64,000 nucleotides of DNA from an uncultured Lentisphaerota bacterium (GTDB lineage: Bacteria; Verrucomicrobiota; Kiritimatiellia; RFP12; UBA1067): the NCBI GenBank assembly GCA_900320225.1, contig ONRL01000002.1, forward strand, positions 3,236-67,235. The letters are read 5' to 3'. Both the position numbers and the translations under genes were made by a program. Within the stretch, counting starts at the first letter, position 1. Each line of letters begins with the position of its first letter. Below are positions 1-64,000 of the stretch, in pieces. The notes under the pieces are model-generated. The model had not been told where the DNA came from, did not search any database, and saw only the letters and a list, made by a program, of their open reading frames with translations.

Positions 1-1094
1 TCCATCATCGCGCCCTCCCATGTCGAGCCGGAGCCGACGCGGACGGGAACGTAGTCTAGGACGGGGGTAGAACTTTCCCATATCTTGCAATACTTAAATC
101 CAGAAGCCGTTCGATTTAGCAAACTGCCTTGTCTTGTCCCAAAAAGTATGAGATTGTCACTCGTAGTGAAAGAGTACGAACCTACGGTGTTTGTCCATGC
201 GTCAAGCGATAAAACTCCGCCGGATAGAATTTTTGCAGTATGCCAATTTGTGTCAACTGGGATAGTGCTTCTCAACGCTGCAACACTGCTTGTATTGCCG
301 TAGTTGAAGGCATAATTTCCCGTTGCATAGTTCAAGCTGTATCCCACCTCATTCCATGCTGTTCTTGCTCCAAAAGCAAATCCTGTAACAGACATCTTGA
401 ACTGAAACTCGGAATTAGTGGCACCTGTGGCAGTCACCCCCGTATCAATATACTGCGTCCCGGTGCTCTCGATGTACTCCACTGACACGACGTCCGGCCC
501 GAGCACGAAGTCTCCCGTGCCCGCGTTGCCGAACAGCGCGCCCGACACGCGGTCGTACAGATACCCGACTTGGCCCACGCGAACGGGGATGAAGTCGCGG
601 ACGAGGGTCGCTCCCTCGTAAATCCGGAAGGCGTAGATACGCCCGCTTATATACCCCGAGTTGCGGTATCTAACGCAGATGCAGATTTGCCCCGTATTTT
701 GCGCGAACGATGTGTAGGACGGCGTGGCAACCGTTGTTCCGTCGATAACCACTCCGCCCTTGCTGAAATCTAGCGTGAACACGCGCCCGACGGCGTTTGT
801 CACGGGTACTGTACTCCAGCCCCTACCGCCGCCAAAAAGGTATTCGACGCGGCTGGAACTATAACTGTTGAACACAAAACCGTTTGAACGCTCGGCGCTT
901 CCAGCAATCGAGCCGCCGAACCAGTTTCTGTTGCCTGTGGAAATCGTCATCAAGGTCGCATTTACGCGGGTGTTCTCGGTCGCGTAGACGCCAGTCTCTA
1001 GATACTGCGTCCCTGTGGATTCGATGTACTCCACCTTGGCGTCGTAGGGTAGCCGCTTCCTCGTCATCAGCGCGTTGCGTAGGTTTATCAGCAT
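1..1094 (-). CDS. Tail-fibre / receptor-binding-like protein, N-terminal 364 codons only (runs off the window start)
   Basis: Absent from the ORF track because it is truncated. Manual reverse translation from the ATG (cat at 1092-1094) is stop-free to position 1: MLINLRNALMTRKRLPYDAKVEYIESTGTQYLETG... Two tandem homologous modules each open with VEYIESTGTQY[LI][ED]TG. The start lies 5 nt after the stop of 1099..1614. Confidence 0.6.
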   Translation of the reverse strand, partial: MLINLRNALMTRKRLPYDAKVEYIESTGTQYLETGVYATENTRVNATLMTISTGNRNWFGGSIAGSAERSNGFVFNSYSSSRVEYLFGGGRGWSTVPVTNAVGRVFTLDFSKGGVVIDGTTVATPSYTSFAQNTGQICICVRYRNSGYISGRIYAFRIYEGATLVRDFIPVRVGQVGYLYDRVSGALFGNAGTGDFVLGPDVVSVEYIESTGTQYIDTGVTATGATNSEFQFKMSVTGFAFGARTAWNEVGYSLNYATGNYAFNYGNTSSVAALRSTIPVDTNWHTAKILSGGVLSLDAWTNTVGSYSFTTSDNLILFGTRQGSLLNRTASGFKYCKIWESSTPVLDYVPVRVGSGSTWEGAMM

Positions 1095-1098
1095 GGCG

Positions 1099-1614
1099 TC
1101 AGCCCTCCGTCGGGATGTTCGCAAGGAACGCGTCGATTTCCTCGCGGGTCTTGCCGAGAGCTTGCGCCGCGCCGTCAAGAAGCGCGTTCCACGCCTCTGC
1201 TCCGCCGTAGCCCTCCTCGATGTAGTCGCAGTCCGTGAGGGCTTCCCACGCCGTGTAGCCCGTGGCGATTTCGGTAGACGAGAGGAACTGCCGCGCCGCG
1301 TCGAGCATCTGCGCCTGCGCGAGCGCGGTCTTTATGGACAGGCGGCTCCACCTGCGCGGCGGGGGCGGAGGGTTGTCAACGAGAACGTAGACCCACTTGT
1401 AGCCGTCATCTCCGTTCGGCTCGATCTTGTCCGTGCGCTCGTAGTGCTTGCCCTCGGGCGGGTCTACGGGCCAGTCGGGGGAGAGCGGAAGGTAGCCAGC
1501 AATCTTGCAGTGGACCACCTTCGGGTTGTAGACCTTGCGCCCGTTGATTTCGAGGACGTCCGGCGCAAACTCGGGCGTCATGTCCTCACGCGGCCTTACG
1601 AAATTCCTGTTCAT
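1099..1614 (-). CDS. Hypothetical virion-module protein (171 aa)
   Basis: Intact ORF whose start overlaps the stop of the 951-aa fibre gene at 1614. It contains a PPPPP tract. No recognisable family. Confidence 0.55.
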   Translation of the reverse strand: MNRNFVRPREDMTPEFAPDVLEINGRKVYNPKVVHCKIAGYLPLSPDWPVDPPEGKHYERTDKIEPNGDDGYKWVYVLVDNPPPPPRRWSRLSIKTALAQAQMLDAARQFLSSTEIATGYTAWEALTDCDYIEEGYGGAEAWNALLDGAAQALGKTREEIDAFLANIPTEG

Positions 1615-4469
1615 TATGCTACCTCCTCGACCTGTTCACCCTTGACGACGAATACCCCCGGAGCGGTCTCCGAAAAGTAGAGAAGCGTCACACCCTTTGC
1701 CGTCGCCGTTCCGTCGGCAAGCGCGGGGATCGCGCCGTCGGCGTTTTCTAGCGTTATCGTCTCGCCACTCGGTGCAACGGGGACGAGCGCGGGAGCCGTA
1801 AGCGCGGCGTCGCCAGTGCCGATCTCCACGCGAAGCCCGAAGTCGCGCACCTTGCCGCTTGTCGCGGCGGGGAACGTGATGCGCAGTTCGTCGAGCGGGG
1901 TCGCCGCAGTAACCTGCACGATGTTCGCCGTGCGGTTGGCAAGCGTCGCCGCGCCGTAGTAGACCGTCTCGCCCTCGACGGTTTCCGAGGACGCTGTGTT
2001 GATTACGATTGGGGTGCCGAGGGAGTAGTGAAGGTCGGCGGCTCTCGCCACGTCCTGCACCGCGATGCCGCTGTCATCCAGTGTTGTGCCATCGTCGCCA
2101 ATCCCAAACGCGGCAAGATTGCCGGGGGTTATGAGCAGTGGCGGTTTTATAAGCTTGGTTGTACCCCAGCACGAGGCGTTCCACGTTCCGCCGGTAGTCT
2201 GGACAATGCAAGTGTACACCTTGCCGTTGTAGGTGCAGTGGTCGCCCACGGCGTATATCCTAGCCGCCGACTCCGAGAACGCGGGCGCGGCGGAGGTCGC
2301 GTCGAGCTTGCCCGCGAACCGGCTCGCGCACCAGTCGTATAGCGACGAAAAGCCCGTCGGGAGCGCGGCGAGCGCACCCCAGATCGCCGACCAGATGCCG
2401 CCGCTCTTCACGGGGTTGTTGCTCCCCGCCGTCGGGGTGTTGTCGAAGGTCAGCACATCCTGCTTGCCCTGCCGCAGCGCCTCCGCCTCCGCCTCGCTCG
2501 CCAATATATGGTCCGTATCACTGCCGAGCTGGTAGCCGGGGAGAGCCGTGCGGGTGGCGGAAACTTGATCTCCTGTGTCGCTGATGTAAAACGACAGGCT
2601 TGTCGCGGATTTGTCGGGACTCCCGTCGGCCTTCGCTGGTTCACTCGCAGGCTGGTTCACATACCACCCCGGGCCTCCGAGCGCATGCCATTCGTCGTCT
2701 GTCCAGAAGGGCTGGCCTAGCTCCCAAGGTACATCGTTGAACACGACCTCGCTCGGCGTCAGAGTCCACTCGCTGAACCCGCGCTCCGTGAGCGTCGCGT
2801 CCGCCTTCGTCGCAAGCGTATCCGTCCCCGCCGTCGCCCTCTTCTCCACCACTACCCCAGCAAGCTCGGGATAGCCGGAGCTACCCTCTGCCGTGAACTG
2901 CGTCGCCGCGTTCGCCGCCGCCTCCGTATCGTACATCTCCTCGGATGCGCTCATCGCCGAGCCGTCGCCGGAGATGAACCACTTGTACTTCATGCCGGAC
3001 GCCGAGATATAGGCCCCCACGGCGACACCGATCGTGAGCGACGGATACAGGGCCTGTACCACGGACAGATCCCACGCCGCCGCCCCGTCGTACACCTTAA
3101 GGTCGGTCTTGTCGCGCTTCCCCGCTATCTTGGAATCCACCACCGCCACCGTTGCGGCATTGTCCACCTTCGCCTTGTCCGCGTCCGTGTAGTCGTTGGT
3201 CGAGAGCCCCTTGCCCGCCTCCTTCTGCACGAACCGCGCGTCCACCGCCATCTTGTCGTAGTAGTTTGCAGGATTGAAGATGTCGGTGAGGGGGATGCTT
3301 ATCGGCTGCTTGCCTGCTTCCGTGTTGAAGGTTATGACGAGATTCCCGTCGTCAATCTCCACGTTATCCACCATCCCGTCTATCGCAAACCGCGCCATGT
3401 TCACTTGCGCAACAACGGTATCGCCGTGCTTGAGGTACAGGATGTTTTTGTGGTCGCCCGTGCCCAATGCCGCGCCATCAACAAATTGCATCACCGCCGC
3501 GGGATCCAGTTTGGCGTTCCAATTCAGACGGTCCTGCTTGGACACATGGATCGGATTGCCGGCAACCTCGGTCGCGCCCGACGCATGACTCCGGAGCAGT
3601 CCGACGGCGGTTTCTATGTCGTCGGCGTTTTTCGCTATGCGCTCGGCATTCCGCCCCACCAGATCAGACACTGCGTTTACCGCCGCACCCGTAGACGCCG
3701 CGTCGGCAGCACGTCCGTCCTCAACTTCTTCTTGGGTCAGCGGATCCACCGGAGGCTGTATTGAGTCACGGGCCTCCTCTGCGGCCGTAGCAGCGGCGGA
3801 GGCATTACTTGCAGAGGAGGCTGCTGCGCTTGCAGAGTTCGCGGCAAGGCCCGCCGAGCCCGCTGCTGCATTCGCGCTTCCGGTAGCTGTCGCAGCCGCA
3901 TCCGTTGCTACGGTCTTTGCGGACTGCGCCTGCGCGACGATCCCCGATGCCTCGTCAACCGCTTCCTCTATTGCGGTCTGCGCCGCCGCTATCGCGTCCT
4001 TCGCTTCCTGGACAAAGTCCGGGTAGTCGTCAAGGCTGTACGGCTCGTCCGCCGGACGCATCTTGGGCCACGGCTCCACACGAAACTCGCCGGCGCCGTA
4101 CATCGTATGGTTCACGGGATCGTCCAGTATGCAGAGGCATTCGCCGCCGCAGCGAAGGAGCTTTTCCGCCGGGATGGAGTTGAGGTTCAGTTCGCACGCG
4201 GCATCGGAAGGATCTTCCGGGTCTTCACTCCACTCATCCGTCGGTTCGGACGGATCCGCATCCGGCTGTTCCGGCCTGGGGAACATGGCGACCGTGTGCC
4301 CGCCGAAAAGCACTCGCAGACGAAGCGTCTGGCCTTCCGCGTCTTCGCCTGGCTGTATCCACTCCGCGCCGCCAATCACCCTGACGGACACATGCTCCCC
4401 CGCAGCAACCGTGCCGACGAGCTTCAGTCTCTTCTTGCCGTAGTCGGGTATTATCGTAAGTGCCGTCAT
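1614..4469 (-). CDS. Tail fibre / large structural protein (951 aa)
   Basis: Large ORF at the distal end of the head module. It has a long Ala/Ser/Asn low-complexity stretch (AAATATGSANAAAGSAGLAANSASAAASSASNASAAATAAEEA). It also has a CBM5/12-like motif, YAVGDHCTYNGKVYTCIVQTTGGTWNASCW. Confidence 0.6.
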   Translation of the reverse strand: MTALTIIPDYGKKRLKLVGTVAAGEHVSVRVIGGAEWIQPGEDAEGQTLRLRVLFGGHTVAMFPRPEQPDADPSEPTDEWSEDPEDPSDAACELNLNSIPAEKLLRCGGECLCILDDPVNHTMYGAGEFRVEPWPKMRPADEPYSLDDYPDFVQEAKDAIAAAQTAIEEAVDEASGIVAQAQSAKTVATDAAATATGSANAAAGSAGLAANSASAAASSASNASAAATAAEEARDSIQPPVDPLTQEEVEDGRAADAASTGAAVNAVSDLVGRNAERIAKNADDIETAVGLLRSHASGATEVAGNPIHVSKQDRLNWNAKLDPAAVMQFVDGAALGTGDHKNILYLKHGDTVVAQVNMARFAIDGMVDNVEIDDGNLVITFNTEAGKQPISIPLTDIFNPANYYDKMAVDARFVQKEAGKGLSTNDYTDADKAKVDNAATVAVVDSKIAGKRDKTDLKVYDGAAAWDLSVVQALYPSLTIGVAVGAYISASGMKYKWFISGDGSAMSASEEMYDTEAAANAATQFTAEGSSGYPELAGVVVEKRATAGTDTLATKADATLTERGFSEWTLTPSEVVFNDVPWELGQPFWTDDEWHALGGPGWYVNQPASEPAKADGSPDKSATSLSFYISDTGDQVSATRTALPGYQLGSDTDHILASEAEAEALRQGKQDVLTFDNTPTAGSNNPVKSGGIWSAIWGALAALPTGFSSLYDWCASRFAGKLDATSAAPAFSESAARIYAVGDHCTYNGKVYTCIVQTTGGTWNASCWGTTKLIKPPLLITPGNLAAFGIGDDGTTLDDSGIAVQDVARAADLHYSLGTPIVINTASSETVEGETVYYGAATLANRTANIVQVTAATPLDELRITFPAATSGKVRDFGLRVEIGTGDAALTAPALVPVAPSGETITLENADGAIPALADGTATAKGVTLLYFSETAPGVFVVKGEQVEEVA

Positions 4470-4486
4470 GTAAATCCTCCCGTCTG

Positions 4487-4930
4487 CTATGCTGTCGGCG
4501 CATTAGCCGCGCCACTGTTTTTCGCCTTGGCCGCCTTGATCACGTCCGCACGCTCTATTTCCGTCTGCGCGTTGCGTATCTCCCCGACGACAAGCGCAAG
4601 ATCAGACGCGTGGAAAAGCAGATCCACGGGGCCCTCCGGCCTGATGAGAACGTCAATCTTCATCGGCTCCTTTTCGAGTGCCTTGGAAAAGCCCTGGACG
4701 AAAAGGTCAAACGCGGCGTCGTCGTTCGCGGCGTTCAGAAGTGGACCGACTATCGGGGCAAGCTCCGGCTTCACGTTCACAAGCGCGGTTTCGGCAAGTG
4801 CCGGGTTTGCCTCCGCGGCATACACCGCGCCAAGGCCCATGAGTTTCTTTGGCGACATGGCGGGAAATCTCGGACAGACCTCTTTCCCGTACCATCTTGC
4901 TATGCCCTTCACGATCGCCGCTCTAGTCAT
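4487..4930 (-). CDS. Hypothetical structural-module protein (147 aa)
   Basis: Intact ORF co-oriented within the late operon. No family recognised. Confidence 0.5.
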   Translation of the reverse strand: MTRAAIVKGIARWYGKEVCPRFPAMSPKKLMGLGAVYAAEANPALAETALVNVKPELAPIVGPLLNAANDDAAFDLFVQGFSKALEKEPMKIDVLIRPEGPVDLLFHASDLALVVGEIRNAQTEIERADVIKAAKAKNSGAANAPTA

Positions 4931-5031
4931 TGTATTTCTCCTCTTGCTTTAGGTTTGTGGAATCGTCCGGGTCAAGCCCCCGACACAGGGGCAAGAGGCT
5001 TGGCCCGGACGTGAGCCACAAGCCCGGGCAA

Positions 5032-5679
5032 TTACGAGCCGGAGGCGGCCGGCGCCTTTGCGGACTGCGCGGCCTGAATCTGCGCGTAGACCGCCTGCGA
5101 AGGCGCGAAGGTCTGCGGCGTGATGTAGGTGCCGAGCATGTTGCCGAGCGTAGCCTTGAGGTTCGCGTTCTCCGCCTTGAGCGTCGCGACGTCCGCGGCG
5201 GTCTGCGTGTCGATAAGCTCCTGGCGCTGACGCCACTCGACAAGGGTCTTCACAACGCCGTCGATCTTGTTGTCAGTGTAGATCTGGGCCTTGAGCTGGC
5301 CGTTCTCCCCCTGGAGCGCGCCATTCTCGCGGACAAGCGAAAGCTCGCGCTGCGTGACGAAATCGTCATGGCAGTGGTGGTCGTTGCCAAAGAGGCCGCC
5401 GTTGCGCCCGAGAAGCCCGAGCCCGACAAGTCCGAGCGCGGTAGCGCCGAGAGCCGTGCCCGTGGCGGCAAGTCCGCGCCCCGCGCCGACGTTGATGTTG
5501 CCGCCGAAGCCGCGCATGATGTCGCCGATGCCTCCGCCGAAACCGTAACCGCCGTATGCAGGAACCGCAACAGGATAGCCGTAGCCACCCCATCCGCCGC
5601 CCCACGGTCCGTTCCAGCCATTGTTGTTGGGGTACTGGTTGATTGTGGTCGATCCCTCAGTTGTCTTTTCTTCTGTCAT
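5032..5679 (-). CDS. Gly-rich / transmembrane / coiled-coil protein (215 aa)
   Basis: The N-terminus is Gly/Tyr/Trp-rich (GGGWGGYGYPVAVPAYGGYGFGGGIG). There is one hydrophobic segment (AATGTALGATALGLVGLGLLG). The C-terminus has heptad-like sequence (LKAQIYTDNKIDGVV...TLKAENANLKATLGNMLG). Confidence 0.55.
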   Translation of the reverse strand: MTEEKTTEGSTTINQYPNNNGWNGPWGGGWGGYGYPVAVPAYGGYGFGGGIGDIMRGFGGNINVGAGRGLAATGTALGATALGLVGLGLLGRNGGLFGNDHHCHDDFVTQRELSLVRENGALQGENGQLKAQIYTDNKIDGVVKTLVEWRQRQELIDTQTAADVATLKAENANLKATLGNMLGTYITPQTFAPSQAVYAQIQAAQSAKAPAASGS

Positions 5680-5755
5680 GGTCTTGTTCCTTTCCGTGCA
5701 TTTGCATTTCTGTTACTGCTTGCTTCCCCGCGCCCACCCTGGACACGGGAAATCG

Positions 5756-6271
5756 CTAGTCCATGTCGTCCTCCTCCACCGAACGCGCGGCTTCCCTGGC
5801 GACATCCTCGGTCTCCTTCTCGCAGCATCCCCAACGGCAGTCTATCGCCGCGATGATGGCCTCCGCCGCATCGTCATACGAACGGTTGCGCATAATGAAA
5901 GACAGGGCCTTCTTGAGGGATTCCTTGTCGCCGTTCACCTTCATGCCACCGGAAAGGCGCGTCAGGTCTTCGCCGGCCTCCCTCTTGGTGCTCTCGTACT
6001 TCTCGCGCTTTGCCTTGTGGGCGGCGCGCTTGCGCTCCTTCATTGCCTTGATCTGCTTGGACGCGCCATTGGAGTCATTTTCCTCGCCGCCCGGCTGCAT
6101 CTGCCGGGACACCATCGGAGGCATTCCGCTGCCCTGCACGTTCCCCTGCATTTCCCAGGTGCGGTTCACGCCGCTGCCGTTCATCATGCTGGTGTTCGTG
6201 TTGCCGATCTGCATGCCGGAGCGCACCATGTCGCTGGCACCGCTCTGCCCCATGTTCTGATCTATAGCCAT
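5756..6271 (-). CDS. Hypothetical protein (171 aa), low-complexity N-terminus and basic centre
   Basis: ORF within the late operon. No family recognised. Confidence 0.45.
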   Translation of the reverse strand: MAIDQNMGQSGASDMVRSGMQIGNTNTSMMNGSGVNRTWEMQGNVQGSGMPPMVSRQMQPGGEENDSNGASKQIKAMKERKRAAHKAKREKYESTKREAGEDLTRLSGGMKVNGDKESLKKALSFIMRNRSYDDAAEAIIAAIDCRWGCCEKETEDVAREAARSVEEDDMD

Positions 6272-6335
6272 TTCAGCTTTCCTTTCCGGGCGTTTGCCCT
6301 GTTGTTTCCCCCTCGGCGCACGCCTCGGGAAATCG

Positions 6336-7100
6336 TCATACCATAGTCGTCAAATCGAGCGCAAATCCACGTCCTGGATTTGCAGCAGGGCCCCCTTCCA
6401 TGCCGCGCTGCCGTGCTTCCGAAAGCGCGTTCGTGTAGGCTATGCCGTGCTGACGGGCCTGCTCTGGATCGCTCCAGGGCCTATTGGACATCGAGAAAAG
6501 CCGCACAAGGGCGCCGTCTACAATCGCGTCTCCGTAGCGCTGCAGGAACGCCTTGGGGGCCCGCTCCTCGTTCATGTGAGGCACCTCTACGGCTTCGACC
6601 CACAGGCATTCCGGCATCGGACGGGGCGGTTCGGTGTCGTCTGGGCTCGCTGGGAGCGTGCCGACATTAACGCGAACCTGGACAAGATTCGGATCGTCTC
6701 TACCGACAAAGAAATCGTGAGCCGTAAGATGCGGCAGCGATAGCATCGGGGGAACGCCTCCGAAACGCCATCCACGCACATTCCTGTGCCAGCCCGGTCC
6801 GGCGAGAACAACCTGCGTCACGCTGTCTACCTCGCCGGAAAGTACCGGGGAAACGGCACATCCGAAGTTGGCATACGGGAAACCGCACCTAAAAAGCCCG
6901 GCGACCTCGTCGCGCGGCATCTCCATTCGGCGCCACGTCCTGAGAGCCGCGCTGCGCTTGCAGAAGTCGCGGTAGGACGCCTGAAGCATCTTTCGGACGA
7001 GAATGTCGTCGCAGTCGCGGAGAAGATAGACCATGTTCTCCGCAAGCGACGGCACGGAGTCGAACTCCGGCCTCTCCCATTCTGTCTCGAAGAAGCCCAT
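6336..7100 (-). CDS. Hypothetical head/neck-module protein (254 aa)
   Basis: The track ORF runs 6336..7157. I prefer the start MGFFETEW (cat 7098-7100), which sits 1 nt after the upstream gene's TAA (7102-7104). Confidence 0.5.
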   Translation of the reverse strand: MGFFETEWERPEFDSVPSLAENMVYLLRDCDDILVRKMLQASYRDFCKRSAALRTWRRMEMPRDEVAGLFRCGFPYANFGCAVSPVLSGEVDSVTQVVLAGPGWHRNVRGWRFGGVPPMLSLPHLTAHDFFVGRDDPNLVQVRVNVGTLPASPDDTEPPRPMPECLWVEAVEVPHMNEERAPKAFLQRYGDAIVDGALVRLFSMSNRPWSDPEQARQHGIAYTNALSEARQRGMEGGPAANPGRGFALDLTTMV

Positions 7101-7101
7101 C

Positions 7102-7539
7102 TTAGACGACCACCTTCGGCTTGGCTGCGGCAGGCTTCGCGGGATGCGACAGTCCACCCACGTTCGTGTTGTCTTCGCCCGAAGCCCCGCCGGCGTCGAT
7201 GCGGTTCAGCTCCACAAACGAGACGCTGGGGTTTATGGGCTTCGGCTTGCCGTCGTTGCCGACGCCTGTCACGTCGCTGTCGCTGCTGCCCTTCAGATCG
7301 AACTTCGCCTTGCGGACGTTCAGCCTGTCGCGCAGAAGGTCGTACTGCGACCAGTCGAAATCGGGGTCGTTGTTGCGCTTGGCGCGGACGGCGTTCGCAA
7401 CAACCTTCCAGGTCAGCTTGCCGCTCTTGATCGCAGCGTGGATTTCGTCGTCGATCTCCACGTAGTTGACGTTGGTGCCGACAGCCTCGGAATTGAACAC
7501 AATCCTGCCGTCGTTCAGGTTCATCGCGTATCTGCTCAT
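7102..7539 (-). CDS. Hypothetical head-module protein (145 aa)
   Basis: The track ORF runs 7102..7611. I prefer the start MSRYAMNLNDG (cat 7537-7539), which is preceded on the coding strand by AAAGGAAACATGCA. Confidence 0.5.
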   Translation of the reverse strand: MSRYAMNLNDGRIVFNSEAVGTNVNYVEIDDEIHAAIKSGKLTWKVVANAVRAKRNNDPDFDWSQYDLLRDRLNVRKAKFDLKGSSDSDVTGVGNDGKPKPINPSVSFVELNRIDAGGASGEDNTNVGGLSHPAKPAAAKPKVVV

Positions 7540-7617
7540 TGCATGTTTCCTTTGTTTACTGTGGATAGGTGCATGGCGCGGAGGAGGAACCACCCGCCCT
7601 CCGCGCCACACACGGGG

Positions 7618-8175
7618 CTAGCCGCGGCGAACCGCGGTAAGCTGGTACGGATCCAGGCCCGCGACGTTCGTCTGGGTCTGGGCGATCTCGCGATAGGCGG
7701 GCGCCTCGATGTTGTCGAGGCTGTCGCCGTAGGGCGTGTAGCCGTAGACAACGAGGTTCACCTCGCCCTTCGGGAACGTGGCGCCGCTCGTGGCGGTGGC
7801 CGCCATGTAGACGAGGTCGCCTTCGTTGAGGACGACCGCCGTCGAGAGCTGGGCCGCGCCGCGCGCCTTCACGCTGCCGCCTACGGACGTGGCCGAAAGG
7901 ACGGTCTTGTCCGCGGTGGAGTCGGCAGAGTCGGCAACCTTGAGGGCGATGGTGCCCGGGGTGCAGAACTCGGTCTCCTCGATGAATGCGCCGGTCACGA
8001 CAAACGCCTTCGGAAGCCCGAAGAGCGCGTAGGCCGCGCCGCTTGCGGCTTCGAACGCGGCGAAGTTCACCTTGCGCTTGATGCCGACGAGGCCCGGATG
8101 GAACATCACGGGATCGCCGGCGCCCGGCGCGCCGAACTTCGTCTTGTTAACGGTTGTGGGGGTTTCTCCTGCCAT
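7618..8175 (-). CDS. Putative capsid-associated (decoration-like) protein (185 aa)
   Basis: Lies immediately downstream of the major capsid gene. Ala/Gly/Thr/Val-rich, beta-type composition. The functional call rests on position only. Confidence 0.35.
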   Translation of the reverse strand: MAGETPTTVNKTKFGAPGAGDPVMFHPGLVGIKRKVNFAAFEAASGAAYALFGLPKAFVVTGAFIEETEFCTPGTIALKVADSADSTADKTVLSATSVGGSVKARGAAQLSTAVVLNEGDLVYMAATATSGATFPKGEVNLVVYGYTPYGDSLDNIEAPAYREIAQTQTNVAGLDPYQLTAVRRG

Positions 8176-8193
8176 TTTTTCACGCTCCTTTCA

Positions 8194-9213
8194 TTAGGCG
8201 ATCTTCACGTAGCCGACGCCGAAGCGCTCGGGGTACTGGAGGAACCAGTCGTACACCAGCTTGGAGCGCGCGAAGGTGCCCCAGTAGTCGATGTCCGTGA
8301 GCTGGCGCTCGTCCACCATCATGTCCTCGGTGTACATGATCGCGCTCTTGTCGAGGAAGTACACCGGATAGACCGGGTTGCCGTTGGCGTCGGAGAACAC
8401 CGGAAGCGCGTTCGTGACATACACGTCCGCCCCAGAGATCTTCCCGAGCGAATACACGTCGCCGCGAATGACGCTCTTGGCGTCGCCCATGCCGTCCGCC
8501 TTGCCGAAGCGCTCATCGGCCTGAAGCGCGTCCGCCACCATGACGGGGCACACGATCTTCAGTCCAGCAAGAGTGCTCGCTCCCTTGAACTGGCGCAGCG
8601 AGTTGACGCCGCGCTGGAAGTAGCGCAGGGAGGATGCGACGTACGGATTGGTGCTCGCGTTGTAGGCGGCGTCGGCTGCAGCCTTCGACTCGTAGAGCAC
8701 GACAGGTGCATCGGCCGCTCCGAGCTGGACGCTCTTCGATATGAAGCCCGCCGTGTTGCCCGTGTTGAACGACGCCACCTTGAGGATGATGTCGTTCAGC
8801 AGCTCCGTCTCCTTGTCGTCGTTCATCGCGCTGATGGCTTCCTGCGTAATAGGAGCCTCGACGTCGAACGCGGAGTACCGCTTGTCCTCCAGCTCGAAGT
8901 AAAGTCCCCACGCACGCTCGCGCCCCTTGATGTAGCGCTCGTACGAAGACTTGGGGAGCTGGTACTTGGCCTTGTCGCCCGGCTTGGTGGCATACGTCTC
9001 GATGATGGGAAGCACGGGGATCATGGCCTCCGTGGAGCCCTTCTCGAAGTATATGTCGCCGCTCGTGGTGATCTCGGGGAGAAGCGACTTGTCGCGAAGG
9101 CGCTTCTTGAACTGCCTGGCAATCGTAGTGTGCCGGGTGCCAGGGAAGGATATCTTCTGCCCTTCCACGAACCCGGGCGCATTGTAGCCGAGGGTATTGA
9201 TAAGTATTGGCAT
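8194..9213 (-). CDS. Major capsid protein (339 aa)
   Basis: Fits the TerL-portal-scaffold-capsid gene order. The size is typical of capsid proteins that use a separate scaffold. Start MPILINT is preceded by GGAAAGGAACGGCAAA (the track start at 9234 is less likely). Confidence 0.6.
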   Translation of the reverse strand: MPILINTLGYNAPGFVEGQKISFPGTRHTTIARQFKKRLRDKSLLPEITTSGDIYFEKGSTEAMIPVLPIIETYATKPGDKAKYQLPKSSYERYIKGRERAWGLYFELEDKRYSAFDVEAPITQEAISAMNDDKETELLNDIILKVASFNTGNTAGFISKSVQLGAADAPVVLYESKAAADAAYNASTNPYVASSLRYFQRGVNSLRQFKGASTLAGLKIVCPVMVADALQADERFGKADGMGDAKSVIRGDVYSLGKISGADVYVTNALPVFSDANGNPVYPVYFLDKSAIMYTEDMMVDERQLTDIDYWGTFARSKLVYDWFLQYPERFGVGYVKIA

Positions 9214-9262
9214 TTTGCCGTTCCTTTCCGTCAATCGACCCGGAGAGGACGGACGCGGTCGA

Positions 9263-10081
9263 TTACTTCACGCGCCCTTCCTTCTGGGCCCTTTCAACTT
9301 CGTCCGACAACCGCTTCATCCCCTCCTTGTCGCCGCGGGCGCGAAGAACCTCAATCTCGTCGTAGAGCTTGTCGATCTCGTCCCACGTATAGACTTTTCC
9401 GGGAGTCAGGGCCACGGACATTCCGCCGCCGGTTGCGCTGGGGTCGGGTGCGGCTGCCCCCGTACCGCCAGAAGGAGCGGCTATTCCAAGCTTGGTTGCG
9501 AAGAACTGCTGGATATGCCACGAAAGAACGTCGAAGTCGCCAGTCCTAACCGCCACGTTTATCGACGCGGCGTTAGGGCGCTGGTAGTCCACCCATGCGG
9601 CGTGGTACTTTCCCGCCTCGGATACGGCGTTGGCAAGGAAGCCGGGGAACTCCTGCTCGATCCGCGCCCCGAACTGCTGCCGGGTCACGGCGGCATTGCG
9701 CTGATCGCGCTCCGCCATCTGGGCCTTGAGCTGCGCAAGCTCGGCGTCGCGCGCCGCCATGGCCGCCTCCACCGTCTTCTGCGCAATGAGGGAAGTGCCC
9801 TTTGCGACAGACTCCGGCATGTCGTTCCTGATGTCTTCGGGCAGGGCGCTAAGCGCCTCCTGTGCCCTACCAGAGGCAGACAGCTCGGCGATCTTCGCCT
9901 CGAGCGCCTTCTTCTCTTCGTCCAGCTTCTTCACGCGCCCCTGTTCGACCTGTGCCGAGGCGAACTTGCGTTCCATCTCCTCGTACTTGGCCTTCCAGTC
10001 GGTCGTGTCGCCGCCGGCGTTACCCGTCGGAGACCCCTCGCCCGCGAGCGCGTCCATTGCCTTTTTCATTTCGTCGTTCAT
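9263..10081 (-). CDS. Scaffolding protein (272 aa)
   Basis: Lies between the portal and capsid genes. Highly charged, Ala/Glu/Lys-rich and helical (KAKYEEMERKFASAQVEQGRVKKLDEEKKALEAKIAELS). Confidence 0.55.
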   Translation of the reverse strand: MNDEMKKAMDALAGEGSPTGNAGGDTTDWKAKYEEMERKFASAQVEQGRVKKLDEEKKALEAKIAELSASGRAQEALSALPEDIRNDMPESVAKGTSLIAQKTVEAAMAARDAELAQLKAQMAERDQRNAAVTRQQFGARIEQEFPGFLANAVSEAGKYHAAWVDYQRPNAASINVAVRTGDFDVLSWHIQQFFATKLGIAAPSGGTGAAAPDPSATGGGMSVALTPGKVYTWDEIDKLYDEIEVLRARGDKEGMKRLSDEVERAQKEGRVK

Positions 10082-10173
10082 TTTCCTTTGCTCCTCATCA
10101 AGCCCCTTGCCACAGGGGAGTTGGTGTTGCCTCGCCGAGCCTCAAAACGGGAGGAATCGACGGACGGAATCGC

Positions 10174-10446
10174 CTAGGCAGACACTGAACCTCCTTCCGG
10201 GAATCCTCCGGCGTCCTGGGAGTTGGCTTGCCCCCTCAACGCCGCCAGAGCCCTTCCGGCTTCGTCAGACTTACCTAGACAAAATCTCATTTCCGCTATC
10301 ACGTCGCGCCGCACGTCATCGGGTTCGCCGATGGTGCACAGCCTGTGCGCGACATATAGCGAATGCTCCTTCAGCAGTGCCGAGAAGTCACGCAGACAAC
10401 CGGCCTTGTCGAGCATCGTGTAAAGCTTCATCCAGCCGTCGCTCAT
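10174..10446 (-). CDS. Hypothetical protein (90 aa)
   Basis: Its start has a 4-nt overlap with the portal stop, suggesting translational coupling. Confidence 0.45.
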   Translation of the reverse strand: MSDGWMKLYTMLDKAGCLRDFSALLKEHSLYVAHRLCTIGEPDDVRRDVIAEMRFCLGKSDEAGRALAALRGQANSQDAGGFPEGGSVSA

Positions 10447-12707
10447 GCTACTGACCTCCTTTCGGCCACACTACCGGGCGCGGGCGCGCCTTCGGCCGGC
10501 GGCGCAGCGACACCCTGTTCCTGCTGCATCCCTTCTACAGCCTGCTTCTCCGCGGCCGCCAGAGCGGCCAGTTTATTCATCTGCTCCAGCCACCGCGCGT
10601 GCTCCTCGCTTGGGAAGTCTGCGTCCGCGTTTATGTCGAGCCCCTTCACGATCGGACGCGCTATTGCAAGCGCGAGCTTCGGTCCGAGGAGCTGCATGAG
10701 CTGCGGGTTGGAGGTCATTATCTGGAAGAACTGCATACGCGCGCTGTCGAGCTGCGCCTTTAACATGCGTCCAAACATGCCGACCGGACGAATGTACACG
10801 TCGCCCTTTATCTCCTGGTCGTCGTCGTTCGCGAGGATCCAGTCCGCACAGCGCTGCGCCGTCGGCTTTATGATGCCGTCGTCGAACAGCATGGCGACCA
10901 TCTTCACGACGATCATCATGTGCTCTGTCATCTGGGCGAGTCCGCCGGAGGTGCGCAGCGCTCCCATGGCGCCGGAGGTCTGCCCCTCCGCGAAACGCGG
11001 GATGCCGCTGTCTATGTCCGCCTGCGACTGCCACTCCTCGAACTCGCGGATGAGCTGCGCCGCCTTCGTCGGGATATCGAGAACTCCCATCGGAGCGCCG
11101 TTCGCGCCGGACGGCGCGTACATCTCGTCGCCAAAGCGAAGAAAACCGTACGGGCGCCACCGGAGCGCGTCGGGGCTCTTATCGAGAAGCCGCTGCGCCT
11201 GATTGATCCACACCATCGGACCCGTCGCGCCGAGGTCGAGGAAGAGCGCCTTCGCCGTGTTGTTCTGCATCATCTGCACGAACGCCAGCTTGTCCGCAAT
11301 GCTCTCGCCCCAGAAGGCCCCCGGAAGCTCGTAGAACACACCCTTGGAAATCGGAACATCAAGCCTTGCATCGAGTATCCGGCAGTAGACCACCTTGCTG
11401 TCGATGACAATGGCCTCTACATGGTAGAAGTCGCCGAGAACAATCTTCTTGCCCTTGTTGTCCTGGACGATCCCTATCTCCGCTAGTTCCGAGCCGCGCA
11501 CGGACATGAAGCAACGCACGGCCTCGAACGTGCAGTCCTCCGTATCGCCGGCGCCGCCGTTCATCTCTGCGTCCTTCTTGCGCTGGTCCTCCGGCTCCAT
11601 GTGGAACTTCACGCCGCCGTTGGGATACTTCGCAAGCAAGGCGCGCACAACCTCTTCGTTCCACCCCTCGCCGTTCTTGTCGCGCGTCGCGCCGCCGTTG
11701 GAAAAGCGCCAAAGAGACTCCGCCGTGTACTTTTCGCGGATGCAGAACGGCCCGTCGGCCGGATTCTTCGCGTCGGGCGCAGGGTAGCAGTCCATCGGGT
11801 TGGGGCTCTCGAACACCGGCTTGACCCTGAAATCGCGGACAAACCTGCGGACCGTATCCTCGACGCCGTTCTCGCCCTTCACATTCTCCTCGACGACCTT
11901 GTTGCAGGCGACGACGCGCGGTATCGGGCCAATGACGAAGCACGTCCCGTAGAGGCAGCAGTTCGCGATCGCATTCGAAAGCGCCTTGTCGCCGCCGCCC
12001 TCGACGAACATGTCCCAGATCTTCTCCTGCATACGGCGGGCACGTACGTTCGCATACTCCTTGCGCCTGCCGTATATCTCGTCCCTGCGCTTGGACGGGG
12101 TGCTCTTGATGACCTCCAGGAGCAGCGCCTCCTGCTCCGGCGGTATCGGGTTCCCGCTGCGAGCCGAGGCGATTGCCGAAAAAATCGTGTTGATGTCCCG
12201 CATCATGGAAGCATCGACCTCGCGGTCCACGCTCTCCGGCACTTCCGGCCACGGAGACGGCGCAACCTCGAACAACGGCTCGCGGGCATTGTTCACTACG
12301 TCCACAAAGCGGGATTTTGCGCCGCGGGTCTTGGTGAACGTCAGCGAGGTGAAGAGCTTCTTCGCTATCAGAGGCGGAACGACGGTAGAAAGTGCCGCAA
12401 GCTGCTCGTCCGTGAACCTGTTTGTGTTTGCGTTGAGCGCATACTGAAGCCGTTCGGTGACGCCGGACCTTGCGCGGAACGAGACGTTGCGCCGCATCGC
12501 CGCGTTCACGAGCTCAGCCATCCTCGTCATGGGCTCGGTTTGCGGAACCTCCTCCACGGCCTCGGGCGAAAGCACCTCCGCAGGCGCAGGGGACGCAATG
12601 GCCGCAGCCCCCTGTGGGGCCGTCATATCGCGCGTTTGCGCGTCTAGCGCCGCGCCGAATATCTGTGACACCGCGTCCATGAGTCTGATTCTAAGGGCAC
12701 TTGACAT
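10443..12707 (-). CDS. Portal protein (754 aa)
   Basis: Large ORF directly downstream of TerL and upstream of the scaffold and capsid genes. The call rests on size and synteny. Confidence 0.6.
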   Translation of the reverse strand: MSSALRIRLMDAVSQIFGAALDAQTRDMTAPQGAAAIASPAPAEVLSPEAVEEVPQTEPMTRMAELVNAAMRRNVSFRARSGVTERLQYALNANTNRFTDEQLAALSTVVPPLIAKKLFTSLTFTKTRGAKSRFVDVVNNAREPLFEVAPSPWPEVPESVDREVDASMMRDINTIFSAIASARSGNPIPPEQEALLLEVIKSTPSKRRDEIYGRRKEYANVRARRMQEKIWDMFVEGGGDKALSNAIANCCLYGTCFVIGPIPRVVACNKVVEENVKGENGVEDTVRRFVRDFRVKPVFESPNPMDCYPAPDAKNPADGPFCIREKYTAESLWRFSNGGATRDKNGEGWNEEVVRALLAKYPNGGVKFHMEPEDQRKKDAEMNGGAGDTEDCTFEAVRCFMSVRGSELAEIGIVQDNKGKKIVLGDFYHVEAIVIDSKVVYCRILDARLDVPISKGVFYELPGAFWGESIADKLAFVQMMQNNTAKALFLDLGATGPMVWINQAQRLLDKSPDALRWRPYGFLRFGDEMYAPSGANGAPMGVLDIPTKAAQLIREFEEWQSQADIDSGIPRFAEGQTSGAMGALRTSGGLAQMTEHMMIVVKMVAMLFDDGIIKPTAQRCADWILANDDDQEIKGDVYIRPVGMFGRMLKAQLDSARMQFFQIMTSNPQLMQLLGPKLALAIARPIVKGLDINADADFPSEEHARWLEQMNKLAALAAAEKQAVEGMQQEQGVAAPPAEGAPAPGSVAERRSVA

Positions 12708-12740
12708 CGCTTGACGTCAATATCTCAAAAAAAAAAATTC

Positions 12741-14387
12741 CTAGCAGCCGAAATTACACCCGCCGACCGGCTGATAGGCGTCCTGCGAGAACCCCCGGAG
12801 CCCGCCCGAATACCCTCCGGCCGACATCGAGAACGCCCCGCCCTTCCACCCTGTTGAACCAACCACGACGTACTGGAGCGCGTCGGAGACATGCGAGAAC
12901 TTCGACTCCTTGTCCGGCTTGTCGTCGTACCGCGCCGAACCATCGGCAGCCCGCTTCTTCCGGTAGCAGTACCCGCCGTTCATGGCCTCGCGGAGCGTCT
13001 TGCACCCCTTTCGCGACATCAGGAACATCGGCATCGCCGCCCCGTTCTCGCCCTTGTATATCTGCCGGAGGATCGCGTCTACCGCCGTGATTCGCACGGT
13101 GACGTCGTTGTTCACTAGCTCCGGGATCACGACCTCCAGCCCCTTGCTCTTCAGGTAGTTGTACGCCGAAATGGTGGACATCTCCGTCCGGTTCTGCCCC
13201 GCCGGGTCGATGAACACCGTGCACGGCGTCTGCGGCCAGTTGAAGTCCCGCATCAGCCGCGGGATAAGATTCTCCTCCACGAACGGCGGCACCATCTTGT
13301 TGAACTCCACCTCCTCGCCAAGGACGCGGAACTGCCCGAGGCGCGTCCGCTGGCAAATCACCGCAGCCGGGTTGCCGCCGAGATCCATGCCGACGAACGT
13401 CCGCGTCCCCCGCTCGAACGGCAACTCCTCGTCCGTCGAGTGGATGTTGTCGATGTACCCCGGCCACACCGGAAGCCCCGCCCTGATCTTGCCGTACTCG
13501 TTGAGGAGCCGCCGCTTGATGTAGTCCTCGTCCGCGCCGACAAGCTGCTTCTCATAGTAGTCCCACCCGTCCTGAAGGTTCTCGATGTTCTCGCACGGCC
13601 CGTCCGTGCCGAAGAATTTGTGCCCCGCCTCGTCGTTCCGCACATAGAACACGTCGCCTACCTTCGTGTAGACGCACCCCGACTCCCGCGGCGGCGGCTT
13701 CGTCGTGCGGATCATCGCCGGCGGCTGGATTATCCAGATCATCCTCTCCGGCTTCGTCACCTGCTCAAGCTGGTACCACCACGAGGAGTCCGTCGGCGTG
13801 TTCGTGTCCATCAGGACGCCGAACGAAAGCCCCTTCCACCCCTGCGCCGAAGCCCCAGGCGGCTTGAAGCGCCCGACGCGCTCCTGCACCTTGTGGATCA
13901 TCTCCCAGTCCTGCGCCGCCGCCTCGTTGAAGTACGCCCCCGAAAGCGAAAGGCCGTCGATGTCGTTCACGAACGTCGGCGCCCCGCTCGCGTAGAACTC
14001 AAGTTCGATCCGGACCCAGACATTCTTCCCCTCGTCGTCCACACGCATCGAGGGTATCTCGTACACGCCGTGAATCGGCGGCGCCGTCCACATGCGCATG
14101 TTCGGCCCCTCGGGATGCCAGTCGAGCCAGTCCCTGATCGTCGTCTTCTGCAGCGCCTGGAACGTGTCGCGGAACATCCCCCACCGCGTCCACCGCACCA
14201 TCTTGTTCGTCGCCGGGTCGAAGATCGGCGGCTGCATGTGCGACTTCATCACGATGTCCTGCTGGCATATCACCGTCTTGCCACACCCCGGTACCCCGCG
14301 GATCGCCTTGTACAGGTACGTCCCGGGCGCCGCCGAATGAAACGCCACCCCCGAAGGCGACGCCTTGTACGTGAAGTCCCGGCTCAT
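12741..14387 (-). CDS. terL: Terminase large subunit (548 aa)
   Basis: N-terminal P-loop (GVPGCGKT). C-terminal RNaseH-like nuclease signatures (FVGMDLGG, VFIDPAG, SHVSDALQYVV). Located upstream of the portal gene. Confidence 0.8.
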   Translation of the reverse strand: MSRDFTYKASPSGVAFHSAAPGTYLYKAIRGVPGCGKTVICQQDIVMKSHMQPPIFDPATNKMVRWTRWGMFRDTFQALQKTTIRDWLDWHPEGPNMRMWTAPPIHGVYEIPSMRVDDEGKNVWVRIELEFYASGAPTFVNDIDGLSLSGAYFNEAAAQDWEMIHKVQERVGRFKPPGASAQGWKGLSFGVLMDTNTPTDSSWWYQLEQVTKPERMIWIIQPPAMIRTTKPPPRESGCVYTKVGDVFYVRNDEAGHKFFGTDGPCENIENLQDGWDYYEKQLVGADEDYIKRRLLNEYGKIRAGLPVWPGYIDNIHSTDEELPFERGTRTFVGMDLGGNPAAVICQRTRLGQFRVLGEEVEFNKMVPPFVEENLIPRLMRDFNWPQTPCTVFIDPAGQNRTEMSTISAYNYLKSKGLEVVIPELVNNDVTVRITAVDAILRQIYKGENGAAMPMFLMSRKGCKTLREAMNGGYCYRKKRAADGSARYDDKPDKESKFSHVSDALQYVVVGSTGWKGGAFSMSAGGYSGGLRGFSQDAYQPVGGCNFGC

Positions 14388-15079
14388 ACGTCAACGACCT
14401 CCGCCGCCGGCTTCGCCTCAACCCGCCTAGCCAACTCCGCCGGCGCAACGATCCAGTTCACCGTCATGTTCGGGAAGTTGTACGAGATCCCCTTCTTCGC
14501 GTCCGAACCGCCGCCGGCCTCCTCGCCGTCGCCGTACACGTCCTTCACCGTCGCCTTCAGCGAAAGCTCCACCGCCCGCTGGTTCAGCTCACACCCCTCC
14601 TCCGTCACCAGACGCTCCTGCGCCAGCTGCGCCGCGTAGCCCGTGTCGATCGCCCTCGCCCGCGTCACCTTCTGGCTCGCCCTCGTGATGTACTCGTACA
14701 CCAGCCGAAGCTCTGGGTGGTAGTCCTGCCCAACGAACAGCGCGTCCGTCGTCACCCCGTGCTCCGCGAATATCTTCGAAATCCCCCGCATCCGCTCGGC
14801 GCCGCCGACCCTGTTGCCGTAGTAGTCCACCAGCGCCGCCTTCACTTTCTCCACCGGGAACGAAACCGCAAGCCCCCGCTCCTTCGCCCGCCGCCACTTC
14901 TTCTTCGCCGCCGCCTGGCTCTTCGCCCAGCTCTCCTCGCCCTTCTCGTCCAAATCGAGCTCCGCGTACCCGAACAGCTGCTCCCACGTGACCGACGGCG
15001 AACCTACCGGCGCGGACTCCTCCACGTCGGCCACTCCCGTCAGGCTTCTGGCACACTTCCGTCTCATCGCCGCTATCAT
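14384..15079 (-). CDS. Putative terminase small subunit (by position only)
   Basis: First gene of the late operon, with a 4-nt overlap onto terL. I trimmed the Arg-rich N-terminal extension of the track ORF (to 15211) back to MIAAMRRK. Confidence 0.35.
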   Translation of the reverse strand: MIAAMRRKCARSLTGVADVEESAPVGSPSVTWEQLFGYAELDLDEKGEESWAKSQAAAKKKWRRAKERGLAVSFPVEKVKAALVDYYGNRVGGAERMRGISKIFAEHGVTTDALFVGQDYHPELRLVYEYITRASQKVTRARAIDTGYAAQLAQERLVTEEGCELNQRAVELSLKATVKDVYGDGEEAGGGSDAKKGISYNFPNMTVNWIVAPAELARRVEAKPAAEVVDV

Positions 15080-15392
15080 ACCCCCGCTTGACGCCACTTG
15101 ACATGTCGCCCCGGAATTTTTCGCACACGGGTCCCTCCCTGCGCGCCGGCGACGGGACCCCGCCTCGCCCCCATACCCCAACCGCGCCGCTCCGACGCGA
15201 TCCGCCCACATACAGGGGCCCCCTCATTAGACCTTCTGCCCCCGCCCGCCCGCTGACACCCACACGCGCCCCCACACCCACCCCCGCGCTCGACCGCCTG
15301 GCGCCGGTGATTGGTGTCTGCGAAAGTCGCGCGAAAATCTACGAGAAAATAGGGCATCACGGCGCGTCGTGTGGCGCGTGCTGCGCGGGGAA

Positions 15393-15488
15393 TTGGCGCG
15401 CGCGTTGGGTTTGAAACCCACGGAACACGGCGCGAACCTCTGCCATTTTTGGGATTTCGGCGCAGATTTGGCGCGCGCGTTGGGTTTG
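15393..15488. repeat. Two exact copies of the 21-mer TTGGCGCGCGCGTTGGGTTTG, 75 bp apart
   Basis: The copies lie at 15393-15413 and 15468-15488. The first runs into the hairpin GGGTTTGAAACCC. Confidence 0.85.
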
Positions 15489-15706
15489 CGGCGCGTTTCT
15501 CGCATCGTTCTTACACTCTTTTTCGCTCATGATGAGGGCCGATGGTTAGTCCGTCGCGGCTCGCTTTTCGGCCTGTTGCCGAGGTTGCGCTTGTCTTGGT
15601 GCAGGATTCGGCGCGCTTGTGCCGGTGCTGGCGTGATCCTGGCGCGCTGCGAGGATTGCGCGCGCGCATCCGCGACCGATTTTTTGAAAACGAGACCCGG
15701 CGCCAG

Positions 15707-15967
15707 GGCGAAACGAAGCGCGCGCGAAAGTAGTAAATAGTTTTTTTAATAGTCAATTAAATGGTAGTAATGGTAGTGTACTACGCGCATACGCGCGTAC
15801 ACGCGTACACGCGTGAGCGCATGACACGCGACGCGCTACGCACGCGCACGCGTAGCGCGCGGAGTTGCCGTGAGCCAACGGCGAAAAGGCGAAACGAAAT
15901 AGGGTATACCCCCTTTAGGGGGTACCCTATCATTTCGTTTCGCGTGGGCGGCAACGGGCGAAACGAA
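15707..15967. repeat. Iteron-like GGCGAAACGAA motif, 3 direct copies plus 1 inverted
   Basis: Direct copies at 15707-15717, 15888-15898 and 15957-15967. An inverted 10/11 copy lies at 15934-15943. An AT-rich block (15728-15778) sits between the first copy and the others. Confidence 0.8.
15889..15943. repeat. 55-bp imperfect palindrome / cruciform-capable element
   Basis: GCGAAACGAAATAGGGTATACCCCCT TT AGGGGGTACCCTATCATTTCGTTTCGC. The arms pair apart from two small bulges. Confidence 0.85.
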
Positions 15968-15973
15968 ACAGCA

Positions 15974-16028
15974 GGCGAAATTTCGCCATTTCGCCATTTC
16001 GCCATTTCTCACGCGTGCAGGCGTGCAG
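15974..16028. repeat. 14-bp palindrome, then 3 x 8-bp tandem TTTCGCCA, then 2 x 8-bp tandem GCGTGCAG
   Basis: GGCGAAATTTCGCC at 15974-15987. The TTTCGCCA x3 array spans 15981-16004. GCGTGCAG x2 spans 16013-16028. Confidence 0.85.
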
Positions 16029-16098
16029 GCGTACGCGCGCGAGGGAGAAAAAAAAAACCGAACGCAAATTATTTTTTTATTTCTCTATTATTTCCCTG

Positions 16099-16128
16099 TT
16101 GACGCATTACCCAATTATATGATATCAT
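16099..16128 (+). promoter_or_regulatory. Early promoter candidate (TTGACG, 18 bp spacer, TGaTATCAT extended -10)
   Basis: TTGACG at 16099-16104 and TGATATCAT at 16120-16128. It sits about 50 nt upstream of the first plus-strand gene. Confidence 0.55.
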
Positions 16129-16178
16129 ACTCGACGCCAAGCGGGAATAGGCCCGCGGCGACAACGGAGAAACGAATA

Positions 16179-16526
16179 ATGAAAACAATTATCGAGGAAA
16201 ATATCAAAATCGAAACAGTTGACAGCAACGAATTGTGGCGCATATGGCGCGACAGAGAACCGGACGGCAACAACTATGGCTACCCGGTTAGGGTCAGGAA
16301 CCCAACCAGAGCCGTAGAGGCAGTTCTTCGCGGCCAACTCGTTGGTGTACACCAACGCGGCTCTCATTGCGACGTTTACCTGGTTGATGATGCCACAGGG
16401 ACGAACTCCGTACTGATCGGGACGGTGACAAACGTTGACGAGGCATCCGGCCTATACCTATGCCAACCGATGGGAACGCGCAACTCGCCAAACGAATGCC
16501 GTGCTCGTGTATATTGCTACAACTAA
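16179..16526 (+). CDS. First early protein (115 aa), unknown function
   Basis: ATG at 16179 preceded by GGAGAAACGAATA. I trimmed this from the track ORF 16023..16526. Confidence 0.55.
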   Translation: MKTIIEENIKIETVDSNELWRIWRDREPDGNNYGYPVRVRNPTRAVEAVLRGQLVGVHQRGSHCDVYLVDDATGTNSVLIGTVTNVDEASGLYLCQPMGTRNSPNECRARVYCYN

Positions 16527-16557
16527 ACCACGAACCATAAAACAAGGAGAATAGACA

Positions 16558-16998
16558 ATGGACACGACAACGACGGCGCGCGTGAGGATAGCGGACATCC
16601 GCGCGGACCTGGACAACTACAGCAAAACCTCGACCTGGCGGCGGGGAATCGCAGCGGCGGCGCGCGACCTGTGCGACGATCTAGAGGAGGCGGCGCGCTT
16701 TCGCGGCTGCCCTGGCGAGGTTCCGGCGGCGAATGCGGACGAACTGCGCGCGCTTCTCTTGAACGGCGCGGGCGACTGGCAGCAGTTCAGCGCGGGCGGT
16801 TGCGCGCTCGTGGCAAACGAGGACATAGCCGAGCGGTATTTTCCGCCGTCGCGACGTGATCGGGAGTTTCGCCGGTGCGACGCAAACCCGGTGCACCTCC
16901 TCAACATCCAGGCGTACGCGCTCGCGAACGCTTCCGCGCGGATTGTCGCTTGCTGGCGTTCGCTGGCGCGCCGTGCGGGTATCATTATCACCAAGTAA
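16558..16998 (+). CDS. Early hypothetical protein (146 aa)
   Basis: RBS AAGGAGAATAGACA precedes the ATG. Notable motif: LLNGAGDWQQFSAGGCALVANEDIAERYFPPS. No function assigned. Confidence 0.6.
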   Translation: MDTTTTARVRIADIRADLDNYSKTSTWRRGIAAAARDLCDDLEEAARFRGCPGEVPAANADELRALLLNGAGDWQQFSAGGCALVANEDIAERYFPPSRRDREFRRCDANPVHLLNIQAYALANASARIVACWRSLARRAGIIITK

Positions 16999-17017
16999 CA
17001 CGAAAGGAGCAAAACCA

Positions 17018-17542
17018 ATGAACACCACAGACACCAATACGACCACGGGCCGCCCGGGCCTCACATTCAATCACCCCAACGCCAGAGGGACCGGCGGCGC
17101 GGTACAGTTCGCGCTTCGTCCGGCGCGGATGGCCGAGGGGCACAGGATCGAGGGCGGAATCCACGTATACCTTGCGCCGCAGCGCGGGGAGGGTTTCGAC
17201 TGGGCGCACGCGCTGGAGTTCGACCTTCGCGCGGAGGATGTCGGGCGCGTCCTTGAGCGGCGCGCACGCCGGGCGGAGAGGCGGACGGCGAAACGCCGCG
17301 AGGCGAACGCCGGGCTTTTGCCGTGGCTTCGACGCGACGGGCGGAGCCATGTAGTATGGACAACCACGACGCACAGCAGGAGGGCGAATGCCAAGACCTG
17401 GACGGGGTATTGGTTATTCGAGGACGGCAAGCCGCGCTTTTATTGCGGCACGGGCGACGACTGGCGCGCAACCGCGCGCTTTGCCGCCGGTTATTCGGAA
17501 ATTCTGGTTTGGGACAATCCAGCGGAGGAGGCGGGGAAATGA
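17018..17542 (+). CDS. Early hypothetical protein (174 aa)
   Basis: RBS AAAGGAGCAAAACCA precedes the ATG at 17018. The track ORF begins at 16856. Confidence 0.55.
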   Translation: MNTTDTNTTTGRPGLTFNHPNARGTGGAVQFALRPARMAEGHRIEGGIHVYLAPQRGEGFDWAHALEFDLRAEDVGRVLERRARRAERRTAKRREANAGLLPWLRRDGRSHVVWTTTTHSRRANAKTWTGYWLFEDGKPRFYCGTGDDWRATARFAAGYSEILVWDNPAEEAGK

Positions 17543-17622
17543 GCATATTGGACAATGTTTTATTCTGGCTGGTGCTGGCGATTGCGCCGGTGCTGGTGCT
17601 GATAAACATCCTAGCGGGATGA
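17539..17622 (+). CDS. 27-aa hydrophobic peptide (MSILDNVLFWLVLAIAPVLVLINILAG)
   Basis: ATGA overlap with the upstream stop. It forms a single predicted TM helix. Confidence 0.4.
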   Translation: MSILDNVLFWLVLAIAPVLVLINILAG

Positions 17623-17731
17623 CTGCCGAAACGCGGGCGGGTTCGTTCGTCCGCGTCGTCGTGCGCTGGCTACGCACGGCCTGAAGATGGCAAGCCGACA
17701 GAAGCAAGGCCGCGAGGCCGGAAAGGAACAA

Positions 17732-18121
17732 ATGAAAAACAAACTTGAAAAACTGTTGTCCAACATGTGCTTGCACAAGGGCGGCGACTCGTCCAACTGG
17801 CGCGTATACGACTGCGGCGAAGTTGGCGGATGCTACGAGCTGGAGCAGTGGAGCGACGAGGGCGAGGACGTGATTATCACACTTCGCGGCGCGACGCTTG
17901 CCGAGCTTGCCGCCGATGCGCGGGAGGCATGGGAGAACTTCGACGCGGACGAACACGCGGTGCAAATCTATCTCGCCAAGCGCAACGGCGACGAGAACGC
18001 GCGACGGTTCTACGCCGCCGCGCCGGACTCCCTGCGCGAGCTTCTGGCAGACGCGCGGAACATCAAGGCCATGCACAGGTGGGTTTACAGGACCCTAACA
18101 AAGGCGGCGCGTGCCGCCTAA
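17732..18121 (+). CDS. Early hypothetical acidic protein (129 aa)
   Basis: RBS GAAAGGAACAA precedes the ATG at 17732. Confidence 0.55.
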   Translation: MKNKLEKLLSNMCLHKGGDSSNWRVYDCGEVGGCYELEQWSDEGEDVIITLRGATLAELAADAREAWENFDADEHAVQIYLAKRNGDENARRFYAAAPDSLRELLADARNIKAMHRWVYRTLTKAARAA

Positions 18122-18138
18122 CGAAAGGACAGGACAAA

Positions 18139-18456
18139 ATGAGCAAACAGGAAGCAAGGAACACGGCTGCGGGCATGGTGCGCGATGCGCTTCAGCAGCT
18201 CGCCAACTGGGAGCGGGTGCAGGACTTGCGCCAGTTCGAGAACACGAAGGAGGAGGCCGCGCGCTTGCTCGACATGGCGGAGACGGCGCTCAACTACTTT
18301 GAGTGGCACTATGACTTCCCGCAGGAAGACGCAGAGTCGAAACTCGAGGCGGTGCGGAACGCCATAGACAACACGGGCAACAAGTGGAACATCGAAGTGC
18401 TGGACGCGATACGCGAAATCGTCTTCCCGCAGGAGGAAAGCGAGGTGACTGAATGA
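18139..18456 (+). CDS. Early hypothetical helical protein (105 aa)
   Basis: RBS GAAAGGACAGGACAAA precedes the ATG at 18139. Confidence 0.55.
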   Translation: MSKQEARNTAAGMVRDALQQLANWERVQDLRQFENTKEEAARLLDMAETALNYFEWHYDFPQEDAESKLEAVRNAIDNTGNKWNIEVLDAIREIVFPQEESEVTE

Positions 18457-18707
18457 AACTGTGCACTAGACGCGAAATCCGGTGGCTTCGGCTGCGGTTC
18501 GCCCGCGACTGGCGCAAACTCGCCATCGTGCCGGTGACGACCGCGGCCTGGATCGCCGCCGTGTCGCTGGCGCTGCCGGCGGACGGCGACCTGACGGGCG
18601 TCGAGACGGCGTTCCTGGTGGCGTCGTTCGCTGCGGTGTTCCTTGGAAACCTCATAACGGCCAACTGGCCGAAGAAGAAAGCGGCGGAAGGCGAGGGGCG
18701 GCCATGA
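18453..18707 (+). CDS. Small membrane protein (84 aa, two hydrophobic segments)
   Basis: ATGA-coupled at both ends. Confidence 0.5.
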   Translation: MKLCTRREIRWLRLRFARDWRKLAIVPVTTAAWIAAVSLALPADGDLTGVETAFLVASFAAVFLGNLITANWPKKKAAEGEGRP

Positions 18708-19033
18708 TTGAAGAAACGCCAATGATACGGCAATACAAGCACTTAAAGTGCGAGGCTCCTCTTGGTAGCCTGTTGCTCTTCAGGCTGGGCGACTTCTTCG
18801 AGGCGTTCGGGGATGACGCCGTCCGCTTGTCGGCGGCCTTTGATGTTCCGTGCGGTCTTCGCGGCGGGGTGTCGATGGCGGGTTGCCTATGCGACTCGTT
18901 TTGGGAGTTGGCGCGCCGACTTACGGCGTCCGGCATTGTGTTTGTGATTGCGGAGGAAATGGAATCTCGCGCTGGTTCGCGTCTCCCGCGGCGCGAGATA
19001 GTGCGCACGGTAAAAGGAGGGCCGATAGAATGA
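18704..19033 (+). CDS. Stand-alone MutS domain I (mismatch-recognition domain) homologue, 109 aa
   Basis: TPMIRQYKHLKCEAPLGSLLLFRLGDFFEAFGDDAVRLS...VSMAG...IVFVIAEEM...REIVRTVKGG aligns by eye, colinearly, with E. coli MutS residues ~10-115 ([38 protein letters not shown]...IPMAG...SVAICEQ...RKVVRIVTPG). The F-x-E mismatch-contact motif is kept (F31, E33). Confidence 0.75.
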   Translation: MIEETPMIRQYKHLKCEAPLGSLLLFRLGDFFEAFGDDAVRLSAAFDVPCGLRGGVSMAGCLCDSFWELARRLTASGIVFVIAEEMESRAGSRLPRREIVRTVKGGPIE

Positions 19034-19260
19034 GCAAAACAACCTACTACATCGTACAGGCGACCACGCGCCTCTTCGCCGCACGCGACAATCTCGGCGT
19101 GAGCCTAGCAATGGGCATGGAGAACGCGGCGCGGTTGACGCTGCCGGAGGCACGTCGCGCGCTGCGTGATGTCCGCCAGGACTACGGCGACAACGGCCCG
19201 CGGCGGTTCCCGCGGATCGTCAAGGCGACAATCGAAACGACAACCATAACGGAGGGTTAG
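19030..19260 (+). CDS. Hypothetical protein (76 aa)
   Basis: Its ATG overlaps the upstream stop. Trimmed from the track ORF 18850..19260. Confidence 0.5.
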   Translation: MSKTTYYIVQATTRLFAARDNLGVSLAMGMENAARLTLPEARRALRDVRQDYGDNGPRRFPRIVKATIETTTITEG

Positions 19261-19262
19261 CA

Positions 19263-19544
19263 ATGAACATCACATCAAGCGTGAACGACTACCGGCTTTC
19301 GGAAACGCCGCGCGAGGTCACGATTGTTACCTACGTCGCCGCATCCGGCAGCATCTGGCCGAGCGTGTACATCGACTACAAGCGCGGCAAGGACGCTGTG
19401 GCGCAATTCCTACGCGAACGGCGCAGGCGAGGTGAGCGCTGGCGTACCGTCGAATGGCACGGCGCATGGGCGAACGACAAGGGCGACCGGCTAGACAGGG
19501 TGATTTGCGACGAGTCATCCGATAATCCCGGAGTTTACGAGTAA
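19263..19544 (+). CDS. Hypothetical protein (93 aa)
   Basis: Intact ORF that starts 2 nt after the previous stop. Confidence 0.5.
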   Translation: MNITSSVNDYRLSETPREVTIVTYVAASGSIWPSVYIDYKRGKDAVAQFLRERRRRGERWRTVEWHGAWANDKGDRLDRVICDESSDNPGVYE

Positions 19545-19602
19545 CTAGACAACACCAATTAACGGCTGGACAAAAAACATAAAGCAACGAAAGGAACACA
19601 CC

Positions 19603-19755
19603 ATGAAAACCTACATCGTATCGACACACCTGGGCGACTTCGAGACTACGGCCTCATCGCCGGAGAAGGCCATCAGCAACATCCGTTTCCGCATCTTCGG
19701 ACGGAGTCCGGCGGCTGCGCGGTTCGTGCAGGGCTGGACGGTTTGCGAAGCGTAA
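19603..19755 (+). CDS. Hypothetical protein (50 aa, MKTYIVSTHLGDFETTASSPEKAISNIRFRIFG...)
   Basis: Below the track's size cut-off. RBS GAAAGGAACACACC precedes the ATG. Confidence 0.4.
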   Translation: MKTYIVSTHLGDFETTASSPEKAISNIRFRIFGRSPAAARFVQGWTVCEA

Positions 19756-19841
19756 TGACAACAACAACAACTTCGCGCGGTAGTGGGGGCTTGACCGCCG
19801 CCGTGCTTTATGGCAAAATCCACAACAACCGAAAGGACACC

Positions 19842-20171
19842 ATGGACAACACACTTGTAAAACTCGGCTTCATCCTTCATTCGTCGCCTGCGTTCGACTT
19901 TTACCACGACGCAACGGGCCTGGTGCTGCCGAAAATGCCGGAGGGCAAAAACACCCTTGTGACTCCGTTTGTCGTGAAGGACGAGAACGGCATCGACCGC
20001 GCCGCCGCGCTTGTGCATCAAACGGGATTCGCGGAAACGCCGGAGGAAACGGCGAACGGCGACGAGGCATCAGGCCTGGGCGTGATCGTCGCAATGGATG
20101 TGCCCCTCGAACAAGGCCGGAATGCCATCGACGCATACCTCGACAAGACACTCCGCGGCAAGGAAGGCTGA
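19842..20171 (+). CDS. Hypothetical protein (109 aa)
   Basis: RBS GAAAGGACACC precedes the ATG at 19842. Confidence 0.5.
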   Translation: MDNTLVKLGFILHSSPAFDFYHDATGLVLPKMPEGKNTLVTPFVVKDENGIDRAAALVHQTGFAETPEETANGDEASGLGVIVAMDVPLEQGRNAIDAYLDKTLRGKEG

Positions 20172-20174
20172 TAT

Positions 20175-20387
20175 ATGGGACGCAACGCCGAACACATGAC
20201 ACCCCGCGCGCTTGACCTTCTCGCCAAGGCCACGCCGGACAAGCCCCGCAAACCGAAAACGCCGCAGACTCTACGCATCCCTGGCATCGGCAAGTGCCGC
20301 ATCACCGCCCGCAACGGTGAATGGCTGCGCCTCGCCGCGTCCGACGGTGAGCCGTTCGTGCGGCATATTTCGGAGATCAGGCAATGA
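20175..20387 (+). CDS. Hypothetical protein (70 aa)
   Basis: Intact ORF co-oriented with its neighbours. Confidence 0.45.
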   Translation: MGRNAEHMTPRALDLLAKATPDKPRKPKTPQTLRIPGIGKCRITARNGEWLRLAASDGEPFVRHISEIRQ

Positions 20388-20596
20388 GCTTGCTAGGCCT
20401 CTTCAGGAGTAAGCCGAAGCGCTGCCCGCACTGGAAGCGCGACCTGTCCGTCATCGGAGACCGGCACGAGGGGTGCCGGACCTGCAAGCGCCGCATCGGC
20501 AAATGGCCGTGCTCGCTGATCGCCGTGCGCGGCGTCCCGACGATACCCGACGTGCCGTATCCCGACGCGCCGTATCCCGACGCGCCGAAAATTTAG
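20384..20596 (+). CDS. Hypothetical Cys-containing protein (70 aa) with a PDVPYPDAPYPDAP tail
   Basis: ATGA-coupled to the upstream gene. Confidence 0.45.
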   Translation: MSLLGLFRSKPKRCPHWKRDLSVIGDRHEGCRTCKRRIGKWPCSLIAVRGVPTIPDVPYPDAPYPDAPKI

Positions 20597-20601
20597 TACC
20601 A

Positions 20602-20643
20602 CTGTTGCCGCAACATTTTTGCTATAATCTACTGCGGCAACAG
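20602..20643 (+). promoter_or_regulatory. Perfect 11-bp inverted repeat bracketing an extended -10 (TGcTATAAT)
   Basis: CTGTTGCCGCA at 20602-20612 and TGCGGCAACAG at 20633-20643. TGCTATAAT sits at 20620-20628, inside the 20-nt spacer. The element is about 30 nt upstream of the 20673 gene. Confidence 0.55.
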
Positions 20644-20672
20644 AAATTACAATTTTAACAGGGAGACAGAAA

Positions 20673-21008
20673 ATGCCGTATGTCAAAGGTGTGGGGTATG
20701 TCCGCAAGACCAAAAGCAAGGAAGAGTTGTCAGCCCTGCGATCCCAACTGGGAAAGCAAGGCGGCGCCAAGCGCAAGGCGATGGGCTATGCTGGAGTGGG
20801 CCGCAAAAAAGGCTGGACTAAGGATCCGGCGCTAAGGGCTATCCCGTCGAAGACGCTGACGGTGAGGGAGCCGGACTACAATGTGTTCGTCCGCCTGGCG
20901 AGCGTCCAGGGCGTCGCAATCGTCGAGTTCATGCACATCGTCGCGGAGAGCCTGCGCGGGAAGAACGCGGAGCTGTTCGCGCCGGACGCGCCGCGGGTCA
21001 CGGTGTAG
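20673..21008 (+). CDS. Basic N-terminus plus RHH-like DNA-binding protein (111 aa)
   Basis: RBS GGGAGACAGAAA precedes the ATG. The C-terminal segment KTLTVREPDYNVFVRLASVQGVAIVEFMHIVAESL has a strand-helix-helix pattern. Confidence 0.45.
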   Translation: MPYVKGVGYVRKTKSKEELSALRSQLGKQGGAKRKAMGYAGVGRKKGWTKDPALRAIPSKTLTVREPDYNVFVRLASVQGVAIVEFMHIVAESLRGKNAELFAPDAPRVTV

Positions 21009-21016
21009 GCAAGCCG

Positions 21017-21229
21017 CTAGCCGTACCAGGGGGCGTCGTCGTAGCCGTCGCTGTGCGACCGAGACGACACCATTAGACAAAACGTCCACACGAGGTATGC
21101 CACAAATGCTACCCTAACACACCATTTTACGACAGGATAGACAGTTTTGTTTTCGGCGTCGTCGCTGTGAAGCCAGCCAAATGCGGCGATAAACAGCGCA
21201 AGCGCAATAAGTATCGTCGCCAGTTTCAT
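21017..21229 (-). CDS. Small two-TM membrane protein (70 aa), operonic with the Mrr-like gene
   Basis: Its start has a 4-nt ATGA overlap with the upstream gene's stop. Hydrophobic segments are LATILIALALFIAAFGWL and VAFVAYLVWTFCLMV. Confidence 0.5.
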   Translation of the reverse strand: MKLATILIALALFIAAFGWLHSDDAENKTVYPVVKWCVRVAFVAYLVWTFCLMVSSRSHSDGYDDAPWYG

Positions 21230-22416
21230 GTGTTTTGTGGTTGTTTGGGGTGGTCGTAGGCGTCAATCAATCGCGCAGCTTCTGATAAGATTCCCCAGAG
21301 TTTTTCTGGCGAAATGGCCTCTGTTGAAATACGGTAGGGTTGAATGTCGGATTGGGTCACACCAAACGCAAGCTTGGAACGATGGCGAAACATCCGGGCG
21401 ATTTCATCAGGTAAAACCAGCTTTGTCCTGTACGCCGCTATGAAACGAAGCAACATCCATAGTTGACTGTGTCTGTTGCGCAATCGCGAATTGTTTTTCA
21501 ATCGCCTAATCACTGTGTCACCAGCGCGATTGATTAGCTCTTGTCTCGCTTCGGCGGACATAATGTTTTCGGGGTCACCATACATTCTCCATAGCTGCCT
21601 CACGACCAGAAAAAGTCCATCTTCGTTTTGTGTATGTCTCTTGCTGGGCTTGGTTGTTTCTGGCTCGACGCCGTAATTGCCATACCTGAAAGAGACTTCG
21701 ACGCCTCCAAAATTGGACCCGTAGTCATCTAGCTCTTGGAGCGCCTTCTCGTAAGTGTCTGCTGAGATGATGCTGACGCCTGCTTTTTGGGAGTATGTAT
21801 TAACCACCCTGATCGGCGGTGTATCACAGACCAGCCAGGCGTCCTGACACGACAGCACCGACGCGGCGGCGCTTATGGCCTGTATGGCGCGGACGATACC
21901 TACCGTGCTGTGATACGCAGATACGGCGATGCGCTTGTCGCCAGATTCCAGGACGAAGTCGCAGCCAGGAACAAAGCGGGTGTCTGTTCTTTCGATATGA
22001 TCATAGGCCCATGTATACGTGGTGAGGCTGCGAACGGTGGCCTCACGTATGGCGCGCGCCTGGTTCTCGATCAGCGCTTTCAGCTGGCTATAGTGAAGTA
22101 ATTGCACCTTGGCCTTATTGGCTAGTTCGTATGCGGACTTAGAAAAGCGTGTGTTGGAAACTACAGCGGCATCGTCGCAATCCCAGAATATTTTTCCCGC
22201 CACCACTTGTTGAACCGCATCATTGCCGACCAAGTTCTCTGAATAAAATTTACACTGTATGGCAATTTTCTTGTTGCCTACATAAGCGATCGCATCTACC
22301 CCCTGATCCCCACTTTCAGGTGTAAGTTTGCATTTGAAGCCGCACGACTCAACCATCGCCAACACGGCTTTCTCGAAGTCGATTCCGTTGTTTACGATGT
22401 AGATTTGCTGTTTCAC
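21226..22416 (-). CDS. Mrr-cat (PD-(D/E)xK restriction-endonuclease-fold) protein with a degenerate second copy and a helical C-terminal domain (396 aa)
   Basis: The N-terminal FEKAVLAMVESCGF...GDQGVDAIAY...KIAIQCKFY...VVSNTRFSKSAYELA matches the Mrr_cat pattern (D ... QxK). Residues ~150-235 repeat the fold without the Lys (DFVLESGDKRIAVSAYHS). It uses a GTG start, and its GC content is visibly lower than the flanks. Confidence 0.65.
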   Translation of the reverse strand: MKQQIYIVNNGIDFEKAVLAMVESCGFKCKLTPESGDQGVDAIAYVGNKKIAIQCKFYSENLVGNDAVQQVVAGKIFWDCDDAAVVSNTRFSKSAYELANKAKVQLLHYSQLKALIENQARAIREATVRSLTTYTWAYDHIERTDTRFVPGCDFVLESGDKRIAVSAYHSTVGIVRAIQAISAAASVLSCQDAWLVCDTPPIRVVNTYSQKAGVSIISADTYEKALQELDDYGSNFGGVEVSFRYGNYGVEPETTKPSKRHTQNEDGLFLVVRQLWRMYGDPENIMSAEARQELINRAGDTVIRRLKNNSRLRNRHSQLWMLLRFIAAYRTKLVLPDEIARMFRHRSKLAFGVTQSDIQPYRISTEAISPEKLWGILSEAARLIDAYDHPKQPQNT

Positions 22417-22423
22417 ATTGCGA

Positions 22424-22432
22424 ATTATACCA
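22424..22432 (-). promoter_or_regulatory. Extended -10 (TGgTATAAT on the minus strand) just upstream of the Mrr-like gene
   Basis: The reverse complement of 22424-22432 reads TGGTATAAT. Only 7 nt separate it from the GTG start, implying a leaderless or near-leaderless mRNA. Confidence 0.4.
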
Positions 22433-22492
22433 CTTCCCCGCCGCCCCTTGTAGGTGCTTGTAAAAAAAAATCAAAATTTTACAGGATTGTGC

Positions 22493-22522
22493 TTGCATAG
22501 TGTCGCGACACTATGATATTAT
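22493..22522 (+). promoter_or_regulatory. Promoter (TTGCAT, 18 bp spacer, TGaTATTAT) with operator O1 in the spacer
   Basis: O1 is the 16-bp perfect palindrome TAGTGTCGCGACACTA at 22498-22513, lying between the -35 (22493-22498) and the -10 (22517-22522). Confidence 0.6.
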
Positions 22523-22560
22523 ATCCGCGCAACCCCCAAATAGGGGAAAGGAACCACATC

Positions 22561-22836
22561 ATGCCAAGTCGAATGGGAAAACATAAAGAAGGAAAATCAA
22601 GTATCGGCTTGTATGTCGATGACGATTTTCGCGCCCTTCTCGCGTTTTTGGTGGATCAGACAGGTGAGACAGCTACTGATATCATCATGGATGGAGTACG
22701 GGCACGGGCCACGGCCTTGGGAATTATGCGCAACGACCAGATATTGCCCGAATACCTACCAGCAATAGCTGTCATCAAAGAGGCTTTTACAGCAAAGAGG
22801 GTAATGCGCCACGCGCAGAAGGGAGTCAAAAAGTGA
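22561..22836 (+). CDS. RHH (CopG/Arc-like) regulator (91 aa)
   Basis: RBS GGGGAAAGGAACCACATC precedes the ATG. SSIGLYVDDDFRALLAFLVDQTGETATDIIMDGV has a strand-helix-helix pattern. Confidence 0.5.
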   Translation: MPSRMGKHKEGKSSIGLYVDDDFRALLAFLVDQTGETATDIIMDGVRARATALGIMRNDQILPEYLPAIAVIKEAFTAKRVMRHAQKGVKK

Positions 22837-23000
22837 AGTCAAAATACTCGGACAAGTTCAGAGCAGCCGCAAAGGCATCAAAACTTTCGCCCGCAAAATT
22901 CGCAATGAAAGTACGCGATCTTCTTTCGCCAACGAAGTGTCGCGACACTAAACGACTTTTTTCTGCTCGCACCATGCAGGCCATTTCTTGTCAAGCATAA
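22833..23000 (+). CDS. Possible 55-aa ORF (GTG start, VKSKYSDKFRAAAKASKLSPAKFAMKVRDLL...)
   Basis: GTGA overlap with the upstream stop. It spans operator O2 and ends at O3. Support is weak. Confidence 0.25.
   Translation: MKSKYSDKFRAAAKASKLSPAKFAMKVRDLLSPTKCRDTKRLFSARTMQAISCQA
22936..22949. promoter_or_regulatory. Operator O2 (AGTGTCGCGACACT)
   Basis: The same 14-bp perfect palindrome core as O1 and O3. Confidence 0.6.
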
Positions 23001-23018
23001 GTGTCGCGACACTATAAG
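22988..23018 (+). promoter_or_regulatory. Promoter-like element (TTGTCA ... TATAAG) with operator O3 in the spacer
   Basis: O3 is AGTGTCGCGACACT at 23000-23013. The local context GCATAAGTGTCGCGACACTAT mirrors that of O1 (GCATAGTGTCGCGACACTAT). Confidence 0.5.
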
Positions 23019-23035
23019 CTAACCTAGGTGATACC

Positions 23036-23206
23036 ATGAAAGCCACTCCACCCAAGGACGAATACATCAACACCCCGGTCAGGCCGGAGGTCAAAGCTGC
23101 ACTGCGCGAACGTGCCGCGGAGAACGGGCGCGCCATAGGGCGCGAGGCATCGCTGATCCTGACGAAGGCCGTAATGCGCGGCAAGACACAGGAGAACCAG
23201 CCATGA
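23036..23206 (+). CDS. RHH-type small regulator (56 aa)
   Basis: MKATPPKDEYINTPVRPEVKAALRERAAENGRAIGREASLILTKAV. Below the track's size cut-off. Confidence 0.45.
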   Translation: MKATPPKDEYINTPVRPEVKAALRERAAENGRAIGREASLILTKAVMRGKTQENQP

Positions 23207-23388
23207 ACAAACCGAAGGAACTGAAGCTCGTCGAACGTCAAAAGCCGGAGTCGTACTCCGAAACGCTCGCGGTGCGCGTGAAGCCGTCCGAGAAGGCGGT
23301 GGTCCGCGAGTACGCCGAGAAGCACGGCGCCACCCTCGATACGGTTATGCGCTCCGCGCTCGTCGCCGCGGGCATACTTGCAGCATAG
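23203..23388 (+). CDS. RHH-type small regulator (61 aa)
   Basis: ATGA-coupled to the upstream gene. Key segment: ETLAVRVKPSEKAVVREYAEKHGATLDTVMRSALV. Confidence 0.45.
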   Translation: MNKPKELKLVERQKPESYSETLAVRVKPSEKAVVREYAEKHGATLDTVMRSALVAAGILAA

Positions 23389-23390
23389 GG

Positions 23391-23789
23391 GTGCTCCACA
23401 GCTCAACCATGACGCACTACCTCCCAAGAGAGTTCGTGAACGAGAGATTGAGACTCACCGTCCCGACCTCGTACCGCATACTCGGCGACGCACGCCACTA
23501 CGGCGCGCGCATCTCGTCCGACTGGGTGGTGGAGTTGCTGAACCGCGCGCGCCGCGGGTACGCCGCCGGAGACGCACTGCGGGGCATCCCTTCTGACCTT
23601 CTGACCGGCGAGGAGCTGGCCTCGGAGATGGCGGAGAGCCACATCACGGCGCACGATCTCCTCAACTGGTCCAGCCGGAAGAAGAACATCGTGCCGCACT
23701 TCCGCCTCACGTCGCACACGCGCCTCTACCGGCGCGAGGACGTCGAGCGTTGGCTGGAGACGCGCTGCGTATCAAGGAGGACCGCATGA
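23391..23789 (+). CDS. Excisionase/MerR-type HTH protein (132 aa)
   Basis: C-terminal segment LTGEELASEMAESHITAHDLLNWSSRKKNIVPHFRLTSHTRLYRREDVERWLE. The start is GTG at 23391 or ATG at 23409. Confidence 0.4.
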   Translation: MLHSSTMTHYLPREFVNERLRLTVPTSYRILGDARHYGARISSDWVVELLNRARRGYAAGDALRGIPSDLLTGEELASEMAESHITAHDLLNWSSRKKNIVPHFRLTSHTRLYRREDVERWLETRCVSRRTA

Positions 23790-24193
23790 CACCGGAACTT
23801 GAACGTCGCGCAATCTCGTTCATTCGCACGATTGCGAACCGCTGCGAGCGCTGCCTGCGCAGGACGCCGGAGAACTGCCGCAACTGCCCTTCGGCGTGGG
23901 CGAACGAGATCATGGCCGACTACGAGAACGACGGTCGGCCGCCCGCCGTGGACTACACGCTTGCGGCCCGTGAACTGCGGATCCTCGAGGCGCTGCGAAC
24001 CTCGGGACGTCCGCTCTCGGCGACGGAGATCGACCTGTCGGACATTTGCTCGCGGGCGCTCAAGCACTGGACCCTTTGCAGAATGGTGCGGACGGGGCGC
24101 CTGGTCCGCCAGAAGATCAGCGACCATGAGGGCCGCAAGGGCAGGTATCTCTATTTTATCCCAAACAACAAAAACAAAGGAACCACAAAATGA
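23786..24193 (+). CDS. Cys-cluster plus winged-helix protein (135 aa)
   Basis: RBS AAGGAGGACCGC precedes the ATG at 23786. The winged-helix-like segment is RELRILEALRTSGRPLSATEIDLSDICSRALKHWTLCRMVRTGRLVRQK. Confidence 0.4.
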   Translation: MTPELERRAISFIRTIANRCERCLRRTPENCRNCPSAWANEIMADYENDGRPPAVDYTLAARELRILEALRTSGRPLSATEIDLSDICSRALKHWTLCRMVRTGRLVRQKISDHEGRKGRYLYFIPNNKNKGTTK

Positions 24194-25467
24194 AAATCGT
24201 CTCTCTTGAGATGGCGAACGTGAAGCGCATAAAGGCGCTGCGGCTTGAGCCCACCGAAAACGGGCTCACGATAATCGGAGGGAAGAACGGGCAGGGGAAG
24301 ACGTCCGTTCTCGACGCGATAGCCTATGCGCTAGGCGGCGAGAACTACGCGCCAAGCTCGCTGAAGCGCGACGGCGCAGTGGGCGACACGTTCATCCACA
24401 TCGAGACAGACGACGGCCTCGTCATAGAACGCAAGGGGAAGAACGCCAACCTCACCGTAACCGACTCAACCGGCAAGCGTGAGGGCCAGAGGCTCCTCAA
24501 TTCCCTGCTGTCCAAGCTTGCAATCGACCTTCCGAAGTTCCTCAACGCCAACGACAAGGAAAAGGCCGACATTCTACTGCAGATACTCGGCATCGGAGAC
24601 CAGCTCGCCGCCATCGACCGCGACATAAAGGCGAAGTACGACCAGCGGCGCGCCGTAGGGCAGCTTGCCGACCAGAAGGAGAAGGCCGCCGCAGATATGC
24701 CCTGGCACGAGGACGCGCCAAAGGAGAAGGTGTCTGTGAAGGAACTCATAGACAAGCAGCAGGAGATACTGGCTCGAAACGGAATCAAAGAAGAGCACCG
24801 TCGGAAGTACGAATCCAACAAGGCGGAACTATTGCGCGTCAGCGGAGAAATCGACCGTCTGCGTCAGCGTCAGAAAGAATTGTCGGAAGAGGTGCGTTCG
24901 GCTGAATCCGAGGATTTCACGCTTGAATCCACAACTGAACTTGAAAAGCAGATCGCCAACTTCGAGGAGACGAACCGCAGGGTCGCGGAGAACGAGGACC
25001 GCACTCGCCGGATGGAGGAGGCGTCCGCCATGCGAGAACAGTACGACTCGCTTACCGCGGAGATCGAGGATGCCCGTGCAAAGCGCCTCGCCCTTCTCGA
25101 CGGAGCGGATTTGCCCCTTCCCGGATTGTCAGTCGAAGACGGAGTGCTGATGCTGAACGGCAAGGCGTGGGACTGCCTCTCGGGGTCCCAGCAACTGATC
25201 GTCGGGGCCTCTATTGCCTCCAGGCTCAACCCCAACTGCAAGTTCGTCCTCATCGACAAGCTTGAACAGCTCGACCTCGACAGCCTCGGGGACTTCGACT
25301 CCTGGCTGAAGGAGCAAGGGCTCCAGTGCATCGGCACGCGCGTTTCCACGGGTGGCGAATGCTCGATCGTGATAGAGGACGGCGAGGCTGAGGTACCGGA
25401 CGGCACCGTCATTGTGCCCAAGACCAAGGCAGACCCCGCCCCGCTGGGCGACCTGGACGATTTGTAG
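24190..25467 (+). CDS. SMC/SbcC/RecF-like recombination ATPase (425 aa)
   Basis: Walker A GKNGQGKTSVLDAIAYALGG, a long central coiled coil, an LSGSQQ signature-like motif and FVLIDKLEQLD. Confidence 0.6.
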   Translation: MKIVSLEMANVKRIKALRLEPTENGLTIIGGKNGQGKTSVLDAIAYALGGENYAPSSLKRDGAVGDTFIHIETDDGLVIERKGKNANLTVTDSTGKREGQRLLNSLLSKLAIDLPKFLNANDKEKADILLQILGIGDQLAAIDRDIKAKYDQRRAVGQLADQKEKAAADMPWHEDAPKEKVSVKELIDKQQEILARNGIKEEHRRKYESNKAELLRVSGEIDRLRQRQKELSEEVRSAESEDFTLESTTELEKQIANFEETNRRVAENEDRTRRMEEASAMREQYDSLTAEIEDARAKRLALLDGADLPLPGLSVEDGVLMLNGKAWDCLSGSQQLIVGASIASRLNPNCKFVLIDKLEQLDLDSLGDFDSWLKEQGLQCIGTRVSTGGECSIVIEDGEAEVPDGTVIVPKTKADPAPLGDLDDL

Positions 25468-25553
25468 TCCAAAATTCCCGAAGTTGCGGGTAGCGGCTAA
25501 ATGGTATGCCGGGGAGCATTTTTTTCTAAAACCTCAACTAAAGGAAAACCAAC

Positions 25554-26618
25554 ATGAAGATCATCAAGGGTAAGACAAAGCCCAAGGGCCTGCGCATCGT
25601 CGTGTACGGCCCACACGGGCTGGGCAAGACAACTCTTGCCAGCAAACTGCCGGATGCGCTGTTCTTCGACTACGAAAACGGGACGCACGGCATAGATGTG
25701 GCGAAAGTTGACGAATCGGACCTTCCCCGCTCGTATGCGGCGGTAAGGGGTGCGCTCGACGAACTGAAGCGCAACCCGCAGGGGTTCAAGAACCTCGTGA
25801 TCGACTCCGCCGACAAGCTCGAGGAGGCTCTGGACAAGACCTTCTCCGCGGAAAAGGGAATCGAAAGCGTGTTTGCGGTCAACGACTACGGGCGCACGAT
25901 CGCAGGTCACAAGCAGCAGATGGCCGCAATAATCGACAAGGCCGCAGATCTTGCGAATGCAGGAGTGAATGTCATCTGGATAGCCCATGAGACGCCGCGC
26001 AAGGTGGAGGTCCTTGAAGGACAGGGGGCATACGACCACCACGAAATGAAGCTCTCCAAGACGGTCACGCCGCTCTTCATGGAATCGGCTGACGTCGTGA
26101 TCTTCTGTTCCTACAAGACATTCATGGTTGCCGCCAACAAGCAAGCCGGCGAGACAAAAGGACATGTCGAAGGAGGAAAGCGCTGGTGCTGGACGACTCC
26201 GCACAACGAATGGGACGCCAAGCACCGCGCCTGCATCGAGCTTCCCGACGACTGTTCCCTTGACAAAATGGCGGAACTGCTGCCAAAGGCCCTGGCTGCC
26301 GCCACTTCTAGGAGCGAAAGCGTGGCTGTTGTTGAGGCGAAACAAGCAACTGTTTCTGCACCCGCCCCCACCCCTAAGGCGGAAGACTCGCATTCTTCCG
26401 ACAAGCCGGCGCTGGCGGAGCTCAGGCGGCTCCTCGGCAACTACGGCGTGTCGGAGGACCAGATACGCACCTTCGCGGACGCGCAGCCGAAGCTCAAGGG
26501 GCGCTACGGGACGGACTTCTCCTTTGCAACCGCAAGGATGGCAGACTGGCCCGACGAGGCGCTGCAGTGGCTTTCGCGGAACATGGAAAAGATCGCAGCA
26601 AAAATCAAGGACAACTAA
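25554..26618 (+). CDS. Sak4-like / AAA_24 RecA-fold ATPase with a C-terminal extension (354 aa)
   Basis: The N-terminus KPKGLRIVVYGPHGLGKTTLASKLPDALFFDYENG is typical of AAA_24. It is followed by a DUF669 gene, the usual partner. Confidence 0.6.
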   Translation: MKIIKGKTKPKGLRIVVYGPHGLGKTTLASKLPDALFFDYENGTHGIDVAKVDESDLPRSYAAVRGALDELKRNPQGFKNLVIDSADKLEEALDKTFSAEKGIESVFAVNDYGRTIAGHKQQMAAIIDKAADLANAGVNVIWIAHETPRKVEVLEGQGAYDHHEMKLSKTVTPLFMESADVVIFCSYKTFMVAANKQAGETKGHVEGGKRWCWTTPHNEWDAKHRACIELPDDCSLDKMAELLPKALAAATSRSESVAVVEAKQATVSAPAPTPKAEDSHSSDKPALAELRRLLGNYGVSEDQIRTFADAQPKLKGRYGTDFSFATARMADWPDEALQWLSRNMEKIAAKIKDN

Positions 26619-26633
26619 CAAAGGAACAAGGCA

Positions 26634-26901
26634 ATGTCACTCACATCGGAATCAACGCTGACGGCAGATAAAGAGAATCGCCGGAAAAGAGCTATTCAAG
26701 CAGCTATCCGCCGGCAATATAAAGCCGGAGATCAAAGAACAGATAAACCACTTCGAAACGGCGTTCGTCGTTTTGAAGCCAGGTACAGACGAGGTCATCT
26801 GCTACTGCAATACGCAAAAGGATGCAGACATGGTGGCCCTGTCGATAAAAATGTCGAATGACATGGCGATAGGGTTCTTGGTTGACAAAATCGTAAGCTG
26901 A
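26634..26901 (+). CDS. Small gene with a probable frame problem (frame A start, frame +1 body)
   Basis: Frame A (track ORF 26634..26861) becomes Arg-rich after codon ~17. The +1 frame from about 26674 reads plausibly: ...GKELFKQLSAGNIKPEIKEQINHFETAFVVLKPGTDEVICYCNTQKDADMVALSIKMSNDMAIGFLVDKIVS. That frame stops at 26899-26901 but has no start codon of its own. The frames meet at an A4 run (26685-26688). Confidence 0.3.
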
Positions 26902-26915
26902 AAAGGAGTAAGAAC

Positions 26916-27413
26916 ATGGCAAACGAAAACGGTGCAATCGGCTGGGACGACGACGTCTCCGAATCTGAAGTCAAGGGCGGCGGCAAACGCGAAGATTTCG
27001 TGGTTCTGCCGGACGGCGAATATCCCTTCGCCGTCGCGAAGGTAGAGCGCGGAACGTTCGCGGGATCGAAGAAGGTCCCGCCCTGCAACAAGGTGGATGT
27101 AGGGGTTATCATCGACGGCGGCGACAAGGGTCGCTCCTACGTCACCAAGATGTTCCTCATGCACACAACGACGCTTGGGTTCATCTACGAGTTCCTGACC
27201 TCGCTGGGGCTGCACAAGAAAGGCGAGGGGGCGGGCCCTATCCCCTGGGGCAAGGTCCAGAACGGCATGGAGGGCCGCTGCAAGGTCTCCTCCAGGACGT
27301 ACACCACGCGCGACGGCGAGAGCCGCACGTCGAACGAGGTGAAGAAATGGCTCGCGCCGGCTGCTGCATCGGAACAGTCGGGATTGTCCGACGATCTGGA
27401 CGACCTGAAATGA
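26916..27413 (+). CDS. DUF669-family (phage SSB-like) protein (165 aa)
   Basis: RBS AAAAGGAGTAAGAAC precedes the ATG. It sits beside a Sak4-like ATPase and has an acidic C-terminal tail (SDDLDDLK). Confidence 0.55.
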   Translation: MANENGAIGWDDDVSESEVKGGGKREDFVVLPDGEYPFAVAKVERGTFAGSKKVPPCNKVDVGVIIDGGDKGRSYVTKMFLMHTTTLGFIYEFLTSLGLHKKGEGAGPIPWGKVQNGMEGRCKVSSRTYTTRDGESRTSNEVKKWLAPAAASEQSGLSDDLDDLK

Positions 27414-30070
27414 CACTGCGTCCGTATCAGAAAAAGGCCGTCGAGGCAGTGGAGGCGGAGTTCGGCAAACCGGACATCCGCTCCACCCTCATTGTCCTCG
27501 CGACGGGGTGCCACGCCATTGGCGAGAAAGTGCTTCTCGCCAATGGCGACTCGGCAAGCGTAGAGAACGTCCATGCCGGAGATTTTTTGCTCGGCATGGA
27601 CGGAACGCCGCGTCGCGTACTTGCCGTCCATCATGGCCATAAGCCATGCTATGAAATATCGCCAATCAAAGGCAAGCAGTTTGTCGTCACGGAAGACCAC
27701 ATGCTTTCGCTCGTGAAAACATCCATACGCCGAAACGGATTTCCGTCGCAGATTGGCGGCGATGTCGTTGACCTTACGGTAAAAGAATATATCGGCAAAT
27801 CAAAAACGTACAAGCATCAGCACAAGCTCTTTCGTGCGCCGATGATTGCATTCCCCGTGAAGGAGACACCCCTGCCGATACCCCCGTACATTGTCGGCGT
27901 CATGCTTGGGGACGGCGGACTAAAGTACAGCATAAACGTTACCACAGCAGAGCCGGAAGTGCTCGAGGCGTTGAGTTCGTATGCAAGATCGCTTGGCTAT
28001 ACGCTACGACCTGAACCTGCCGGTCTTGCAAATACGTGGATATTTCAGACTGGCGAAATCGGCTGCAACGGATCGCGTTTGCGCGGGATGCTCGCTCGTT
28101 TGGGGCTTTGGGGTTGCGGTAGCGGAGAAAAGCGCATACCGCGACAGTATCTGACGTCTTCAATCAAGGACAGGCTAGAGCTGCTTGCCGGTCTCATTGA
28201 CACAGACGGCTCAAAATCAAGCAATGGAAGTTGTGACTACATAACAAAGTCGCCGCGTCTGGCAGACGACATTTGTTTCGTGTGTAGATCGCTTGGTCTT
28301 GCGGCATACTCAAGCGTCTGCAAAAAATCAATTAAAAGCATTGGGTTCGTTGGTACGTATTACCGGATATCGGTTAGCGGAGACTTGTCTGTGATTCCAA
28401 CGCGAGTGCCTCGCCGCAAGTTTGACGTTAGGCGTCAGAAGAAATCAGTTTTGCGTACAGGTTTTTCAATACGGCCAGTCGGCGTGAAAGAATACTTCGG
28501 CTTTACAGTTGACGGCGACAACCGCTATTTGCTTGACGATTTCACCGTCACGCACAACTGCGGGAAGACCATCATCTTCTCGCACCTCGCCCAGCGCGAA
28601 GTGATGCGGGGCGGACGTGTCCTTATCCTCGCACACCGCGGCGAACTCCTCCAGCAGGCAATCGACAAGCTCTACAAGGCCACTGGGATAGAAGCCGGGC
28701 TTGAGAAGGCCGAGGAGACGAGCGAAGTCTCAAGCTTCGATCTGCCGTATACGGTGGTCGTCGGATCCGTCCAGTCGATGAAATCGCAGAGACGGCTTGA
28801 CCGATTCCGCAGCGACGAGTTTTCGCTTATCGTGATCGACGAGTGCCACCATGCGCTTACCAGCACTTATCGTGCTGTTATAGACCATTTTCCCCATGCG
28901 CGCCTCCTCGGCGTCACCGCCACACCGGACCGCGGCGACCTGCGCGACCTCTCCGAGGTGTTCCAGACGATTTCCTACGAGTATTCGATAGTGGACGCCA
29001 TCCGCGACGGCTACCTGTGCCCGATACAGGCGCAGACAGTGCCTCTAAGGATTGACCTCACCCAGGTCTCCAAGCAGGGCGGCGACTACCAGGCCTCATC
29101 CCTCGGCAATGCGCTCGACCCGTATCTGAGGCAGATTTGCCGCGAAATAAAGGAACGCTGCCATGACAGAAAGACGATTGTTTTTACTCCTCTTATCGCG
29201 ACCTCGCGAAAGATGTTGCAGATTTTTGTGGAAGAGGGCGTACAGGAAGTGCGCGAAGTTAACGGAGAAAGTACAGACCGAGCCGATATCCTTGACTGGT
29301 TCTCTCAGGCTCCGGCAGGCTGCGTACTTCTCAATTCTATGCTTCTCACGGAAGGATATGACGAGCCGTCTGTTGATTGCATTGTTGTTCTTCGGGCAAC
29401 GAAGGTTCGCGCCCTATTTGTCCAGATGGTTGGGCGTGGAACCCGCCTCTCGCCTTCCACCGGAAAGCAGAATCTGCTTCTTCTCGATTTTCTGTGGCTT
29501 ACATCGACGCACGACCTGTGCCGTCCTGCTTGTCTCCTGTCTGACGATCCAGAGGTGTGCGAGACGATAACAAAGAAGCAGGAAAGCAAGGACGGCCAGG
29601 CGGCGCTCGACCTGACGGCGGAAACTCTGGAATCGGCGGAATCCGAGACCGTGAAGAAACGGGAGGACGCGCTGGCGAAGAAGCTCCGCGAACAGGCACA
29701 CAAAAAGGGGAAGCTGATAGACCCGCTTGCCTATGCCTCGATGATCGGCTCCGAAGACCTCACGAAGGCTATTCCGGCATCACTCGACCAGTCGAACCGC
29801 CCCACGATGGAACAGCTGGACCGGCTTGAACGCCTCGGGTTTGCCTGCCCCGGCTCCGCATCCGCCGCCGATGCGTTATTGACAGCCTATCAACAGCGTG
29901 TTGACAGCGGGCTTTCCACCCCGCGCCAGATCAAGTTTCTGTCGTCGCGCGGCTTCCGCAACGTGGAGACGTGGCCCATGCAGGCCGCGCAGAAGCTCAT
30001 CAACCGCTTTGCGGCCTGCGGGTGGAACCGCATTCCCGCCGGAATCAATCCGGAGACCTACACGCCATGA
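27410..30070 (+). CDS. SF2 DEAH-box helicase (ResIII/Helicase_C type) interrupted by an intein (886 aa precursor)
   Basis: The P-loop is split as LATG | intein | CGKT. Other helicase motifs are VIDECHH (motif II), GVTATPDR (III) and TEGYDEPSVDCIVVLRATKVRALFVQMVGRGTR (V-VI). The start MTLRPYQ is ATGA-coupled. Confidence 0.8.
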   Translation: MTLRPYQKKAVEAVEAEFGKPDIRSTLIVLATGCHAIGEKVLLANGDSASVENVHAGDFLLGMDGTPRRVLAVHHGHKPCYEISPIKGKQFVVTEDHMLSLVKTSIRRNGFPSQIGGDVVDLTVKEYIGKSKTYKHQHKLFRAPMIAFPVKETPLPIPPYIVGVMLGDGGLKYSINVTTAEPEVLEALSSYARSLGYTLRPEPAGLANTWIFQTGEIGCNGSRLRGMLARLGLWGCGSGEKRIPRQYLTSSIKDRLELLAGLIDTDGSKSSNGSCDYITKSPRLADDICFVCRSLGLAAYSSVCKKSIKSIGFVGTYYRISVSGDLSVIPTRVPRRKFDVRRQKKSVLRTGFSIRPVGVKEYFGFTVDGDNRYLLDDFTVTHNCGKTIIFSHLAQREVMRGGRVLILAHRGELLQQAIDKLYKATGIEAGLEKAEETSEVSSFDLPYTVVVGSVQSMKSQRRLDRFRSDEFSLIVIDECHHALTSTYRAVIDHFPHARLLGVTATPDRGDLRDLSEVFQTISYEYSIVDAIRDGYLCPIQAQTVPLRIDLTQVSKQGGDYQASSLGNALDPYLRQICREIKERCHDRKTIVFTPLIATSRKMLQIFVEEGVQEVREVNGESTDRADILDWFSQAPAGCVLLNSMLLTEGYDEPSVDCIVVLRATKVRALFVQMVGRGTRLSPSTGKQNLLLLDFLWLTSTHDLCRPACLLSDDPEVCETITKKQESKDGQAALDLTAETLESAESETVKKREDALAKKLREQAHKKGKLIDPLAYASMIGSEDLTKAIPASLDQSNRPTMEQLDRLERLGFACPGSASAADALLTAYQQRVDSGLSTPRQIKFLSSRGFRNVETWPMQAAQKLINRFAACGWNRIPAGINPETYTP
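27509..28558 (+). mobile_element. Intein (350 aa) with a LAGLIDADG homing-endonuclease domain
   Basis: It begins with Cys (CHAIGEKVLLANG) and has block B VTEDHMLSL. The LAGLIDADG motifs are YIVGVMLGDGGL and LELLAGLIDTDGS. It ends ...DDFTVTHN, followed by a +1 Cys (CGKT). Its GC content is lower than that of the exteins. Confidence 0.85.
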
Positions 30071-32307
30071 GCGAATACAGCGACTACGGCATGATCGAGC
30101 AGAAGCTCCGCGAAGGCATGTATGTCGGCAACAGGCACAAGTGCCGCCGCGACGTAGGCCGCATCGCCGGCGGGTGCCTGGCGTCTGGCCGCATTTCCGA
30201 AGAGGAGTCCGTCGCGCTGCGCAAACTTGCCTTGTCGTTGTCGTCCGACGGCGAGCGCCTGGGTGCCCGCGAATGGGACGAGGCTGTAGCCTATGGATGC
30301 CGACAGCCTCTTGAGAAGAGCGCCCCAGTGCCTACTGGCACATCGCATGCCGTCGGCTGGGACGAAGTTGTAAATCCCGACGACTACAGGATAGTGGACC
30401 GCAACTGGCTGGAGCACGAGACCGTGGCGGCCCCGTCCGAATGGAATCCGTGTCGTGAGCTGTCCGAGTACCTTTCGGCGCTGTTCAGGCCGGAGGAACA
30501 TGTCGCGTACCTTACGAATCCGCCGAACATCGGCGGCGAATACCGCTGCGTCGGAGGCGTGTGGTCCAAGACGGTTGCCGAGATACAGAAATCCCTCGCC
30601 AAGGGGACGGACGACGGTTTTGCCGAGGCTGTCGGCACGCCGAACCCCGAATCCGGCGCGTGGATTGTAGTCAATCCCGTTGACGGCCAAGGCCGCAAGG
30701 ACGCAAACATCGTCGCATTCCGTCATGCGCTCATCGAATGCGACACCATTCCCGTCAACGAGCAGGTTGCGATCTACAGGAAGCTTGAGCTGCCGTGTTC
30801 GGTCATCGTGCACTCCGGCGGCAAATCCGCACATGCGATCGTGCGCATCGACGCCGCCGACATTTCCGAATACCGCAAGCGGGTGGACTTCCTGTTCACG
30901 GTCTGCGAACAGAACGGGCTGGCGTTCGACAAGCAGAACCGCAATCCGTCACGTTTTACGCGTATGCCGGGCTTTATCCGCGGCGAAGGCAAGCAATACA
31001 TAATCTCCCGCGCCTGCGGCAAGAAGTCGTGGGAGGAATGGGAGTCGTGGATAAAGGAGCAGAACGACAGCCTCCCAGACTTCGAGACGCTTACGGAAGC
31101 CGAGATCGAGAATCCGCCTGCCCCGTTGCCGGAGCTGGTGGAGGGCATTCTCTCGATCTCATCCAAGATGATAATAGCCGGTCCGTCGAAAGCCGGCAAG
31201 TCGTTCCTGCTCATCGAACTGGCGATCGCCATCGCGGAAGGAGGTCTTTGGGTCGGGCGCCGCTGCCGGCAAGGTCGCGTCCTCTATGTCAACCTGGAGC
31301 TGCACAAGGATTCGTGCACACGCCGCTTCTCGGCAGTCTACAAGGCCCTTTTCCCGACAGGGCGCCACGTCTCGTTCATCGACAGGTGGAACCTCCGCGG
31401 GTGCGCGGAGCCGATGGATACGCTCGCCCCAAAGCTCATCAGGCGCGCAAAGGACCGCGGCTACGCGCTGATAATCGTAGACCCGATATACAAGGTGCTT
31501 ACCGGCGACGAGAACAATGCGCGCGACATGGCCGAGTTCATGCGCTACTTCGACCGCATCGCCTACGAATGCGGCTGCGCCGTCGCGTTCTGCCACCATC
31601 ACTCCAAGGGGTTCCAGGGCGACAAGAACTCGCTCGACCGCGCCTCCGGATCCGGCGTTTTCGTGCGCGACACGGATGCGCTCATCGACATGACTCAGCT
31701 CGACGCGGAGAACGCGCGCGCGCAGCTCCAGAACCGCTACGAGTGCGAGGCGATGCTGGAGGTCGCCCGGCGCGTGGCGATAGACACGTCGTGGGAGCAG
31801 GGCGTGTCGGCCGACGACAAGCTCGTCGCAAATCGGCTGGCTGGGATTCTTCCTGCTTTCTTCTCCGCCGAGGACATGTCGGACATCCTGGCCGCACGAG
31901 ACGCCGCGGCAAAAAGGTGCGAGTCGATTACGGCGTGGCGGCTGTCGTACACGCTCCGCGACTTTGCGACGCCAAAGCCACTCGGCACCTGGTTCCTCCA
32001 CCCATATCACATGCTGGACGAGGAGGACCTGCTCACGGATGCAACGCCACAGGGCGCCCCCGTCCCCAAGTGGCAGGCCGCCAAGAACGCAAAAAAGGCC
32101 GCCTCCGAGAAGCCAGACAAGGCGCGGACCATGGTGAACCTTGTCAAGTTCGACCCCAAGAGGAGCTGGACTACATCCGAACTGGCGTCGCAGCTGGGGG
32201 TGTCGCAACGTCGCATACAGCAGTATTGCAAAACCCTCGGCTGGACGATCGAGAAAGGCACTGTCGTGCCAAAGGAGGAAAACGACGATGAATGCCCCCC
32301 GTTTTAA
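30067..32307 (+). CDS. Primase(-polymerase)-like N-terminal domain fused to an AAA_25/RepA-DnaB-type P-loop domain, with a C-terminal HTH (746 aa)
   Basis: ATGA-coupled start MSEYSDYG. The AEP/prim-pol-like region includes FRHALIECD...VIVHSGGKSAHAIVRI. The P-loop is IIAGPSKAGKSFLLIELAIA, with Walker-B-like ALIIVDPIYK. The C-terminal HTH is WTTSELASQLGVSQRRIQQYCKTLGW. Confidence 0.55.
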   Translation: MSEYSDYGMIEQKLREGMYVGNRHKCRRDVGRIAGGCLASGRISEEESVALRKLALSLSSDGERLGAREWDEAVAYGCRQPLEKSAPVPTGTSHAVGWDEVVNPDDYRIVDRNWLEHETVAAPSEWNPCRELSEYLSALFRPEEHVAYLTNPPNIGGEYRCVGGVWSKTVAEIQKSLAKGTDDGFAEAVGTPNPESGAWIVVNPVDGQGRKDANIVAFRHALIECDTIPVNEQVAIYRKLELPCSVIVHSGGKSAHAIVRIDAADISEYRKRVDFLFTVCEQNGLAFDKQNRNPSRFTRMPGFIRGEGKQYIISRACGKKSWEEWESWIKEQNDSLPDFETLTEAEIENPPAPLPELVEGILSISSKMIIAGPSKAGKSFLLIELAIAIAEGGLWVGRRCRQGRVLYVNLELHKDSCTRRFSAVYKALFPTGRHVSFIDRWNLRGCAEPMDTLAPKLIRRAKDRGYALIIVDPIYKVLTGDENNARDMAEFMRYFDRIAYECGCAVAFCHHHSKGFQGDKNSLDRASGSGVFVRDTDALIDMTQLDAENARAQLQNRYECEAMLEVARRVAIDTSWEQGVSADDKLVANRLAGILPAFFSAEDMSDILAARDAAAKRCESITAWRLSYTLRDFATPKPLGTWFLHPYHMLDEEDLLTDATPQGAPVPKWQAAKNAKKAASEKPDKARTMVNLVKFDPKRSWTTSELASQLGVSQRRIQQYCKTLGWTIEKGTVVPKEENDDECPPF

Positions 32308-32719
32308 CAAGTGCATATCCATGAGGCTGGAGCCGGACATACCCCGGCTCACGCATCAGAACGGCGTCAAGGTTGTTGTGCAGAACGGCAGGCCGCGCGT
32401 ATACAAGACCCCCGCCCTTCGCGACCTTGAGGCAAAATACTGCACCCTTCTCAAGCCCCATGCGCCGCCTTCGCCGCTCGACGGGCCGATATGCCTCCGC
32501 GTCGCATACTATTTCCGCAGCTCCGCGGCTTGCACAACGTGGAAGACAACAAAGCCCGACACGGACAATCTCCTCAAGACACTCAAGGACTGCCTGACGC
32601 ACTGCGGCTTCTGGAAGGACGACGCCCAGGTTTGCAGCGAAAGCGTAGTGAAGTTCTTGTCCGGCGAGGACTGGCACGGAATAGTCGTGAACATTCAACA
32701 GCTGGACGGAACGCCATGA
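32288..32719 (+). CDS. rusA: RusA-family Holliday-junction resolvase (143 aa)
   Basis: The segment KPDTDNLLKTLKDCLTHCGFWKDDAQVCSESVVKF matches the RusA core pattern (KPDxDNllK...D.l...g...DD.qv). Confidence 0.7.
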   Translation: MNAPRFNKCISMRLEPDIPRLTHQNGVKVVVQNGRPRVYKTPALRDLEAKYCTLLKPHAPPSPLDGPICLRVAYYFRSSAACTTWKTTKPDTDNLLKTLKDCLTHCGFWKDDAQVCSESVVKFLSGEDWHGIVVNIQQLDGTP

Positions 32720-32886
32720 TCCCCAAAGAAATGCAATCCTGCCACAACTGCATCCACTACGAGGACGATCCGCAGCCGAAGCCGTACTCTAGTGACTGTA
32801 AGACCCGTCACGCTGCATGGTATCCCCAGCGCGGCTATGGGCCGTGCCCACACTACAGCGAAATACCGCTTACCGACGAAATCTGA
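32716..32886 (+). CDS. Small Cys/His-rich protein (56 aa)
   Basis: ATGA-coupled. Sequence begins MIPKEMQSCHNCIHYEDDPQPKPYSSDCKTRHAAWYPQRGYGPCPHY. Confidence 0.4.
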   Translation: MIPKEMQSCHNCIHYEDDPQPKPYSSDCKTRHAAWYPQRGYGPCPHYSEIPLTDEI

Positions 32887-32899
32887 AAGGAGCCCCGAC

Positions 32900-33046
32900 A
32901 TGGCAGAGACATTGGCACACCTGTGTTTCGAATGCCCGACCCGCGACGAGTGCCGCAGGGCGTTCGGGAGATACTACCTGGACAAGTCGCGCAACGGCCG
33001 CGGCTGCAACCATCCCTACCCGCCGCCCAAGAAGGAGGACAAGTAA
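32900..33046 (+). CDS. Small Cys-rich protein (48 aa)
   Basis: RBS AAAGGAGCCCCGAC precedes the ATG. Sequence begins MAETLAHLCFECPTRDECRRAFGRYY... Confidence 0.4.
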   Translation: MAETLAHLCFECPTRDECRRAFGRYYLDKSRNGRGCNHPYPPPKKEDK

Positions 33047-33047
33047 C

Positions 33048-33218
33048 ATGGCAGATACGATCATAAAGTTCGTGTTCGCCGGCGCGCTGTGTGTCAGCGT
33101 CGTGGTCGTGATGATAGTCGCGGTCTGCGAACTCATAGACTTCACACGCAAGGTCGAGGACCCTATCGGGAGCCTCGCAGATGAAGAGCAGGAGAAGGAG
33201 GACGGCAATGACAACTGA
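33048..33218 (+). CDS. Small membrane protein with an acidic tail (56 aa)
   Basis: One TM helix (FVFAGALCVSVVVVMIVAVC). RBS GAAGGAGGACAAGTAAC. Confidence 0.4.
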   Translation: MADTIIKFVFAGALCVSVVVVMIVAVCELIDFTRKVEDPIGSLADEEQEKEDGNDN

Positions 33219-33432
33219 AGGCATGGTGTCCGAAATGTGCGAGTACGCCGACGGGATCGCAAACCCGATGATAAGCGACCGCATCAAAGAATACGGCGAC
33301 CTCATCCTCGCCGCCGTTGAAGCAGAGCGAAAGGAATGGCAGAAGGAGCGGCTGACTTGGGAGCGGCGCGTGAAGATGGCCGCGAGTGTGGCTAAGGCAA
33401 AAGGCGGCAAAGTTGTGGAGGCGGGGAAATGA
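33208..33432 (+). CDS. Hypothetical protein (74 aa)
   Basis: RBS GGAGAAGGAGGACGGCA precedes the ATG at 33208. Confidence 0.45.
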   Translation: MTTEGMVSEMCEYADGIANPMISDRIKEYGDLILAAVEAERKEWQKERLTWERRVKMAASVAKAKGGKVVEAGK

Positions 33433-35096
33433 GGACCTTGAACACAGTAGACCTTTTCTGCGGCGCAGGCGGCGCATCCACAGGCATGGAGGACGCCTTG
33501 CACCGCATGAAACTGCACCACAAGGGGCTTGCAATAAATCATTGGGCCGTGGCCGTGGACACAATGCGCGCAAACCACCCCGACATTGACACCAAGCGCA
33601 TGAGCATTGAAGAAGCGGTGCCGGCCGACCTCGTTCCGGGCGGCGAGGTTGACTTGCTCTGGGCGTCCCCGTCCTGCACACACCATAGCCGCGCCAAAGG
33701 CGGCAAGCCGCGCAGCAACCAACTGCGCGCACAGCCGGAGCTTGTGCTGACATGGCTCGATCAGCTTTTTGTGCGCCGTATCATCATTGAGAACGTCCCC
33801 GAATTTGTGGATTGGGGGCCACTCTCGAAGGACGGCAAGCCGATTGAGAAATTAAAAGGGTCATGCTTTAGGGCTTGGGTCGCGGCTATCGAGGCGCGCA
33901 ATTACGCCGTTGAATGGCGCGTAGTGAATTGCGCCGACTACGGCGACGCAACGAGCCGCCGCCGATTTTTCCTTAAGGCCGTCCGGCGCGGGTGCGGAAG
34001 GATATGCTGGCCGGAGCCTACTCACGCCGAGAACCCGCAGCCGGATTTATTCCGCAAGCTGAAGCCGTGGCGCGGCGTCCGCGAGTGCCTTGACCTATCC
34101 GACACGGGCCGGAGTATTTTCAACCGCAAGAAGCCATTGGCAAAGAATACCCTCCGCCGAATTGCTGTCGGCTTGCGTAAGTTTTGCGGGCTTGATTTTC
34201 AGATGGATATGCTGGGTGCGGGCGAGAACGACGAAACGCGGGTATTGCCGACGACCGCGCCGTTGCGGACACAGCACACGGCGAACCGCACGGCCATCGT
34301 GCGCCAGTTTGTGGTGCGCATGAACAGGAACTGCGACGCCGAGAGCGTGGACGCGCCGCTTTCCACTACGACGACGAAGGAACACCACGCCTTGTGTTCG
34401 CCGCTCATTCTGGATCACTTCAAGAACGGCGAGGCACAGAGCGTGGACGCGCCTATTGGAACGCAGACGACGCACGACCGTTTCAGCATGGTTACGCCGT
34501 ATCTCATAACAGAGCAGACGAACAACGCGCCGCGAGGGATCGACAAGCCGCTCCGGACGCAGACGATGGTGTGCAAAGACTACCTCTGCACTCCGCTAAT
34601 TTTGGGGCAACAGGGTGGCGCGGCTTGCCGACCGATTGACGAGCCATGCCCGACGATTGCGACTGGCGGCGCGGTGCGGATGATTACGCCGCTTGTTTTG
34701 GGGCGCGACGCTTGCGCACAATGCCGCCCGGTGACGAAGCCCATGCCGACCCTTACTTGCGGCGGCGCGATGCGCGTAATCACGCCGCTGATCCTTGACA
34801 TGAGCCGACCAGGAGGAGCCGATGGCGGACACATCCGCACGGCGGACAAACCGATTCAGACCTTGACGACGTGTGACAACGTGCAGGGCGTTTTCCCCGT
34901 GTTGGAAGACGGGCGCGTGATCGACATCCGCATCCGTATGCTGAAGCCGTCCGAACTTGCGGCGGCGCACAGCTTCCCGAAGGACTACGTGCTTACGGGC
35001 AACCGTGGTGAACAGGTGAAGCAGATCGGGAACAGCGTACCAGTTATGACAGCCGCCGCCATGTGCGAGGCAGACTTTCGGGAGATGGCATCATGA
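33429..35096 (+). CDS. DNA (cytosine-5)-methyltransferase with a 7-fold tandem module array in the variable region (555 aa)
   Basis: Motif I DLFCGAGGAS, motif IV ASPSCTHHS, motif VI ENVPEF, motif VIII SRRRFF, motif X QIGNSVPV. Between motifs VIII and IX lie seven modules of about 32 aa (residues ~271-492), each with xP[LIMC]xT[QTLI][TA]. Confidence 0.85.
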   Translation: MRTLNTVDLFCGAGGASTGMEDALHRMKLHHKGLAINHWAVAVDTMRANHPDIDTKRMSIEEAVPADLVPGGEVDLLWASPSCTHHSRAKGGKPRSNQLRAQPELVLTWLDQLFVRRIIIENVPEFVDWGPLSKDGKPIEKLKGSCFRAWVAAIEARNYAVEWRVVNCADYGDATSRRRFFLKAVRRGCGRICWPEPTHAENPQPDLFRKLKPWRGVRECLDLSDTGRSIFNRKKPLAKNTLRRIAVGLRKFCGLDFQMDMLGAGENDETRVLPTTAPLRTQHTANRTAIVRQFVVRMNRNCDAESVDAPLSTTTTKEHHALCSPLILDHFKNGEAQSVDAPIGTQTTHDRFSMVTPYLITEQTNNAPRGIDKPLRTQTMVCKDYLCTPLILGQQGGAACRPIDEPCPTIATGGAVRMITPLVLGRDACAQCRPVTKPMPTLTCGGAMRVITPLILDMSRPGGADGGHIRTADKPIQTLTTCDNVQGVFPVLEDGRVIDIRIRMLKPSELAAAHSFPKDYVLTGNRGEQVKQIGNSVPVMTAAAMCEADFREMAS

Positions 35097-35254
35097 CGCC
35101 CGGCGATATCCCCTGCAACGCGCCATGCTCGTGGCGGTGGTGCCTCTTCTGGAGCGACGGGCACTGCACGGATAACGAGACGTGCGAGAAGCAGACGCAG
35201 ACGGATTTGGGCGAACCCGATGAACGGGACTACGGAGAGGCGGACGATGAATAG
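35093..35254 (+). CDS. Small Cys-rich acidic protein (53 aa)
   Basis: ATGA-coupled to the upstream gene. Confidence 0.4.
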   Translation: MTPGDIPCNAPCSWRWCLFWSDGHCTDNETCEKQTQTDLGEPDERDYGEADDE

Positions 35255-35531
35255 AAGCTACAACATGAACATTGACACGGGCGAAAAGACTTGGCTCACG
35301 CCGCGCTACATCATCGACGCACTCGGGCCGTTCGACCTCGACCCGTGTTGTCCGCCCAAAATGCCGTGGCGGACTGCGGCGGAGATGGTATGCCGCCCCG
35401 CCGACGGGCTCGCCGTGGACTGGCGCGGGACTTTGGCCCGTCTGCGCGAAAGCGGGCTTGTAGGGGCTTTGGTGCGGCTTAGAAGCGGCACAGACACAGA
35501 CAACAACAGTGAAACGGAGGACAACCAATGA
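35247..35531 (+). pseudogene. N-terminal fragment of a phage Dam-family N6-adenine MTase (motif IV and everything after it missing)
   Basis: WLTPRYIIDALGPFDLDPCCPP...ADGLAVDWRG matches the family's N-terminus (W.TP...f.lD...DGL..W.G). The sequence then diverges with no NPPY/DPPY motif in any frame. It ends at the RBS of the next gene. Confidence 0.5.
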
Positions 35532-36235
35532 GCAAAAAATACGAGTTCACAGGCGAGACGAAGGAGTGGTGTGGATGCACCCTGCACCGTATTCGCGCCG
35601 TCGTCTCGTTCGCCTATATCAAAGAGGGCGAGATGGGCGGATGGATCGAGACAGAAAGCAACCTATCCCATGACGGTAACGCGTGGGTCTCCGGCGACGC
35701 GAGTGTCTCCGGCAACGCGGAGGTCTCCGGCAACGCGAGGGTCTACGGCAACGCGTGGGTCTACGGCAACGCGGAGGTCTACGGCAACGCGTGGGTCTCC
35801 GGCGACGCGAGTGTCTCCGGCAACGCGGAGGTCTCCGGCAACGCGAGGGTCTCCGGCAACGTGAGAGTCTACGGCAACGCGGAGGTCTACGGCAACGCGG
35901 AGGTCTACGGCAACGCGTGGGTCTACGGCAACGCGAGGGTCTCCGGCAACGCGAGAGTCTCCGGCAACGCGAGAGTCTACGGCAACGCGGAGGTCTCCGG
36001 CGACGCGAGTGTCTCCGGCAACGCGGACTATGTTGTCTTTAAGAACTGCTGGTCGTCGATGCGGTGGTTTACCTATACGCGCTCCAACAAAAAGTGGAAA
36101 GTTGGGTGCTTCTACGGCACGGGCGAAGAGCTGATAAAGAAGGCGTACGCCGATTCCGAAAAGAGCGGCAAATGCTATGAGGCGATAGTCCGCGCGATGG
36201 AAACTATCGAGGCGGCGATAACCAAGGAGGACTAA
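35528..36235 (+). CDS. Hexapeptide-repeat (probable beta-helix) protein (235 aa)
   Basis: About 20 consecutive V-[SY]-G-[ND]-A-x hexads are flanked by unique N- and C-terminal domains (N: ...GGWIETESNLSHDGNAWV; C: ...YVVFKNCWSSMRWFTYTRSNKKWKVGCFYGTGEEL). Confidence 0.7.
   Translation: MSKKYEFTGETKEWCGCTLHRIRAVVSFAYIKEGEMGGWIETESNLSHDGNAWVSGDASVSGNAEVSGNARVYGNAWVYGNAEVYGNAWVSGDASVSGNAEVSGNARVSGNVRVYGNAEVYGNAEVYGNAWVYGNARVSGNARVSGNARVYGNAEVSGDASVSGNADYVVFKNCWSSMRWFTYTRSNKKWKVGCFYGTGEELIKKAYADSEKSGKCYEAIVRAMETIEAAITKED
35687..36028 (+). repeat. 19 tandem 18-bp repeats (consensus GTCTMCGGCAACGCGNRG), all in frame within the CDS
   Basis: Read directly from the sequence. The units differ at only 1-4 positions. 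A degenerate unit precedes the array at ~35669. Confidence 0.9.
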
Positions 36236-36237
36236 CA

Positions 36238-36825
36238 ATGGCTGAAACACAAGAGACAATCGCGGACATCATCGCGGAGATGCATAGATTCGCAAAGCAA
36301 CATGAGTATGACCATCCTGACATGGATACAAATGCTTGTGGCATAGAAGATTACGCCGACCGCCTGGAGGCGGCGTACGAGCGCGAGAAGGCCGCGATAG
36401 AGGCTGACGCGCTCGCTGTCGGCGGAGTCGTAGAGGCGGCGCACAGGCGCGAGCTTGCGGAGCGCGGCGACGCGGCGAAACTGCGCGAGGCGCTGCTGTC
36501 AATTAAAGAGCTTAACTTCGAGCACGAGGAGGACTGGTATGACTTTTATCGAATAATTGAGACCGCCCTTGCCGCGCCGCCGCGCAACTGCGAGTCTTTG
36601 GACGCGCCGAAAGATTGCAACGATAAAGCCATTCACGTATCAGACAGAGTCCACATGCTCAATACTGATTCTAGCGGCGACCACGAGTGGGATGACGAGG
36701 TTTGCTCGCTTGAGTTTGTGGGCGAAGGCGGTGGTGACACGTGGCTCGTTCATGGGCGCGAAGGAGCGGCGTGGGCGTGCGAGTGCGAGGTATTGAAGCA
36801 GGAAGGAGCCACCGATGCAGACTGA
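36238..36825 (+). CDS. Acidic hypothetical protein (195 aa)
   Basis: Intact ORF rich in Asp/Glu. Contains an APPRNCESLDAPKDC motif. Confidence 0.55.
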   Translation: MAETQETIADIIAEMHRFAKQHEYDHPDMDTNACGIEDYADRLEAAYEREKAAIEADALAVGGVVEAAHRRELAERGDAAKLREALLSIKELNFEHEEDWYDFYRIIETALAAPPRNCESLDAPKDCNDKAIHVSDRVHMLNTDSSGDHEWDDEVCSLEFVGEGGGDTWLVHGREGAAWACECEVLKQEGATDAD

Positions 36826-37192
36826 AATCGAGAGCGCGAGGGACGCGCTAGAGAAGTGCTACGAAATCGCCCTACAGTGGGAGGCCGACGAGCTGGCTGG
36901 CGTCGCCGGAACGACCGACAAGCCCGAGGCGCTGAGCGCAAGCGAGGCGTTGCTGGAGGTAGAGCGGCTGTGTAAAAGCGCGCTTGCCTTGCCCCGCCTC
37001 AACTGCGAGGTGGGGACGGCGGAGGAGCAGGCTGTGCGGTTTGGAAAGTTGTGCGACAAATACTACAACGAAGAGGAGTCGTGCAACAAGGAATGTCCGC
37101 TTGCGTCGCTTTCCATGATACCCGGATTCCCTCGATGCCACGCATACTGGGCGCAGATGCCCTATGAGGAAAAGGAAGGAGGAGAGGAATGA
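36815..37192 (+). CDS. Hypothetical protein (125 aa) with an LPRLNCEVGTAEEQAVRFGKLC motif
   Basis: Intact ORF with an 11-nt overlap onto the upstream gene. Confidence 0.5.
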   Translation: MQTEIESARDALEKCYEIALQWEADELAGVAGTTDKPEALSASEALLEVERLCKSALALPRLNCEVGTAEEQAVRFGKLCDKYYNEEESCNKECPLASLSMIPGFPRCHAYWAQMPYEEKEGGEE

Positions 37193-37644
37193 ATAGTTGT
37201 GTCAATATCGGCGGAAACGCCGTCAGTATTATGGGCCGCGAAAGCATAAACAAGCAATGCTACGAGTGTGCCAACTGCAAAGAGCCGACTACGGGCTGGG
37301 ACGGAAGCAAATTCCGATGCGCATTTCTCGGCAAAGACTTCGGCACATGGCACTATGATGTTCCAAATGAATGCCCATGCAAAGGAAAGGGATGGAAGCC
37401 CGAGAAGAAGGAAGAAAGGAGGCGAGAAATGAGCGAAGAGGTCATCGTGACGGGCGAGTTCGTCAAGAACGCGAAGCACCTATACCGCACGGCACTCCGC
37501 TTTGCAAAGGCGCAATACAACTGCTCTTGGGGGGCGACGATGGAGGAATGCGAAAAAATCGCAAGGAACCTCCGCCTGCTCCGCAAAGCGTTGACGCGCT
37601 TCAACCACGGCGTTGACCCGCTGACGGAAGGAGGCGCGAAGTGA
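37189..37644 (+). CDS. Cys-rich (zinc-ribbon-like) protein (151 aa)
   Basis: ATGA-coupled. Contains CYECANCKEP...FRCAFLG...NECPCKG and later YNCSWGATMEECEKI. Confidence 0.5.
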   Translation: MNSCVNIGGNAVSIMGRESINKQCYECANCKEPTTGWDGSKFRCAFLGKDFGTWHYDVPNECPCKGKGWKPEKKEERRREMSEEVIVTGEFVKNAKHLYRTALRFAKAQYNCSWGATMEECEKIARNLRLLRKALTRFNHGVDPLTEGGAK

Positions 37645-37958
37645 ATGACCCGACAATAGACATTTGCGACAACACCTACACGCGCAACACGACAACCGAC
37701 ATAGACAAGCGCCGAGAGTTCGGGCGGCTTGAGGGCCATACATCGAATACCGTAGGCCATCACTATTTGCGCTTAACGATGTCCGAGCCGCGAACACGCA
37801 CAGAATGGCGGTGGGGAGAGATTGCCAGGACAATAGGAGCGGACAAGGCAATCACTACCCGCGTCGGCATCCGCCTTCACGCAGGCCAGGTCAAGCAGTT
37901 GCGCGACTTCCTCAACAAGTGGCTGCAGTGCCACTATAAGGAAGGAGCCACAAAGTGA
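37641..37958 (+). CDS. Hypothetical protein (105 aa)
   Basis: GTG start with a GTGA overlap onto the upstream stop. Confidence 0.45.
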   Translation: MNDPTIDICDNTYTRNTTTDIDKRREFGRLEGHTSNTVGHHYLRLTMSEPRTRTEWRWGEIARTIGADKAITTRVGIRLHAGQVKQLRDFLNKWLQCHYKEGATK

Positions 37959-38848
37959 ACCCCGACATCGAATACGACTGGGCGGCGCACGACGCCCGCA
38001 TACGCGAGCACTACGCACACGCGAGGGAGAAGCACCCGTACTTCTGCGATATTATCGGAGACGACGGCTCGTCGTTTGACTTTGCGGGATGGCGACTTGG
38101 AGACTGCCGCAGGCGTCTGGTCCACGCAATAGAGGCAAACGTTGTTAGATGGGACGAGTTGCTGGATTGCGAGAAGTACGAAGCGATGGTGGAGATTCAG
38201 AACGGCCACGCCGCCGCCGCCGTGGAAGAGCTCTACGACTGCGTTGCGGTCCTCCTCCGCACAATCGATGTGCTGGAGGGCAGGCAGAAACTCGGGAAAC
38301 CAGGAAACGAAAAGGGTAGAGAAATGGAAAAGGGTAGAGAAATGAAACCAATACTTGATGCCTGCTGTGGCGGGCGAATGATGTACTTCGACAAGCACGA
38401 TCCCCGTGTGGTTGGGCAAGACATCCGCGTTGTTCCACGCCATAAGGTCGAAAGCAACGGCTCTTATTTTGAGGTATCCCCAGACGTTGTTGGCGACTTT
38501 CGCAAGATGGATTTCCCCGACAACTCCTTTTCGATGGTGATATTTGATCCACCGCACCTCAAGTGCGGCGAGACGTCGTTCATGTTCCACAAATACGGTT
38601 CGCTTGGCGCAACTTGGGAAGACGATCTCAAGAGGGGCTTCGCAGAGTGTTTTAGAGTGCTTAAGCCAAACGGCACACTCGTATTCAAGTGGTGTGACAG
38701 CTTTCGTTCTCTTGATATGGTCCTCGAATTGTCTCCGGAGAGGCCGGTAATCTCTCACAAGACCATTTCTCGCTCCGGCTCCAAGTACACTTATTTTGTC
38801 ATATTCATCAAATCGCCACAAGCCGAAACGAAAGGAGAAGCGAAATGA
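37955..38848 (+). CDS. All-alpha N-terminal domain fused in frame to a small class-I SAM-dependent DNA MTase (motif I ILDACCGG, motif IV VIFDPPH)
   Basis: GTG start after AAGGAAGGAGCCACAAA. The MTase half begins at MKPILDACCGGRMMYFD (internal ATGs at 38324 and 38342, each with its own RBS-like AAAGGG). No stop codon separates the two halves. Confidence 0.6.
   Translation: MNPDIEYDWAAHDARIREHYAHAREKHPYFCDIIGDDGSSFDFAGWRLGDCRRRLVHAIEANVVRWDELLDCEKYEAMVEIQNGHAAAAVEELYDCVAVLLRTIDVLEGRQKLGKPGNEKGREMEKGREMKPILDACCGGRMMYFDKHDPRVVGQDIRVVPRHKVESNGSYFEVSPDVVGDFRKMDFPDNSFSMVIFDPPHLKCGETSFMFHKYGSLGATWEDDLKRGFAECFRVLKPNGTLVFKWCDSFRSLDMVLELSPERPVISHKTISRSGSKYTYFVIFIKSPQAETKGEAK
38309..38344 (+). repeat. 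Perfect 18-bp tandem duplication GAAAAGGGTAGAGAAATG x2
   Basis: Copies at 38309-38326 and 38327-38344. The duplication encodes EKGREM-EKGREM and duplicates an RBS-plus-ATG unit at the domain junction. Confidence 0.9.
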
Positions 38849-39021
38849 TACTACGACTGATTGTAGCGTTCACGCGCTGGGCATGGGGCATCAGCCCCGC
38901 GTTCGTTACGGCGGATTCGGAAACGTGGTACATAGCCATGTATTTCGGCGCGCTCGTTGACGTTGCCGTTGTCACTATACTGATTGTCGTACTCGTAAAT
39001 TGGATGCAGGAAAGGAGGTAG
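38845..39021 (+). CDS. Small membrane protein (58 aa)
   Basis: ATGA-coupled. Sequence begins MILRLIVAFTRWAWGISPAFV...ALVDVAVVTILIVVLVNW. Confidence 0.4.
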   Translation: MILRLIVAFTRWAWGISPAFVTADSETWYIAMYFGALVDVAVVTILIVVLVNWMQERR

Positions 39022-39022
39022 C

Positions 39023-39151
39023 ATGAGGATTTATATTTCTGGTTGTATGACGGACCATCCCGACATCAACTGCCCCGCGTTCAGCGCGGAGGAGTTCGTG
39101 CCGACGCCGCATCCGAAGCCGAGGTTCCAGCAGGAGGAGCTGTTCAAATGA
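39023..39151 (+). pseudogene. 42-codon remnant resembling the N-terminus of a DUF4406 (deoxyribosyltransferase-like) protein
   Basis: MRIYISGCMTDHPDINCPAFSA matches the family's opening (M.IYI.GPMtG.p..N.paF.a). The rest of the fold is absent. Confidence 0.35.
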
Positions 39152-40680
39152 GTACACTATTCCTTGGCGATTGCCTCGACGTGATGCACCATCTCGCCGA
39201 CAACTCAATCGACTCCATCGTTACCGACCCACCGTATGGCCTCGGTTTTATGGGCAAGGACTGGGATCACGGCGTCCCAGGTGTTGCCTTCTGGCAGGAG
39301 GCCCTGCGCGTCGCAAAGCCCGGGGCGCACCTACTCGCGTTCGGCGGGACGCGCACATACCACCGCCTCGCCTGCGCCATAGAGGACGCGGGGTGGGAGA
39401 TACGCGACTGTATCATGTGGGTATACGGAAGCGGCTTCCCGAAGTCTATGGACGTCGCAAAAGCCATCGACAAGATGCGTGGCAACAGCCAAAGATTCCA
39501 GCGCATGTATGCAGAGGCAGTTCGCGAATCAGGGCTAAATCACGCAGACATCGACCGTAGGCTCGGGATAAAATCATCGTCATGCTATTGGGTTAGGGAA
39601 GATGACCGCAAGAGTTTCCCGACGAAAGAAAACTGGGAAAATCTTAAGACCTTTCTTCCGCTCCCTGATAATGCCGATGAAATTTACGAAGAAGCCGCGC
39701 GAAAAGACAGGGAGGTTTCCGATGTGGGGGCAAACAGGGTGTTCCAACCTTCTCAAACGGTAATCAACCCCGGCACGCCCGCCACTCACGAAGCCGCCGC
39801 GTGGAACGGCTGGGGCACTTGCCTTAAGCCCGCACTAGAGCCCATCGTCGTCGCCCGCAAGCCCCTCGAAGGGACCGTCGCCGCCAACGTCCTCAAATAC
39901 GGCACGGGCACAATCAACATCGACGCCTGCAGGGTGCCGACGGAAGAGACTTGGACACATGGAGCAACACCAACAAAGCCGCGTGGAGAGTTCGACGGAA
40001 ACTGGAAGCGCATTGAACAGTCCTCCAACGGTAAGGGCCGCTTCCCCGCGAACCTCGTCCACGACGGCTCTCCCGAAGCCCTCGCCGCATTCCCCGATAG
40101 CAAAGGTCAGTGCGGAGCAATTAAAGGCACTGAGCCGAGCGAATCAACGCGCGGCATCTACGGCGAATTTTCGGGCAACCGCGTCCCGAACACGCCTCGA
40201 GGCGACACGGGCTCCGCATCGAAGAACACAACGTCATTACACCCCTTTCCGGCAATCCCGCCGGGAACTAGGAAACCAAACAACAAAGGAAAAACTACAA
40301 TGAGCAAGAAAAAGACAAACCCGCTCGACCATGTGTTCGGCGGCACCGAATACCTCAAGGCCAAGTTCGACGACATCGACGAGGCCGTAGTCTCGAAAAA
40401 GTCGAAACAGGCCAAGGACGTCAAGGCGCTCGTAAAGAGGCTTGCGACCGACAAGGACAGGATGTACGCCTATGCAGTCATCAAGACGGCTGGCAAGGCC
40501 GATGGCAAGCCTGTCTCTGGCTACGTTGTCCACGTCGCGATGGGGCTCAACGGCCCGGGAATGGGCTCCGACTACGCCGCCGCACTGAAACGCCTGCTCG
40601 ACACCGGCAAGTTCTGTCTGCTCGATGCGTGGATCGACGCCGTTGACGACCTCTGGGACTTCATCCTGTCCGTCAAGTAA
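39148..40680 (+). CDS. N6/N4 DNA MTase (beta-class, DPPY first) lacking its C-terminal AdoMet-binding part, read through in frame into an unrelated 126-aa module
   Basis: LGDCLDVMHHLADNSIDSIVTDPPYG, FGGTRTYHR, GSGFPKS, EPIVVARKP, GRFPANLVHD and GDTGSAS are all present. The expected ...RFFY...HPTxKP...DPFxGSGTT tail is missing. An internal ATG at 40300 with RBS AACAAAGGAAAAACTACA looks like an independent gene start. Confidence 0.55.
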   Translation: MSTLFLGDCLDVMHHLADNSIDSIVTDPPYGLGFMGKDWDHGVPGVAFWQEALRVAKPGAHLLAFGGTRTYHRLACAIEDAGWEIRDCIMWVYGSGFPKSMDVAKAIDKMRGNSQRFQRMYAEAVRESGLNHADIDRRLGIKSSSCYWVREDDRKSFPTKENWENLKTFLPLPDNADEIYEEAARKDREVSDVGANRVFQPSQTVINPGTPATHEAAAWNGWGTCLKPALEPIVVARKPLEGTVAANVLKYGTGTINIDACRVPTEETWTHGATPTKPRGEFDGNWKRIEQSSNGKGRFPANLVHDGSPEALAAFPDSKGQCGAIKGTEPSESTRGIYGEFSGNRVPNTPRGDTGSASKNTTSLHPFPAIPPGTRKPNNKGKTTMSKKKTNPLDHVFGGTEYLKAKFDDIDEAVVSKKSKQAKDVKALVKRLATDKDRMYAYAVIKTAGKADGKPVSGYVVHVAMGLNGPGMGSDYAAALKRLLDTGKFCLLDAWIDAVDDLWDFILSVK

Positions 40681-40704
40681 CACACAGCACAAAGGAGAAC
40701 AGCA

Positions 40705-41610
40705 ATGCAAAAGTACATACGATGCCACATGGTCGAAGCCGAGCCGATGACGCGCGGAGACTATAACATCTCTCGCGGCGAGCCGTGCAATCTGAACGGA
40801 GCGCCAGAAGACGAGGGCTACCATGTCGTCCATCCCGACGGCTACGAGTCGTGGTGCCCCAAGGCGCAGTTCGAAGCCGCAGGCCGTCCAATCGACAGCA
40901 TGACGTTCGGCATGGCGATCGAAGCCATGAAGAAAGGCGCGAAGGTCGCCCGTCGCGGCTGGAACGGCAAGGGTATGTTCCTGTGGCTGAAACCAGCGAC
41001 AAGCATCAAGGCGGAGTGGTGCAAGGATGAAACGCTGAAAGGTCTCGTCGAAGCCAACGGCGGCGAAATCCTCGGCCTCGGCACCATCTGCATGTACACG
41101 CACGACGCCACGGGCCGCAAGGCAATTCTTACGGGTTGGCTCGCTTCGCAGTCCGATATGCTCTACGAAGATTGGGTTGTCGTGGAGAATGCCGCCGCCA
41201 ACACCATCCGCATCGAGGCCGGCGTCCGCTATCCAGAAGACGGCAACATCAACTGCATTGCCGACGACAACGACAACCCAAAGATGCCATTCCTTGTGCC
41301 AGATCCCGACAGCAAAGGCGAATGGCGCTGGAACCTCGACGTCAACATCGACACCGGCGAGGTCTCCGACTGGCCGAAGGGCGTTGTTGCCGATGTCCAC
41401 TACAAGGTCTGCGACTGCTGCCGCATTAAGTACGGCGACAAGAATTACGAGAACTACGTCCCGGACTTCCTGTCTATCAACGACGAAGGTTATGGGGACT
41501 ATGTGATACTCACCGTAGAAGACGGACGAATAAAGAACTGGGACGCCGCCAAATGCCGTGGCTTCATCAATGATTATCTCGCCATAACCGACACACAGAA
41601 GGAGGACTAA
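40705..41610 (+). CDS. Three-domain protein with a central DUF2829 (Tad2-like) domain (301 aa)
   Basis: The centre, MTFGMAIEAMKKGAKVARRGWNGKGMFLWL...WLASQSDMLYEDWVVVE, matches the DUF2829 pattern. The N-terminal ~60 aa include GYHVVHPDGYESWCPKAQFEAA. The C-terminal ~140 aa are unassigned. Confidence 0.65.
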   Translation: MQKYIRCHMVEAEPMTRGDYNISRGEPCNLNGAPEDEGYHVVHPDGYESWCPKAQFEAAGRPIDSMTFGMAIEAMKKGAKVARRGWNGKGMFLWLKPATSIKAEWCKDETLKGLVEANGGEILGLGTICMYTHDATGRKAILTGWLASQSDMLYEDWVVVENAAANTIRIEAGVRYPEDGNINCIADDNDNPKMPFLVPDPDSKGEWRWNLDVNIDTGEVSDWPKGVVADVHYKVCDCCRIKYGDKNYENYVPDFLSINDEGYGDYVILTVEDGRIKNWDAAKCRGFINDYLAITDTQKED

Positions 41611-41613
41611 GCC

Positions 41614-41763
41614 ATGAAGTACCCTCGCACACGACAGGGCATGGCGCGCCGCAAGGCCGAAGGCCTCAACCCGCGCTCGCAGTTCAACCCGCACAACGGC
41701 GAACCCCACACTAAGCGGTGGCTCGACGCGGAGCGCAAGCTGGGGCTGCGCAGGATGCGGTAG
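41614..41763 (+). CDS. Small basic protein (49 aa)
   Basis: Sequence begins MKYPRTRQGMARRKAEGLNPRSQFNPHNGEPHTKRWLDAERKLGLRRMR. Below the track's size cut-off. Confidence 0.35.
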   Translation: MKYPRTRQGMARRKAEGLNPRSQFNPHNGEPHTKRWLDAERKLGLRRMR

Positions 41764-41772
41764 GCCAACCAC

Positions 41773-41800
41773 GGGCAGCGGGCCGTCGCGCCCGCTGCCC
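41773..41800 (+). terminator. Strong GC hairpin (11-bp perfect stem, 6-nt loop), no U-tract
   Basis: GGGCAGCGGGC cgtcgc GCCCGCTGCCC. It lies between the 49-aa gene and lemA. Confidence 0.35.
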
Positions 41801-41824
41801 CAACAACCCTAAAGGAGCATGCAA

Positions 41825-42367
41825 ATGAAACAAGCACTAATAATACTCGCCGCATTTGTCGGCATAACACTAATCGCCGTCTGCGCCGTTTTCTCGTCGA
41901 AGAATGCGGCCGTCTCGCTGGAGGAAACCGTCAACGCGGCGAAGTCCGGCATAGACGTGCAGCTCACAAACCGCTTCAACAAGTTCCACGAACTCGCGGC
42001 GTGCGTCAAGAAATACGACGAACACGAGTACAAGACGCTCGTGGACGTCATCGAGCGCCGCGGTCGGAACATGAGCGGAGCGGAGGCAAAGCAGTGCATT
42101 GCGGCGTTCTCGCGCGTGGAGGAGCGCTACCCAGACCTCAAGTCGCAGGCCAACTACAAACAGCTGATGACCGAGGTCGCGCTCACGGAAAACCACCTGG
42201 CACAACACAAGAAGGCGTACAACGAATCCGTGCGTGACTACCGCTACCACTGCCGCAAGTTCCCCACATCCATCTTCCTCGGATGGACGGGCTACGAGGT
42301 GCAGACCTACGAGATGTACGCAGCGGACGAGGCCGTGAAGGACTCAAAACCCCTCGACCTGTTCTGA
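41825..42367 (+). CDS. lemA: LemA-family membrane protein (180 aa)
   Basis: N-terminal TM helix. GIDVQLTNRFNKFHELAACVKKYDEHEYKTLVDVIERR...RYPDLKSQANYKQLMTEVALTENHLAQHKKAYNESVRDYR matches the LemA pattern. RBS AAAGGAGC. Confidence 0.75.
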   Translation: MKQALIILAAFVGITLIAVCAVFSSKNAAVSLEETVNAAKSGIDVQLTNRFNKFHELAACVKKYDEHEYKTLVDVIERRGRNMSGAEAKQCIAAFSRVEERYPDLKSQANYKQLMTEVALTENHLAQHKKAYNESVRDYRYHCRKFPTSIFLGWTGYEVQTYEMYAADEAVKDSKPLDLF

Positions 42368-42382
42368 CGGGAGCCCTCCGCT

Positions 42383-43159
42383 ATGCCCATCTTTCCATAC
42401 AAAAGGAGATCCGGCCTCTCTTCGGCGGCGCACTCGTTCGAGGTTACGCCGAGGGAGGTCGTGTTCTCGGTTCTGATCGTCGGCGTGCTCTACGCCATCG
42501 GGTTTCTCGTCGCCGGTGCGATAGAGAAGCACGTCGCCGAGCGCTGCCTCAAGTACCGTCAGGCCGTCCAGATGAAGGACACCGGCGTTGAGCTGGCCTA
42601 TGCCTGCAAGACGGACGTCGGGGATGCATTCGTCGAAGGCGACTTCAGGACCGTAGACCCCGTTTCGTGGGACGGGCTCGCTGGTGTGCACCTCTGCATC
42701 CGCAGGGACAAGGAGCGGTACACGATGCACACGCGGACGGTCCACTACACGGACAGCAAGGGGCGCACGCGAACGCGAACGGAGCACTACTGGACATGGG
42801 ACGTGGTGGCGAGTGACAGCCGTAGAGCCACCAGGATTTCCTTCTGCGGGAATGTCTACGCCGTTGGCACGTTCGACTACGATGGGATTGGCTCTTCTCG
42901 CCACGTTCAGGGCACGGGGTTCCACACCCGGAACGTGTTCTACTACAAGCCCAAGGACTTCCGCGGCACCGTCTTCGCGGAACTGCGGCATGGAAAAATA
43001 CTCGGACACCCATATGTCTACGCGGGCATGAACCTGGCTAAGACGTATGAATTCTTCACCACGTCGCATGCGACAACGATCTTCTGGACGCTGTGGCTAG
43101 CGTTCACGGCGGCGTGCGTATGTGCGTTTTATGCACACGAGAACGGATGGCTTGAGTGA
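42383..43159 (+). CDS. Two-TM protein with a beta-rich central domain, LemA partner (258 aa)
   Basis: TM helices near residues 27-47 and 232-252, with His/Thr/Arg-rich beta-type sequence between them. The architecture resembles the GIDE/DUF3137-type genes that often follow lemA (tentative). Confidence 0.5.
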   Translation: MPIFPYKRRSGLSSAAHSFEVTPREVVFSVLIVGVLYAIGFLVAGAIEKHVAERCLKYRQAVQMKDTGVELAYACKTDVGDAFVEGDFRTVDPVSWDGLAGVHLCIRRDKERYTMHTRTVHYTDSKGRTRTRTEHYWTWDVVASDSRRATRISFCGNVYAVGTFDYDGIGSSRHVQGTGFHTRNVFYYKPKDFRGTVFAELRHGKILGHPYVYAGMNLAKTYEFFTTSHATTIFWTLWLAFTAACVCAFYAHENGWLE

Positions 43160-43205
43160 ACGTACAGGACAAAGACTAACATTCAGACAACAAAGGAGCA
43201 AACTG

Positions 43206-43754
43206 ATGAACGCACGCAAGATACTTATGGACTACGACAAGTGGCACTACCACAGACCCAAGCTTCCCACGGAATACCTGCGGCATCCCCGTTGGCTGTT
43301 CTGCCGCTGGGCGTGGGACCGCTACACCTGGCCGAGCTACGGCTCGTTCTTCTGCGAATGGCTGGAGAACATCTTCGTGTTTCTCACGCCGTGGTGCCGT
43401 CCGGCTCGCCGCCTGCTCAACGTGTTCGCCAACAGGAACGACACGAAGCTCCTCCACCAGACCCCCGCCGCCGTCGGAGTGCGGACGCGCGGCGAGTCGC
43501 AGGCGTACTACGACCTCCGTTGCGGGTTTTTCCTTGCGACGCTTGAGCGGACGCTCTACGTTGACCGCGAGACGGGCAAGGGCGCGAACATGTTCGGCGC
43601 GGCGATCTGCGGGCGAAGCGAAAAAGATTTTGACATACGGCACGAGCGCGTCCTCTCCGGCCCCTGCATGACTACCGCCCAGTGCGCCAGACTCCTTGAG
43701 CGGATCGTGGCGGCGACGCCGGACTGCGAATGGTGCGGGCTGGACGAAGAGTGA
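43206..43754 (+). CDS. Trp/Cys-rich hypothetical protein (182 aa)
   Basis: RBS CAAAGGAGCAAACTG precedes the ATG at 43206. It is the last gene of the plus-strand arm. Confidence 0.5.
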   Translation: MNARKILMDYDKWHYHRPKLPTEYLRHPRWLFCRWAWDRYTWPSYGSFFCEWLENIFVFLTPWCRPARRLLNVFANRNDTKLLHQTPAAVGVRTRGESQAYYDLRCGFFLATLERTLYVDRETGKGANMFGAAICGRSEKDFDIRHERVLSGPCMTTAQCARLLERIVAATPDCEWCGLDEE

Positions 43755-43776
43755 GAAACTGTGTAAGAAAATTCCT

Positions 43777-43807
43777 TCTGTGGGTGCGAATCCCATCAGT
43801 GTTTTCT
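43777..43807 (+). terminator. Rho-independent terminator candidate for the early arm
   Basis: The hairpin CTGTGGG tgcgaat CCCAtCAG has one bulge. It is followed by TGTTTTCTT. Confidence 0.4.
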
Positions 43808-43924
43808 TACAAAATTCTTACAAAGAAAACGCCCCGTTTTGAGAAATTGAACCGAGTTTTGAAAACACAATCTCAACGAAACTTCGGTTTTAGCGAATAA
43901 ATCGCAAATAATCCAAGTTATGAA

Positions 43925-43956
43925 TGGAGCGGGCGATGGGAATCGAACCCACCACA
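43925..43956 (-). other. tRNA 3'-end fragment (T-arm, acceptor 3' strand and CCA only), the putative att core
   Basis: The reverse complement reads GTGGTGGGTTCGATTCCCATCGCCCGCTCCA. The sequence 5' of it (AACATTATCACATTT) has no D-arm or anticodon arm. It most resembles tRNA-Gly 3' ends (from memory). Confidence 0.7.
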
Positions 43957-44092
43957 AATGTGATAATGTTTATTTTTCACTCGTTTTATCTGCGTTTTTA
44001 GTGAAGTTCATTTTATTCTTGCACCATTCTTACAAGTTTTGATACCATACTGCCCGTCATCCAGAAGCCGATTTCAAAACGACTGAAACACA

Positions 44093-45325
44093 ATGGAGTT
44101 AGCCATGTTTCGTTCAAAACGCGAGGTCCTTTCATCCATCAGGGAACACAAGTTCACCAAGGGCGGGAAAGAGTATACCATATTCTCGGCCTTCTTGGGA
44201 AGGGATCCGATATCGAACAAAGGCAAGCGCGTCGCTCGCTCCGACAAGAACGAGCTCAGGCAGTACATCTCAGACTTTTACACCCGGCTCGACAAGGGTG
44301 GAGACAACGCCGTGCAGCTGGATCATGCGCAGTCCGCGGACGCCCACGCCGCATACGGGCTCATGGCGCAGTTCGGGCTGCAGATGACCCTTGCCGACGT
44401 GGTGCGCGCATACGCGACGCAGAAGGCGTACGGCGAACTTAAAGGCGACTGCAAGACGTCCGTGGGCGAAGCCTGGCACAGATACTCCGGCACTCTGTGG
44501 ACCAAGAGCGAGGCCTACCGCAAGTGCGTGACGAGCCGAATAGGCGCCTGGGTGCATTGCTTCGGCGAGAACCGGCTCCTGTCCGAAGTCTCAGCCTCGG
44601 AGCTGAAGGAATACCTCATGGACAAAGTCTTCCGACCGGAAAAGCCGGACACGGCGAAGACCTACAACAACGTCCTTGGCGACATCAAGACGTTCATCCA
44701 CTGGTGCTGCGCGAAGGAACAGGACCTTCTGGCGGTCGATCCTCTCGACGGCATGAAGAAGATGGAAATCGGGTACCGCCAGCCGGAATACATGAAGGCG
44801 GCGGATGTGGAGAAGTTGTTCCGCGTACTCGAGGCGCGCAAGGAGAAGCGGCCGGAAAACCTGGCCGACGCGATCCTGTCGTTCTTCTGCGGCGTCAGGC
44901 AGTGCGAGATAGCGCGCGTCCGAGAAGGCGAGAGCGCAGTGAAAATCAGCCTGGAGGACCACTTCATCCGCATAGTGAAGGTCAAGGGCTCGCTCCGCGG
45001 CATCCGCCCCCGCGCGTTCAAGATACCAGCGCAGGCCGAGGCATGGATGCGCTCGTTCGACTTCATGGCCGCAGTGCAGATCCCCAACACGGCGTTCCGC
45101 TACCACCTGAACATGGCCGCGAAGAAAGCCGGTATAAAGATGCCGAAGAACGCCGGGCGCCACACCTTCATAACGATGTACGAGGCGGCACACCACGACA
45201 CCAATGCGCTCTCCGGCATAGTCGGCAACACCGAAGGCGTCCGGTCGCGCTCCTACAACGGCGTCGAGCTGGAGCGCGAGGGACGGGCCTACTTCGAGAT
45301 TATGCCTACTTCTTCGGCCTCATGA
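44093..45325 (+). CDS. int: Tyrosine recombinase / phage integrase (410 aa)
   Basis: Catalytic-domain signatures are FFCGVRQCEI (Arg I), VKVKGS (Lys), NAGRHTFITMY (H/R box) and GVRSRSYNGV (Tyr). It adjoins the att-like site. An alternative start lies at 44105. Confidence 0.8.
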   Translation: MELAMFRSKREVLSSIREHKFTKGGKEYTIFSAFLGRDPISNKGKRVARSDKNELRQYISDFYTRLDKGGDNAVQLDHAQSADAHAAYGLMAQFGLQMTLADVVRAYATQKAYGELKGDCKTSVGEAWHRYSGTLWTKSEAYRKCVTSRIGAWVHCFGENRLLSEVSASELKEYLMDKVFRPEKPDTAKTYNNVLGDIKTFIHWCCAKEQDLLAVDPLDGMKKMEIGYRQPEYMKAADVEKLFRVLEARKEKRPENLADAILSFFCGVRQCEIARVREGESAVKISLEDHFIRIVKVKGSLRGIRPRAFKIPAQAEAWMRSFDFMAAVQIPNTAFRYHLNMAAKKAGIKMPKNAGRHTFITMYEAAHHDTNALSGIVGNTEGVRSRSYNGVELEREGRAYFEIMPTSSAS

Positions 45326-48300
45326 GGTCTATGACCTGCTGCTGGTAGCGAAGGCGCGTCTTCTCGTACTTCTTCTTGGTGGCCTCCGAGGGGTTGCGCT
45401 TCCTCACCCAGCGGCCGCCTTCGCGCTCTTCGCCGTCCTCCCAGTGGCGCAGCGTCCTGATGTCGTTCAGGAGCTTCCTGATCTTCTCGTCGCGGCGCGA
45501 GCCGGCCTTGATCGTGCCATCGGCGCGGTCCACCTTGTAGCGGCGCTCCGCCTCGTAGAAGTTGTGCGCATTGTCCGGTACGTCGCGCACATAGTCGCGC
45601 CAGAAGGGGATATGCGAATTGTCGAGGTCCTTGCCCTCCTTCAGGTCCGTCACGAAGTCCGACACAGTCGTTATGTCGCGGCCCAGGTTCTTCAACGCCG
45701 AGTCCACTACGAACTTGTAGTTCTCGGGGGAGTAGTCAAACCACCCACGGCGCCTCTCGTTGCCGCCCGTGAGCTTGTTCATCCCGCGCGCCATGGACTT
45801 CCAGACGTCGCCGGTCTGCTTGCGCCCGTTCTCGGAGTACGGTTTCGTCTCTGAGAACATCTGCTTGCGGATCGGACGCCCGGCGTAGTCCTCGTTGCCC
45901 TTCAGCTGATAGAACGGCACCAGAAGCGTCGGAAGGAGCGACTGTACAGGCGTATCGCTGTTGAAGTCTCCAGTGCCGGTGAAGTGCATCCCGGAGTCAA
46001 GCGCCTCCTTGCCGATATGCTTTGCCGCATCCGCCCCGGAAATGTCACCGAGCGCCGCCCGCGCCGCGAGGTTGCCGGCGTACTTCAACACCGAGAACGG
46101 CCCAGCGTGGAACGGCACGCGGATGAACTTGTCCCCCATGCGGAAGTAGAGGGAGTTCGCCCGCTGGAACTCCGTCATGGTCTCGCCCGACGGCTCGCCG
46201 CTCTTCCTGGCCTTCTTGTCGTCGTCTGCGTTGAAGAAGTGCTCGGCCATCGCCTCCATGACGCCGTAGGTGAAAAGCGCCATAGCCAACTGGCGGCCAT
46301 GCTTGCCCGTGGCAAGGGACGCCGTCTGGCGGATCGCGCCGCCTATGACCGAGCCGGAGAACATCCATGCCGAGTTCATCCAGCGCTGGTTGCCGTACTT
46401 GTTGAAGTCGGTCGAGTATTCGCGCGAACGCATCGCCGCCTCGCCGTCCGAGGCGCCGCCGTCAATGTAGTCCTTGAACACAGCAAGGCGCGTCGCAAGC
46501 TCGCCCTGCTTGTTGATCTCGGAGATGCCGCGCCCGACGAACCGCAGTACGTCCATGACGCCGTGTTTGCCCGAGGCCACCTTGCCGAGGTCGTTCTTCA
46601 GCTCCGTGTAGCCCTCGTTGCCCATGCCGCCAATCGACGCGCCCGACTCGACGTAGCGGCGCATGACGTCGGCATAAGGCCCCTCGAACTTGCCGGTCTT
46701 GATGTACTTGCGGATCGTCCCCGCCATACGCACAGCGTTCGCGACGTTCCTCACGGCGGACACGCCGCCGCGGATGACACCCTTGTCGGCCATCGTATTC
46801 AGGGACGCCTCGAGCATGTCGGCGGCGAAGTTGCGCCCAAGGAACGCCGGCGAAAGCTCCGTCGCCGTGGAAGCGTAGCCGCGGGTAAAAGCCGCCACGG
46901 GTTTCCACATATTCTGGACCCCGCGTCCAATGACGGCCTCCGCAACGCGCTCGCCCTGTTTGCCGTTCAGCTCGATCATGTAGAGGTTGCCGCCCTCCTT
47001 GAATGCCACGAGGTTCGGACGCCCCGAGCCGCCCTTCACGGTCTGCTCGTGGTAGTTGGGATCCGGGAAGTCCTCGATCTGCTTGTGCGTGAAGCTCCAT
47101 GCCTTGCCGCGGCGGACACCCTTGCGTACCTTGCCTACGCCCGGCGTGGAGCGCACGAAGTCCGCCAGGACGCGACGGGCCTCGTTGATGTTCGAGCCAT
47201 ACATCGCGTCCTGGTACTCCTTGAACATGAACTCCACGGGGTTGTCTGGCAGCGTGTAGCGCCCGTTCGCCTCCTTGAAGTCGCTTCTGCGCCACTGCCG
47301 CGTGGAGCGGTTGTATTCGCCGCCCTCGTCGGAGAGGTCGTCGCGCATCGGGACGTGGAACGGCTCCTCCTTGCGCCACTGGTCCGCCGTCTCGCGGGCG
47401 ACGCGCCCGGATTCGACGCGGCGCTCCATGCCCTCGTCCTGCATCTTCCAGAGGAAATTAGCCATCTCCTCGATCTTGGCAACCTTGTCGGCACCGAGAT
47501 GCGAACGGAGGTCGGAGAGTATCTTCGCCGCGTCGGCGTCCGAAAGGCCCGCGCCGTCAAGCGTGCCCGAGCGCTCCATCACCTTGCGATTGCGGTCTTT
47601 CGCATTCGTGGCGATCATGTACATGCCGACGTCGTCAACGGTCGCGCCGGACTTGCGGAGCATGTCCTCGAAGGGGCGCTTCCATATCTTCTCGTAGCGC
47701 TGGCGCGCCGCCTCGTTGTGGCCGTGCAGAAGACGCATGGCGTTGTACGGCGAGTTCTCGGCGTACAGGTCCTTCTTGTCGCGTCTGCCGGTGGCGATTT
47801 CCATCTTCTTGATGGGGTCGTAGCGGTCGGCGAGTTCCGTTTTCGCCTTCTCCGCGATGGTCGTCTTGCGGTCCGCCGCGGGGGCGACGGGCTCCGGCTC
47901 CTTCGGCTCGCCGTCGGGGCGGATGCGCGCGCGGTTCGCGTCGTCGATCTGCGTCATGTCCTCGGCGACGTTGTGGCGGTCGGCGGTCTCCCAGGGGGCC
48001 GTCTTGCCGCGCTCCTCGGCGGACATCCTGGCGCGCGTGGCGGCCTGGCGGGCCTCCCACTCGCCGTGTTCCTGCGTGTAGCGCCCGAACGACTTGCCGT
48101 CGGTGTTCGTGCCGCCGGCCATGCCGGACGCCGCCTGTATGCGGTGCTGGAGCTCGTGGTTCAGCGTCTCGGCGGTCGTGCCGCGCTCGTAGAGGTGTAT
48201 CTTCCCCTTCGTCGCGTAGCCGAGCGTGCCGTCCTTCGGCTGCTCCGCCTTGCGGTCAACCTCGATCGTCTCCTTGCCGAGCCTCGGGTAGGCGGCGAGG

Positions 48301-51300
48301 AGTGTCTTGACGGAATCCGGCAGGCGCTCGCCCTTCGCCTTCATCGCGGCCTCAAGGTCGTTGAGCGTGAAGGAGTAGGTGTTCGCCCTGTCCCTGTCGT
48401 AGAACTTGCCGGACGCAAGCGCGAAGTCGAGCATGCGCTTCGTGTCGGCGTCGCTGATGCCGGCGATCTCGTAGCGCCACTTGCCGTCCTTCGCCCTCCA
48501 CCAGCCGGTCTTCTCCCAGATTTCGCGGCGCCCCGCTCCGGCGCCCTCCATGCGCTCCGCCTCGTCGCGGCCCTTCGCGTGGACGCGCCGCCCGGCCTCC
48601 TCGTCGATGTTGAAGAACCGAAGGTTGCCCGTGTCGCCGATCTTCTCGTCGTCGCGGTAGAGGTTTGCCGGGTGCTTCTCGATGATCTTCCGCAGTTTCG
48701 CCGCGTCGGGCTCCATGAAGATGCGCTTCTTGGAGACCTCGCCCCCGAGCTCCTTTGCCACGGCGTCTATTTGCCCCGGCTCCACTCCGCGCACCATCAC
48801 CTTCTTCGCGCCGTCACGCGGCACCTGCTTGAGCGTCCAGCCATTCACAAGGTCAACCGTGCGGTTGTTCAGCACCTCGCGAACCTTGCCGTCGATCACC
48901 ATGTCCCGCGCCTCCTGGGCCTTGCCGAAGCGCCCGAAGACGGCGGGTATCTCGTCCGTGTCGATCTTCGCGCCGATGTACTCTGGCGCGTCGCCCGCCT
49001 TGACGCGGAACGTTCGCGGTGGCTTGGAGCCGAGGACGTCGTTCCAGTGCTTCAGGAGGTCTCCCGTCGCGTAGAAGCCGTCGTCCGCCCTCTCCTCGGG
49101 TATGACGCCGTACTCCGCGTCCCAGAGCTCCTTCGCCTTCGCCGTATCAAGTTTCTCGTATGCGGCATTCGGCTTCTCCGTATCGAGTATGGACGCCTTC
49201 ATGCGCTTCTTCGTGCCGTCCACGGCAAAGCGCATCGCGGCAGGCTCCTGGCGCTTGCCCATCTTGCCGTCGGCGCGGACGGCGAACGTCTCGCCGGTGC
49301 GCTTGTTGCGGACGTATGTCAGGAACTCCGCCGCATGGTCGCGCGCGAAGTCGTCGAACGGGACCTTGTCGGTCTTGAACCACGAGTTGACGTGCTGCAC
49401 GTCCATGTCGTCGGCGAGCTTCACCGAGCGAACGGCGTCGTTGTGCGTGGAGCCGATGTCCTGGAGCCCGATGTCGTACTCGCCGTCCTCCTTCGCCCAG
49501 CGGATGTTCTGGTCGAGGAGGTTCTTGAACGCCGTGAACATGCCGTCCTGCTTCTTCGGGTCCAGCATGAGAAGCCGGTTGAGGAATCGCTTGGCGGAGA
49601 CGTCGGGGACGGTTGCCCCGCTCTTGTCGCGCTTGAGCATCCCGTTCACCTCAACCACGGAGCCGTCGGGGCGCTGCACGCGCTTCACAAAGTTCATGTC
49701 GCGCGCGATGTCGTCGAGCTTGCCCATCTTGTGGAGCATGGCGATAATCTGATCCACGGCCTGCTGCGCGTACTTCGTTTCGAAGTTGTCGCCTTCGCTC
49801 GTTATGCCGTTGCCGGTCGCGGCGCGGTCGCCTGTCGTAAGCGCCTTCATCTGGCCGCGGCGGCGCTCCACCGAGGAGTAGAAGCGCCTCTCTCCCGGGA
49901 GGTCCGTCGTGCTCGTCACGTATATCGGCGCATTCGCCTGGTTGTTGCGGTGGACGCGCCCGAGGGTCTGCTCAAGCTCGTCAGCGCGGTAGCCCAGCTG
50001 AAGCGGGAACGCCACGCGGCGCGCTTGGTTCTTGTACTTGCGGTCGGACGAGAACGTGTATCCCGTGTTCGCCACGCCGGAGAAGACAAGCACCTTCTTG
50101 TCGCCGTTCTGGAACGCGCGGTAGTCCTCGGCCATGCCGCCCTTGTTGAGCCCGGTGAGGTTCGCCACGTTGTCCTTGCCAAAGGCGTCGATTATCATGT
50201 TGATCGGGTTGCCGAAGGTGTCCGGCAGCTTCTCCACCTCGCGGACGAGCCGCCTGCGGATGCCGTCGGCAATCGGGTCGCGCTCGAACCCCACGACTTC
50301 ACCGCTCTGGTCCTTGACCGGCTTCATCGTCGGGAACTGGTAGTCCTTGTACGCACCCTCCTGCTTCTGGTAGGTCTTGTCCCCCTCCTTCGTGAGGAAG
50401 TCCAGGAGAATCTGCTTCGGGCCGAAGTTGACTTCGTCCATGCCGAGCTGACGCCCCTCTTCGAGCGCCTTGGCAACCTCGCGCGTCGATCCCGCCTCGT
50501 TCGTGTTGACGAGCGAGAACACCGGCGCGTTGCCCTTGGCGAGCTCCTTCTTGGCGCGTTCGATGAGCGCCGGGATCTTGAGCGCCGTCACCATTGAGTA
50601 GTGGAGTCGCTGCTGCATACCGTGGAGCGACGACGGCGGCACGGTGTAGTCCAGCCGCCCGAGGACCTCAAGCGCGTCGTACACGCCCCGGTAGACGTCC
50701 GAGAGCGCGTGATTGTACTCCGTATAGGTCCGCTTCTGCGCTTCCGTCGTGGGTACGGCGACATGGTCGAACTCAACACCCTCCTTCGAGAGGTTTGCCG
50801 AGAGGTACTGCCCGCGGCGCTTCAGCGTCTGGGCGACCATCTCCATTGCGGAGACGCCCTTGCCCTCGACCTTCTTCTTGAAGTCCTCGAAGTCCTTGAA
50901 CGGCGTGCCCTCGCCCCAAAGCCCGAGGCGCGTGGCGTAGCCGAGGTTGCCGACGTCCGTTGCGCCGGTCGCCGACATGTAGATTACGCGCGCCTTCGGC
51001 AGAAGCTCCTGGAGCTTCACTACGGCGTCCTGCGTGCGCCCGCCCTCCGTCTTGGCGCGGTGAATCTCGTCGAACGCGATGACGCCGTCGAAGTCCTTGC
51101 CGAGCTCATTGGCGATCTTCTCGACAACGCCTTCGTTGCGGATGTCGGAGTAGGTCGTGAATCCGATGCCGTCCTTCGGCATGGGCTTGTCGCCGATGTC
51201 CTCCACCAGCCCTTCCATGCCGAACGGCTTCACCTCGCTGCGGACGTCGTCGATGAGGCCGCGCTGCGTGGTTATCCACAGCGCCCTCTTGCGCCCGCGC

Positions 51301-54300
51301 CAGCGGTTGTCCAGGATGGTGCCCGCGATCATGCGGCTCTTGCCGGCGCCCGTGCCGTACCCGCCCATCATGCCGAGCGGCGAGCCGTTTGCGTCCTTCA
51401 TCCCGTGGGCACGCCCCGCGTAGCCGACGAACTCGAGCTGGTGCTCCTGCAGGTCGCCGTTCTTGATGTGCTTCTCGGGGATCATCAGCTTGTACTTGTT
51501 GTCCGGCGGCTCCGTCGCCCGGAGCGCAGGCGGCTCCTCAAGGAGCGTGCGGCTCTTCACCGCGCCCGGCACCTTGTACTTCGCTGGGGCATACTGGCGC
51601 TTGTCGAAGTCTCCCGCCTCCTCGGCCTTGTCGAAGAAGCGCGTGCCCTGATCGGCCTCTCCCGCGCGGATCGCGTCCCGCTCCGCCTGTGTGAGCCCGC
51701 GGTTGACTAGGCCCTCGTCGTGGAGCGCCGAAAGCGACATCTTCATGTCCTCGACCTTGGTCGGGGCGTAGCGGTTCGCGCCCGGCGTCTTCACGCGCAC
51801 GGTGGCCGTGCCGTCGCCGTTGTCCTGCAGGAACGTAGCCTCGCGCATGTTGCCGGCGGCGTTCTTGAACATGACGACCTGACCGCGCTCGAAGGCGGGT
51901 TTCGCCGGAGCCGCTTCCGTCGCGGGGATGGTCCTGTTGAACAGGTCCTCGCCCTCCGCTCCGCCGAGATCGAGCAGCCCCTGCCCCGTCTCCATGCTGC
52001 CGCCCTTCAGAGGCGCGTCCATGCGGCGCTGAAGCGCCTCGCGCTCACGCAGCCTCCGGGCTTCGTCGTTTATCTGGCCTTGCGTCACGCTCTCCAGCGC
52101 GAAGTCAGGCCGTGCGGGAGTCTCGCCTTCCTTCGGCGCGGACGGCTCCATGCCGAGGTCCTTCTCCATCTGCGCCCGCAGGTCGGGGTCGAGGTTGATG
52201 GACTCCCAGCGCATCTTTTCGAGTGTGGCCTTGTCGATGGCCTTCTGGAGCTCCGCCTCCTTCGCCTTGCCGCCTTCCGCGATCTTGCGCTCGTTGATGC
52301 CGAGGGCGCGCATGTCCTCGCGGAGTATCTTCTTCTTCACAAGGTCGTTCTCGCGCGAACGCTGGACCTCGCGGAGGCTCTTGGCAAGCCGCGAATACTT
52401 CGCCGCCTGTTCCGAGCGGTACTTCTCGGCCTTCTCGGCCGCCTTCTCCACGGTGTCGTCGCCAAAGAAGTCGAACGCCATCTGCTCGACGCCGTCCGCC
52501 TCCCTCTTCATGGCCGCCAGGTGCTTGGCCTCGCTGGCCTTGATGCCGAGGTCGCGCCTGTCCAAGGTGGGGTCGCGCAGGACGGACTTCAACAAATAAC
52601 GCTGGAGGTCGGCGTTCGCCTTCCCTTCGCCGATCGGCGCAATCTCCGCTATCGCGGCCGCCTGTTCCGGCTTTATCTTGCCCTCTACGCGCCCGCCCTC
52701 GAAGTTGACGGAGGCGCGAAGGTCTTCCGTGGCGTCGTTGGCGATGGCGTATGCCTGCCGCGCTTCCTTCGATCCGAGGAAGCCCTCGCGCTCCGCCTCG
52801 GCGCGCGGAATCTTGACGTCGCCGAAGAACGCCACGTAGTCCTCTGTCGAGCCCTTGCTGTCCTGGATGTTGTCCAAGGCGTCGAGGAGCCGGATTTTCG
52901 TGAAGTCGTAGGTGCCGTCGGGCTTCTTCGTCACCCAGCCATCGGCCTCGCGCACGCGGCGCATGGGTATGTCCATGCCGTAGCGCTCGTAAAGCTCCTT
53001 CCTGTGCCGCCCGGTGCCGACGGACACCGTGCCGTCCTCGAACTCCACGCCGAGGATCGGCTTGGAGAGAAGCGAACGGGGACGTCCCTTCAGCTCGTTC
53101 CCGGGGACGATGCCCGTCTTCGGGTCGGCCGCAAGCTTGGTGTTGGGCACGCGGGCGTCGCTGCTGTCCAGCTTCGCCGCCGGGTACATCTCCACGTCGA
53201 TGTCCTGAAGCGCCGCCTGGAGCGCGTTGATGCCGGAAATGTCCCGCACGTTGCGCCCCTCGTCCGCGCTCCTGATGGCGTCCCGCGCCTCGTAGTCGCC
53301 CACGCGGTCGAAAAGGCCCGTGGTCTCCGCGGCGTAATTCCACAGGCGGCGCAGTCCGTCCTTCTGCTCGGCGTACCAGGCGGGGTTCGCCGCCTTGAAC
53401 ATCTTGGCAAAGTCGTAGAATCCGCGGATCTTCTTCTGGTCGTACAGGGCGGCAATGTCCCGCACCAACTCCCAGTTCTTGTCGCGGCGGTCCGAGCCCA
53501 GTTCCTCGTTCACGTCGAAGAACTTCGCCGAGGGGTCCGTAAGCCCCCAGCGGCTCATTATGTCGCGGATATCCCGAGACTCGCCGCCAGACGGCGAATT
53601 TCGACCCTCCGCGCCCTCCGCGCGTTCGGGACGGGTCATCGCACCCTCCGCGCCAGCCTCGCTCCTAGGGGCTTCTACAGGCGTTTCCTGGGGCATGTCG
53701 CCAAAAAGGCCTGCAAGCGCGTCCTCCGCAGCCCTTACGCCGTCGCCCAAGCGCCCTTCGTTGGCGTGGTGGACTACCACTCCCTCGCTCGGCGCTTCTG
53801 CTCCCTCCGGCTCTGCTTCCACAGGTCGCGGCGCTTCCCCGCCTTCCTGTCGCCCAGAAGCCCCTTGTTCGGGTTGCGCCGGTGCTTCATCGGCTCTACG
53901 CCCTGCCTCATCTGCGGTCTCCTTTCTTGCCTGCTCCTCGACCCGGACGAGTTCAGCCTCCATAGCCTTCTCCGCCTCCTTGCCGTAGGGCAGTCCAAAA
54001 TGGTCGTGTATCTGGCGCCGCACGGCACGGATAGCGGCCATGCCGTCCTTCTTTGGCTTCGTGGTGGACGCAATAAGCGTCTCCGTGCCGTCGTTTGCGA
54101 CTGCGTTGACATCCCAGCCAATGACCTTGCCGTTGCCGTCGGTGACGCGCCGGGCGACGATCTGGTTGCCGTTCGGTCCGTAGCTGGCCCGAAGGACATC
54201 GCCTTGCGATGAAGTGCGTTCCTTGCCCTGGGGCGCCTCCGGCTCCACGGCTATGCGCGGAAGGACGCTTGCGTTGTCCTCGGCCTCACGGCGCTTCCGC

Positions 54301-57300
54301 TCCTCCTCGGCGCGGTCGAACTTCTCGGCCCTCCTTGCGTCGTCCTCGCGAAGCGCCTCCTTGACGGCGTTTTTGCGGTCTAGGCGCGCCTGTGCGTCCG
54401 CCGCCTCATAGCCCGCCCTCCTCTGCGCCTCGCGCTCCTGGGCCCGATTTTCGCGCTCCTGCGCCGCGCGAACTGCCTCCGCTTCGGCGTTCTCCTTGGC
54501 TATCGCCCTCTCCCGCGCCCTGCGCTCGGTGATTTCGCGGCGGCGGCGCTGGTACTCCTCGCGCTTCGCCATGTCGGACTCGCGCTCCTCGGCGTCGATG
54601 AGCTGCTGGAGCTCCGCCTCGTCCCGCGCGTCCTGCTCCTCCCTGCGCTCGCGCTCGATACGCTGGCGCTCCTGCTCTTCGTAGTCTGCAGCTTCCTGGC
54701 GCTGCCTTGCTCGCTCTTCTTGGCCTCTGCGGGTTGCCGCGCGGCGGTCGCGCTCTTCGCCGATCTGATCCGCGAACTCTTTTTCAGCCGCCCTGAATCC
54801 AACCCTGTGACCCGTGCGGGCAGCGTCAACTTCGCCCTGCAATCGTTCGGCGCTCGCGCTGTCAGGAAGTGCGCGGAGCGTCGGCGTCGGGGGATTCGGC
54901 GGCTCGGGCTCGTAGTAGAAGTTCCCGCCAGTCTGCTCGGCAAGCTTGTTCATCGCGCCCCGGTACACCTCCTCCGCCTCCGAGCGGCTGTACGAGAGAC
55001 CATTGAACACCTTGCGGAGATTGCGCCGCAGGACGTTCACATGCTCGTCCCACCAGCCGGGCTCATCCGGGACGTCTTCGCGGTCAAAGAGGTGCGCGTA
55101 CACTTCCTCCAGCGCGTTGGCGTGGAGATAGTTGCCATCCTTGTCGCGCTTGAATATCTCCTCGGGGCGCTCGATTTCGCCACGCGCCATCCGCGCCCCG
55201 ACGATGCGGTTCAACTGATTCTGCACAACGGGGTCCCCGCTACGAGCAAGCCCCGCGACGAAGCCGATCTTGTCGGCAGGCGTTTCAAATGCCACATCAA
55301 GTCCGCGATGACGCCCCGCCTCGTGTAGGACGTTGCGTTTCATCTGCTGCGGCGTCTCCATTCGGTCGAGGCAGTACACTGTCGTACCGTCAGGAAGCGT
55401 AACGGCTTGTTCGCCGGGCGACGACCTGTGGGGTCTGCCAGTACCCTCGGAAACAATCTTGTCGAACTCCGCCCCGTCCTTCGCGGCATAGAAGTCCACT
55501 CCTCCGAGCCTGTACTGGTCGCGAAAGTTCTTGAGAGCCGCCGCCTTGGCATCGCGCTCCGAGGCGGTCTTCTGTCCGAGTCTGCTCATGGCGTTCGCTG
55601 CCTCAAAGGCATCCTCCGCGCCGTAGCGGGTCGCCCTGCGCCCGTTGCCGTCCTCCACGAGGTATATGCTCCTCCCGTCGGCCTTCGACGCGTCCAGCGG
55701 CCACTTCGTGACGGATATGCCAGTGTTGGCGTCCGTGAAGGTCTTGCCTGCTATGCTCACTCCGTCGCCAACAGGAATTTCCACGTCCTGCCATGCCACT
55801 TCGCTTGTAGTCCGCATCTTGCCGTTTTCGTCCGGCTTGCCGAGCGTCAAGGTTCTGGGAACCCTGAACTGCGACTGGAACGATCCCGCATTGGAGCGTT
55901 CCCATCCCGCCGAGTTGTCAAACTGGAGGGCATACTTCCCGGCCTGCTCGAACGCCTGGCCGGCCTCCATGCCAAGCTTCTTGCCAACTTTGTCGCACCA
56001 ATTGCGCAGACGCTCCTCGAAGGTCCCCTTCTCCGTGACCTCTCCATTGACGACGCGAACCCTGTCGTACCGTTCGCCCTTGAAGTTTCTGCCGTGCTGT
56101 TGCTCGCGGCGCAGCGTCCTTGCGCCGTCCACGTCGCCGCCAAAGGCATCCTCGCCGCTGTACAGCCTGTCGCCGATGCGAACAAGCCAGCGCTTTAGGT
56201 CCGGATTCATCTGGTCCAACTGCTCCTGTGGTATCTTGAACGCCCCCTGGAGCCGACGGTCGTATGAGGCCTTTTGGGCGCGAGCGTCGCGCCAGGTCCT
56301 CATGCCCGCAGTTCCGGCCTGGAAGAGCATCACGCCGAGCGCGCCGACAAACAGGTCAGTCTGTCCCTTGAGCGAGAGCACGCCAGGGACGTGCGTCCCA
56401 TCCGGCAGATCCTCGCCGTTGGTGAACTTATCCCACTCCTTCGAAAGCCCCTCGTACTCGGAGTCCTTCTTGCCGTAGCCGAGCACCTGGTCCTTGAAGG
56501 TGTTGAGGTCCATGAGGGCGAGCATCTGCGGCTGTCCGCGCAGACCCGTGAGCTGTCCGTACTTCACATAGTTCTCGTACAGCCCCTTCACGGCAGGAGC
56601 GGCCTTCCGCGCCCATGCGGCATCCGCCCCGCGGAGACCCTTTATAGACTTGCCGATTACGCCGGGCGCCCAGCCGAACGCCGCCTCGCCGATTGGAAGC
56701 GAGAATATCGCCGCCTCGCCGAAACCGCCCTTCGCCGCCTTGGCGAGAGCCTTCTCGGGATCGTCGCCCGGAATCACCTCCAACTCACCTGTTTCGGGGT
56801 TCTGATGGTATTCCGGCGCCGTCAGCTCCTTGTAGCGGCGGCGCGTCATCTCGGCGCCCATAACCGGCGTCATCCACGCGGAATGCGCCAGCCCCGCAAC
56901 CACGCGTCCGCGCCATGTAGCCTGAACCGCCTTGGCGCCGATGCCGAGGGCCTTGCCCGCCGCGCCGGTAAGAGCGAACTCCTCCATCATCGGGATCATG
57001 CCGAGGGTGCCGCCGCCGACCTTGCCCCAGAAACCCTCTTCGCCGGCCGCGGCCATGCGCCTCTGCGCCTCGCCCTTCTTCGCCGCGCGCTCGCCGAACC
57101 TGGCGCGTGCGATGTTGGCGAAGTATTCGTTCATCTTCTCGGCGTCGCCCTGCGAGTATTCGCGGGCCTTCTCGATGTCCGCTTCGCTTATGCGGGCGTC
57201 GCGCGCGTAGTTCTCCAGCACGTCCGTCATGTACTCGGCGGTCGCCATCCGCGCAGCGCCGCGCACGCCCTCCACGGCAAGACCGACAACCGGAAGATTC

Positions 57301-57734
57301 GTGGCCACGGCGGACGCCCGGCTTGTGTCCTCTGCGCTGGCGTCCTTGGCCTTGTAGCCCCGTAGCATGTAGTTCGTCTGGAGGAGACGCCTGTCCTCGG
57401 CGTCGCGCAGCGCGGAGCGATCCAGAAATGCGGCAAGGTTCCTATCCTCGGTGAGGTCCATGCCCTCTCGCGTGGCTCGGACGCCGGGGAGCAGGCCTTC
57501 CGCATAGACTTGCCCTGCCGACGCGTCACGGCCCGTCCGCGCCGTGATCTCGTCCTGCCGGCGCTCCGTGAAGCCGTAGTTGGAGTCAGAATTTTGCCTA
57601 TTTGCGCCGTCCGTGGCGTCGCTGCGTTCTGCCTCGTCGGCAAAAAGTGAAGTGTAGCCATCGCCGATCGCGGAACGAATACCAGTATCAACGGGTTCCG
57701 CCTCGTCGGCAAAGAGCGAAGAATACTCTGCCAT
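45306..57734 (-). CDS. Giant polyvalent protein (4,142 aa), probably virion-associated
   Basis: A single uninterrupted 12.4-kb ORF, the last gene of the late operon. Its 3' end overlaps the int stop by 20 nt (convergent). Motif-level domain calls are listed as separate features. Confidence 0.85.
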   Translation of the reverse strand: MAEYSSLFADEAEPVDTGIRSAIGDGYTSLFADEAERSDATDGANRQNSDSNYGFTERRQDEITARTGRDASAGQVYAEGLLPGVRATREGMDLTEDRNLAAFLDRSALRDAEDRRLLQTNYMLRGYKAKDASAEDTSRASAVATNLPVVGLAVEGVRGAARMATAEYMTDVLENYARDARISEADIEKAREYSQGDAEKMNEYFANIARARFGERAAKKGEAQRRMAAAGEEGFWGKVGGGTLGMIPMMEEFALTGAAGKALGIGAKAVQATWRGRVVAGLAHSAWMTPVMGAEMTRRRYKELTAPEYHQNPETGELEVIPGDDPEKALAKAAKGGFGEAAIFSLPIGEAAFGWAPGVIGKSIKGLRGADAAWARKAAPAVKGLYENYVKYGQLTGLRGQPQMLALMDLNTFKDQVLGYGKKDSEYEGLSKEWDKFTNGEDLPDGTHVPGVLSLKGQTDLFVGALGVMLFQAGTAGMRTWRDARAQKASYDRRLQGAFKIPQEQLDQMNPDLKRWLVRIGDRLYSGEDAFGGDVDGARTLRREQQHGRNFKGERYDRVRVVNGEVTEKGTFEERLRNWCDKVGKKLGMEAGQAFEQAGKYALQFDNSAGWERSNAGSFQSQFRVPRTLTLGKPDENGKMRTTSEVAWQDVEIPVGDGVSIAGKTFTDANTGISVTKWPLDASKADGRSIYLVEDGNGRRATRYGAEDAFEAANAMSRLGQKTASERDAKAAALKNFRDQYRLGGVDFYAAKDGAEFDKIVSEGTGRPHRSSPGEQAVTLPDGTTVYCLDRMETPQQMKRNVLHEAGRHRGLDVAFETPADKIGFVAGLARSGDPVVQNQLNRIVGARMARGEIERPEEIFKRDKDGNYLHANALEEVYAHLFDREDVPDEPGWWDEHVNVLRRNLRKVFNGLSYSRSEAEEVYRGAMNKLAEQTGGNFYYEPEPPNPPTPTLRALPDSASAERLQGEVDAARTGHRVGFRAAEKEFADQIGEERDRRAATRRGQEERARQRQEAADYEEQERQRIERERREEQDARDEAELQQLIDAEERESDMAKREEYQRRRREITERRARERAIAKENAEAEAVRAAQERENRAQEREAQRRAGYEAADAQARLDRKNAVKEALREDDARRAEKFDRAEEERKRREAEDNASVLPRIAVEPEAPQGKERTSSQGDVLRASYGPNGNQIVARRVTDGNGKVIGWDVNAVANDGTETLIASTTKPKKDGMAAIRAVRRQIHDHFGLPYGKEAEKAMEAELVRVEEQARKETADEAGRRADEAPAQPEQGASGRQEGGEAPRPVEAEPEGAEAPSEGVVVHHANEGRLGDGVRAAEDALAGLFGDMPQETPVEAPRSEAGAEGAMTRPERAEGAEGRNSPSGGESRDIRDIMSRWGLTDPSAKFFDVNEELGSDRRDKNWELVRDIAALYDQKKIRGFYDFAKMFKAANPAWYAEQKDGLRRLWNYAAETTGLFDRVGDYEARDAIRSADEGRNVRDISGINALQAALQDIDVEMYPAAKLDSSDARVPNTKLAADPKTGIVPGNELKGRPRSLLSKPILGVEFEDGTVSVGTGRHRKELYERYGMDIPMRRVREADGWVTKKPDGTYDFTKIRLLDALDNIQDSKGSTEDYVAFFGDVKIPRAEAEREGFLGSKEARQAYAIANDATEDLRASVNFEGGRVEGKIKPEQAAAIAEIAPIGEGKANADLQRYLLKSVLRDPTLDRRDLGIKASEAKHLAAMKREADGVEQMAFDFFGDDTVEKAAEKAEKYRSEQAAKYSRLAKSLREVQRSRENDLVKKKILREDMRALGINERKIAEGGKAKEAELQKAIDKATLEKMRWESINLDPDLRAQMEKDLGMEPSAPKEGETPARPDFALESVTQGQINDEARRLREREALQRRMDAPLKGGSMETGQGLLDLGGAEGEDLFNRTIPATEAAPAKPAFERGQVVMFKNAAGNMREATFLQDNGDGTATVRVKTPGANRYAPTKVEDMKMSLSALHDEGLVNRGLTQAERDAIRAGEADQGTRFFDKAEEAGDFDKRQYAPAKYKVPGAVKSRTLLEEPPALRATEPPDNKYKLMIPEKHIKNGDLQEHQLEFVGYAGRAHGMKDANGSPLGMMGGYGTGAGKSRMIAGTILDNRWRGRKRALWITTQRGLIDDVRSEVKPFGMEGLVEDIGDKPMPKDGIGFTTYSDIRNEGVVEKIANELGKDFDGVIAFDEIHRAKTEGGRTQDAVVKLQELLPKARVIYMSATGATDVGNLGYATRLGLWGEGTPFKDFEDFKKKVEGKGVSAMEMVAQTLKRRGQYLSANLSKEGVEFDHVAVPTTEAQKRTYTEYNHALSDVYRGVYDALEVLGRLDYTVPPSSLHGMQQRLHYSMVTALKIPALIERAKKELAKGNAPVFSLVNTNEAGSTREVAKALEEGRQLGMDEVNFGPKQILLDFLTKEGDKTYQKQEGAYKDYQFPTMKPVKDQSGEVVGFERDPIADGIRRRLVREVEKLPDTFGNPINMIIDAFGKDNVANLTGLNKGGMAEDYRAFQNGDKKVLVFSGVANTGYTFSSDRKYKNQARRVAFPLQLGYRADELEQTLGRVHRNNQANAPIYVTSTTDLPGERRFYSSVERRRGQMKALTTGDRAATGNGITSEGDNFETKYAQQAVDQIIAMLHKMGKLDDIARDMNFVKRVQRPDGSVVEVNGMLKRDKSGATVPDVSAKRFLNRLLMLDPKKQDGMFTAFKNLLDQNIRWAKEDGEYDIGLQDIGSTHNDAVRSVKLADDMDVQHVNSWFKTDKVPFDDFARDHAAEFLTYVRNKRTGETFAVRADGKMGKRQEPAAMRFAVDGTKKRMKASILDTEKPNAAYEKLDTAKAKELWDAEYGVIPEERADDGFYATGDLLKHWNDVLGSKPPRTFRVKAGDAPEYIGAKIDTDEIPAVFGRFGKAQEARDMVIDGKVREVLNNRTVDLVNGWTLKQVPRDGAKKVMVRGVEPGQIDAVAKELGGEVSKKRIFMEPDAAKLRKIIEKHPANLYRDDEKIGDTGNLRFFNIDEEAGRRVHAKGRDEAERMEGAGAGRREIWEKTGWWRAKDGKWRYEIAGISDADTKRMLDFALASGKFYDRDRANTYSFTLNDLEAAMKAKGERLPDSVKTLLAAYPRLGKETIEVDRKAEQPKDGTLGYATKGKIHLYERGTTAETLNHELQHRIQAASGMAGGTNTDGKSFGRYTQEHGEWEARQAATRARMSAEERGKTAPWETADRHNVAEDMTQIDDANRARIRPDGEPKEPEPVAPAADRKTTIAEKAKTELADRYDPIKKMEIATGRRDKKDLYAENSPYNAMRLLHGHNEAARQRYEKIWKRPFEDMLRKSGATVDDVGMYMIATNAKDRNRKVMERSGTLDGAGLSDADAAKILSDLRSHLGADKVAKIEEMANFLWKMQDEGMERRVESGRVARETADQWRKEEPFHVPMRDDLSDEGGEYNRSTRQWRRSDFKEANGRYTLPDNPVEFMFKEYQDAMYGSNINEARRVLADFVRSTPGVGKVRKGVRRGKAWSFTHKQIEDFPDPNYHEQTVKGGSGRPNLVAFKEGGNLYMIELNGKQGERVAEAVIGRGVQNMWKPVAAFTRGYASTATELSPAFLGRNFAADMLEASLNTMADKGVIRGGVSAVRNVANAVRMAGTIRKYIKTGKFEGPYADVMRRYVESGASIGGMGNEGYTELKNDLGKVASGKHGVMDVLRFVGRGISEINKQGELATRLAVFKDYIDGGASDGEAAMRSREYSTDFNKYGNQRWMNSAWMFSGSVIGGAIRQTASLATGKHGRQLAMALFTYGVMEAMAEHFFNADDDKKARKSGEPSGETMTEFQRANSLYFRMGDKFIRVPFHAGPFSVLKYAGNLAARAALGDISGADAAKHIGKEALDSGMHFTGTGDFNSDTPVQSLLPTLLVPFYQLKGNEDYAGRPIRKQMFSETKPYSENGRKQTGDVWKSMARGMNKLTGGNERRRGWFDYSPENYKFVVDSALKNLGRDITTVSDFVTDLKEGKDLDNSHIPFWRDYVRDVPDNAHNFYEAERRYKVDRADGTIKAGSRRDEKIRKLLNDIRTLRHWEDGEEREGGRWVRKRNPSEATKKKYEKTRLRYQQQVIDLMRPKK
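47985..48524 (-). other. HExxH zincin-like metallopeptidase module within the giant protein (about residues 3071-3250)
   Basis: EIWEKTGWWRAKDGKWRYEI...GKIHLYERGTTAETLNHELQHRIQAASG...HGEWEARQAA. The HELQH motif lies at residues 3193-3197 (nt 48135-48164). Confidence 0.5.
49785..51467 (-). other. Strawberry-notch-type (AAA_34 + Helicase_C_4) SF2 helicase module within the giant protein (about residues 2090-2650)
   Basis: Walker A GYGTGAGKSR (residues 2125-2134), motif II AFDEIHRAK and MSATGATDVGNLGYATRLGLWG. LGRVHRNNQANAPIYVTSTTDLPGERRFYSSVERRRGQMKALTTGDRA (from residue 2591) parallels the SBNO consensus ...GRTHRSNQ..P.Y....T.L.GE.RF.S.VAKRL..LGALT.GDR. Confidence 0.7.
52860..53147 (-). other. 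ParB/sulfiredoxin-like domain within the giant protein (about residues 1530-1625)
   Basis: ...SKPILGVEFEDGTVSVGTGRHRKELYERYGMDIPMRRV. The GxGRHR box (residues 1573-1578, nt 52992-53018) resembles the ParB N-terminal-domain DGxHR motif. Confidence 0.45.
54215..54770 (-). other. Glu/Arg/Ala-rich low-complexity helical spacer within the giant protein (about residues 990-1170)
   Basis: RRGQEERARQRQEAADYEEQERQRIERERREEQDARDEAELQQLIDAEERE...EERKRREAEDNAS. Confidence 0.7.
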
Positions 57735-57793
57735 CTGCCCTACCTCCTTGTTCGATGTCGATGAAACTCGGTTTGCTCGCCGTGCCTACGGCA

Positions 57794-59647
57794 TCAGAAT
57801 GGGATCGTTATCTGGTTTGTGTCCCGCAGCTCCGCGTCTTTTCGTTCGCGGATCATCTGCGGGTCGTTTTTCATCCGCCAAGCCCGCTCGGCATTTGCCA
57901 GTTGCCTATTGATTCGCGTCGGCGTCCAGCCACGCTTCTTCCAGTCGGCTTCCAGCCTAGCCGCCTCCGCTTTCCACTTGTCGTCGATCTTCTTCTTCCC
58001 GATATTGGCTTCTTCCTGGAGCTGCGCCACCTTCTCCATGTCCAGATAGGAGTCGTCGGTTTCCTTCATGTACTGTCTCACCTGCTTCTTTACCGCTTCA
58101 GGCAGATAGTCGAAGTTCCTTATGCGAATCTTGCGCAGGCCAGTATCCTCGTCCTCCGAGTATTCGCCGCCAGCCGCCACGAAACGCGAGCTCGCATCCG
58201 AAGAATCATCGGCGGTCTTGTTCTTGCCATCCAGAGAACCTGTGTCTGCGCCTGCATTTCCAGTGTCGCCAGTGTTTGCATTTTGCTGGCTTGCCGAAGC
58301 CTGTGCCTGCTGCGGGACATAGGCCCATCTCTTCTGCTCCGGAACCCATCCCCATCTGTAAGTCTTGCCGTTGTGTTCAAAGACATCCTTCCCGTCTGGT
58401 GGCGCTACTGGACGATCTTCCGACTGTCCGGAGTTGTTTCCGTCCGCCTCCCCGCTGCCAAAACCGCGACGCCTGTCGCGCTCAGCCTGTAGTGCGTCGT
58501 ACTTCTTTTTCTCGGCCTCAGAAAGTTCTTCGTACTTGCGCCCGTCAAGAAGTTCCATCTGGTCCTGCTTGATGGACGCGTCGATGTCCTTGTTCCACTG
58601 CCGTGTATCGTCCTTCGCCGCACCATTCGCCTCGGCGATGTCGAGGCCGCGCTCCTTCAGCATGGCCGAAACGTCGATGCCGTACTTCTTGAGGACGTTC
58701 GCGGCCTCGGCAAGGTCGCGCCGCGTGTCGGACTTGTCCCGCTGGATCGCCTCGCGGGAGGCGTTGTTCATCGCCGCGATGCGCTCCTTCTCGGACGTGC
58801 CGCGCACGACGCTCTCGATGGACGAGCCGTCCGGGACGGATATGACCTCGCCGGTCTCGCTGTTCTCGTAGCGGCGAACCTGGCGCTGGCCTGACGGGTC
58901 GTTCGGGTCAGGGCCGACCGAAAGCACCTTCCACTGCGCACCGGCGTCGTTCGACTCCATCACCGGCTGGAAACCCGTCTCGGGTCCAGAGTACGAGCGG
59001 AGCGTGTACCCCTTGCCATTCGTGTAGAACATGCTGCCGCCGCGCTTCTCGGGGCCGAGGATGGGCGCGCCGAGCCTCTGCGCCGTGCCGCCGCCCATTG
59101 TCACCGCAGGCCCCGTCGGCGAAGGCGCGTCGGGATCCTCGATGCCGTACTTCGCAAGAGTGTCCGCCGAGTTGCGCCCGCGGAGGACGCCGTAGATTTC
59201 GCGGCGCATGTCGGGCCCCATCTTCGCGCGCTGGAGTACGAGAAGCTGCTGCGCCGGGGACGCCACGGCAAGCGGGGTGAACTGTGCCTGCCCGTCCTGG
59301 CCTTGCGACATGCTGTACAGCATGAAGTTGCCGTTCTTGTCGTAGTTGCCGCCTGCAATCGGAATACCCATTCTCTGCGACGCCTCGCCGAGAATCGCCT
59401 TGGGAATGAAGCCCCTGTTGTTCCTCGCCTGGATCATCAGGGCGCCGAGCGTGGCGTTGCGGCGGTTCGTGGCCTCGGTCTGCGCGGCGTTGTCCCGCGC
59501 CACCAGGTCGTCGAAGTCGGCCATCGTCTGCTTGCCAAGACTTTCGATTCCCGCGTCCTGCGCGTTTTCCTGCTCGCGCTGCTGGTTCTGCATCAGCTTG
59601 TTCCAGTCGTTGTTGTAGTCGCCGGTGAACATCGTTTCCGTAGCCAT
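57794..59647 (-). CDS. Internal-virion/ejection-type protein candidate (617 aa)
   Basis: The track ORF extends to 60160, but that Arg-rich extension overlaps the upstream gene. The true start MATETMFTGDY (cat 59645-59647) follows AGGGAGGTGCCAC. Low-complexity, Gln/Asp/Lys-rich, no family recognised. Confidence 0.6.
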   Translation of the reverse strand: MATETMFTGDYNNDWNKLMQNQQREQENAQDAGIESLGKQTMADFDDLVARDNAAQTEATNRRNATLGALMIQARNNRGFIPKAILGEASQRMGIPIAGGNYDKNGNFMLYSMSQGQDGQAQFTPLAVASPAQQLLVLQRAKMGPDMRREIYGVLRGRNSADTLAKYGIEDPDAPSPTGPAVTMGGGTAQRLGAPILGPEKRGGSMFYTNGKGYTLRSYSGPETGFQPVMESNDAGAQWKVLSVGPDPNDPSGQRQVRRYENSETGEVISVPDGSSIESVVRGTSEKERIAAMNNASREAIQRDKSDTRRDLAEAANVLKKYGIDVSAMLKERGLDIAEANGAAKDDTRQWNKDIDASIKQDQMELLDGRKYEELSEAEKKKYDALQAERDRRRGFGSGEADGNNSGQSEDRPVAPPDGKDVFEHNGKTYRWGWVPEQKRWAYVPQQAQASASQQNANTGDTGNAGADTGSLDGKNKTADDSSDASSRFVAAGGEYSEDEDTGLRKIRIRNFDYLPEAVKKQVRQYMKETDDSYLDMEKVAQLQEEANIGKKKIDDKWKAEAARLEADWKKRGWTPTRINRQLANAERAWRMKNDPQMIRERKDAELRDTNQITIPF

Positions 59648-59664
59648 GTGGCACCTCCCTTTGG

Positions 59665-60762
59665 TTAGTCCGCCTTGCCGTTCGCGCGAGCGAGCCAGTC
59701 GGCGTAGTGGTCCGTGTGGTCGATGATGTTCACTCCGCCGCCGCCACCGCCGCTTGCCTGCGCCCTCGCTACGTTGAGATAGTAGTTGGCCGCCGATTCG
59801 TAGGCGGACTCCAGCGCCTGGTACGCGCTCTGCGTGAGCCGCCCCGCGTCGATCTCCAGCCCGCCGGCGTTGCCGAACAGGTTCCCCGCCGCCGCGAACA
59901 GCTGCCCGACATTGGCGCGGAGCTGACCGGCGTCCTGAAGCAGGGCTCCCTGCTGGGTGACGATCCCCGCGGCGTTCCTCGCCATGTCGCCGGCGTCCTT
60001 GAGCGCGGCCTCGCCCGCCTGCCCCTGCTTGAGGCCCATGTTGTAGAGCGTGTCGGCGGCGCTCGTCATGTCGCCCAGGAATCCCCTCTGCTCCTTCTCG
60101 CCCTTGTCCCACGCAATGGACTTGTTCGCCGCAAGGGCGGTCGCCAGCGCGCGGTTCCACTGCTGCATGAGCGCGGACGAAGCGCCGCTGCCCGGCGAGA
60201 CCCCGCGGCGCGCTAGCTGTCGCTCCTGCTGGGCGAGCGCGTTGTCGTAGGACGCCTGCGTGTCGCTTGCCGCACGGCCCACGTACTTGTCCGGCGATAG
60301 GAGCAAGTAGTGCCCGAGGTATTCCGCCGCAAGCCCGCCTGCGGACGGATCCATAGTGACTAGCGCCCTGCCCTGTCCGAACATGTCCTTCTGCTCGCCG
60401 AGGTACATCTGCGCCAGCTTCGCGAGGTCGTCGCCGTAGCCGCCGAGCTTGTCCTTGTACGGATCGAGTTGCGGGACGAGCGCCGCGAGCGCGTCGGCAT
60501 CCCTGTTGATGGCATTGCCCTGCGTGTTAACGAGCTGCGCCTGCCCACGCATACTGGCCGCGTCGCCGCGTGCCGCACCCGCCGAGCTCTGCGCAGCGCC
60601 GAGTCCTGCGTTCGCCATCGAAATGGCGGCGCTCACATTGCCCAATCCCGCCCTGGCGGTCTCTATTCCCGTGTTTCCGATTCCGCCCGTGCCCGCAGTT
60701 GAGCCGGTGCTGAATGTTGCAAGCAAATCCCTTCTGGGGTTTATTCCGAAGGAGTTTCCCAT
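59665..60762 (-). CDS. Internal-virion/ejection-type protein candidate (365 aa), Ala/Gly/Gln-rich
   Basis: RBS AAAGGAGGGAAAC precedes the ATG. It contains repetitive (A/G)xxQ-type helical sequence and a GGGGGG tract near the C-terminus. Confidence 0.6.
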   Translation of the reverse strand: MGNSFGINPRRDLLATFSTGSTAGTGGIGNTGIETARAGLGNVSAAISMANAGLGAAQSSAGAARGDAASMRGQAQLVNTQGNAINRDADALAALVPQLDPYKDKLGGYGDDLAKLAQMYLGEQKDMFGQGRALVTMDPSAGGLAAEYLGHYLLLSPDKYVGRAASDTQASYDNALAQQERQLARRGVSPGSGASSALMQQWNRALATALAANKSIAWDKGEKEQRGFLGDMTSAADTLYNMGLKQGQAGEAALKDAGDMARNAAGIVTQQGALLQDAGQLRANVGQLFAAAGNLFGNAGGLEIDAGRLTQSAYQALESAYESAANYYLNVARAQASGGGGGGVNIIDHTDHYADWLARANGKAD

Positions 60763-60932
60763 GTTTCCCTCCTTTGCAGCTCAAGCACGGCTTTCTGCGC
60801 TTCCGCGAGCTGCTTACTTAGCGAAAGCACATTTTCGTTCAGTTTCATGAAGGCGTCACGCATGGTCATGTCCGCGATATGGTGATACGGGACGCTCCCG
60901 TGCGGAAGCGGTTTTATGATAATTGTCGTCAT
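60741..60932 (-). CDS. Hypothetical protein (63 aa)
   Basis: ATGA-coupled to the stop of the 989-aa gene. It overlaps the next gene's start by 22 nt. Confidence 0.4.
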   Translation of the reverse strand: MTTIIIKPLPHGSVPYHHIADMTMRDAFMKLNENVLSLSKQLAEAQKAVLELQRRETWETPSE

Positions 60933-63898
60933 ACCACAAGCCCTCCCATTGAAGTGCCCACGAGGAGCGCGTCAACTTCCGAGTCGGCCACGACCTCCAC
61001 CTGCATGTACCGCTCCATGCGCCGTACCGGGAGACGCCGCGCGTCCTGGTCGGCGATGTTGGAGAGCGTGACGTGCGCCGTAGGGCGGGCGTCGGCGTCA
61101 GGCGCGGAGAACATGTCCACCGTAAGGTCAAGAAGCCTGGCAGGGCGGTATCCGCGCGCGTCCACTCGGCAAGCGGACGGGTTGAACGGCTTGGACGCCT
61201 CGTAGGTCTTCGAGCGCCACACCATCGTCTTGTTCTCGTCCGAGCCCTCCCACTCGCAGATGGCGTTGCGGTCGAGAACGAAGCGCGCGTAGTACGCCGT
61301 CTCGCCGTAGACCGTGAAGGTGAAGCTCTCGCTTGTGGAGATGGGTATAAACACGGTCGGATTCTGCGAGTCGTACCAGCCGTCGAACCTGTAGCCGTTG
61401 CGAGCGCGCGCGTGGACGGTGACATCGGAGCCTAACGGAACGCTCGTAAGCGCCGTAGTGGTCTCACCGCCTATGACCGTGTCTCCACTGATCCTCGTTA
61501 TCCACACGTTACCCGAATGCTCTCCGCTGTCGTTCGTGGCGTCCACCGTGACGTCCACTTCGCCGTCCTCCACATAGCGGACAAAGAACACCTTGTTCTC
61601 GTTCGTCAGGATGTCCAGCGCCAAGGCCTGCGAAAGCGGATTTGCCGCGGGATGGTATGTTACGACATTGTTGTTTACTTCCTTGATGGCTTCAAACCAT
61701 CCGTAGAAATAGAGTGTGCCGTCGTTTGTCTCGACGGTGTTCTGCGCGGTGGCGCGCACCGTCTTGGTGCCGACAAAGTGCTCTTCGCAGGTGTTGCCTG
61801 GCTCCTCCTCGGCTTCCGGCTGCGCGCCGCCGCCAAGCTCTGATGCGCTCGCCGCCTGCTGCTCTGCTTCCCCTATAAAGGTTATGAAGTCGTCGCCGAT
61901 GTTCAGCGGGGTGTCCCCTGTCGAACCGCTCAGGGCATGGACCGTTATTTTGCGATCCAATGCGGAGTCCGCCAGTATCGTCGCCGTCGCGGTTACTGCC
62001 GCATCCACGTAGATTGTCCCTTTGGTGCTGAGCGGAAGTATCGTCGCGCCGGACCTCCACGCATCTAGCCCGTAGCCGCCGTCTATCGCCAGTTCGTAGG
62101 CGATGGTCGTGCCGACCACAAGCGTCTCGTTGTACACGCCGCCCGCGCACTCCGTGCCGTCCACGAACAGCGCGGCGTGGTCCGTGCTGTTCAAGGACAG
62201 GCTCACCGCCGCCGCCGCCTTCGCGACGAGGGAGATCGGCGCGGTGACGTTGGATACGGCGTATTCGGCGTTTGACGAAACGAAGTTGTCCTCGGTATCG
62301 TACCACCCTGCGAAAGAGTAGCCCGCGGCGGGAACAGCGGTAAAAGTCACGCTGCCGCCGTATGCCACGCTCGCCGGAGAGACGGAAGAAGATGTTATCG
62401 CGGTCGCGCTCGCTGCGTCCTTCACCGCAGTGCAGGCAAACGTCTGCGTGGACACGACGGGGACGATGACCGTATCGCCCGTCACGACAAGCTCAAAGGT
62501 GCACGGCTCGGACGGCGTGTCGTTCGTGAAGCCGCCCTGGCTCACGCCGTTTACCGATATGCCGCCGCCGTCGAGGAGCTTTCCGGCGCGCGGCGTCGCC
62601 GTCACCGCGACGTGCGTCCCGTAGGTCCAGTACGCGACCTCGCCGATCGTCGTCGCCGCCGCTGGTTCAACCGAGAGGTCCACCACGTCCGCGCCGCCGA
62701 CCTGCGCCGCCGTTATGGTGTGCAGAGTCCGCCACTGCGCGTACAGGGTGACTGTCGCACCGTCCTCCGCCGTGAGGTTGATGACCGTCGCGCCGTCAGC
62801 GTATGCCGTCCCCAAGCCGTCCGCCGCGGTGTTCCAGCCGACGAACAGGCTTCCCGTCTTGGCGTAAGTACAGGCGGGAAGCGAAGCGGAAACGTCGTAT
62901 GTCGCGGAGACGGACTGCATCGCCGCCCCCGTTCCGGTGTTGGCGCCGAACGCGATCGTGTAGGAGTTTGCGGACCACTGCGCGTAGACAGTGGCGTTCG
63001 CGGAGGGATTGATGGTGTCGCCGGCCCCGCCGACACGCGTACCGCCCGACCGCGCCGTGTACCAGCCGAGGAACGTGTAGCCCGTGCGGACAGGAAGGGG
63101 CAGCACCACGGCGGCTTCCACGCCGCCGCTCGCAGAGTCGGGCGAGACCGTGCCGCCATTGGCATCAAAGGTGTATGTGTACAGAATTTCCTCGTACGCT
63201 GCCTCCGCCTCCACGTCCTGCCTATAGCCTGTCTTGACATATAGACACCGATTGTCAGCACCTGCCACATATACGCTGTCGCTGGACGATGTAGACGTGA
63301 CCTTGCTTCCGTTTACATACCATCCCGCAAACCTATATCCGCTCTTCGGCGGCGAAGCCCAGATGGAGCTCTGCGTATTGGCTCCGTGGACATTATAAAC
63401 TATAGCGCTGGTGTTTGAGTAAAAATAATTCGACTCGAATACGAGCGACGTGGTTCCGTAGTCCCACCGCGAAGGCTTAGCGAAAGATATGGTGCCATAA
63501 CTAGGGTTGTTTGTGCTTGCGCTGCGCGTCCAGTAGTCGCACGAGACTTGGCTGGTGCCGAACGTCTGGCTTGTGTTGCTCACGCCGCCATAATAATAGG
63601 AGTCACCGGAAACGGCCGCCCTCTTCCAAACGCCATGTCCGACAAGCGCACTCGCCTGTGCCGCCGTTTGCGGCGACTCGGACGGGCGACCTTCTCCGAT
63701 GTAGAAACATTCGTTTCCCTTTAAATTTGCAAACTGTCCGCCTTCGGCATCGAGGCAGTTCGTTGTAACGTTGTGGCCTGCGCCGTCATTCCAGGTCAGC
63801 GAAGACGGATTCAGGACGTAATCCCAGCGGCAGTACGAAGTATAGCCTGTAGTACCCGTGCGCTGTATAAAAGTGCCGTATACCGTTACGCTCTCCAT
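60929..63898 (-). CDS. Large tail/receptor-binding protein with Listeria-Bacteroides (Flg_new) repeats (989 aa)
   Basis: At least five repeats of the G[YS]xFxGW(Y/N) type, for example TGYTFLGWYTARSGGTRVGGAGDTINPSANATVYAQW and GSLFVGWNTAADGLGTAYADGATVINLTAEDGATVTLYAQW. RBS GGAGGTGAGGTAGG. Confidence 0.7.
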   Translation of the reverse strand: MESVTVYGTFIQRTGTTGYTSYCRWDYVLNPSSLTWNDGAGHNVTTNCLDAEGGQFANLKGNECFYIGEGRPSESPQTAAQASALVGHGVWKRAAVSGDSYYYGGVSNTSQTFGTSQVSCDYWTRSASTNNPSYGTISFAKPSRWDYGTTSLVFESNYFYSNTSAIVYNVHGANTQSSIWASPPKSGYRFAGWYVNGSKVTSTSSSDSVYVAGADNRCLYVKTGYRQDVEAEAAYEEILYTYTFDANGGTVSPDSASGGVEAAVVLPLPVRTGYTFLGWYTARSGGTRVGGAGDTINPSANATVYAQWSANSYTIAFGANTGTGAAMQSVSATYDVSASLPACTYAKTGSLFVGWNTAADGLGTAYADGATVINLTAEDGATVTLYAQWRTLHTITAAQVGGADVVDLSVEPAAATTIGEVAYWTYGTHVAVTATPRAGKLLDGGGISVNGVSQGGFTNDTPSEPCTFELVVTGDTVIVPVVSTQTFACTAVKDAASATAITSSSVSPASVAYGGSVTFTAVPAAGYSFAGWYDTEDNFVSSNAEYAVSNVTAPISLVAKAAAAVSLSLNSTDHAALFVDGTECAGGVYNETLVVGTTIAYELAIDGGYGLDAWRSGATILPLSTKGTIYVDAAVTATATILADSALDRKITVHALSGSTGDTPLNIGDDFITFIGEAEQQAASASELGGGAQPEAEEEPGNTCEEHFVGTKTVRATAQNTVETNDGTLYFYGWFEAIKEVNNNVVTYHPAANPLSQALALDILTNENKVFFVRYVEDGEVDVTVDATNDSGEHSGNVWITRISGDTVIGGETTTALTSVPLGSDVTVHARARNGYRFDGWYDSQNPTVFIPISTSESFTFTVYGETAYYARFVLDRNAICEWEGSDENKTMVWRSKTYEASKPFNPSACRVDARGYRPARLLDLTVDMFSAPDADARPTAHVTLSNIADQDARRLPVRRMERYMQVEVVADSEVDALLVGTSMGGLVV

Positions 63899-63899
63899 C

Positions 63900-64000
63900 C
63901 TACCTCACCTCCCTCACGTAGTACATCCTGTCCTCGGCGTTGTCCGTGCAGAGGCACCGCGCCGCCTCGTCGTGCGTGGTGACGGCTATCGTCGGCCCGT
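63900..64000 (-). CDS. C-terminal 32 codons of an upstream late gene (runs off the window end)
   Basis: Manual translation gives ...GPTIAVTTHDEAARCLCTDNAEDRMYYVREVR, with TAG at 63900-63902. That stop lies 1 nt before the ATG of the 989-aa gene. Confidence 0.45.
   Translation of the reverse strand, partial: GPTIAVTTHDEAARCLCTDNAEDRMYYVREVR

Follow-up and report, generated by a model that had tools for sequence, protein, structure and literature searches.

A giant phage-type polyvalent protein with a plasmid-type Strawberry-notch helicase module on an LPD38 scaffold

The DNA analyzed here (64,000 nucleotides, referred to as the window) carries a gene for a phage-type polyvalent protein of 4,142 aa (positions 45306..57734, minus strand, ATG start). 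It is the final gene of the virion module and ends a minus-strand block of portal, major head, virion structural, and tail-fibre-like genes of a portal-terminase-type phage. Convergent with it lies an integrase-like gene (410-aa ORF; 44093..45325, plus strand), given here for context only, which matched PHROG 1 (E 4.8e-10) and PHROG 216 (E 2.3e-8) and had no Pfam match; the 3' ends of the two overlap by 20 nt. An initial annotation of the window, made from the letters alone, had described one uninterrupted ORF at 45306-57734 that closes the late operon and converges on int, and this description was borne out by the single 4142-aa minus-strand frame in the ORF listing, the virion block upstream, and the PHROG integrase match of the opposing ORF. 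The replication module occupies about 24-41 kb on the opposite strand. Homologous giants in four groups of isolated phages (Vibrio, Stx, Ralstonia, and Pseudomonas) likewise stand last in their virion blocks. Distant kinship of the window's portal with the portals of HMO-2011-type podophages suggests a short tail, and the phage is probably a short-tailed temperate one. It is known from metagenomes only. A scan of genome contigs with the whole giant protein found no relative; when a narrower alignment was used, 14 loci came up, most of them in MAGs of Kiritimatiellae, Lentisphaerae, and Verrucomicrobiales, which as a pointer to the phage host are only a hint.

ORF length alone is no proof of a gene at this locus, because long antisense shadow ORFs (up to 1537 aa) occur in this 65% GC DNA. 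Such spurious frames, and three word-indexed homolog searches on pieces of the protein that gave one fragment each (P0001-P0003), would fit an assembly chimera, or else a pseudogene (fused or degenerate) mimicking a single ORF in high-GC DNA, a reading to which we assign a negligible probability. The minus-strand frame is backed by Pfam matches to E 1.7e-70. The same 4142-aa product was found on at least 10 contigs from at least two sequencing samples (including ENA ERZ27279860 and Logan ERR2027896), which speaks against both a chimera and hidden stop codons. Full-length collinear homologs were recovered (L005/P0005, 4437 aa; P0007, 4822 aa; P0006, 3366 aa), collinear homologs at 42-66% identity are free of stops over more than 4,000 residues, the catalytic motifs are intact, and relatives keep the same module order. 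The giant ORF is a real gene, and every motif that the initial annotation had listed for its product was found at the residue given.

Relatives were collected by exhaustive HMMER search of sequence clusters, and the distribution of modules was mapped by local jackhmmer among 148 relatives. The whole 4,142-aa protein matched the Pfam families AAA_34, Helicase_C_4, LPD23, and LPD38. When ten single-sequence tiles were scanned against Pfam, no family of the ParB, zincin, MuF, ART, or nuclease kind was matched at E up to 10; a weak crAss_CARG1 match in that scan (E 0.46) was taken as chance. The sole family returned by a PHROG search was the unannotated giant family 14770. A blastn search with 4 kb of the gene against phage genomes gave zero matches, and phmmer with the whole protein against PDB sequences gave no meaningful match. 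PADLOC models matched 0 families at E up to 0.001, and a defence system was rejected on this result and on the virion gene context.

The protein opens with a tandem-duplicated acidic peptide (residues 4-37, YSSLFADEAEP and YTSLFADEAER; 57624..57725, minus strand; motif reading), in which SLFADEAE starts at residues 6 and 29. A duplicated acidic/aromatic peptide of 6-18 aa within the first 90 residues occurs in 15 of 23 family members, compared with 3.9% of control windows, and may serve as a capsid-targeting or docking signal. A conserved N-terminal module follows (residues 50-520; 56175..57587, minus strand), present in 22/148 relatives (jackhmmer) and N-terminal in all 22, with no Pfam match and no counterpart in deposited phages. 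Its Gly/Ala-rich segments (residues 139-160, 342-360, and 452-478) are moderately hydrophobic (Kyte-Doolittle, 1.1-1.3), and a hydropathy analysis of the giant protein found no segment hydrophobic enough for a classical transmembrane helix.

The next module (residues 600-990; 54765..55937, minus strand; 30/148 relatives by jackhmmer) contains an HExxxH motif, HEAGRH (residues 804-809; nt 55308-55325), with an invariant Glu (E877) downstream. The motif is kept in 20 of the 30 relatives that have the module, and in its alignment (A6) the sole invariant columns are H, E, H, and E, the last Glu lying 73 residues downstream. A profile of the module found no relative in PDB or Pfam. At the level of the motif, residues 600-990 are a putative second zincin-like peptidase, in agreement with the HEXXXH zincin variant described previously (Iyer 2017, PMC5512222). 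They are followed by a Glu/Arg/Lys-rich low-complexity spacer recognized by composition (residues 990-1170; 54225..54767, minus strand; 57% E/R/K/D over residues 1001-1100), also present in P0005, P0006, and P0007 and probably a coiled coil, and by an unassigned region conserved in a subset of relatives (residues 1170-1500; 53235..54227, minus strand; 19/148 by jackhmmer), to which fragment P0002 is 64% identical and which has no Pfam match. The SLFADEAE duplication at the extreme N terminus, the hydrophobic Gly-rich segments, and the Glu/Arg-rich spacer had all been picked out in the initial annotation.

Residues 1500-1900 (52035..53237, minus strand) were assigned to a ParB/Srx-fold domain with a helical extension using AlphaFold, Foldseek, and profiles. 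The call rests on relatives and a structural model, the protein's own sequence being below the Pfam threshold: the tile covering residues 1480-1720 matched no Pfam ParB family even at E up to 10, and 9 of 21 relatives touched ParB_N weakly (best E 0.0016). The AlphaFold model had a pLDDT of 88.1 and a pTM of 0.76, and its top 32 Foldseek matches in the PDB were all Noc, ParB, Spo0J, Srx, PadC, SbnI, or Atu1540 (CDP-bound ParB included), at probabilities up to 1.0 and TM-scores of just 0.2-0.48. A profile of the core matched SbnI, Noc, and Srx. TGRHR (residues 1574-1578, nt 53001-53015; GTGRHR from 1573) is invariant across 21 divergent sequences and aligns with DGVHR of SbnI. The core was matched by 341 representative clusters (HMMER) and was found in 147/148 relatives by jackhmmer, and it is the near-universal core of the family; its helical extension (residues 1625-1900) is common to about 130 relatives. 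Pfam matches of the window's tile and of the 21 relatives included no DdrB-like ParB family, for which the Pfam copy used may lack a model.

Downstream of the core, EQMAFDFFGDD (residues 1752-1762; 52449..52481, minus strand) is a degenerate copy of a peptide, Q-L-D-L-F-G-x-D-D, defined by column counts in 138 relatives (Q, 106; D, 114; L, 120; F, 134; G, 102). A loose QLDLF-type motif occurs in 106/143 relatives, against a background of 4.5%. The consensus clamp-binding motif is QLDLF (PMC11139829), and by its sequence the family's peptide resembles a beta-clamp-binding motif. The linker that follows (residues 1900-2050; 51585..52037, minus strand) contains another conserved "DLF" peptide along with a small beta-rich domain (VRVKTPGANRYAPT), recognized by reading homolog sequences by eye. 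One speculative proposal, to which we give a low probability, is that the TGRHR core, together with the QLDLF-G-x-D-D peptide that comes about 170 residues later, forms a previously unnoticed host-docking device: once ejected, the protein or a fragment freed by its peptidases would attach to the host beta sliding clamp and be loaded on DNA as an NTP-gated ParB-like clamp. If so, the cargo (here, the SBNO translocase described below) would be brought to replication forks or to the incoming genome, and phage polyvalent proteins would be clamp-targeted effectors, a mechanism absent from the class-defining paper.

The giant product might instead be a cytoplasmic late or lysogeny protein that stays out of the virion and serves the phage genome in replication, partition, or maintenance, with the ParB-like domain in partition or silencing and the helicase as a replication factor; the fold matches to chromosomal ParB, Noc, and Spo0J, the clamp-binding-like peptide after the ParB domain in most relatives, and the adjoining integrase are in keeping with this. 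We regard it as very improbable: the gene closes the virion block, outside the replication module and on the other strand, and the C-terminal module with LPD38 (below) ties the protein to virion proteins. A partition-type ParB was itself rejected on the late-operon position and on finding no ParA-like gene among 20 neighbouring ORFs scanned; ParB domains of polyvalent proteins occur without ParA partners (Iyer 2017, PMC5512222), and with an integrase present a plasmid-prophage partition system is not needed.

Residues 2050-3030 (48645..51587, minus strand) make up a complete Strawberry-notch (SBNO) SF2 ATPase, identified by Pfam and plasmid homologs. AAA_34 matched residues 2065-2338 (E 1.7e-70; profile positions 6-305 of 306) and Helicase_C_4 matched residues 2536-2759 (E 5e-52), and the SBNO motifs are intact (Walker A GTGAGKSR at 2127, DEIH at 2222, GRVHRNNQ at 2592, GERRF at 2614, and ALTTGDR at 2631). 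The module aligned at 95-100% coverage with plasmid "strawberry notch family" proteins, C-terminal extension included; at least 80% of it is covered by 341 plasmid records, the listed best matches being annotated "strawberry notch family protein." It matched 575 plasmids, more than half of them predicted to be conjugative, and had zero matches among 50,697 phage records, and it was found in 7/148 relatives of the giant protein. A plasmid-type SBNO module sits on a phage scaffold. Polyvalent Strawberry-notch proteins of conjugative plasmids are the closest relatives of residues 2050-3030; one of them, from MEALZ_p of Methylotuvimicrobium alcaliphilum (WP_014133156.1; 2,547 aa), is 31% identical over 95% of the module (E 7e-111) and is also a polyvalent, DNA-delivered giant, its gene adjoining those for a relaxase and a coupling protein; unlike the window's protein, it belongs to a conjugative element and has no LPD38 module and no virion genes around it. 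No methylase Pfam match and no NPPF/NPPY motif was found in the window's giant, and an NPPF-type methylase motif lies about 340 residues upstream of Walker A in 5 of the 7 SBNO-bearing relatives.

LPD23 and then a zincin-like metallopeptidase occupy residues 3040-3290 (47865..48617, minus strand), as assigned by Pfam and by profiles of relatives. LPD23 scored E 1.8e-10 (40.8 bits; cut-off, 27). HELQH (residues 3193-3197) is the sole HExxH in the 4142-aa protein and is followed about 30 residues downstream by GEWEAR. At least 473 relatives were found in viral contigs, and in an alignment of 15 sequences (26-34% identical to the window's) H151, E152, H155, E183, E185, and R187 are invariant, giving HExxH plus ExEAR. 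In Pfam, 9 of the 15 matched DUF6782 putative metallopeptidase (best E 8.9e-10), 4 matched Peptidase_M78, and 3 matched SprT-like families; the window's own region matched LPD23 only and fell below the threshold for every peptidase family. The zincin profile also matched IrrE (E 0.033) via the HExxH helix.

The remainder of the protein is a mostly alpha-helical C-terminal module (residues 3290-4142; 45309..47867, minus strand), recognized by Pfam and PHROG, that contains LPD38 (E 2e-23; 83.8 bits; cut-off, 27) and matched PHROG 14770 (E 1.8e-53). This module of about 850 residues is common to giants of Vibrio, Stx, and Ralstonia phages and was found in 44/148 relatives, C-terminal every time. 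Its AlphaFold model was of low confidence (pLDDT, 65) and had no match in the PDB (best E 0.55), where transporter-like names among the results were treated as noise; 65 BFVD matches were obtained, including one to a protein of phage PTXU04, and in BFVD matches the same C-terminal module is joined to lysozyme, RelA/SpoT, or methylase cargo. It is a probable packaging/ejection module, and given so weak a model a conduit role would be a guess.

The giant gene product belongs to an already described class, the phage-type polyvalent proteins, which are defined by 2-15 unrelated domains per polypeptide, hub domains included (Iyer 2017, PMC5512222). An SBNO ATPase, a ParB/Srx fold, and a zincin lie within one 4142-aa ORF; LPD38 and LPD23 both score above their Pfam cut-offs; and the gene shares strand and block with virion genes. 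LPD38 is exclusive to phage-type polyvalent proteins, in which fusions of a metallopeptidase, a SWI2/SNF2 ATPase, "a distinct ParB domain," and LPDs have been described, with Strawberry-notch ATPases reported "in a few instances" and illustrated by a Methylomonas protein (Iyer 2017, PMC5512222). The window's protein has the same hub domains and LPDs, among late genes of a portal-terminase phage; it differs in carrying the rarely reported SBNO, without a methylase partner, and in a TGRHR core that matched no DdrB-like Pfam model.

The initial annotation had likewise read the product as a multi-domain polyvalent protein with ParB-like, SBNO, and HELQH zincin modules, and all of these calls hold: the first through the agreement of predicted fold, invariant TGRHR, and family profiles, the second through two strong Pfam domains and collinearity with plasmid SBNO proteins, and the third through conserved ligands and relatives that match metallopeptidase families. 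Its proposal of a new counter-defence delivery system does not stand, as LPD38 and LPD23 (E 2e-10) are families defined for polyvalent proteins, nor does the statement that no described phage protein has such a combination, given the published metallopeptidase-SWI2/SNF2-ParB-LPD fusions, a few with SBNO. That well over half of the protein matches nothing was overstated: residues 2650-3030 are part of SBNO, 1625-1900 are the ParB extension, the last 850 aa are shared with other giants, and 50-990 comprise two conserved modules, one present in 22 relatives and the other in 30. The exact protein has not been described before, and its module combination is unusual and not a new kind of system.

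With the homologs that have been studied by experiment the protein shares similarity only in its C-terminal module, where identity is 22-24%. Giants closing the virion block are found in Stx phages, namely, phi24B gp47 (2811 aa) and its homologs in 933W, VT2-Sakai (H0150), and Shigella phage 75/02 (gp68); they share an LPD38 module of about 750 residues (residues 3292-4044 of the window's protein versus 1891-2680; 22.7% identity; E 8e-37). For phi24B gp47, which is annotated with LPD5, LPD1, and MuF-C and has no ParB core and no helicase, the C-terminal module alone is shared. It is abundant in virions by mass spectrometry and absent from the cryo-EM map, and the phi24B authors proposed it as an encapsidated ejection protein. 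The C-terminal model also matched PTXU04_00025 of Escherichia phage PTXU04 structurally (BFVD A0A482MT02_2; E 2e-13; probability, 1.0); this protein (2,198 aa) is half the giant's size, with LPD38 only and no annotated enzymatic domains, and its knock-down impairs infection, making it the only homolog with a loss-of-function phenotype. One Pseudomonas homolog is annotated "structural protein," and Ralstonia giants with the same C-terminal module are annotated "DarB-like antirestriction."

P1 DarB, named in the initial annotation as the classical precedent, is an apt comparison: this large, head-internal SF2 ATPase protein enters the host along with the DNA, which it protects in cis (Iyer 2017, PMC5512222). 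The giant protein has no N6-adenine methylase domain and its helicase is of the SBNO type. A DarB-type methylase-helicase dyad was rejected, there being no methylase Pfam match and no NPPF/NPPY; the protein is not a member of the DarB dyad family and, by analogy, may work like DarB, although the absence of the methylase partner expected of such a mechanism counts against that reading. A further giant enzyme, the virion RNA polymerase of phage N4 (about 3,500 aa), is encapsidated and leaves via a short tail with ejection proteins (PMC13434306), and it carries a fused zincin peptidase domain (Iyer 2017, PMC5512222); an N4-like virion RNA polymerase was rejected here because Pfam detected no polymerase domain.

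We consider it likely that the giant protein is made late, packed in the capsid, and expelled into the host with the DNA, acting as a scaffold that carries exchangeable cargo. The scaffold would consist of the acidic N-terminal duplicate, the Gly-rich module, and the LPD38 module of about 850 residues, and would probably give encapsidation and envelope passage or conduit formation; its termini, where present in relatives, are always terminal, and the central slot varies, holding SBNO in 7 relatives and a methylase plus SNF2 in others. The interior enzymes would act on DNA during the first minutes of infection, with the ParB/Srx domain (TGRHR) probably serving as an NTP-dependent DNA-binding or nicking module and SBNO as a complete SF2 translocase acting on DNA. 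The zincins (HELQH, supported; HEAGRH, putative) may release working units from the polyprotein by cleavage or have envelope or host proteins as their targets. Virion presence and a requirement in infection are taken by analogy from the homolog literature; we infer that this particular protein is packaged and ejected and that it may protect incoming DNA from host defences. For polyvalent proteins other than P1 Dar, an anti-defence role is a prediction.

An alternative use of the same parts, unlikely in our estimate and the most probable of the alternatives discussed here, is that the protein is chiefly a machine for ejection and genome internalization and not an anti-defence weapon. Its termini would form a trans-envelope conduit, its peptidase would open the cell wall (a suggestion of the phi24B authors), and a ParB-like clamp with an SBNO double-stranded DNA translocase would pull the genome in, comparable to transcription by the N4 virion or T7 RNA polymerase. 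LPD38 giants do resemble essential infection proteins (the PTXU04 knock-down and the phi24B gp47 proposal), SWI2/SNF2-type ATPases move along duplex DNA (Iyer 2017, PMC5512222), the portal suggests a short-tailed phage in need of ejection proteins, and a ParB core present in almost all relatives fits a core mechanical part better than variable counter-defence cargo. However, the slot that SBNO fills in only 7 of the 148 relatives is taken elsewhere by methylase-SNF2, kinases, or ART-like domains, or is helicase-free, which means that the family as a whole cannot depend on a translocase; no helicase is annotated in phi24B gp47 or PTXU04_00025, and the giant protein has no strongly hydrophobic helices. 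The reading of a packaged scaffold with exchangeable cargo is the one that we prefer.

Few phage gene products are as large or as poorly understood as polyvalent proteins, and work in two recent studies suggests that giants of the LPD38 type abound in virions and are needed for infection. The giant protein reveals no new class of system. The layout of its family comprises a conserved N- and C-terminal scaffold, exchangeable enzymatic cargo, and an invariant ParB/Srx core in 341 clusters, and the protein raises cheap hypotheses (clamp binding by QLDLF, NTP binding by the TGRHR domain, and self-processing by the two zincin-like modules) that are open to tests in culturable relatives, including phi24B, PTXU04, and 37-kb Vibrio phages. 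The SBNO graft is direct evidence of module exchange between plasmids and phages, two kinds of DNA-delivering elements.

The giant gene (positions 45306 to 57734, minus strand) is a single uninterrupted, ATG-initiated open reading frame (ORF) of 4,142 codons. All motifs listed in the initial annotation were found in place (SLFADEAE at residues 6 and 29, GTGRHR at 1573, GTGAGKSR at 2127, DEIH at 2222, GRVHRNNQ at 2592, GERRF at 2614, ALTTGDR at 2631, and HELQH, the sole HExxH of the protein, at 3193), as were the Glu/Arg-rich spacer (57% charged residues over residues 1001 to 1100) and the moderately hydrophobic, Gly/Ala-rich N-terminal segments. Because the DNA here is 65% GC and the antisense of the gene shows long shadow ORFs (longest, 1,537 amino acids), ORF length alone is weak evidence; the minus-strand frame is supported by Pfam matches down to an E value of 1.7e-70, collinear homologs of 3,366 to 4,822 amino acids, and an identical 4,142-amino-acid product on at least 10 contigs, with reads from at least two sequencing samples. 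These data argue against a chimera or hidden stops, and the chance that the protein is an artefact is negligible. The shadow ORFs (e.g., 45984 to 50597, plus strand) are a by-product of GC content and codon bias, not genes to annotate. The protein has only two cysteines in all 4,142 residues, and although it contains several Gly/Ala-rich hydrophobic patches, nowhere does it reach the hydrophobicity of a classical transmembrane helix; both properties would be compatible with threading through a narrow channel.

The window is a phage genome. The giant gene closes a minus-strand block encoding an SU10-like portal, a major head protein, a virion structural protein, and tail-fibre-like proteins, and it was correctly described as ending the late operon and converging on int: an integrase-like ORF (44093 to 45325, plus strand) overlaps its 3' end by 20 nt. 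A weak match to PHROG integrase families (E value, 4.8e-10) and the lack of a Pfam match mark this ORF as a predicted, divergent integrase. The portal is distantly related (20 to 28% identity) to those of HMO-2011-type short-tailed phages. A 548-amino-acid ORF adjoining the portal (12741 to 14387, minus strand) occupies the expected large-terminase position, and two ORFs of 788 amino acids (617 in the contig look-up) and 365 amino acids lie immediately upstream of the giant gene (57794 to 60762, minus strand); none of the three had a Pfam or PHROG match at E values up to 0.001, which argues for a very divergent phage lineage. Also upstream of the giant gene in the virion block is a probable tail fibre or adhesin of 989 amino acids (60929 to 63898, minus strand). 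It has Listeria-Bacteroides (Flg_new) and InlB B-repeat domains, and these repeats are consistent with a host-associated (gut) habitat.

Replication and accessory genes occupy the plus-strand block; they encode an AAA_24 ATPase, an SF2 helicase, an AAA_25 helicase/primase-like protein, two DNA methylases, a Tad2-like protein, and a LemA protein. The SF2 helicase (27347 to 30070, plus strand; ResIII/SNF2-like and Helicase_C) is split by an intein that combines a Hint domain with a LAGLIDADG homing endonuclease (Pfam Hom_end_hint, Hom_end, and LAGLIDADG_3). A 301-amino-acid protein (40705 to 41610, plus strand) with a Tad2-like (Thoeris anti-defence 2) domain (E value, 1.6e-20), adjoined by an N6_N4 methylase (39043 to 40680) and a LemA-family protein (41819 to 42367), is a candidate stand-alone anti-defence gene of the same phage, separate from the giant protein.

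The reading of the giant as a polyvalent protein was right. Iyer et al. (2017; PMC5512222) described single polypeptides of 2 to 15 domains in which a metallopeptidase is fused with SWI2/SNF2 ATPases, “a distinct ParB domain,” and large polyvalent protein associated domains (LPDs), occasionally with a Strawberry-notch-like ATPase, and with LPD38 restricted to the phage type. Both the class with its LPD signatures and domain combinations of this type were already described, so the proposal of a new counter-defence delivery system was not borne out; the observation is confirmed and its interpretation partly supported.

Local iterative searches among 148 relatives gave a layout of an N-terminal module (residues 50 to 520; 22 relatives), a second module (residues 600 to 990; 30 relatives), a ParB core (147 relatives), a variable central slot, and a C-terminal module (residues 3290 to 4142; 44 relatives, always at the C terminus). 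The N terminus bears a duplicated peptide, YSSLFADEAEP/YTSLFADEAER (57624 to 57725, minus strand; residues 4 to 37). A tandem-duplicated acidic/aromatic peptide, differing in sequence, occurs in the first 90 residues of 15 of 23 N-terminal-module relatives versus 3.9% of controls; judged from these sequences, the duplication is a family trait, and it may serve in capsid targeting or docking.

The C-terminal module matched LPD38 (Pfam; E value, 2e-23) and PHROG 14770 (E value, 1.8e-53) and is common to giants of Vibrio phages (3,130 amino acids), Stx-converting phages (2,793 amino acids, annotated “LPD5 domain-containing protein”), and Ralstonia phages (4,511 amino acids, annotated “DarB-like antirestriction”); the likeness of a Pseudomonas Hollowayvirus “structural protein” is limited to the LPD23-zincin piece. 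Its AlphaFold model (mainly helical; modest confidence, pLDDT 65) had no relative in the PDB and matched 65 entries of a viral predicted-structure library (E values down to 1e-27), and nearly all the named entries are terminal segments of “large polyvalent protein” giants, some of them with lysozyme, RelA/SpoT, or methylase cargo. The homologous giant gp47 of Stx phage phi24B is abundant in virions (mass spectrometry), invisible in the cryo-EM map, and a proposed encapsidated ejection protein, and knock-down of a 2,198-amino-acid LPD38-only protein of coliphage PTXU04, which matches our C-terminal model, impaired infection. By analogy with such homologs, which share only the C-terminal module (~22% identity), the giant protein would be present in virions and required for infection; we infer its packaging and any anti-defence role.

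An exhaustive HMMER search with residues 1150 to 2064 matched 341 representative clusters, nearly all giant proteins, with a common core at ~1514 to 1870. Among 21 aligned divergent members, T-G-R-H-R was invariant; a second invariant block, D-x-x-x-N-I-x-D-x-x-G, is presumably the counterpart, by position, of ParB’s ENLQR nucleotide-binding box. The six best PDB sequence matches of the profile were SbnI, Noc, and sulfiredoxin, matched through the strand-GxHR-helix element, and Pfam ParB_N was touched by 9 of the 21 members. With the AlphaFold model of the core (pLDDT 88.1), the top 32 Foldseek matches in the PDB were all ParB/Srx-superfamily proteins (probability up to 1.0), with modest TM-scores (0.2 to 0.48) that argue for superfamily membership and not a close relationship. 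The ParB-like box was thus confirmed at the fold level through models, profiles, and relatives; the window’s own sequence had no match to Pfam ParB models. The main rival reading, a giant that is chiefly an ejection and DNA-internalisation machine, is one that we consider rather unlikely. It is favoured by the near-universal ParB core and by the essentiality of LPD38 giants; that helicases are rare in the family speaks against a required translocase.

Across 138 aligned relatives, a peptide ~170 residues beyond TGRHR follows the consensus Q-[L/G/M]-D-L-F-G-x-[D/E]-[D/E] (column counts: Q, 106; D, 114; L, 120; F, 134; G, 102), most commonly as QLDLF. A loose form is present in 106 of 143 relatives versus 4.5% of control windows. 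For the beta sliding clamp, QLDLF is both the consensus binding motif and the strongest binder, with acidic flanks favouring binding (PMC11139829); the clamp is not mentioned by Iyer et al. (PMC5512222). Since the window’s own copy is degenerate (EQMAFDFFGDD; 52449 to 52481, minus strand; residues 1752 to 1762), the putative clamp-binding peptide is a lead for the family, not a finding on this protein. That a clamp-docking ParB device is common to the family is improbable. A cytoplasmic role of the giant protein in replication or partition is unlikely.

The SBNO helicase call was confirmed and extended to a module at residues 2050 to 3030, with Pfam AAA_34 (residues 2065 to 2338; E value, 1.7e-70) and Helicase_C_4 (residues 2536 to 2759; E value, 5e-52). 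The module aligned along its whole length (coverage, 95 to 100%; identity, ~29 to 31%) with “strawberry notch family” plasmid proteins, so residues 2650 to 3070, left unassigned in the initial annotation, belong to that family’s C-terminal extension. Matches were found on 575 plasmids, 303 of them predicted conjugative (best among the plasmid matches listed, a 2,547-amino-acid giant encoded next to relaxase and coupling-protein genes on a conjugative plasmid), versus zero by tblastn among 50,697 deposited phage genomes; a module that is plasmid-only in these annotated collections therefore sits on a phage scaffold. An N6-adenine methylase (NPPF) lies ~340 residues upstream in five of seven SBNO-bearing relatives and is absent from the window’s protein and from two homologous giants (P0005 and P0007). 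For this reason, methylation in the manner of DarB is not applicable as such. Residues 1170 to 1500, between spacer and ParB core, and the linker just before the SBNO module (residues 1900 to 2050) are conserved in some relatives. In the linker (51585 to 52037, minus strand), another conserved “DLF” peptide (…PLKGGSMETGQGLLDLGGAEGEDLFNR…), the second in the protein, occurs together with a putative small beta-rich domain (…VRVKTPGANRYAPT…), and both are common to several homologous giants (P0008 to P0011).

Viral contigs contain at least 473 relatives of the LPD23 and HELQH module (residues 3040 to 3290), in which H, E, H and a downstream G-E-x-E-A-R are invariant across 15 aligned sequences. 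Nine of 15 relatives matched Pfam DUF6782, “putative metallopeptidase” (best E value, 8.9e-10), others matched Peptidase_M78/IrrE or SprT-like, and the best PDB matches of the profile were IrrE metallopeptidases, aligned via the HExxH helix; the zincin call is thus supported through relatives. Another motif, HEAGRH (55308 to 55325, minus strand; residues 804 to 809), lies in the 600 to 990 module, where HExxxH is kept in 20 of 30 relatives. The only invariant columns in a 12-sequence alignment were H, E, H and a Glu 73 residues downstream, a predicted zincin ligand set that fits the “HEXXXH” metallopeptidase variant of Iyer et al. (PMC5512222). As it has no PDB or Pfam relative, this module, which the initial annotation did not list, is rated a putative second, HExxxH-type metallopeptidase.

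No close relatives of the giant protein were found in 185,579 species-representative genomes. Among deposited phages, the N-terminal 1,000 residues had no match and the ParB core matched only six records; the lineage is essentially metagenomic. The nearest genomic carriers of the TGRHR/ParB-core family were mostly Kiritimatiellae, Lentisphaerae, and Verrucomicrobiales metagenome-assembled genomes from animal gut (rumen, caecum, and colon), a tentative hint of the host lineage of this phage group and no assignment.

Alongside the observed domain identities, family membership, and gene position, we consider it fairly probable that the giant is a scaffold-and-cargo protein. Its termini would serve encapsidation and exit or conduit functions, its interior enzymes would act on DNA directly after entry, and its peptidase modules may process the polyprotein or cleave proteins of the envelope or host.
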